DNA of 28,340 bases. Source: a virus. Lineage: Duplodnaviria; Caudoviricetes. Numbering within the stretch: the first letter of the stretch is position 1; every line of letters starts with the position of its first letter. Both the position numbers and the translations under genes were made by a program. The stretch is from the IMG/VR virus record IMGVR_UViG_3300011971_000007, positions 1 to 28,340 of that record; one strand, 5' to 3'. A model generated the notes under the pieces. That model ran no database searches. It was not told where the DNA came from and saw only the letters and a program-made list of their open reading frames with translations. Below are positions 1-28,340 of the stretch, piece after piece.

Positions 1-23
1 CACCTAGACACTTTTGGAGTATA

Positions 24-50
24 GGAAAAGCACCACTCGTCAGTGATGCT
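24..50 (-). terminator. Probable intrinsic terminator of the leftward operon
   Basis: Minus strand reads AGCATCACT-GACG-AGTGGTGCT followed by TTTCC, about 20 nt after the stop of 70..201. Confidence 0.55.
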
Positions 51-69
51 CTCTGCGCTTCCTATGCTA

Positions 70-201
70 CTACAGGTAATCCCAATTAGCTTCATCCAAA
101 CTCATGTTATACTTACCCAACACCTCTTCCAGGTCTGCCATGATCTTGTCAGCCAACTCATGTTCCACATCTTCCTCTACTGTAAACTCAAACAGCGTCA
201 T
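70..201 (-). CDS. Small acidic hypothetical protein (43 aa; not in the ORF track)
   Basis: Translates as MTLFEFTVEEDVEHELADKIMADLEEVLGKYNMSLDEANWDYL, with 13 D/E against 2 K. Its start overlaps the stop of 198..401 (ATGA). Confidence 0.7.
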   Translation of the reverse strand: MTLFEFTVEEDVEHELADKIMADLEEVLGKYNMSLDEANWDYL

Positions 202-401
202 ACCTTCCACCTATGGAATGGGTCAAACATAAACGTAATAGATGTTCGCCAATCCCAACCACTCTGCCAACTTCCATTTTGATCGTGTACTACATCTGCT
301 GATACCACCACTAACCAACCCCAAGGTACTCTAGTTCTGAACATCGAATCTGCAAGATCATGTTTAATTGGTTCGAACACAAGCTTCTTCTCTTCGTTCA
401 T
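198..401 (-). CDS. Hypothetical phage protein (67 aa)
   Basis: GGGAGG RBS upstream and ATGA overlaps at both ends. Confidence 0.75.
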   Translation of the reverse strand: MNEEKKLVFEPIKHDLADSMFRTRVPWGWLVVVSADVVHDQNGSWQSGWDWRTSITFMFDPFHRWKV

Positions 402-574
402 TTTGACAACCTCCCATATGACTTCAATACTTCCTTACTAAGGGCTATTACATCAAAACCTGTTAAGCCTCTCTTTACCTGGCTTCCTCTATATAGCAGC
501 CATTTACCATCCTCTAGATAGTGCAACCAACCTGCTTCATAGAGGATATCAAAGGCTTTCGCTAGAGCTATCAT
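398..574 (-). CDS. Hypothetical protein (58 aa; not in the ORF track)
   Basis: Translates as MIALAKAFDILYEAGWLHYLEDGKWLLYRGSQVKRGLTGFDVIALSKEVLKSYGRLSK. It has a GGGAGG RBS and ATGA overlaps with both neighbours. Confidence 0.75.
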   Translation of the reverse strand: MIALAKAFDILYEAGWLHYLEDGKWLLYRGSQVKRGLTGFDVIALSKEVLKSYGRLSK

Positions 575-801
575 CCTGGTAACCTCCCATGTGGCTTTCT
601 GCCTACATTCAAACTGATTGCCAATGTAGATTCACTGTCCACTGTCCTCCAACCGTGGGATGAGCCTAACATCATCATCTTCCCAGAGTTTTTACTAGGC
701 TCACCATCAGGATCAATCTTGATGCTGATAGTAAGGATATGAGACTTGGAGTGGTATACTACTGTCATATCATCCTTACGATCCATAGCCTGTTCTAACA
801 T
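571..801 (-). CDS. Hypothetical phage protein (76 aa)
   Basis: GAGGAG RBS and coupling to both neighbours. Likely beta-rich (LTISIKID..PSKNSGK..LGSSHG..ISLNV). Confidence 0.7.
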   Translation of the reverse strand: MLEQAMDRKDDMTVVYHSKSHILTISIKIDPDGEPSKNSGKMMMLGSSHGWRTVDSESTLAISLNVGRKPHGRLPG

Positions 802-1151
802 TGCTGCATCTCCTCTTCTTCCACTTCTACTTGGGTCATGATCACTTTAGTTATGGCATTTAGTACATTCTCTAATCCAACAGGGTTGGTCATTATCACT
901 TCCACTCGATCTAACCAATCATTCAGCCAATCCTCAGTAGCATCGAACAGCCCCTCATCCTTATCGCGATCACCATTAACACAGTACATGGAATCTTCAA
1001 ACGGCCAACATACTGCAAACTCTGGAAAGGACATCTTCATCCCAGCAGTGAGTTTAAGATCATAGAACCTTTTTAGCATTTCAGGCAACTGTTCATTGAG
1101 GTGTAAGATAGCTTGAGGTTTCAGAGCATTGATCTGTTCCTTAGTTAGCAT
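795..1151 (-). CDS. Hypothetical acidic protein (118 aa)
   Basis: AAGGAGG RBS, located within the tightly packed minus-strand operon. Confidence 0.8.
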   Translation of the reverse strand: MLTKEQINALKPQAILHLNEQLPEMLKRFYDLKLTAGMKMSFPEFAVCWPFEDSMYCVNGDRDKDEGLFDATEDWLNDWLDRVEVIMTNPVGLENVLNAITKVIMTQVEVEEEEMQQC

Positions 1152-1252
1152 GAGAGGTACCTCCTTGTGTCTTTAGTCAATGGCACGGTCTTTCTGATAT
1201 ATGCTAAGGATAGGTAGCATTCATGCAACTTAGCAATGAACTTGATTCTCAT
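1145..1252 (-). CDS. Small hypothetical protein (35 aa; not in the ORF track)
   Basis: Translates as MRIKFIAKLHECYLSLAYIRKTVPLTKDTRRYLSC. It has a very strong AAGGAGGAGG RBS and fills the gap between neighbours. Confidence 0.6.
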   Translation of the reverse strand: MRIKFIAKLHECYLSLAYIRKTVPLTKDTRRYLSC

Positions 1253-1278
1253 AGTTTATTCCTCCTCCTTCTATATAG

Positions 1279-1593
1279 TTAGCAAGCGTGCGATTCAGTC
1301 TCATCCTCAAGTCGTTCTGCCCAACTACGAATCAGTGGTCTCAGTGTTCGTTTACTGTAGGTCATTGGTCTTAAGCAGGTAGGGCATAATGGTTTACGAT
1401 CACGACTAAAGGTTTGCAGCATTGTCTGCCTAGCCCAGGTTCCACATTGACACTCATAAGTAGGGGTGGTTACATAAGTAATCATCTTCTTAGGAAGATC
1501 AGGGCGATTGCCCTTACCTTCCACTGAGAACCGTTCACCAATGAAACTGATCTTTTTAGGGATTATCTCTAACGCTTGCTTTGCCATCTTCAA
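1279..1593 (-). CDS. Putative zinc-ribbon protein
   Basis: YECQCG...PLCPTC motif (CxC plus CxxC) and a GAGGAGGAG RBS. Confidence 0.7.
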   Translation of the reverse strand: MKMAKQALEIIPKKISFIGERFSVEGKGNRPDLPKKMITYVTTPTYECQCGTWARQTMLQTFSRDRKPLCPTCLRPMTYSKRTLRPLIRSWAERLEDETESHAC

Positions 1594-1612
1594 TCTCTCC
1601 TCCTCTTACGTT

Positions 1613-2203
1613 CTATTTAATCAGTGCATCGATCTGTTCATCAGTCACATTTCCATACTGTTCAAGGTCTGCCTCCAAGTCACCATCCAGATCCTTAGGA
1701 GTAGTATCCAAAGCATCTACCTCTATCCATTTGACTGCTTCTATCCATTTGACTGCTTCTACACGTTTACTCCTGAGCACTTTGACCATTTTCCGTTCCT
1801 CTGGTCTGATCCAGTACTTATGTGTTCCCAACCATAACTTTATGGCTTCTGAAGGAGTTTCTGCAACGATCCATTCATCCCGATCCCTAAGATAGTCTTG
1901 ATCTGCGAAGTCAGGATAGTGAACGCCTACACGATACTGGTACACACGATCTTTTTCAAGTTCCTGCATACACTTCAATGATATCTGGATGCGATCTAGA
2001 ACTCCTTCCAGCTGTCTTTCTAGCATCTCGAAGTTGTTCAGGTGATACATTTCGTTGTCTGAGATATTACCTTGAGTTTCCTGGTTTTGCCCTTCTATAT
2101 GTTTAGCTAGCCTAACGTCACTTCTTAGGTTCTCTAAAGTTTCCTTAGCTCCCACAAGCATCTGGTAGTTCCATATATCATCAGTTCTAATCATTGTTAG
2201 CAC
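1613..2203 (-). CDS. Hypothetical protein (helical N-terminus, acidic C-terminus)
   Basis: Long ORF within the operon with an AAGGAG RBS. The true start may be a few codons in. Confidence 0.8.
   Translation of the reverse strand: MLTMIRTDDIWNYQMLVGAKETLENLRSDVRLAKHIEGQNQETQGNISDNEMYHLNNFEMLERQLEGVLDRIQISLKCMQELEKDRVYQYRVGVHYPDFADQDYLRDRDEWIVAETPSEAIKLWLGTHKYWIRPEERKMVKVLRSKRVEAVKWIEAVKWIEVDALDTTPKDLDGDLEADLEQYGNVTDEQIDALIK
1722..1757. repeat. In-frame 18-bp tandem duplication
   Basis: TCTATCCATTTGACTGCT x2, encoding AVKWIE twice in 1613..2203. Confidence 0.9.
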
Positions 2204-2369
2204 GCTCCTTCGTTTGTTTGATCTTCCAAGCAGTATATTCGTACTGCACAGCTTCAGAGTTACACTTAGTACAATTACATCCTTGCCAATCGCATGGTCT
2301 GTTGCCCGTCATTGGATCTGCTTTGCAAAACTTCAGGTCTAGGTAGGTTTCCCAGTTGATCATTGTCAT
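2187..2369 (-). CDS. Small Cys-rich protein (possible metal binding)
   Basis: FCKADPMTGNRPCDWQGCNCTKC, with an AGGAGG RBS. Confidence 0.7.
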   Translation of the reverse strand: MTMINWETYLDLKFCKADPMTGNRPCDWQGCNCTKCNSEAVQYEYTAWKIKQTKERANND

Positions 2370-2463
2370 TACTTGAGACCCTCCTTGCTGCTACCCTATC
2401 CATAGCTACTACAAGTCTGGCTTTAGCAGCCAAGTCCACACGTTTGCGGCCAGTGATCGTCAT
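2275..2463 (-). CDS. Hypothetical basic protein (3' end uncertain)
   Basis: AAGGAGG RBS and ATGA coupling to 2460..2771, but it overlaps the next gene by 95 nt. Confidence 0.4.
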   Translation of the reverse strand: MTITGRKRVDLAAKARLVVAMDRVAARRVSSNDNDQLGNLPRPEVLQSRSNDGQQTMRLARM

Positions 2464-2771
2464 ACTGTACCCTCCTTACGTTTCTTGTGTGCCTTAACAA
2501 CTGAGTATACAAAGGAGTAATCTAGTCCAAGTTCCTTCTTGATCTCTGCAACGGTCTGACCCTGATCAAACAACTCGCGAATCTGTCCAGAGGTCGAATT
2601 GGCACGTACCGTAGTTGTCTTATCATTGGTAGCACCACGATGTCTTTGGACAACTCCATAGACAAACGAGTAATTGGAATTCAGTTCTTTTGCAATTTCT
2701 GCAACCGTTTTGCCCTCATCAGTTAGTTGACGAATGATTGAGGACTTACTGTTGGGTTGTATATTAGCCAT
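2460..2771 (-). CDS. Tandem helix-turn-helix protein, paralogue 1 (two modules)
   Basis: SKSSIIRQLTDEGKTVAEIAKELNSNYSFVYGVV and STSGQIRELFDQGQTVAEIKKELGLDYSFVYSVV, matching the GxT-xxEIAKEL tri-helical HTH pattern. Confidence 0.85.
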   Translation of the reverse strand: MANIQPNSKSSIIRQLTDEGKTVAEIAKELNSNYSFVYGVVQRHRGATNDKTTTVRANSTSGQIRELFDQGQTVAEIKKELGLDYSFVYSVVKAHKKRKEGTV

Positions 2772-3005
2772 TTAGTTCATCATCCCTTCTTTGTACTGCT
2801 CAATTGTCATTGCTCCCTCATCTTCGTTCGTAACCCAAGGTTGTTCCTCTGGATCAGATGGAACAGTAATGTACGAACCATCGAGTAGCGAGTATATATG
2901 GTCTACACCATTTAGTTCGTACTCTTCAACAAGTTCTGCTAGGCCTAGATCACGTACTAGTTCATCAGCCTGTTCCATTGTTCTGCCCTTAGTAGGGTTG
3001 GTCAT
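2772..3005 (-). CDS. Small acidic hypothetical protein (77 aa), first gene of the leftward operon
   Basis: GGAGGTG RBS; 18 D/E against 4 K/R. Confidence 0.8.
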   Translation of the reverse strand: MTNPTKGRTMEQADELVRDLGLAELVEEYELNGVDHIYSLLDGSYITVPSDPEEQPWVTNEDEGAMTIEQYKEGMMN

Positions 3006-3073
3006 ATTAACACCTCCATAATTTATAGGTCAATCTACCTGTCCTTACCTAACCTATAATTGACCTTATATAT

Positions 3074-3102
3074 AGTATACTATATTCCCACCCATTTGAC
3101 AA
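3074..3102 (-). promoter_or_regulatory. SigmaA-type promoter P1
   Basis: TTGTCA-N17-TATACT on the minus strand. The -10 lies in the palindrome ATATAGTATACTATAT. Segment 3061-3127 is a close copy of about 3866-3934. Confidence 0.8.
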
Positions 3103-3144
3103 CGGGTAAAAGAGACCAACTTTATTCCATGCCGATTGTACCTC

Positions 3145-3410
3145 GTTTTATAGGCCACCAGGCATTGTCGTATCCCGAAGTTTTATAGGTGTGCATCGAA
3201 GTATAAACCTACGTAGTTTTATGGGTGTCCAGATAGTCTGGAGGACACCAGGAGCACGTGCTGAGTGGCCAGTTGGCTCGAAAAGTCCGCTTCGCTAGCT
3301 GGACCTCAAACACTTCTAGCCGACCAGGACACGACTCCCTGGTGTCCTCTAAATCAACTAAGGTCCTCTAAATTAACCAGTATCCTCGGAATTAACTGGT
3401 GTCCTATTTA
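3145..3410. repeat. Repeat block A1: GTTTTATAGG and GGTGTCC/GGACACC motifs, a 12-bp inverted repeat and a 19-bp degenerate tandem
   Basis: GTTTTATAGG at 3145 and 3180, with a variant at 3216. GAGGACACCAGG (3241-3252) is inverted against 3338-3349. RTCCTC..AATYAAC units start at 3344, 3363 and 3382, with a partial unit at 3401. Confidence 0.85.
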
Positions 3411-3414
3411 TTAA

Positions 3415-3445
3415 TAAAAGGAAAGACCAGTCAATGCTGGTCTCC
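3415..3445 (-). terminator. Intrinsic terminator after HTH paralogue 2
   Basis: Minus strand reads AGACCAG-CATTGA-CTGGTCT then TTCCTTTT. Confidence 0.7.
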
Positions 3446-3455
3446 AAAGTAAGTT

Positions 3456-3818
3456 CTATTCTTTTGCAAGTGATATTGGAGCTGTGATAACTACTACTGG
3501 TTTAGTTGCTGCTGCTGGTTCAGATTGTCTATATTTCTCAACAACTGTCCATACATACGAGTAGTTACTATTCAGTTCCTTACTGATCTCCCCAATAGTC
3601 TTACCTGTATCCCACATTGATCTAATCAGCTCTGACTTGCCACCCTTAGCAGATGCAACCATTGGAGTACCAGTTTTGTCAGACTCCTTCTTAACAACTC
3701 CGTACACGAAGGAATAATTACAGTTCATCTCTTTAGCAATCTGGGCGACAGTACAACCCTCGTGGTACATTTCACGAATAGTGGAAGACTTAGAAGTAGC
3801 AGTGTTGTTAGCAGTCAT
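3456..3818 (-). CDS. Tandem HTH protein, paralogue 2 (two modules)
   Basis: SKSSTIREMYHEGCTVAQIAKEMNCNYSFVYGVV and GKSELIRSMWDTGKTIGEISKELNSNYSYVWTVV, with a GGGAGG RBS. Confidence 0.88.
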   Translation of the reverse strand: MTANNTATSKSSTIREMYHEGCTVAQIAKEMNCNYSFVYGVVKKESDKTGTPMVASAKGGKSELIRSMWDTGKTIGEISKELNSNYSYVWTVVEKYRQSEPAAATKPVVVITAPISLAKE

Positions 3819-3878
3819 TAGAATGACCTCCCATTAGTTGTAGTAGTGCAGATATCTCTTATATCTGACCCTATATAT

Positions 3879-3907
3879 AGTATACTATATTCCATATCAA
3901 ATGACAA
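3879..3907 (-). promoter_or_regulatory. SigmaA-type promoter P2
   Basis: TTGTCA-N17-TATACT on the minus strand, a near-duplicate of P1. Confidence 0.8.
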
Positions 3908-4054
3908 CGGGCAAAAAGGACTAACTTTTAATTCACTACTGCACTATTCCGTTTGGGCCTAGGACACCACGAACTGGTCTTGTGGTCACTTAGACAGTTT
4001 GAACTTCCGAACGTCTTTTCCAGATATTGGAAAAATTGTCAGATATTTGAAGTT

Positions 4055-4088
4055 TTGCCTATTATTTCCAATTAAAATATAGTATAAT
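4055..4088 (+). promoter_or_regulatory. Probable promoter P3 (divergent from P2)
   Basis: TTGCCT-N17-TATAGT, with an overlapping ATATAG-TATAAT. An 8-bp hairpin TATAAGGA/TCCTTATA follows at 4094-4116. Confidence 0.6.
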
Positions 4089-4142
4089 AAGGGTATAAGG
4101 AGAGAAAGTCCTTATAAAGTATAGAAAAGGGAGTTGTTGAAC

Positions 4143-4763
4143 ATGCAAACTATTCAAAGTGCAACTCAACTTGAGCTTGACAGAATTGTAGATGAGATAG
4201 CAAGTTTATGGAAGATGAATTATGTGGTTTGTGCTGGAATTATTAGAGAGTACTTAGTTAAAGCTGGAGTAGTAAAGGCTACAGATGATGAGAAGGTCGC
4301 AGTGACCCTAATTCCTAGCCCAGTCCTTACAATGCCTGATCTCACAGTCCCTACTGCACAAGAAGTGGTAGAGGAAACCATAGTATTATCTACATCACCT
4401 ATATCCACGGGAGTATCAGAAAAGTTTATGGAGGCTATTACTGCAGCAGTTGAGTTTGTATTACCTATCCCAGAGTTAGTAGAAGAACAAGTAGCAGTAG
4501 CAGTGGAAGTAGCACCAGTTGAGGATCCAAGACCATGCATACCTAATGTGCCTCTTCCTGCTGATCCTACTGAGAAAACCACAAAGTCTGAAATTATCAG
4601 ACAAATGTTCGATCAGGGTATATCAGTGGGCAAGATAAGTAGAGATCTGAAGAGTAACTACAGTTATGTATGGGCTGTTGTGGACACTTATAAAGCTGTT
4701 CTTGCGCGACAAAAGGCAGAAAGTGCTGAAGCTACTGTGAAAGGAGATGCTTCAGGATGCTAA
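4143..4763 (+). CDS. HTH paralogue 3: helical N-terminus, acidic V/E/P-rich linker, single C-terminal HTH module
   Basis: The AAGGGAG RBS favours ATG 4143. The C-terminal TKSEIIRQMFDQGISVGKISRDLKSNYSYVWAVV matches the family. Confidence 0.82.
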   Translation: MQTIQSATQLELDRIVDEIASLWKMNYVVCAGIIREYLVKAGVVKATDDEKVAVTLIPSPVLTMPDLTVPTAQEVVEETIVLSTSPISTGVSEKFMEAITAAVEFVLPIPELVEEQVAVAVEVAPVEDPRPCIPNVPLPADPTEKTTKSEIIRQMFDQGISVGKISRDLKSNYSYVWAVVDTYKAVLARQKAESAEATVKGDASGC

Positions 4764-4867
4764 AGAAGGTAGGTATTGTAGTAGGTTGTGTCCTACTAAT
4801 AGTAGCAACATTATTCATAGTTATTGTGATGTCTAAGATCATAGGTGCTGTATGGGCAGTTAAATAA
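4757..4867 (+). CDS. Small membrane peptide (36 aa; not in the ORF track)
   Basis: Translates as MLKKVGIVVGCVLLIVATLFIVIVMSKIIGAVWAVK. AAGGAG RBS at 4741; overlaps the upstream stop. Confidence 0.65.
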   Translation: MLKKVGIVVGCVLLIVATLFIVIVMSKIIGAVWAVK

Positions 4868-4881
4868 GCTACCAAAGGGTG

Positions 4882-4900
4882 GAGCTGCAGAGCAGCTCTT
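4882..4900 (+). terminator. Hairpin, possible terminator
   Basis: GAGCTGC-AGA-GCAGCTC with only a weak T-tract. Confidence 0.45.
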
Positions 4901-4906
4901 ATCCTA

Positions 4907-4990
4907 TGTCGTTTTATAGGTGTCCCAGCGTAGTTGGGTCGGATGCGAACGTTTTAAGGTGTCCATCATTAGTCCCGAGGACACCAGGGC
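4907..4990. repeat. Repeat block A2
   Basis: GTTTTATAGGTGTCC at 4911, GTTTTAAGGTGTCC at 4951 and GAGGACACCAGG at 4977. It aligns with 3216-3252. Confidence 0.85.
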
Positions 4991-5051
4991 TACGTACGCT
5001 GGTGGTTAATAAGACCGTTAAACCCTTAGAACCGAGTTCTAGACCACTCTG

Positions 5052-5080
5052 TTGACATTCCTTCCAAAATGTAGTATGAT
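5052..5080 (+). promoter_or_regulatory. SigmaA-type promoter P4
   Basis: TTGACA-N17-TATGAT, with ATGTAG before the -10 as in P6 and P7. Confidence 0.85.
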
Positions 5081-5106
5081 TAGGATAGTAATAAGAAAGG
5101 AAGTGT

Positions 5107-5493
5107 ATGGACATGAGTTTCATTGAAAGACCAACTTCTATTTGTGAAGGTACAGTTTTGGAGATCAGGATAGCCTACGATGAGTATGGAATTGTGGGGA
5201 TACAACAAGCACCTCTAGATGACAAGGAATTTGATACTAAGCAGGCTATTATGGTGTTGGAAGCAGCATTATCAGTGCTGAAGGCAGATCAGGTTATTGA
5301 GAGACCAGACTACTATGTATACTTCAATCCAAGGTCTAGAGAGGTAGAAGTAGGGTCAATCATAGGTATGCCTTCATTCAAACTATCTGAGGATGACACG
5401 CTAGTGGATGTCTGCAGACTATCTAATAGAGAACTAAAAGAATGGGTAAGAACAGAACATTTAGCTTTACTGCAGCAGCATGGTTTAGTCTAA
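5107..5493 (+). CDS. Hypothetical acidic protein (128 aa)
   Basis: Has its own promoter, an AAAGGA RBS and a downstream hairpin. Confidence 0.8.
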   Translation: MDMSFIERPTSICEGTVLEIRIAYDEYGIVGIQQAPLDDKEFDTKQAIMVLEAALSVLKADQVIERPDYYVYFNPRSREVEVGSIIGMPSFKLSEDDTLVDVCRLSNRELKEWVRTEHLALLQQHGLV

Positions 5494-5501
5494 CTCCTAG
5501 G

Positions 5502-5521
5502 AGGGCCACAAGAGTGGCTCT
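5502..5521 (+). terminator. Hairpin, possible terminator
   Basis: AGGGCCAC-AAGA-GTGGCTCT just after the stop, with no clear T-tract. Confidence 0.4.
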
Positions 5522-5526
5522 ACCTG

Positions 5527-5650
5527 TGTCGTTTTATAGGTGTCCTATGCCACTCCTGGTGTGCATCGGTCGTTTTATAGCACACCATGAACGTTTTATA
5601 GGTGGGCATCCATGTAACTATGGACACCACGCAACACCGGTGCACACCAC
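5527..5650. repeat. Repeat block A3
   Basis: GTTTTATAGG at 5531 and 5593, with a variant at 5572. Inverted pair TGGTGTGC (5557) / GCACACCA (5580). GGACACC at 5621. Confidence 0.85.
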
Positions 5651-5651
5651 T

Positions 5652-5723
5652 TGGCGACGATGTCAGAATATTCTGAATATTGCAAATATTGCGAATATTT
5701 GGAATATTCCCACACCGTCGCCA
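5652..5723. repeat. 9-bp-period AATATT array 1 (5 units) inside an 8-bp inverted repeat
   Basis: cagaatatt ctgaatatt gcaaatatt gcgaatatt tggaatatt (5664-5708), flanked by TGGCGACG and CGTCGCCA. Confidence 0.92.
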
Positions 5724-5809
5724 TGGAGTTTAGTTGCTTAAACTGTTAACTGATTGGGAATTCTCAAAAGTCAACAGTTCTACAATAGTAAATTGCTATG
5801 ACAAAACTG

Positions 5810-5838
5810 TTTACTTCCTGAACGATGTATAGTATACT
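5810..5838 (+). promoter_or_regulatory. SigmaA-type promoter P5
   Basis: TTTACT-N17-TATACT, with TATAG before the -10. Confidence 0.7.
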
Positions 5839-5899
5839 TAGAGAGTCAGGAGTTAGTAATTAGTAGTTAGTAAATAAAGTAAAGAAAGAAGTTGAAGTT

Positions 5900-6184
5900 A
5901 TGAGTAAATCACAACAAATGAGAGATCTTCATGATTCAGGTTTAACTATTGCAGAAATTGCCAAACAAATGAACTGTAATTATTCGTTCTGTTATGGAAT
6001 CATACAGAAACATACTTCTAAGTTAGGATTAGAAATGAACAAAACTGTAAAAGGCAGTAAATCAACAACAATTAGAACAATGTATGATAATGGTTCAACT
6101 ATTGGAGATATAGCCAAAGAGTTAAATACAAACTACTCATATGTTTGGACTGTTGTAGAAAAACATAGAACTACTGTAGAGTAA
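5900..6184 (+). CDS. Tandem HTH protein, paralogue 4 (two modules)
   Basis: SKSQQMRDLHDSGLTIAEIAKQMNCNYSFCYGII and SKSTTIRTMYDNGSTIGDIAKELNTNYSYVWTVV. About 84% identical to 6955..7233 by manual alignment. Confidence 0.88.
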   Translation: MSKSQQMRDLHDSGLTIAEIAKQMNCNYSFCYGIIQKHTSKLGLEMNKTVKGSKSTTIRTMYDNGSTIGDIAKELNTNYSYVWTVVEKHRTTVE

Positions 6185-6209
6185 ATGTAAAGAATCAATC
6201 TTGACAAGT

Positions 6210-6243
6210 AGTAAGTTGTAGTTAGAAATAGCTACAACTTACT
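6210..6243 (+). terminator. Long hairpin, probable terminator
   Basis: AGTAAGTTGTAGTTA-GAAA-TAGCTACAACTTACT. Confidence 0.6.
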
Positions 6244-6288
6244 TCTAACTTCTAACAAAGACTTAATCCAAATAAGTACTACTTCTAA

Positions 6289-6342
6289 CTGAATATTCTG
6301 AATATTGCAAATATTCTAATTATTGTGAATATTCTGAATATT
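6289..6342. repeat. 9-bp-period AATATT array 2 (6 units)
   Basis: ctgaatatt ctgaatatt gcaaatatt ctaattatt gtgaatatt ctgaatatt. Confidence 0.92.
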
Positions 6343-6400
6343 CCCATAGTTTAGTAGTTTGTGAGTTTAGCAGTTTAGTCTACTAAACTTGGCGGAGGAA

Positions 6401-6454
6401 GGAACAATTCTGAATATTCTGAATATTCTGACTATTTGGAATATTCTGATAATT
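6401..6454. repeat. 9-bp-period AATATT array 3 (6 units)
   Basis: ggaacaatt ctgaatatt ctgaatatt ctgactatt tggaatatt ctgataatt. Confidence 0.9.
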
Positions 6455-6567
6455 CGCGCCTACGGAACTTTAGTTGCTTAACTGTTTAGCAGTTTAGTCG
6501 ACGAAAGCGAAAACCTAGCCGTCCCGCCGCTTAGCAGTCAAACAGGTTCCTGAAAATAAATACTTTG

Positions 6568-6596
6568 TTGACTTATCTCTCAGGATGTAGTATTAT
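6568..6596 (+). promoter_or_regulatory. SigmaA-type promoter P6
   Basis: TTGACT-N17-TATTAT. It shares GATGTAGTATTATATAGATAGGGA exactly with P7. Confidence 0.85.
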
Positions 6597-6630
6597 ATAG
6601 ATAGGGAAGAAATGAGAAGGAGTGATTGAG

Positions 6631-6774
6631 ATGTTGGAAACAGTACTTGATTATGGACTAGACTATGGTTGGTTGGTGTTGGGATTCTACACAGTGACTA
6701 AGGTCACAGGTCTAGTTAGACACTACATCCTACATAGAAGTCTAGATCGTAAGGCTACAAGATCAATAGGCTAG
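6631..6774 (+). CDS. Small protein with a hydrophobic segment (47 aa; not in the ORF track)
   Basis: Translates as MLETVLDYGLDYGWLVLGFYTVTKVTGLVRHYILHRSLDRKATRSIG. It has an AAGGAG RBS, its own promoter and its own terminator. Confidence 0.75.
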   Translation: MLETVLDYGLDYGWLVLGFYTVTKVTGLVRHYILHRSLDRKATRSIG

Positions 6775-6798
6775 GTCACGAAAGTGACCTTTCCCTTT
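6773..6798 (+). terminator. Intrinsic terminator
   Basis: AGGTCAC-GAAA-GTGACCT followed by TTCCCTTT. Confidence 0.75.
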
Positions 6799-6865
6799 AT
6801 CTTATTCCCCCGTCTAGGAAGACCTTCGGCGAAGTATTCTCATCTTTGGTAGTCAAAAGAAAGTG

Positions 6866-6894
6866 TTGACTTTCTTCCTGAGATGTAGTATTAT
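6866..6894 (+). promoter_or_regulatory. SigmaA-type promoter P7
   Basis: TTGACT-N17-TATTAT, a duplicate of P6. Confidence 0.85.
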
Positions 6895-6954
6895 ATAGAT
6901 AGGGAGAGGGAGTGAATACCACTTACCTACTCACCTAATGAAGGAGTGTTGTAT

Positions 6955-7233
6955 ATGAGTAAGTCACAACAGATGAGAGACCTACACGATCAAGGGATGA
7001 CTATTGCTGAGATAGCTAAGGAGATGAATGCTAACTATAGCTTCTGCTATGGAATCATTCAGAAGTACACAGCTAAGTCAGGACAGGAGATGCATAAGAC
7101 AATCAAGGGTGGAAAGAGTACTACAATAAGACAGATGTATGATGAAGGCAGGACTATAGGTGATATAGCTAAAGAACTCAACACCAACTACAGTTACGTT
7201 TGGACAGTAGTAGAGAAACATAGAACAGTATAG
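6955..7233 (+). CDS. Tandem HTH protein, paralogue 5 (two modules)
   Basis: AAGGAG at 6941 and the paralogue alignment both favour ATG 6955. Same two modules as paralogue 4. Confidence 0.88.
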   Translation: MSKSQQMRDLHDQGMTIAEIAKEMNANYSFCYGIIQKYTAKSGQEMHKTIKGGKSTTIRQMYDEGRTIGDIAKELNTNYSYVWTVVEKHRTV

Positions 7234-7239
7234 GTTGAA

Positions 7240-7274
7240 GGAAAGATGATGATTGCAAGATCATCTTTCCCTTT
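7240..7274 (+). terminator. Intrinsic terminator
   Basis: GGAAAGATGAT-N9-ATCATCTTTCC followed by CTTT. Confidence 0.75.
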
Positions 7275-7370
7275 GTCTGCCTCTTGAAATAATTCTTTGT
7301 TACTCCTTCGTTTCTACTTGCCTTAATTCCTAATAAAGCATGAGGGCATGCATTTGAGAAGGGGTGCGTG

Positions 7371-7457
7371 CGTTACCGAAACACACAAAATTGGAGTTTA
7401 TAGGATTCGCTAACACGTTACTGCAGTACACAAAATTAGAGTTTCTGGGATTCCTAA
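7371..7457. repeat. Degenerate direct repeat with 45-bp period upstream of the packaging genes
   Basis: CGTTACcgaaacACACAAAATTgGAGTTTatagGATTC at 7371 against CGTTACtgcagtACACAAAATTaGAGTTTctggGATTC at 7416. Confidence 0.8.
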
Positions 7458-7641
7458 ACCCTCCTAAACGTGACCGCGCGAAAATTCACACATATAGTTT
7501 GTAAAGTCGTTGGGCAAGTTTGCTCCACCTTAGGCAAGCTTGATATATTTTGACGACATCCAGAATACCTGTTGTCCATCGTCGAGGAAAGTTGTATACT
7601 AAGAGCAAGGAATATGTTTCGAAGGCATGGAGGTGATGCAC

Positions 7642-8616
7642 ATGACCACCAATAAGATAAGTCAGGTCCAGAGTCCAACCATCAAGGATCAGAGCGTAGC
7701 AGTACCTCTGCAATTATGGGATGAGACAAAGGTAAAGCTTACTTCTGAGGATAAAATGTGCTTAAGTGCCAATGTAGTCATGCTGCAAGAAACATTAGCT
7801 CGGACACCAAGTGGTTTGCCTGCTCAGTTAGTTGATCCAGAAGCAATTCTAAATAGCAGCCAAATCCAACAAGAAGGTACGCTACTCGGCGAGGTAACAG
7901 TGCTTCCAGACAATGGAACGATTTTCATCAGCTATGCAGAAGGATTCGGTACAGTAGATGGAGTACCATTGTGGGAACGGCTACCAAAAGAGACAGTTGA
8001 TGCGTACAAATTATACCTACATTACCGCGATCAAAAAGAGCACACCGGAAATAGATCCTTTCAAGCAGTAGGGAAGCAGTATGGTGTAAACTTACTGACT
8101 ATTGTCACTCTGTCAAACATGTACCACTGGATGGATCGGAACCTTGTGTTTGATAGCTTTCGAGAAGTGCTGGATGACATCCGTAGAGAGCGTGATGTAC
8201 GGGAAATGTCCAGTAGACACATACGAGCGGCAAGGGATATCTTCAAGGTCTGCACTAATTTTATTGCTGACCCAGACAATGTTAAAAGCCTAACGCATAA
8301 GACAGCTCTAAGCTGGGCTGAGTTAGCTGTTAACCTAGAGCGTTTAAGCCTTGGTCTCCACCCTGATAAGCCAGGATGGGCTAACGGCATGCCTACATCA
8401 GCACAAGCTCCTATGATTCAGATCAACCATAATTCGAACAACCACCAGAATAACAATGTTTCAGGTAATGGTAAGAGTGATGAGTTGAGCCAAATGACTG
8501 ATGTGCTGAAGATTCTAGCTAGTAGTGGTGCTCTAGGTAGACTCAAACCGGAAGAAGCAGAAATAGTCGAAGCTGAAATCAGTGGCGAAATAGTACCTAT
8601 AAAGCCACTTCAGTAA
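7642..8616 (+). CDS. Putative terminase small subunit / DNA-binding protein
   Basis: Lies upstream of TerL. PLWERLPKET..AYKLYLHYRD...RSFQAVGKQYG...YHWMDR resembles HTH-like proteins commonly found before TerL. The GGAGGTG RBS favours ATG 7642. Confidence 0.6.
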   Translation: MTTNKISQVQSPTIKDQSVAVPLQLWDETKVKLTSEDKMCLSANVVMLQETLARTPSGLPAQLVDPEAILNSSQIQQEGTLLGEVTVLPDNGTIFISYAEGFGTVDGVPLWERLPKETVDAYKLYLHYRDQKEHTGNRSFQAVGKQYGVNLLTIVTLSNMYHWMDRNLVFDSFREVLDDIRRERDVREMSSRHIRAARDIFKVCTNFIADPDNVKSLTHKTALSWAELAVNLERLSLGLHPDKPGWANGMPTSAQAPMIQINHNSNNHQNNNVSGNGKSDELSQMTDVLKILASSGALGRLKPEEAEIVEAEISGEIVPIKPLQ

Positions 8617-8669
8617 AAGCAAGTAAAAGCGAAGGTAAAAGCAAAGGTAAAAGCAAAGGTAAAAGCGAG
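8613..8669. repeat. Five tandem GTAAAAGC units (10-12 bp period)
   Basis: gtaaaagcaa gtaaaagcgaag gtaaaagcaaag gtaaaagcaaag gtaaaagcgag. Confidence 0.92.
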
Positions 8670-8680
8670 GTAAGGTTAAT

Positions 8681-8953
8681 TTGAGTAGCTGCAAAGATTT
8701 CGAAGCTAGGCCAATACCTAAGGCTGTTAAGGATAGCCTCTTTGCTTCCACAGACGTCGTAAATTGTGGTAACTGCATTACTTGGATAGTAGCTTTGGAG
8801 AAGTGTGAAAATCACGATCGATACTGTAAGGAAGGCACCACAGTGATGCCAGCATTAACAAAGAAAGGTGGAATGAAGACATGGCTGAAAGCACTGCAAC
8901 TACTGAAAAGCCTGTACAGCTCCAGCACGACTCATTCCACCTCACTAACTTAA
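8681..8953 (+). CDS. Small Cys-rich protein (3' end uncertain)
   Basis: GAGGT RBS, TTG start and an NCGNC..W..C..H..C pattern. It overlaps terL by 73 nt. Confidence 0.45.
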   Translation: MSSCKDFEARPIPKAVKDSLFASTDVVNCGNCITWIVALEKCENHDRYCKEGTTVMPALTKKGGMKTWLKALQLLKSLYSSSTTHSTSLT

Positions 8954-10284
8954 ACACTCTCGAATTAGCTCAGCTGCAGCAGCTGCTGACACCTAAGATG
9001 AATAAATACTCGCCTCATACGCCTACGGCAAAACAAGCTGCATTCTTATTGGTAAACAGTAAAGAGGTTTTCTTCGGAGGTGCAGCAGGAGGCGGGAAGA
9101 GTGATGCGTTGCTAATGGCAGCTCTACAGTATGTGGAAGAGCCAAGTTATGCTGCGATCCTTTTCCGCAAAACTTACGCTGACTTAGCCCTACCTGGGGC
9201 TTTGATGGATAGAGCGAAAGAGTGGTTGCTCCCTCACCCTGAAGTTAGGTGGAATGAGAAAGATAAGACGTTCACCTTCCCAAGCGGAGCGACACTCACT
9301 CTAGGATACTTGGAGAATGACAATGATAAGTACCGCTACCAAAGTAGTGAGTTTCAGTTTATAGGGTTCGATGAGCTTACGCAAATAGTCAAAAGCTGCT
9401 ACACATACATGTTTAGTAGGCTACGCCGGTTGCTAAGTTCAAATGTCCCGCTCCGCGTCCGAAGCGCCAGTAATCCTGGTGGGGCTGGTCATGATTGGGT
9501 ACATCAAAGGTTCCTGATCGAAGGGCCAGCTAAGAAAAGAATCTTTATCCCTGCCACTTCCCGAGATAACCCATACTTGGACAATGAGTCTTATATGGAG
9601 AGTCTTGCTGAGTTAGATCCAATCACAAGAGCTCAGCTACAAGAAGGTGACTGGAATGTAAAGCATGGTGGTTCCCTTTTTGATAGATCCTGGTTTAAGG
9701 TAGTCGATCACGTCCCTGAAGGCACGAGAAAACTGCGATATTGGGATTTAGCTGCTACTGAACCAAAACCAGGAAAAGATCCTGACTACACTGTGGGCCT
9801 TAAGCTGGAAGAACTAGATGGAATCTACTACATCTCAGATGTACGTAGAGGACGGAAGTCACCAGGTGAGGTTGAGAAACTAGTTAAACAAACAGCAGAT
9901 ATTGATGGTTATGAAACTCGGATCTACATGGAGGAAGAACCTGGTAGCTCGGGTAAGAATAATACGTACAATTATGGGAAGATACTAACAGGATACGCTT
10001 TCTGGGGTAATAGAGAAACAGGAGCAAAGCACTTACGTGCTGCGCCAGCAAGCTCAGCAGCAGAAAGAGGCCTAATTTGCATCGTCCGAGGGGTATGGAA
10101 CACAGAGTTCTTGGATGAGCTCGAAGCTTACCCAAATGTTAACCATGATGACCAGTTAGATGGACTTAGCGGAGCCTATCGTATGCTTACCAGTAAGGCC
10201 AACTTTGCAGCAATTCCTATTGGAATTAACTCAATTAGTGGCAGTTACTGGCGAGGCAGAGATGATGGAAGTGAGACTGGTTAA
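8881..10284 (+). CDS. terL: Terminase large subunit
   Basis: Walker A GGAAGGGKS, Walker B FIGFDELTQ, coupling motif ASNPGG, and nuclease motifs YWDLAA, DYT and HDDQLD. Confidence 0.96.
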   Translation: MAESTATTEKPVQLQHDSFHLTNLNTLELAQLQQLLTPKMNKYSPHTPTAKQAAFLLVNSKEVFFGGAAGGGKSDALLMAALQYVEEPSYAAILFRKTYADLALPGALMDRAKEWLLPHPEVRWNEKDKTFTFPSGATLTLGYLENDNDKYRYQSSEFQFIGFDELTQIVKSCYTYMFSRLRRLLSSNVPLRVRSASNPGGAGHDWVHQRFLIEGPAKKRIFIPATSRDNPYLDNESYMESLAELDPITRAQLQEGDWNVKHGGSLFDRSWFKVVDHVPEGTRKLRYWDLAATEPKPGKDPDYTVGLKLEELDGIYYISDVRRGRKSPGEVEKLVKQTADIDGYETRIYMEEEPGSSGKNNTYNYGKILTGYAFWGNRETGAKHLRAAPASSAAERGLICIVRGVWNTEFLDELEAYPNVNHDDQLDGLSGAYRMLTSKANFAAIPIGINSISGSYWRGRDDGSETG

Positions 10285-10317
10285 GACTTAAGTTAAGCGA
10301 GAGGAGGTGAACCACAC

Positions 10318-11789
10318 TTGAAGATACCTTTTATGAACAGTACTCCTGTAGTTGAAACTCCAATCGCTGTCGACACTAATGTAACAAATGCACCTATGGG
10401 AGAAATTGGGATACCAGGACTAACTCGCTTCGTGTAACTTAGTTATGGAAGACTTTATCCCTACCCTGCGGTGGCCCAGAGCCGGTAAGATTTATCAAGA
10501 GATGGCACTTAACGATCCAGTTATCGGTGCGATTGTGTTTACAGCAGAGATGCTAATTCGCAAAGCTAGTTGGACAATTGAGCCAGGAGGTAAAACTCCA
10601 GTTGATCTGGAAGCTGCTCAATTCTTGCAAGAGTGCATGGATGATATGAGTGTTTCTTGGATTGACACCATTACGGAGATTCTATCACTGATTGTATATG
10701 GCTGGTCTTTCCATGAAATCGTGTACAAAACTAGAGGTGGAAACGTTAGAGATCCCTCTAGACACAGCTTGTATGATGACAATCGAATAGGCTGGAGAAA
10801 GATAGCTGGTAGATCTCAGCTCAGTATGCGAGGTTGGGAATTTGATGAGACCGATGGTGGTACAGTGGCTATGATTCAAATGGCCTTATCGGACACCAAG
10901 GTTCGTATAATTCCTCTCGAGAAAGCATTGCTGTTTCGCACCGAAGATTGAGAATGCCAATCCTGAAGGTAAGTCAATTCTCCGCAACGCTTACCGCCCA
11001 TGGTACTTCAAGAAGCACATCGAGGAAATTGAAGGTATTGGAATAGAGCGGGATTTGGCTGGATTACCAGTCATTACAGTACCTGATGGCATTGATATAT
11101 GGGGCACAAATGACCCACGTATGCTTGCTATTAAGACTGCAGCAGAAACCTTAGTTAGAAGTGTACGGCGGGACCAAAATGAGGGTATAGTTCTTCCGTT
11201 TGGCTGGGAATTTAAGCTTACCACTACTGGTGGTAGTCGTCAGTTTGATACTAGTGCCATCATCAACAGGTATGATCAACGTATTGCTATCACTTTGTTA
11301 GCAGACATCGTTATGTTGGGTGCAGACAAGGTAGGTAGTTTTGCTCTTGCAGATGTTAAAAAAGGCTTGTTAGCTACAGCACTAGAAGCAATACTAGAAT
11401 CCATAGCTGGAGTGTTTAACCGTCACGCAGTTCCTAGATTGTTTAGTTACAACTCTTTTCCAGGATTGCTTAAGTACCCTAAGCTGATCTCAGGAGAGGT
11501 AGAAACACCAGATCTTAATGAATTGGGTAACTTCATTCAGAAGCTCGCAGGAGCTAAGATGCCACTGTTCCCAGATGAGGACCTTGAGAATTATCTTCGT
11601 TCGACTGCTAGTATGCCTAAGAAGACAGACAAATCACCTAAGACTGCTGAAGAGGCGACTCCGCAGGCGACTAAGAACGCAGGAAAGAACTTCAACTTTG
11701 GTAGCAGTAACCCTAGTGCGCCTGACCCTAATGCACCAGACCCTAATATTCCTAATGACCCTAAGAAGGGCACTAACAATAGGAGGTGA
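10318..11789 (+). CDS. Portal protein (DUF935/Mu gp29-like), split by two apparent +1 insertions
   Basis: GGAGGTG RBS with TTG at 10318. Removing one base near 10433 and one near 10943 gives a continuous ...GEIGIPGLTRFGNLVMEDFIPTLRW...LFRTKIENANPEGKSILRNAYRPWYFK...ERDLAGLP. Confidence 0.88.
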
Positions 11790-11793
11790 AATA

Positions 11794-13161
11794 ATGCCAA
11801 ATAGTACTGAATTCTGGAGTATGAAGGCTAATAAAACAAAAGGTGTTGGCGAGATTTATCTTCATGGTCAAATAGCTAGTGCTCAATCATGGTTCAGTGA
11901 TGCCATTACTCCTAAGAAATTTAAACAGCAGCTGGATGCTTTAGGTGACGTAGAAACGCTAGATGTGTACATCAATAGTGGTGGTGGAGAGGTATTTGCA
12001 GGTCAAGCCATATATAGTATGCTGAAACGTCACCCAGCTCACGTAAATGCACATATTGATGGTTTAGCTGCATCTATGGCATCGGTTATAGCAATGGCTG
12101 CAGATACAGTGTATATGCCTGCTAATGCAATGATGATGATCCATAATCCTTGGTCCAGGGCTCAAGGAGATGCAAAGTCATTCCGTAAAGCTGCTGACAC
12201 ACTAGACAAAGTAGCTGAAACTTGTATTTCAGCCTACATGGACAAGTGTGGATTGCCTAAGGATGAGATTGTTGCCATCATGGACGCTGAAAGTTGGTAC
12301 ACTGCAGCAGAAGCAAAAGCATTAGGTTTTGCCGATGTTATTACAAATGCTGTAGATATTGCAGCTTCCATTGAGGATGGTATGTTTAACTTCAGTGGTC
12401 AAGCAATGCCACTGGATAAGATGCTTAATGTTAAGCAGCTGCTAGCTAAGCTACCTAACGCTACCACACTAGCGCATAGGATAGATAATACGCCAAAGAA
12501 GGAGGAGAATAAACTCATGGATTTCAAAGAAGTACTCGCAAGTTTACCTCAAGATCATCAGGATATCGTAAGTGCTGTAATTGCAGCAAGTGACACCAAA
12601 ATTGCTGAGGTACAAGCAGCCTTAGATGAGACTATTGCTAAGCTTGATGCATCGCAGATCGCTCTGGCAGCTGCTACTCCTGTTGCAGCTTTGTCTGATG
12701 AAGCATTTCTTGCTAGCCTGCCCGAAGAGGTGAGAGCACGTTATGTAGCTGATCAAGCAACTGCAAAAGCAGCATTAGTTGCAGCACAGACCATCCAAGC
12801 TGCTGCTAAACTTGGCTCCTTTGTGGCAAAAGCTAAGACCTTTGACCGAATTCCAGTAAAAGCTGAAGATTTCGGAAAAGTATTGATGGCTGTATCTGAT
12901 GCCGTTCCCGAAGCATTTGCACAAATTGAATCTGTATTAGGTGCAGTGAATGCAGCTATGCAATCAAGTGATCTTTTTAAGTCGCTAGGCTCAACTAGCC
13001 CTGCTAGTGCTGGTGGATCGTCCTTAGATGTTATGAATGAGCGAGCAGAAGCTCTTGCTAAGCAAGAAAACTGCACAAAAGAACAAGCCTTTCTGAAAGT
13101 GTGCAAAGCCGATCCAGAATTGTATAATGCATACCAGAGAGAGCTAAAAGGGGAGGAATAA
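11794..13161 (+). CDS. ClpP-type prohead protease fused to an Ala-rich scaffold domain
   Basis: YINSGGGEVFAG, DGLAASMAS (catalytic Ser), MMIHNPW (His) and ESWYTA.EA motifs. The AGGAGGTG RBS sets ATG 11794. Confidence 0.92.
   Translation: MPNSTEFWSMKANKTKGVGEIYLHGQIASAQSWFSDAITPKKFKQQLDALGDVETLDVYINSGGGEVFAGQAIYSMLKRHPAHVNAHIDGLAASMASVIAMAADTVYMPANAMMMIHNPWSRAQGDAKSFRKAADTLDKVAETCISAYMDKCGLPKDEIVAIMDAESWYTAAEAKALGFADVITNAVDIAASIEDGMFNFSGQAMPLDKMLNVKQLLAKLPNATTLAHRIDNTPKKEENKLMDFKEVLASLPQDHQDIVSAVIAASDTKIAEVQAALDETIAKLDASQIALAAATPVAALSDEAFLASLPEEVRARYVADQATAKAALVAAQTIQAAAKLGSFVAKAKTFDRIPVKAEDFGKVLMAVSDAVPEAFAQIESVLGAVNAAMQSSDLFKSLGSTSPASAGGSSLDVMNERAEALAKQENCTKEQAFLKVCKADPELYNAYQRELKGEE
12517..13161 (+). 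CDS. Probable nested in-frame scaffolding protein
   Basis: Internal AAGGAGGAG at 12499-12507, followed by in-frame ATG 12517 at the domain boundary. Confidence 0.6.
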   Translation: MDFKEVLASLPQDHQDIVSAVIAASDTKIAEVQAALDETIAKLDASQIALAAATPVAALSDEAFLASLPEEVRARYVADQATAKAALVAAQTIQAAAKLGSFVAKAKTFDRIPVKAEDFGKVLMAVSDAVPEAFAQIESVLGAVNAAMQSSDLFKSLGSTSPASAGGSSLDVMNERAEALAKQENCTKEQAFLKVCKADPELYNAYQRELKGEE

Positions 13162-13164
13162 TCC

Positions 13165-13527
13165 ATGTACGAAATTCCTGGTTATAGAATGTCCGGAGTA
13201 GCTCAAGCAGATTTTACAAATAAGAGCGGATGTGGTGTTGTAGTAGGCACTGTAGCAGGTACCTTAGCTATTGCTGCTGCTTCATTACCCATTGATGGAG
13301 TTCTCAATATGGAGGGTACATCAGGCCAAATGGTTACAGCCGTAGTTGATGGCATTGTCATTGGACTATATGGCGGCAATGTTGTCGCTGGTGACAAACT
13401 CACAATGGATGCCTCAGGGCAGTTTATTACTGCAGTAGCCACTAATGCTATTGTCGGTAAGGCTATGGAAGCCGGAGCTACTGGTGAGAAGCATCCAGTG
13501 CTGTTGGGCTATAAGGGTCTAGCATAA
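13165..13527 (+). CDS. Capsid decoration/cement protein (DUF2190-like)
   Basis: 120 aa, Gly/Ala/Val-rich, with AGDKLTMDASG..VGKAMEAGA.GE, lying between scaffold and capsid genes. Confidence 0.7.
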   Translation: MYEIPGYRMSGVAQADFTNKSGCGVVVGTVAGTLAIAAASLPIDGVLNMEGTSGQMVTAVVDGIVIGLYGGNVVAGDKLTMDASGQFITAVATNAIVGKAMEAGATGEKHPVLLGYKGLA

Positions 13528-13558
13528 TATTAAATTAGGGTAAAGAGGAGGAACTAAG

Positions 13559-14536
13559 ATGCCAAACCGTTCACAAGTCCATATAGACGGAGCACTGACA
13601 AACATTAGTGTAGCCTACATGCAAAGCGAATCATCTTTTGTATGCAATCAGATTTTTCCAACTGTTGGAGTAACTAAGCAATCAGATCGGTACTTTAAGT
13701 ACAAACGTGAAGATTGGTTCCGTGATGAGGCTCAAGAACGTGGACCTGCTACAGAATCTGCTGGCGGTGACTATGAGATTGACAATACTCCAAGTTACTT
13801 CTGTAAGAAATATGCTTACCACAAAGATGTAACTGACGAGGATCGTACAAACTCTGACACGCCTTTGGATGCTGATCAAGACGCAACTGAATTCGTTACT
13901 TCCAAGCTTATGCTTAAAAAGGAATTACAGTGGGCCAATACGTACTTCAAAACTGGAGTATGGGGAACTGACGTAACAGGTGTTGCTGGAGTTCCTGCTG
14001 GTGTTCAAATTAAGCAATGGAATGATGCAGCTTCTACACCTATTCAGGATATTGCCTTGTACTCCACCAATATGGCAGGAGTCACAGGTAAACGGCCTAA
14101 TATCTTAGTTCTTGGCGCTCTTGTGTACCAAGCATTGAGAAACCATCATGATATTCTTGATCGTATTCGATATACTGAAAGAGGTATTGTTACTGCTGAA
14201 CTGTTAGCTGCTTTGTTTGATGTCGATCAAGTTGTTGTAGCTTGGGCAGTTAAGAATGCAGCTGCTAAGGGTGCGGCGGAGAATAACTCTTTCATTCTCG
14301 GTAAGGGTGCGTTGCTCGCTTATCGTGCTCCTCGTGCAGGTCTGAAAACAGCTTCTGCCGGATATACTTTCGCTTGGACCGGACTTAAGGGTGCTAGTGC
14401 ATATGGTGGTACTATTGCGCGTATCCCTGTACCGTTGCTTGGTCAAGGCACAGAACGTATTGAGGGTGAATTGGCATACGATATGAAGGTAGTTGCATCC
14501 GACCTTGGTTGCTTCTTTGCTACTGCTGTAGCCTAA
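13559..14536 (+). CDS. Major capsid protein
   Basis: 325 aa beginning VHIDGALTNISVAY..IFPTVGVTKQSD, with a very strong RBS and the expected position. Confidence 0.88.
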   Translation: MPNRSQVHIDGALTNISVAYMQSESSFVCNQIFPTVGVTKQSDRYFKYKREDWFRDEAQERGPATESAGGDYEIDNTPSYFCKKYAYHKDVTDEDRTNSDTPLDADQDATEFVTSKLMLKKELQWANTYFKTGVWGTDVTGVAGVPAGVQIKQWNDAASTPIQDIALYSTNMAGVTGKRPNILVLGALVYQALRNHHDILDRIRYTERGIVTAELLAALFDVDQVVVAWAVKNAAAKGAAENNSFILGKGALLAYRAPRAGLKTASAGYTFAWTGLKGASAYGGTIARIPVPLLGQGTERIEGELAYDMKVVASDLGCFFATAVA

Positions 14537-14883
14537 TGTATGCAGTTGTAACTAGCTTCCTCTTTGAGTGCAGACGCTTTGAGCCTGGTGATTTGTTGGA
14601 GGATTCACATGCTGCTGTAACGTATCGTTCGCAGTTTGTGAAACCTGTAACTGAAATCCCGATGGAGCAATTGGAGTCGCTTGATGCCTCTAAAGCCTTT
14701 CGAGAAATCACCAACTTGTCAGAGGTGCTGAGTGCCTCTGACGCGTCTGGGGAAGTTACAGCTACGCCAGATAAAGTAGTACCTTCGCCTACGGTAAAAA
14801 CTCCTAAGCAACCGGAAGTAATACGAGAGCCAGAACCAGACTTGGTGGCACCAGCTCCAGTTAAGGGAGCCCAGGAGGTGTAA
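14536..14883 (+). CDS. Hypothetical protein with a low-complexity P/E-rich tail
   Basis: TAATG coupling with the capsid stop; fills the gap to the next gene. Confidence 0.6.
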   Translation: MYAVVTSFLFECRRFEPGDLLEDSHAAVTYRSQFVKPVTEIPMEQLESLDASKAFREITNLSEVLSASDASGEVTATPDKVVPSPTVKTPKQPEVIREPEPDLVAPAPVKGAQEV

Positions 14884-14884
14884 T

Positions 14885-15316
14885 ATGGCTTGGACATACA
14901 GTGGAGATCCAGCTAGTAGCATCCTTGACAAGGTTAGATTCCTTACTGGTGATACGGATACTAATGATCAGCTACTACAGGATGCTGAGATATTATCCGT
15001 AATCGCTATTGAAGCTAATGAGATAGCTGCTGCTGCAGGTTGCTGTGAGGTATTAGCCACTAAGTTCTCACGTAAGTGCGACAGAAAACTAGGAAGGATT
15101 ATGTATCTCTTTGCATCCCAGCAGTACGCTAACTACGAAGCTCAATCAGTCAAGCTTAGACGAATGGCGTGCCAGTTTAATGCGCCTTCGGCCGGTGGTC
15201 TATCTATTGGTAGCGAAATTGCGCTCGCTAATGACCTAGATAGGAAGCAACCTGTATTTAGTCGAGACATGATGGCAGCGAAACCTTTAATTTACCCAAG
15301 AGATATCACGGAGTAG
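14885..15316 (+). CDS. Head-tail adaptor/connector
   Basis: MAWTYSGDP..DKVRFLTGDT..LLQDAEI pattern and gene position. Confidence 0.7.
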   Translation: MAWTYSGDPASSILDKVRFLTGDTDTNDQLLQDAEILSVIAIEANEIAAAAGCCEVLATKFSRKCDRKLGRIMYLFASQQYANYEAQSVKLRRMACQFNAPSAGGLSIGSEIALANDLDRKQPVFSRDMMAAKPLIYPRDITE

Positions 15317-15324
15317 GTGTATAA

Positions 15325-15636
15325 ATGGACGCTGGCTTTAAGGAATGGCTAAATACTGTAGTACAGATTCAGCCATATATATCCCAGGATGGTGCAGGAG
15401 ATCCCACTTTTGGAACCTCCTTCAACCTCAATTGTTACAGTGAGGGAAGCTCTAGGTTAATAGTTAATGCAGCAGGTGAGGAAGTATTATCCACTCAAGT
15501 GCTGTACTTTGATGGTTCTGCTTTGATACACCTAAAGGATTACATTACCTTAGGAGTACTTCAGTATCCTATCCTACAAGCCATACCCTATCTTAATGAG
15601 CGTGGGGTTATAGAGATGGTGGAGGTATTTTTATGA
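15325..15636 (+). CDS. Head closure (stopper) protein
   Basis: About 100 aa, beta-rich, with DGAGDPTF..GEEVLS; gene position. Confidence 0.65.
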   Translation: MDAGFKEWLNTVVQIQPYISQDGAGDPTFGTSFNLNCYSEGSSRLIVNAAGEEVLSTQVLYFDGSALIHLKDYITLGVLQYPILQAIPYLNERGVIEMVEVFL

Positions 15637-16058
15637 TGGAGACCGACTTGGAGTTAACCTTTGATATGACTTCTTTATTAACTCTTGAAGAGGTGCTTAC
15701 GCTGAAATTGCGTACCGCCCAAACTGAAGGAGGTATCTCAGTACTGCAGCAAGCAGAAGCTATTATGGCAGATAGTCAGGCACAAGTACCTGAAGATACT
15801 GGCACTCTAGCAGCTGCTGGATTTGTAGACTCAGAAAACCTCGGAGGTGATCCTACAGTACGAATTGGGTATGATGGAACCTTTCTGAATCCTAAGACAG
15901 GTGAGCTGGTGTCTGAGTATATTATGCCAGTTCATGAACGATTAGACGTGATGCATCCAAAGGGCAATGCTAAGTTTTTTGAAAATCCAGTAATACAGTA
16001 TGCCCCTAAGTTTGAGCCCACGTTAGCAAGCATAATAGCTAAAGCTTTAATGGGATAA
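15633..16058 (+). CDS. HK97 gp10-like neck/tail-completion protein
   Basis: VPEDTGTL..Y..VHE..AKFFENP motif. Confidence 0.75.
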   Translation: MMETDLELTFDMTSLLTLEEVLTLKLRTAQTEGGISVLQQAEAIMADSQAQVPEDTGTLAAAGFVDSENLGGDPTVRIGYDGTFLNPKTGELVSEYIMPVHERLDVMHPKGNAKFFENPVIQYAPKFEPTLASIIAKALMG

Positions 16059-16075
16059 GAGAGGAGGAACTTTAC

Positions 16076-16481
16076 TTGTCTGATCTGCTTAGGGACATTG
16101 AGCAACAACTAATAACTAAAGGACTTGCTATTGCTGATGGAGATGACTTATTCAGAGATAAAGTTCCAGATTCTCCCTAATAGCATTATTGTGTTATCTG
16201 AGTATGGAGGAGCTCCAAGAACTTTTGGAGTAGAAGTCTCTGATCGATCTGTGCAGATTATAGTACGTAGATCGACGTACTCAGCAGCAAAGGCTGCTAG
16301 TTGGGCTGTTTTTGAAGCTTTAGTTATTCCTGATGATCCAATTCAGAATCTTACAGCTACTAGGTGGGGTATAGTAAGTGCTAGATCCACACCCATTAAG
16401 TTGTTGGAAGATGCACATACTCGAATATCCTTTGTTTTTAATCTAGGTATCACCAACATTAGGGGACTAAGAAGGGGGTAA
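16076..16481 (+). CDS. Tail terminator protein, with one apparent +1 insertion
   Basis: GAGGAGG RBS with TTG at 16076. Removing one C at 16175-16177 joins MSDLLRDIEQQL..PDSP to NSIIVLSEYGG..VQIIVR. Confidence 0.7.
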
Positions 16482-16485
16482 AATA

Positions 16486-17373
16486 ATGTCAGGAGTTCAA
16501 ATTGGTCTAAAAGATCTCTATTATGCCTTGCTTACAAATGACGTAGTGGGAGCAGTCACATATACTACACCTGTACGTGTTATTGGAGCTATTACAGCAG
16601 ACATCAATCCAAATGCATCCATTGATACACTGTTTGCTGATGATGGACCAATGGAAACAGCTGCTACATTGGGACAAATTACGTTAGACCTAACTGCTAG
16701 CGATATCCCGATCGACGTTCAAGCTATTTGGTTAGGGCACGATCAAGCAGGTGGAGTAATTCTTCGCAAGAGTAGCGACGTACCCCCATGGTTAGCAATT
16801 GGTTTCCGATCACTTAAATCTAATGGTCACTATAAGTATACCTGGCTTACCAAAGGTAAATTCTCGGTGCCAGAGCAAAAGAATGCTACCAAAGGAGATA
16901 AAGTGGCTTTTCAGCCGCCAACGATTAAAGGTAACTTCGTCAAAAGGGACGCAGATGATGTTTGGGAAAAATCAGCTGATGAAGACTCCCTAAACTACAC
17001 TACCTCCATTGGGACTAATTGGTTTACCACAGTTGAGGGTACTGCTGATCTCACTCCTCCGTCAGTATTGCTTGTTCTACCTGCTGATGCTGCAGCTGCT
17101 GTATCTGTTACTTCTACTTTCGCTTGGACTTTCAGTGAAGCTATTCTTGCTCAGGACGTTAACAAGGATAATTTCTTTGTATTCGCTGACACAACCAAGA
17201 CTGTGGTGGATGGGACTCTAGCTACTAATGCTGATCGCACAGTTATCACCTTCACTCCAGCAGCTAATTTGACTGCTGCTAATAAGTACTGGGCTGCCGC
17301 TGCTACTGGTATCCATGATTTGTCTGGTAATTCTATGCTTGCAGCTAAGTTGACCTCCTTTACGACTGCTTAA
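16486..17373 (+). CDS. Major tail protein (phi13-like) with a C-terminal Ig-like domain
   Basis: IGLKDLYYA, LFADDG, LAIGFRSLKSNG and WLTKGKF motifs. The C-terminus DLTPPSV..TFSE..TFTP..L..Y..DLSGN..SFTT is Big_5-like. Confidence 0.9.
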   Translation: MSGVQIGLKDLYYALLTNDVVGAVTYTTPVRVIGAITADINPNASIDTLFADDGPMETAATLGQITLDLTASDIPIDVQAIWLGHDQAGGVILRKSSDVPPWLAIGFRSLKSNGHYKYTWLTKGKFSVPEQKNATKGDKVAFQPPTIKGNFVKRDADDVWEKSADEDSLNYTTSIGTNWFTTVEGTADLTPPSVLLVLPADAAAAVSVTSTFAWTFSEAILAQDVNKDNFFVFADTTKTVVDGTLATNADRTVITFTPAANLTAANKYWAAAATGIHDLSGNSMLAAKLTSFTTA

Positions 17374-17423
17374 TTCGTTAAGCAGTCCCTCCCCTTAATA
17401 ATAACGATGAAAGGGACGATAGC

Positions 17424-17792
17424 ATGAGTAATATACAAACAGTTCGAAATCAAGGAACTCCAATAATGCTAGATAAGCCACGAATCCTTAAGTTTGATCT
17501 GAATTCTTTCGCTGAGCTTGAGGAGTTATTTGGCTCAATCGACCTAGCTATGAAGGCTTTAGAAAAGGGTACGATTAAAGGTATACGAACACTACTACGC
17601 TGTGGATTAATGCATGAGGAGGAAACTCTAACTGATAAGAAGGTAGGATCTATTGTTGGTTTAACAGATCTGCAGGATCTGTCAGAAAAGATTACTATCG
17701 CTATGACCGCTTCACTTCCACCAGTAGTTACAAAAGCAACAAAGGCTGATATTGCAGGTGAAGAGCCGGGAAACTCTCAACCGTCACAATAG
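17424..17792 (+). CDS. Tail assembly chaperone (gpG-like)
   Basis: LDKPRILKFDLNSFAELEE motif, lying between the major tail and tape measure genes. Confidence 0.8.
   Translation: MSNIQTVRNQGTPIMLDKPRILKFDLNSFAELEELFGSIDLAMKALEKGTIKGIRTLLRCGLMHEEETLTDKKVGSIVGLTDLQDLSEKITIAMTASLPPVVTKATKADIAGEEPGNSQPSQ
17768..17774 (+). other. Programmed -1 ribosomal frameshift site
   Basis: G-GGA-AAC fits X-XXY-YYZ in the chaperone frame, and the -1 frame is open into 17798..18010. Confidence 0.8.
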
Positions 17793-17797
17793 ACAGT

Positions 17798-18010
17798 ATG
17801 CCTGTTGATGACGGATGGGATTGGATTTGGTTATACTATGCAGGGACAGTTATATTGCATATGTCCGATTATACCTTTTGGAGATGCTCACCACGACTTT
17901 TAGCTGCACTCACTAAAGCATATAATGAAGCTAACGGAGCCACTAAAGGTGAGAAGAAAAAGATTGAGTCAGAAGTACCTACCGGATTTATTGACCAGGT
18001 ACTATTTTAG
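17798..18010 (+). CDS. gpT-like C-terminal part of the frameshifted chaperone
   Basis: LHMSDYTFWRCSPRLL pattern, no RBS of its own, and in the -1 frame from the slippery site. Confidence 0.75.
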   Translation: MPVDDGWDWIWLYYAGTVILHMSDYTFWRCSPRLLAALTKAYNEANGATKGEKKKIESEVPTGFIDQVLF

Positions 18011-18024
18011 GGGAGGGATGAAAG

Positions 18025-21000
18025 ATGAGTACTCAAGTTGCTGACTTATTTGCAGACCTCTCCCTACGTACCACACAGTTCTCAGCAGGCCTAAATGCTG
18101 CTGTTGCTAGTGCCCGGATGGCAGGCTCCTCTATGTCGACAGCTTTTCGCTCTCCTGCTGGTGCCTTTAGTGAGGTAGATAATGCCGCACGGAGTATGAG
18201 TGGTAATGTTAAGGGATATATGAAGGATGTAAGTCGTATTGTTGGTGGTATCCTAGTATCTCAAGCTTTTTATGGCATTATTAGTGCCATTAAAGAAGCC
18301 ACTAGCTCAGTTGTAGAATTTAGTATGTCTATGGAGCAGGCACAAACAGCCTTTACCTTTATGATGGGCAGTGCAACAGAAGCTAATACGTTCCTAACGA
18401 AAATGTAGGGATTTAGCTGCAGTAACTCCTTTTCGAATGGATGATGTCACCACTGGTGCTAGACGCTTAATGGCTATGGGCTTTGAGGCAGAAAATGTAA
18501 TTCCTATCATGCGAGACTTGGCTGATGTAATGGCTTTAAGTGGTAATCAAAATCCTCAACTTTTATCTCGTATGACAATCACTTTGGGCCAAATTAAAAA
18601 CTCGAGTAAGGTATCTGCTAGGGAAATTAGGGAACTAACTTTAGCTGGAGTTCCGGCTAATCAGATATTGCAGGAAGAGTTAGGCCTAACGGCCAAGCAA
18701 GTCCAAAACATTGGTAAAGAGGCGATTTCTGGAGGAGTTGCACTTAAAGCTTTACTAACAGGTATTGAGAAGCGTTATGGAGGTGCTGCCGCTCAGATCG
18801 CTACCACTACTGGAGGTATGCTTGCTACAATTAAGGATGATTTTCTGTTTTTGGGCTCAGATATCATTGCAGCTCCTATGGCAAATTTTAAAAAGCACTT
18901 AACCACAATTACAGCAGCAATGGAAACCATGCGAAAAGGATTTAATGCAACAGGTATGGGAGGTTTAATAAATTCTATATTCCCTCCAGAGCTGCAAACA
19001 ACAGCACGCATAGTGATCGCCAGCTTAGGAAGTATTTGGAGTAGTGTTAAGCGTCTTGTTACTGCTTTTGGACCAGCTGTAAGTGCAATTAATGAGTTTG
19101 TATTTAGGGGATTAGCTATAGCCTTACCAGTTATGGCAGCAGTTGCTAAAGCCTTCTCAGAAGTGGCTTATGCTGCTACACACAGTAGTCCTTTAATCAA
19201 AGCATTAGCTACAGCATTATTAAGCTTATTAGGTGCTGGAGCCGCAATTGGAATGATTTTACATCTATCTTGGGCCATAAGGGTTCTTGGTATAGCTCAA
19301 GCTGTTTCTGGAGCTGTGAGACTACTAGCTGCTGCTATTAGAATAACTGTACTTAGCTATGGTAGAAAATCCTGTAACTGCAGTTATCGTACTTATATCT
19401 GCAGCTTTGATTGGTTTAGCAATGTCCTCTGCCACTGTTAGTGCTTGGTTAGATAAAGTGATGCAGCAGATGACCGGAATTATGGGAATGGACACTAGTG
19501 GTTTAGTCCCAACTAACACTGCTGATCTGCAGGCTCAGCAGGATGCTTATAATAAGAGTCTTACTGATTCTGCTACTGCTATGGATGGGGTAGGAGATTC
19601 TGCTGATTCTGCAGCTAAAAAGACTAAAAAGCTGAATGATATTATGTCATTTGACCAAGTGCATCAATTACAAGATCCTGCTGATACAGGGTCTGGCGCT
19701 GGTAGTGGTGGTTCTTCTCTGCCTGTTCCTACCATCCCAAATGTAAAGATTCCTACGTTCAATATCCCTACACCTACAGGACCCACAGTTATACCACCTC
19801 CAGTTATTCCACCTCCCGTCATACCGCCTCCCATACTTCCAATTATGCCTGTTCTGCCAGTTCTGTACTTTCCGGTTCCTATTATTCCATCTCCTTTAGT
19901 ACCACTTTTACCTAATCTAGATCCAGAGCCAGGTAACGTGTTGGAGAAAGTAAAAGAGAAGATTAGAGGTTGGGCAGGAGAAGCAGGTCAAATTCTTGAG
20001 AATTGGCGTAATGCAGGTACCCAAACAGTAGAAGGTTGGGTTGGAGACTTTAACCAGATATTGGATGGTTGGTGGGTAAATGGAGTAAAATCAATTAGTA
20101 GTTGGGCTGTAGGAGCAGGTGCTGCCTTAGGTGGTGGATTAGACGCAATGAGTAAATCCATCAGTGACTGGGTGGTAGGTACAGGCTCAACTCTGAATAG
20201 TGGCTTAGATGCTATGAATAAGTCTATAAGCACTTGGGGAGTTGTAGCATTAGCATCTTTAGCATTAGGATTAGATGGTATGTGGAAAAGTATATCAGGC
20301 TGGTCTGGTAAATCGCTGCAGACTGTTAACACCTTCTTTACTAATGCTGAATTAGCCTTTAATACTGGATTAGGTACCCTTACGAGTACTATTAACTTAT
20401 GGGTAAGCGACACTGAAGCCACATTTGAGGGTTGGTCAAGAGCAATACAGTTGACTTTTACCACTTGGGCAACTGCTGTTGAGCTAACTTTAACTGGTTG
20501 GGTTACTGCTATTAAACTAACCATCAGTGGCTGGGTAAGTGATATCGAGCTAGCTTTTAGTGGTTGGTCTATAAAGGTGCAATCAATATTCACCACTTGG
20601 GTTAGTAGTGTGGAGTTAGCCATAAGTGGTTGGGTTACAAGTTTTCAAAATGCTGTGAGTGGAGCTATAAAAGTAGTCAAAGACTTCTTTACTAGCGGAA
20701 TGGCAGAAACCTTAGCCATAGTTGTAGCGGCTATAGCAGCCATAGTTTTAGCCTTTGTACTCTTACCTGAAACTTTAGTAGCTGGAGCTTTTGCCGCCTT
20801 ATTATTGGTAGTCACCACAGCTTTTGGGAAAGTAAAGACTGCAGCAGCTGCAGAAACAGATAAAGCTACTTCCTCAGTAACCACTAAGTACAAGGACCTA
20901 AATGATTCTCTAGGAACTGTTTGGGATGCTCTTAACACAATGTCCGGTGGTAAATGGGGTGCTATCACAAACACTATTAAGTCTGCAGTAAATGGAATAT

Positions 21001-21422
21001 TGGGGATCATTAACCAGTTTATTTATGCATGGGATAAGATTGAGCTAACAGTCCCTACAATTACACTACCCTTAGGTGCAGGTACTGTGGGTGGATGGAC
21101 AGTCCATATGCCTATGATTACTCCAATCCCCTATCTAGCTGCTGGAGCAGTTGTACAGAAAGATCAGATTGTGCGTGTCGCTGAAGCAGGTAGTGCAGAA
21201 GGAGTTATCCCTTTAAGCGGAGGTGGAGCATCCATAGTCGCTAACGCTCTCGCAGATGCCATAGCTGCTCGATTAGCTCCTTCTTTAGCAAATGGCAGTG
21301 GAAGTGGTAGTGGAGACATTTACCAAATAGGAGTACTTGTCGCAGACCCGCTCGGTTTAAAAGAGCTTGAACGGCGAATGAGTAAGATCAGAAACGATGA
21401 GAGGAGGCGTATTCATGGCTAA
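18025..21422 (+). CDS. Tape measure protein, split by two apparent +1 insertions
   Basis: Removing one base near 18406 and one near 19345 joins three ORFs. It has a tape-measure motif (LAAVTPF..VTTGARRLMAMGF), hydrophobic helices and periodic Trp repeats. Confidence 0.9.
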
Positions 21423-21768
21423 TGTAACTATTGATGGTTTTCTCCTGAAGACGCCTTCTACTATATCGTATGGGACCTACAGAATCTCTAAATCAGGTAG
21501 ACTTGCTTCTGGCTTAATGACTATGGATATTATTGCTATAAAGAGGCGTATCGATCTTGTATGGAATTCCTTATCTGGAGCTCATCTGAGTGATATTATA
21601 GCTATGCTAGACGCTAAGACTTTCTACACTATCACATTTCCAGATTCTAAAGTAGCTGGTGGGATTGCAACTATGACTGCCTATGTTGGTGACGTTAATC
21701 TGGATTTATTCCGAAGTGATGGTAGTCGAATTTGGAAAGATGTTAAATTACCATTTATAGAGCAGTAG
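21415..21768 (+). CDS. Putative distal-tail/tail tip protein
   Basis: The GAGGAGG RBS sets ATG 21415. GRLASGLMTMDIIAIKRRI..YVGD..F.EQ, immediately after the tape measure gene. Confidence 0.65.
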   Translation: MANVTIDGFLLKTPSTISYGTYRISKSGRLASGLMTMDIIAIKRRIDLVWNSLSGAHLSDIIAMLDAKTFYTITFPDSKVAGGIATMTAYVGDVNLDLFRSDGSRIWKDVKLPFIEQ

Positions 21769-21789
21769 AAGAATAGGAGGTTAGGAATT

Positions 21790-21970
21790 ATGTCAAGGGA
21801 GACACATAGAGTAACTGTTACTGAGAAAAGTCGCATCTTTAAGTTTGCTGAAGGGGCTGATCCAACTAAAGATGAGCCTTATGAAATTTCAGAGTTTGAG
21901 ACAGTGCATACTGGAGATGCTGCCAATTGCATTACTAGAAAATTTAAGTAAGCAGGAAGGGGGAAGCTAA
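21790..21970 (+). CDS. Small hypothetical protein (not in the ORF track; end 21951 or 21970)
   Basis: AGGAGG RBS; begins MSRETHRVTVTEKSRIFKFAEGADPTKDEPYE. It stops at 21951 as written, or at 21970 if one A near 21925 is an insertion. Confidence 0.55.
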
Positions 21971-21971
21971 C

Positions 21972-22356
21972 ATGCCTTTAACTACTGTTGGAAGAAATTG
22001 GCTAGCTGCTATAGCTACTGGAGCAGATACAGTAAATCTTAATAATGCTAATGCTAAGACAGCTGTGGGGCGATAGCACTACTGCTTTTTCTATAGATCA
22101 AGTAGATTTGCAGGCAGCTAGCAATAAGATTAGAAAGGCTATGGATGCTGGATATCCCATGACATCTGCAAATGTTATAACACTTCAATCTACCTACGCT
22201 AGTACAGAAGCAAACTTTCCATGGCAAGAGTGGGGCATAATGAACGCAGCAGTAGCTGGTGTTATGCTTAACAGAAAGGTAGAGTATAATGGCACTAAGC
22301 TAGCTGGTCAGGTATGGATATTTCAGACGCAGCTAACCGTCAATATTGGCTCTTAA
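21972..22356 (+). CDS. Minor tail/baseplate protein, with one apparent +1 insertion
   Basis: MPLTTVGRNWLA..AVG joins DSTTAF..EANFPWQEWGI..MLNRKV on removing one G at 22067-22070. Confidence 0.7.
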
Positions 22357-22397
22357 ATTATGCTACAGCTACAAAATTGTGAAGGGAGAGTTGACTT

Positions 22398-25073
22398 ATG
22401 ACTTCTGTTGTAGTAAGTGAGGCAGGAAATCGCTCACAAGCAATGCAACTTATAGATGGCCTTACAGCGCCTACCCGTAAGTGGCTCTCTCTGCAGGGTA
22501 GCACACTAGATGGATCCTTTCACCCCATCGATGGAACTGGAGCAATGCAGATTGGTTGGTGGGGCACTACTCTATCTGATGTAACTGGCATACTAGCTGC
22601 TGCACCAACAATAACAGCCACACTTGATCAAGTTATCTCGACTAGCTCCATGCAGATATTTGGAGACTCTCTACTTAATGAGTATCCTGTAGACTTCACT
22701 ATTAAACTGTATGATGCCTCTGATATATTACTACTTACAGATGTAGTTACTGGCAATACGCAAATAAACTGTATACGAAGCTATCCTTCTACCTATACTA
22801 TAAAGAAGTATATCATTACTGTAACTAGAGTAAATAAGGCTGCTAGATCAGTTAAACTACTTGAGGGAAGTACTTATGGCTTAATTATTCGATCAGACTC
22901 ACTCACAGTGCAAACTACTGGAACTGCATTATACACAGCCTTCGGTTCTGCTGATCAGGCACTAATAGCTGTTACGGATAGGACACTATCTATAATTAAC
23001 CAGCTTAGTGCTAATGAAGTAGCTACCCTTAATTTAGTAGATACAGGAATACTCACTAACAACCTAAAATCGCCCGACGCAATCAATGCTTCGCTCACTG
23101 ATCTCACTCACTTGGTAACTGCAGAATTATTGCAAGTTGATGAGTTGTTGGTTAGCAGTAATGTTGAGGATATGCAGATTGTTGCTGATATCTATGATGT
23201 CGATCAGATTACTGTAAATGGTAGTGATTTATCCACCCCTACCAATATACATACAGTAGTAAACTCGCATGAGCGGCGGGTATATGGAAAAGTAGAAATA
23301 ACATACACTGATCCATTTACTGATCAGACTATAGTGGGAAGTGCCAATGAGACTCAGCAATATACTGATCCAAATCAAACAGCTGATAATGTAACTAAGA
23401 CTCCTTATCGATGGTTTACCCTCTATGACAATAAGTTAGATGGTTTAAGTCATCCTATGGATAGTTCTTTGTTTGCTGAAGTTGGTTGGTGGAGTAGGAG
23501 TTTATCAGACGCAGATGGTAACTTTACTACCTCTCCACAATTAACTATGTCTTTTGATCCTAGAGGGATAGTAAGCCTTAATGTAGTTGGTGAGGACAGG
23601 TCAAATGTCTTCCCAGTAGACTTCAACATATCGTGCTACAGTGCAACTAGTGAACTTCTTAGATCCCAGGAGGTTGTGGGTAACGATCAGATAACTTGGA
23701 AGATGGACTTGTCAGATAATCCAGTTAGTTTGTGTACTCAAATGGTACTTACAGTTCACAAGATCAATAAACCTCTCTATCAGTGTCGTATCTTAGAATT
23801 TATAACCTCCATAGTGCAGACATACACTGGTGATGATAGGGTAGTCGCTATGCACTTACTTGAAGAGCGAGATATCACTGAGGGATCCTTACCTGTTGGC
23901 AATATTACCTCTAATGAGTTAGACATAACTCTAAATAACACTGATAGGTACTTTGATCCTGCCAATGGCTCACCCATAAGTACACTACTAAAGCCTAATC
24001 GGCGCATTAAAGCTTGGTTTGGAGCTGAAGTTGTACCTGATGTGATAGAATGGCATCAATTAGGAATATTTTGGACTACTGCTTGGTCTTCACCTAAGCA
24101 GGATGTCACCACTATTGTAACTGCTAGAGATCGATTAAACTTAATGGCTCAAACTACCTATAGCACTAATATCCTTAAGTTTAATGTGTCTATGTATCAG
24201 CTAGCAGAAGATGTGATGCAGGATTTTGGACTACTAAGTACTGAATATAGTATTAATGATAGCCTAAAAGATATGATAGTTCCTATAGCTTGGTTCGATA
24301 GTATGACTCATAGAGAGGCCCTGCGATTAATTGCTGAGGCAGCTTTAGCAGTAGTTTACTGCGACTCAGAGGCGGTTGTACAGATTGGTGAATCTAACAC
24401 TCCTCTATTTCCAATGACTAAGCTAGATGAGAATGTCAATGTGATAAACTGTGAAAATCCTCAAGACTGGACTCAGATTGTGAATGACGTCAGCATAAAC
24501 TGGAATCCTTTAGCCGCTGATACTGAACAAGAAGTTTTAGGAGCTACCTCGCTGCAAGTCAACTTAGATCCAGGTACATCTACCACTATGCAGTTGGCCT
24601 TTCAATCTAGTCCCTGCGCTAATGTAGGGCCTATCACCCTTACAGGTGGCAGCGACCTCACCCTTGGTAGCTATCAAATTTTTGCATGGGGGGTAGAAGT
24701 AACTATTATCAATTTGGGCAGTACTACTGAGATCCTTGACTCTGTGCTTGCCCTTGGCACTCCATATAAGGTAAGCAATTTTGTAGTTAACACTCAGGAT
24801 GTAGCTTCTATAAGAGCTCTAAGTAAGCTAACCTACTCACTTAGCAATCATCTAATCCAGTCACGTGAATTAGCAGCTAGTATAGCTAATAGACTGTTGA
24901 CCACCTATAGCGATCCACTTAGAAAGATCACACTAGCTACTCGCGGAGATATCGCTATTGAGTTAGGAGATAGAATAACCGTAGTTGATAGTGGAGTTGA
25001 TGGTATCCTGACTTCTCAAAAATATGCTTACGATGGAGCACTGTCAAGCACAATAGAACTCATTAAATTATAG
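22398..25073 (+). CDS. Large tail tip/hub protein with two copies of a beta-sandwich-like domain
   Basis: Repeated W..L....LDG..HP.D....GWW...LSD..G..PVDF.I..Y motif, then hub-like motifs LDITLNN.DRYFDP and IELGDRITV. Confidence 0.75.
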   Translation: MTSVVVSEAGNRSQAMQLIDGLTAPTRKWLSLQGSTLDGSFHPIDGTGAMQIGWWGTTLSDVTGILAAAPTITATLDQVISTSSMQIFGDSLLNEYPVDFTIKLYDASDILLLTDVVTGNTQINCIRSYPSTYTIKKYIITVTRVNKAARSVKLLEGSTYGLIIRSDSLTVQTTGTALYTAFGSADQALIAVTDRTLSIINQLSANEVATLNLVDTGILTNNLKSPDAINASLTDLTHLVTAELLQVDELLVSSNVEDMQIVADIYDVDQITVNGSDLSTPTNIHTVVNSHERRVYGKVEITYTDPFTDQTIVGSANETQQYTDPNQTADNVTKTPYRWFTLYDNKLDGLSHPMDSSLFAEVGWWSRSLSDADGNFTTSPQLTMSFDPRGIVSLNVVGEDRSNVFPVDFNISCYSATSELLRSQEVVGNDQITWKMDLSDNPVSLCTQMVLTVHKINKPLYQCRILEFITSIVQTYTGDDRVVAMHLLEERDITEGSLPVGNITSNELDITLNNTDRYFDPANGSPISTLLKPNRRIKAWFGAEVVPDVIEWHQLGIFWTTAWSSPKQDVTTIVTARDRLNLMAQTTYSTNILKFNVSMYQLAEDVMQDFGLLSTEYSINDSLKDMIVPIAWFDSMTHREALRLIAEAALAVVYCDSEAVVQIGESNTPLFPMTKLDENVNVINCENPQDWTQIVNDVSINWNPLAADTEQEVLGATSLQVNLDPGTSTTMQLAFQSSPCANVGPITLTGGSDLTLGSYQIFAWGVEVTIINLGSTTEILDSVLALGTPYKVSNFVVNTQDVASIRALSKLTYSLSNHLIQSRELAASIANRLLTTYSDPLRKITLATRGDIAIELGDRITVVDSGVDGILTSQKYAYDGALSSTIELIKL

Positions 25074-25089
25074 TAAGGAGGTTTACACT

Positions 25090-27792
25090 ATGACTTGGAT
25101 TGCACCCAAAGTAAACTGGATTCCAGCAGATGGTGTGGCGGATGCTGATCTAAATCGCATCGAGGGGAATACTGCATACTTAGCAGATGAGCAGACAGCT
25201 CAGCAGGCAGATTATGTGCGACAACCAGCATTCGCAACAACATCAGGAACAAGTACTGCTTACACGGTTACTCTTACCCCTGCCTTGACAGCTTATGCAA
25301 CGGGCGTAGGTATAACAATAATACCCCACACAGCTTGTGGAGCCTCTCTAACTCTTAATATTAACGGACTTGGTGCAATAGCCTTGCTGAAGCAAGATGG
25401 AACCGCTTATTCAGCAGGTGATCTAGCTATCAATACTCCTTACAGCTTTAAGTTTAACGGTACAAGTTTTTTGGCAGATAGCTCCGGCAATAAGATAAAT
25501 GGGATTGTAGCTGACTATCTTGTCGGAGCAGGGCAAAATATCAATGCCGGGGATTTTGTTAAGTTTGTGAACGGGGTAGAGAGAATTTTTGATATGCCGT
25601 TTAGTGCAACAGGAGGAATTCAATATATCCAAGCTGTAGCTCTAGATTCTACTAGAATTTTAGTAGTAGGCAGAAATGTTACGACTACTTATGGTAATGC
25701 AGTCGTATTAACTATATCTACTTCTTCAGTGACTATGGGTACTACCGTAGTCATCAATGCTGTAGCAACAGACACTATTGCCTCTGCTATGTTAGATAGT
25801 AGTAGGGTATTAGTCGCTTACAGGAATACCTCAACACTTTATGGGGAATCAATAGTATTGACTATTACAGGAACAGTTATTACCCTTGGAGCTAAAGTGG
25901 TGTTTAGTTCAGCTTCAACTCCATATATATCATTAGCAGCCATCGACAGTGGGAGAGCATTAGTTGTCTATGACACCGTAGCAACAGGTGGAAATTCAGT
26001 AGTGTTAACTATTACGGGGACTGTTATATCTATTGGGTCCGTCACTCAAACATACTCTTCTTCAAGAACACCTTATTGCACTGTTTCCGCACTAGATAGC
26101 ACACGTTTGCTACTTGTTTTTGCAGATAATTCAACTGCCTATGGAAAATCAGTAGTTCTAACAGTTTCTGGCACCACTATTTCATTAGGATCCCTGGTAC
26201 AATTTAGTACTGTGTCTACCGTTAATATGTCTACTGCTATGTTGGATAGTGGTAGAGTATTGGTGGCGTATTACAACAACACTACAGGAGTTGGAAGTTC
26301 AATTATACTGTCTGTATCAGGTACAGTCATAACCTTCGGCTCTGTTGCCACTATTAGTACAGTATCAGTTGGAGTTGGGGGGGTATGTTCAGCCCTAGCC
26401 TTAAATTCGGGGCAAGCAATAGTTGCTTATATGAATATTGCATCAAATTATGCTCAGATTTGTCTTCTTACCATATCCGGCACAACCATAACAGTTCAAC
26501 CGTTTGAGCATGAGGGTATAGGCTCTTCTGCTATAAGCTCAGCCTGCACAGTGCTGTGTAACGGTGTTCCCTACTCTTTAACTACTCTCAATTCGGCTCC
26601 TTACACTGGGCAGATTCAACGACTTGGGGTAGTAAATGGGCAAGCTAAAAGCTTAGGTTTTAGCGGTACTATACAACCTCGAGGGGATATTGATGCAGGG
26701 TTTGCGGAGGCGTTTAATGCCGTAGCCTCAACTTACTTGTCAGCAGTAATGTTGGATAGCAATAGAGTTGTGGTAACTTATACAACAGCATCTTACTGTC
26801 AGTCTGTAGTTCTAACTATCTCTGGTTCTTCTATCACAGCAGGCACTGCTTTAGCAGGAAACAGCGGTTCTAATACGTACATTGCATCAGTAGCCCTAGA
26901 TAGTAGTAGGGTATTGACTTTGATGTATGATGTAGCAAACAGCAGAGGATTTGCCAGTGTTCTAACTGTCACAGGTACTACAATAACCAATGGGGCAGGA
27001 TTTATATTTTCTAGCGGAGTACCGCCGACTTATATTTCAGCGACTACCCTTGATAGCGGCAGAGTGCTAGTGGTTTACAGAAACGGTTCAACAACCTATG
27101 GTAATGCAGTAGTTCTATCCATATCTGGAACAACCGTAACAGCAGGAGCGGTGGTGGCCTTTAATGCTGTTAGCACAACTTATATCTCAGCTACCGCTTT
27201 AGATAGCGGTAGAGTACTAGTAGCGTATCAAAATGGATCAACTACTTTTGGTAATGCTGTAATTCTAACCATTACAGGAACCGTAATTACTGTGGGTTCA
27301 ATTGTAGCGTTTAGTTCCACCCTAAGTCTGTATTTTTCAGCAATCACGCTGGATTCCACTAGGGTATTAGTTTCTTATTTCAATAACACTTCTCCCTTTT
27401 ATGGAAACGCTGCTGTTCTTAGTATCTCTGGTACAGTAATAACTGTAGGTTCTGTCGCAGTATTTACCGCAACAGCACTCTATGTATCTGCAACGGTTTT
27501 GGACAGCAACAGGGTGTTAGTTTCCTACAGAAATAATGTAACGGGGTTTGCTGAAGCAATTGTTCTTAGTATTTCTGGAACAACTATAACGGCAGGGACT
27601 GCGTGTGTTCTGAATTCTGTACTCACTAGCTATCTTTCAGCAGTAGCCCTAGATACAAGCAGAATATTGGTAGCTTATCAGAACACTACATCCACATTCG
27701 GAGAATCAGTGCTATTATCTACCTCCCCAAAAGCTCAGGGTGTAGCTAAAAACTCAGCAACCGCAGGTAATATAGTCCACGTTTATAAGTAA
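25090..27792 (+). CDS. Tail fibre / receptor-binding protein with about 49-aa repeats
   Basis: N-terminal W..PK.NW..DLNRIEGN and TLNINGLGA fibre motifs, then about 14 repeats of LDS.RVLV.Y.N....G..VVLTISGT.IT.G. Confidence 0.82.
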   Translation: MTWIAPKVNWIPADGVADADLNRIEGNTAYLADEQTAQQADYVRQPAFATTSGTSTAYTVTLTPALTAYATGVGITIIPHTACGASLTLNINGLGAIALLKQDGTAYSAGDLAINTPYSFKFNGTSFLADSSGNKINGIVADYLVGAGQNINAGDFVKFVNGVERIFDMPFSATGGIQYIQAVALDSTRILVVGRNVTTTYGNAVVLTISTSSVTMGTTVVINAVATDTIASAMLDSSRVLVAYRNTSTLYGESIVLTITGTVITLGAKVVFSSASTPYISLAAIDSGRALVVYDTVATGGNSVVLTITGTVISIGSVTQTYSSSRTPYCTVSALDSTRLLLVFADNSTAYGKSVVLTVSGTTISLGSLVQFSTVSTVNMSTAMLDSGRVLVAYYNNTTGVGSSIILSVSGTVITFGSVATISTVSVGVGGVCSALALNSGQAIVAYMNIASNYAQICLLTISGTTITVQPFEHEGIGSSAISSACTVLCNGVPYSLTTLNSAPYTGQIQRLGVVNGQAKSLGFSGTIQPRGDIDAGFAEAFNAVASTYLSAVMLDSNRVVVTYTTASYCQSVVLTISGSSITAGTALAGNSGSNTYIASVALDSSRVLTLMYDVANSRGFASVLTVTGTTITNGAGFIFSSGVPPTYISATTLDSGRVLVVYRNGSTTYGNAVVLSISGTTVTAGAVVAFNAVSTTYISATALDSGRVLVAYQNGSTTFGNAVILTITGTVITVGSIVAFSSTLSLYFSAITLDSTRVLVSYFNNTSPFYGNAAVLSISGTVITVGSVAVFTATALYVSATVLDSNRVLVSYRNNVTGFAEAIVLSISGTTITAGTACVLNSVLTSYLSAVALDTSRILVAYQNTTSTFGESVLLSTSPKAQGVAKNSATAGNIVHVYK

Positions 27793-27807
27793 AAAGGAGT
27801 GATAAGC

Positions 27808-28128
27808 ATGTTCGCATTAAAAGACAAAGACAACTTAATAGTGGATGTTTCTAGTACTCAACCAACTGTTTCAGTAGAGGGTATCCTATTCAACAGCTGC
27901 TTCTATCAAACAAGTTTTGAACTAGCAGTAGTGGAGAATGTACCCGATTATGTAAAGCCTCAGAGATTTAAGGTTGAGATCGATGGAGTAACTTTCACTC
28001 CACTACTCGATAATCTTGACCCGTACGAAATAACTCTTGTCAATGCGTCTAGGGATGCTAAAGTTGTCGAAATGCAGACTACTCAATCCCAAGTAGTTTT
28101 AGCACTCGTAATGGGAGGATTGATGTAA
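27808..28128 (+). CDS. Tail-fibre-associated protein (XkdW-like position)
   Basis: The AAAGGAG RBS favours ATG 27808; it lies between the fibre gene and the XkdX-like gene. Confidence 0.65.
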
Positions 28129-28280
28129 TGGATTGGTTTAAATTTGTTTCTAGTAATTACTCTACAGACCCTACTAAATCAAACTATACAATTGATCAAG
28201 TAAAAGTATTTGTGGCTAAAGGTAAAATCACAACCGATCAGTTCTTAACGATTACAGGTCAAGTTTACGTAGCTCAATGA
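28128..28280 (+). CDS. xkdX: XkdX-family small protein (50 aa; not in the ORF track)
   Basis: MDWF...[28 protein letters not shown] matches the XkdX pattern. GGGAGG RBS and TAATG coupling. Confidence 0.8.
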
Positions 28281-28340
28281 ACATTTGACACATTATGCGC
28301 CGTAAATAGGTTCGCCCAAAAGGAAAAAACCTGTACTAAA

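Follow-up and report, generated by a model that had tools for sequence, protein, structure and literature searches.

The region immediately upstream of the terminase genes in this phage carries an expanded family of tandem helix-turn-helix (HTH) proteins interleaved with two repeat families, and this HTH/repeat region is conserved across a clade. The window is the whole stretch of 28,340 nucleotides that was analysed, and the region occupies positions 2460..7274 of it. It is newly defined here as a clade-wide candidate control region that combines an HTH family without cultured members and a conserved polar DNA word. Judging from sequence, we tentatively read it, at a little under an even chance, as a control region that acts early and probably lies at the genome end of a virulent-type phage, and in which the HTH proteins likely act on the polar word and the host regulator CodY likely acts on the AATATT arrays.

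Organisation of the region

Five HTH ORFs lie on both strands upstream of terS, as a preliminary description of this DNA had proposed, and hold nine copies in total of a module of about 38 aa. It had also placed three HTH genes alone in promoter-gene-hairpin units, and a separate promoter-like site (3907, leftward; 5810 and 6866, rightward) and a 3' hairpin do accompany each of the genes at 3456, 5900 and 6955. The spacers do bear repeats, as it had stated, but its lengths of 150-400 bp were slightly too short; measured from ORF end to ORF end they are 180-450 bp. The features are as follows; B denotes the polar word GTTTTA-W-GG.

2460..2771, minus: HTH paralogue 1, 103 aa, two modules; gene 2 of the leftward early operon
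2772..3005, minus: 77-aa acidic ORF, no family
3074..3102, minus: sigma-A/70-like promoter that matches the one at 3907 at 81% across 69 nt (repeat family D6)
3145..3250, plus: B block 1, three GTTTTAT(A/G)GG words and a GGTGTCC/GGACACC inverted pair, within the leftward arm
3342..3405, plus: 19-bp-period repeat with GGTGTCC, 3.4 copies
3422..3445, minus: intrinsic-terminator-like hairpin closing paralogue 2
3456..3818, minus: HTH paralogue 2, 120 aa, two modules; sole gene of its cassette
3879..4083: divergent promoter pair, 3907 (minus) and 4055 (plus); transcription switch and GC-skew turn
4034: CodY-like box with 3 mismatches, inside the divergent promoter region
4143..4763, plus: paralogue 3, 206 aa; N-terminal part acidic and without a family, one C-terminal module
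4757-4864: 35-aa hydrophobic ORF after paralogue 3 (read from the window sequence)
4911..4985, plus: B block 2
5052..5493, plus: promoter (11/12 matches) and 128-aa ORF of no family
5531..5628, plus: B block 3
5652..5723: CodY-type array 1 (5666-5710), enclosed by an inverted repeat with GC clamps; z-score of the fold -7.8
5728..5743: C element, 16-bp palindrome GTTTAG-N4-YTAAAC; second copy at 6373
5810..6243, plus: promoter, HTH paralogue 4 (5900-6184, 94 aa) and 12-bp hairpin (6210-6243, read from the window sequence)
6289..6454: CodY-type arrays 2 and 3 (6289-6343, 6407-6454), mutually inverted
6568..6800, plus: promoter, 47-aa hydrophobic ORF (6631-6774) and terminator (6773-6790)
6866..7270, plus: promoter, HTH paralogue 5 (6955-7233, 92 aa) and hairpin (7240-7270, read from the window sequence)
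7627-8616, plus: terS (phrog_6299), fixed neighbour of the HTH cluster
8881-10284, plus: terL (phrog_979), fixed neighbour of the HTH cluster

The doubt that the region might be an assembly chimera was checked. Contigs of one sequencing run, probably the source sample, leave none of the 30 bins of 1-12000 uncovered and no differing letters are listed, although none of them individually crosses the whole HTH region; two further runs contributed no contigs. The gene order of the window is also present in independent relatives.

The tandem-HTH proteins

The AlphaFold model of paralogue 5, which is 84% identical to paralogue 4, consists of two three-helix bundles (H3-42 and H54-91; mean pLDDT 92.5). 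Paralogue 1 clusters with the leftward copies of the relatives L002 and L026 (tree support 91/93), and one paralogue in the complete genome G002 has three HTH modules. The family comprises at least 127 sequence clusters and has no cultured member: tblastn against cultured phages gave no match. The search for prophage copies in genome contigs returned one 14-residue match only, and the Atlas clusters matched were generic viral HTH clusters only. A literature search of limited reach turned up nothing relevant on such an HTH cluster. Kinship to the T5 D5 regulator was considered and rejected, since hhalign gave a probability of 4.4% over 22 columns despite an E-value of 2 × 10−7 for phrog_323.

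The nearest solved protein, and the best match in both sequence and fold, is Cbp2 (PDB 2LVS; profile E 1.9 × 10−7; Foldseek E 0.013, TM 0.41), which has two HTH domains and binds repeats in DNA (PMC3597662). The similar Cbp1 coats CRISPR repeat arrays and controls their transcription (PMC10883916). Both share with the phage proteins a length of about 100 aa and two linked three-helix HTH modules, but they are archaeal, single-copy binders of CRISPR repeats, whereas the family described here is phage-encoded and multi-copy, and any homology is tentative. The 20 largest repeat families found in positions 1-9000 include no CRISPR repeat-spacer array.

Conservation across the clade

The relatives are uncultured phages of about 57-65 kb. 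Of 20 close terS clusters, 14 have HTH genes upstream of terS, as against none of 10 distant ones, and in five of the six close clusters without them the upstream sequence is at most 1209 bases long. Among relatives with at least 5 kb upstream of terS, seven of eight carry 2-5 HTH copies. The region adjoins terS in every HTH-positive cluster, which bears out the expectation that the cluster and its adjacent repeats would recur just upstream of terS/terL. Both the B word and the order array-C element-promoter are kept between phages at about 58% TerL identity, which implies selection. A single-protein search with terS gave no match, and there were no comparable repeats of note upstream of terS in RDJL Phi 1. 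Because a gene for an alpha/beta SASP precedes terS in L028 and L036, the hosts are likely, on sequence grounds, to be spore-forming Firmicutes.

A polar word that accompanies the HTH family

With at most one mismatch, GTTTTATAGG occurs seven times in three blocks of the region, always on the plus strand, versus once beyond 7626; for GGTGTCC the counts are ten and two. The three GTTTTATAGG/GGTGTCC blocks first noticed thus have no array counterpart in the structural module, as had been claimed. When 65 kb of sequence upstream of terS was pooled, the B word was present 60 times on the terS strand vs 4 times on the opposite one, with 3 copies in 128 kb downstream of terS; five control words had 0-4 copies per strand. 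Its orientation is the same on either side of the transcription switch in six of eight phages (the window, L002, L026, L031, L037 and L042), and in four long records it is almost restricted to the region. By this distribution, GTTTTA-W-GG is a polar DNA signal. One-strand polarity is not in itself something that a regulatory coat requires.

Three accounts of the B words were rejected. Helical phasing did not persist after deduplication (p about 0.12). An RNA-level role is at odds with an orientation independent of the transcribed strand, and Rfam gave one sub-threshold miRNA match. Strand skew as the source of the polarity fails because the spacers of the window show none, although L036 has skew.

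At least three B words were found in 8 of 11 HTH-positive clusters (those with at least 2 kb upstream) vs 0 of 10 HTH-negative clusters, so the proposed association of word and HTH family held; the other three positive clusters are without a B cluster. Because the pattern was derived from these same loci and nine of the ten negative clusters are distant phages, this co-occurrence is not independent, and it fits TerS or primase equally. The B word is likely to be the site of the HTH proteins.

AATATT arrays match CodY operators

The arrays have a period of 9 bp (5666-5710, 6289-6343 and 6407-6449) and contain all 13 AATATT hexamers of 2460-7626, with 10 more scattered over the 20.7 kb beyond, in agreement with the earlier account of three arrays that do not recur as such in the structural module. 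CodY operators are built from a 15-nt box with a 6-nt overlap and involve higher oligomers (PMC10415144). Between 4034 and 6454 there are five CodY-like boxes at 2 mismatches and three at 3 mismatches (one box, at 4592, inside a gene), and the five at no more than 2 mismatches in the window compare with a simulated mean of 0.02. Eight pairs of boxes are offset by 9 (simulated 0) and six by 18, and the remaining 22 offsets in the range 1-24 have no pair. The repeat unit attains the minimum possible CodY mismatch, as do only 72 of 262,144 9-mers. L001 and L002 have boxes with 1 mismatch, and in L001, L002 and L032 the outer array end returns to the CodY end AAAATT. A viral scan for CodY-type stretches found 17, vs 4 with a C/G-swapped control, and perfect CodY boxes are present in unrelated phages. 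The 9-bp arrays therefore match overlapping host CodY operators and are best regarded as putative operators.

The preliminary description had the HTH proteins coating both repeat families. Since six groups of unrelated phages have AATATT/CodY-type arrays but lack this HTH, the arrays are probably not HTH sites, and that part of the proposal is not supported.

The distance from an array centre down to the start site of the HTH cassette is 133-183 bp (in the window the centres are at -156 to -183). This placement upstream of HTH cassettes is kept in the window, L001, L002 and L004, and the C element follows a CodY-type array in L001 and L002 too. The arrays resemble Firmicute CodY operators in having boxes at 1-3 mismatches, a 9-bp offset, several overlapping boxes and a non-coding position upstream of sigma-A-type promoters. 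The putative operators differ in being phage-borne, of 5-6 units, in GC-clamped inverted repeats and 133-183 bp upstream. Of the 14 HTH-positive clusters only 5 contain CodY pairs, and a single CodY box is present in the 60 kb of the complete genome G002. Activator-type helical phasing of the boxes seemed strong in three unrelated phages and was rejected when it disappeared overall (CodY-promoter phasing p 0.62; 28 promoter-bearing contexts of 73 unique, from 121 loci). No relevant report on CodY with phages turned up in a literature search of limited reach.

Lysogeny, partition and the genome end

Neither a tyrosine integrase (PF00589) nor a serine recombinase (PF07508) was found in five long relatives, four of them at least 90% complete. 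A lysogeny switch was accordingly rejected, as the preliminary description had argued. It had also suggested a centromere; the one partition ATPase type searched for, ParA (PF13614), is absent from all five long relatives, and parS is absent from the window. Neither a centromere nor a lysogeny switch is supported.

The earlier analogy with the T5 terminal repeat fits the layout of the region. Like the early regions in the terminal repeats of T5 (iss repeat regions) and SPO1, it combines small genes oriented either way with strong promoters for the host polymerase and untranslated spacers rich in repeats; conserved untranslated repeat regions are described for the T5 terminal repeat (10.1101/866236). 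It differs in that terminal redundancy is only hinted at and DnaA boxes are missing (no consensus box in 1-20000); the T5 and SPO1 regions, for their part, are without this HTH family (tblastn, cultured phages), and no ORF of the region matched a PHROG of the T5 A1/A2 kind. Contig depth in one run was 12.4-15.6 left of 6223 and about 8 beyond 8859. This 1.7-fold step, from about 13.7 down to about 8, has its edge at an estimated 7.1 kb or so and is a weak hint that the region is terminally redundant. Different assemblies of one phage do not share their end points. Among 15 records listed, 12 have an end no more than 3.3 kb upstream of terS, a count confounded by viral-contig selection and repeats; the records of cultured phages with related terL have no annotated genome ends.

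Alternative explanations

The B words might instead be oriented packaging or terminus signals for TerS or for the packaging/ejection machinery, with the HTH proteins being ordinary early regulators acting elsewhere, for example on the C palindrome. The fixed polarity relative to terS regardless of gene direction, the constant adjacency to terS and the depth drop are all consistent with this, as are the repeats of the T5 terminus. However, the words are dispersed over 3-5 kb rather than placed round a single cut site, and L024 has a close terS yet no HTH or B words in 5.2 kb upstream or in its 17-kb record (one fragment). We consider this explanation rather unlikely. A replication origin, in which B words would be co-oriented iterons for the HTH proteins or a primase-helicase and the AT-rich arrays would aid opening, appears improbable. 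Co-oriented direct repeats, divergent strong promoters with a skew turn at about 4 kb, and a primase gene 5-7 kb from terS in L026, L031 and L037 would suit it, but the B words are unphased and spread over several spacers, forming no tight iteron cluster, a DnaA box is absent from the region, the skew turn tracks coding-strand bias while the window spacers themselves have no skew, and the arrays are better explained as CodY sites.

The repeats and paralogues could also be by-products of PeSL-like cassette shuffling in a hypervariable early region, where one HTH gene matters and copy number does not. T4-like PeSL cassettes, whose recombination is described in PMC2839356, likewise have repeated strong promoter and stem-loop units between small variable ORFs. 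Here too promoters are repeated, paralogues often group by genome (W4/W5, 99/96; the L036 pair, 100/97) and a contig of the same run has the 6864-6906 promoter with different flanks. Yet PeSL units follow transcription, whereas B stays on one strand while cassettes flip, so that this region has in addition a strand-polar word whose orientation does not depend on that of the genes; its cargo is a conserved paralogous regulator family, and the selection implied at about 58% TerL identity also argues against shuffling, which we regard as quite improbable. Very improbable is the suggestion that the CodY-type arrays work chiefly as a sponge, derepressing host nutrient-scavenging genes by titration of host CodY, rather than as promoter operators: although the arrays are long (5-6 units) and distant from promoters, and other phages have 15-30 CodY boxes within a few kb, the window region has only eight boxes with no more than 3 mismatches, and array position upstream of HTH cassettes is conserved.

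Proposed mechanism and significance

The reading that we prefer, that of an early control region, would work as follows. The promoter-gene-hairpin cassettes upstream of terS are likely the earliest-expressed part of the phage, and on entry host sigma-A polymerase would transcribe the HTH genes. The HTH monomers, whose two unlike modules would suit a non-palindromic word, may occupy the B words in the spacers that separate the cassettes; the resulting protein-DNA coat would dampen the strong early promoters or set their timing, and might also shield a genome end. In array-bearing members, CodY oligomers upstream of the HTH-cassette starts would add a nutrient input of either sign. A bolder version, which we rate as rather unlikely, is a Cbp-like phage chromatin: HTH paralogues would coat the oriented words at the first-injected end, gated by CodY on the arrays, and a virulent phage of a spore-former would hold back its lytic programme or let it proceed according to the amino-acid and GTP state of the host.

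Host-regulator sites are known from virulent phages, namely Spo0A on phi29 and CtrA in 'lytic deferment'. As described in PMC9437464, these are clustered sites for a host state sensor in integrase-less phages, located close to early or terminal genes whose function is unknown, and CodY is unmentioned there. The region described here differs in its regulator, putatively CodY, and in the coupling to an HTH family expanded in the phage and to a further word, which is polar. It adds one more phage lineage with apparent CodY operators, and, if CodY binds them, virulent Firmicute phages would read the nutrient state of the host directly, as phi29 does via Spo0A.

Conservation of the tandem-HTH cluster upstream of terS

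The preliminary description is confirmed: the window carries five paralogous HTH genes, with nine modules in all, and the spacers hold three 9-bp AATATT arrays and three blocks of GTTTTATAGG, the B word, with GGTGTCC/GGACACC pairs. Seven promoter-like sites share T-R-T-A-G preceding the -10 box. In a structure model of one HTH protein, a linker joins two three-helix bundles. Cbp2 was the nearest solved chain by profile (E = 1.9e-7) and also by fold (E = 0.013, not significant); kinship with T5 D5 was tested and ruled out. Each long genome has a larger paralogue (~240–400 aa, two or three modules) away from the cluster. That of G002 adjoins the ligase gene, D5's place in T5, though D5 homology failed.

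Larger multi-module paralogues in the long relatives
L016:12556-13272 (G002)
G005:25198
G007:18967
G009:24079-24663
G006:52553-53248

A terS profile search returned 49 loci, which together with the window collapsed to 30 clusters, 20 close (terS score ≥144) and 10 distant. HTH genes lay 5′ of terS in 14/20 close clusters; five of the misses have at most 1209 bases of upstream sequence, and L024, with 5.2 kb upstream, is a real miss. Multi-copy clusters recur, as had been proposed for checking: 7/8 clusters with at least 5 kb upstream carry 2–5 HTH copies, on both strands. No HTH was found in the distant clusters (0/10) or in whole-record searches of five of their records (0/5). The family comprises at least 127 protein clusters, with no tblastn match in 50,697 cultured phage records. 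In a tree of 25 HTH proteins, some paralogues paired within their own genome and some leftward copies formed a single older group; most inner branches were weak. The literature search listed no report of this HTH cluster.

A polar word accompanies the HTH genes

Across the 14 HTH-positive clusters, the 65 kb upstream of terS carry 60 copies of the B word (GTTTTA, then 1–3 A/T, then GG) on the terS strand and 4 on the other, whereas 128 kb of downstream sequence contain 3; five control words gave 0–4 per strand. The strand of the B word was unchanged across the transcription switch in 6/8 phages; of the other two, L036 had all its copies on a single side and L001 had too few. With a stricter pattern, 20/24 matches in four long records were co-oriented in the region; three were elsewhere or on the other strand (G005, G007), and G007:26985 lay at the region's edge. 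Spacings showed no phasing. We infer that the B word is a polar signal acting at the DNA level rather than as RNA. In the 21 clusters that have at least 2 kb upstream, three or more copies were present in 8/11 with HTH and 0/10 without (Fisher P = 0.001), which supports a link without proving it because the pattern was derived from the loci themselves and most HTH-negative clusters are distant. TerS and primase are also candidate readers.

AATATT arrays resemble CodY sites

CodY boxes (AATTTTCWGAAAATT) typically overlap by 6 nt, with up to three dimers assembling (PMC10415144); such overlap gives a 9-bp period. The window has nine CodY-type sites at ≤3 mismatches, eight of them in 4034-6454, and eight pairs at offset 9, with no pairs in the 20.7 kb downstream; 300 simulations gave a mean of 0.02 sites (≤2 mismatches) and 0 pairs. 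Two mismatches is the best that any 9-periodic array can attain, and the window's main unit attains it, as do 72 of 262,144 units (0.001 at 70% AT). A true CodY end closes an array in the related loci L001, L002 and L032. In viral contigs, the overlapped 24-mer matched 17 stretches, and a C/G-swapped control matched 4. By our own grouping, these stretches include seven phage groups with densely clustered boxes, perfect ones in some; only L082 (the L002 phage) carries this HTH, so the arrays are independent of the HTH family. The suggestion that HTH proteins coat the AATATT arrays was thus not upheld.

Among cultured phages, Troll has seven CodY-type sites in 410-1107 and one more in its first 6 kb; stretches of B4, Bastille and SPO1 have 2, 3 and 3. 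Against the CodY reading, pairs occur in just 5/14 HTH-positive clusters, G002 has no arrays, and phasing of the boxes to promoters failed. Taken on its own, the reading of the arrays as CodY sites is quite probable. No CodY arrays on phage genomes were reported among the literature results listed. Unrelated uncultured phages have 15–30 CodY-type boxes by strong promoters (L075/L081/L084/L085, L077/L088, L079/L089, L080, L086, L087), adjoining a terS-like gene in L080 and L089.

In the window, L001 and L002 alike, an array is followed by the C palindrome, then a promoter and then an HTH gene. This 16-bp palindrome is a second candidate HTH site, repeated up to seven times in L025. Tandem arrays of the 8-bp TTAACCTA type directly precede CodY-type arrays (L001:1145-1227, L002:4373-4436).

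Positions of the C element
Window 5728-5743 and 6373-6388
L001:1325
L002:4435 and 4592
L025:1610-1790

Genome setting and lifestyle

The window is an entire virus record of 28,340 bases. A siphovirus-like structural module (terS, terL, head protease, major head, major tail) makes up its right 20 kb; the best cultured matches are psiM2 for terL (50%) and RDJL Phi 1 for the capsid (47%). Two annotated long relatives, G001 and G002 (65 ORFs), encode DNA polymerase, primase, helicase, ligase, ribonucleotide reductase and Que genes. QueD- and QueE-like genes lie in both replication regions, with GTP cyclohydrolase also in G001, and suggest 7-deazaguanine DNA modification. Searches of five long relatives, four of them ≥90% complete, turned up neither a tyrosine integrase nor a serine recombinase nor ParA (0/5). 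An alpha/beta SASP gene lies directly 5′ of terS at L028:1062-1463, L035:9116-9514 and L036:9119-9517 (Pfam E = 7e-12 for L028, 1e-13 for L036). The clade probably comprises virulent-type phages of spore-forming Firmicutes.

Stops or frameshifts seem to split the portal, tape-measure and one tail gene (10270-11789, 18025-21422, 21790-22356); at least the break near 18408 is likely an assembly error, since a contig from sequencing run X1 differs there by one base. A repeat-rich 900-aa tail protein (25090-27792) had no PHROG match, and a 12-bp tandem repeat of ~5 copies (8613-8673) separates terS from a 90-aa Cys-rich ORF.

Candidate functions of the region

Contig depth in run X1 was 13.7, 15.6, 12.4 and 13.8 over 9-6223, 9.6 over 6541-8836, and about 7–8.3 in listed pieces beyond, in one run, probably the source sample, where contig depth is not copy number and a related phage is present at depth 6. 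Assuming a mixed contig, the edge falls near 7.1 kb. This drop in depth is compatible with a long terminal repeat, or with a pac step, immediately 5′ of terS, and is a weak hint. In T5, the terminal repeat contains three untranslated repeat regions that are conserved and carry DnaA boxes (10.1101/866236); no consensus DnaA box was found in 1-20000 of the window. Two 38-nt repeats (7371-7453) lie near the estimated edge; the last HTH hairpin precedes them and the terS promoter follows.

We tentatively favour an early, probably terminal control region. A polar signal read by TerS is a less likely account; the strand of the B word is fixed relative to terS. That the region is an origin seems improbable. 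It is similarly doubtful that the repeats and paralogues are shuffling by-products; within-genome HTH pairs speak for this, and the B word's constant strand where cassettes flip speaks against it. Least probable is a CodY sponge, dense as such boxes are in other phages.

In an early control region, host polymerase would likely produce HTH proteins at once. HTH monomers may then load on B words and, once bound, damp or time the cassettes; this would resemble the action of Cbp1 on CRISPR arrays (PMC10883916). CodY may add nutrient input in some members, comparable to Spo0A on phi29 and to CtrA (PMC9437464). The HTH cluster with its repeats is a real, conserved and undescribed module, akin to terminal early regions and phage-borne host-regulator sites.
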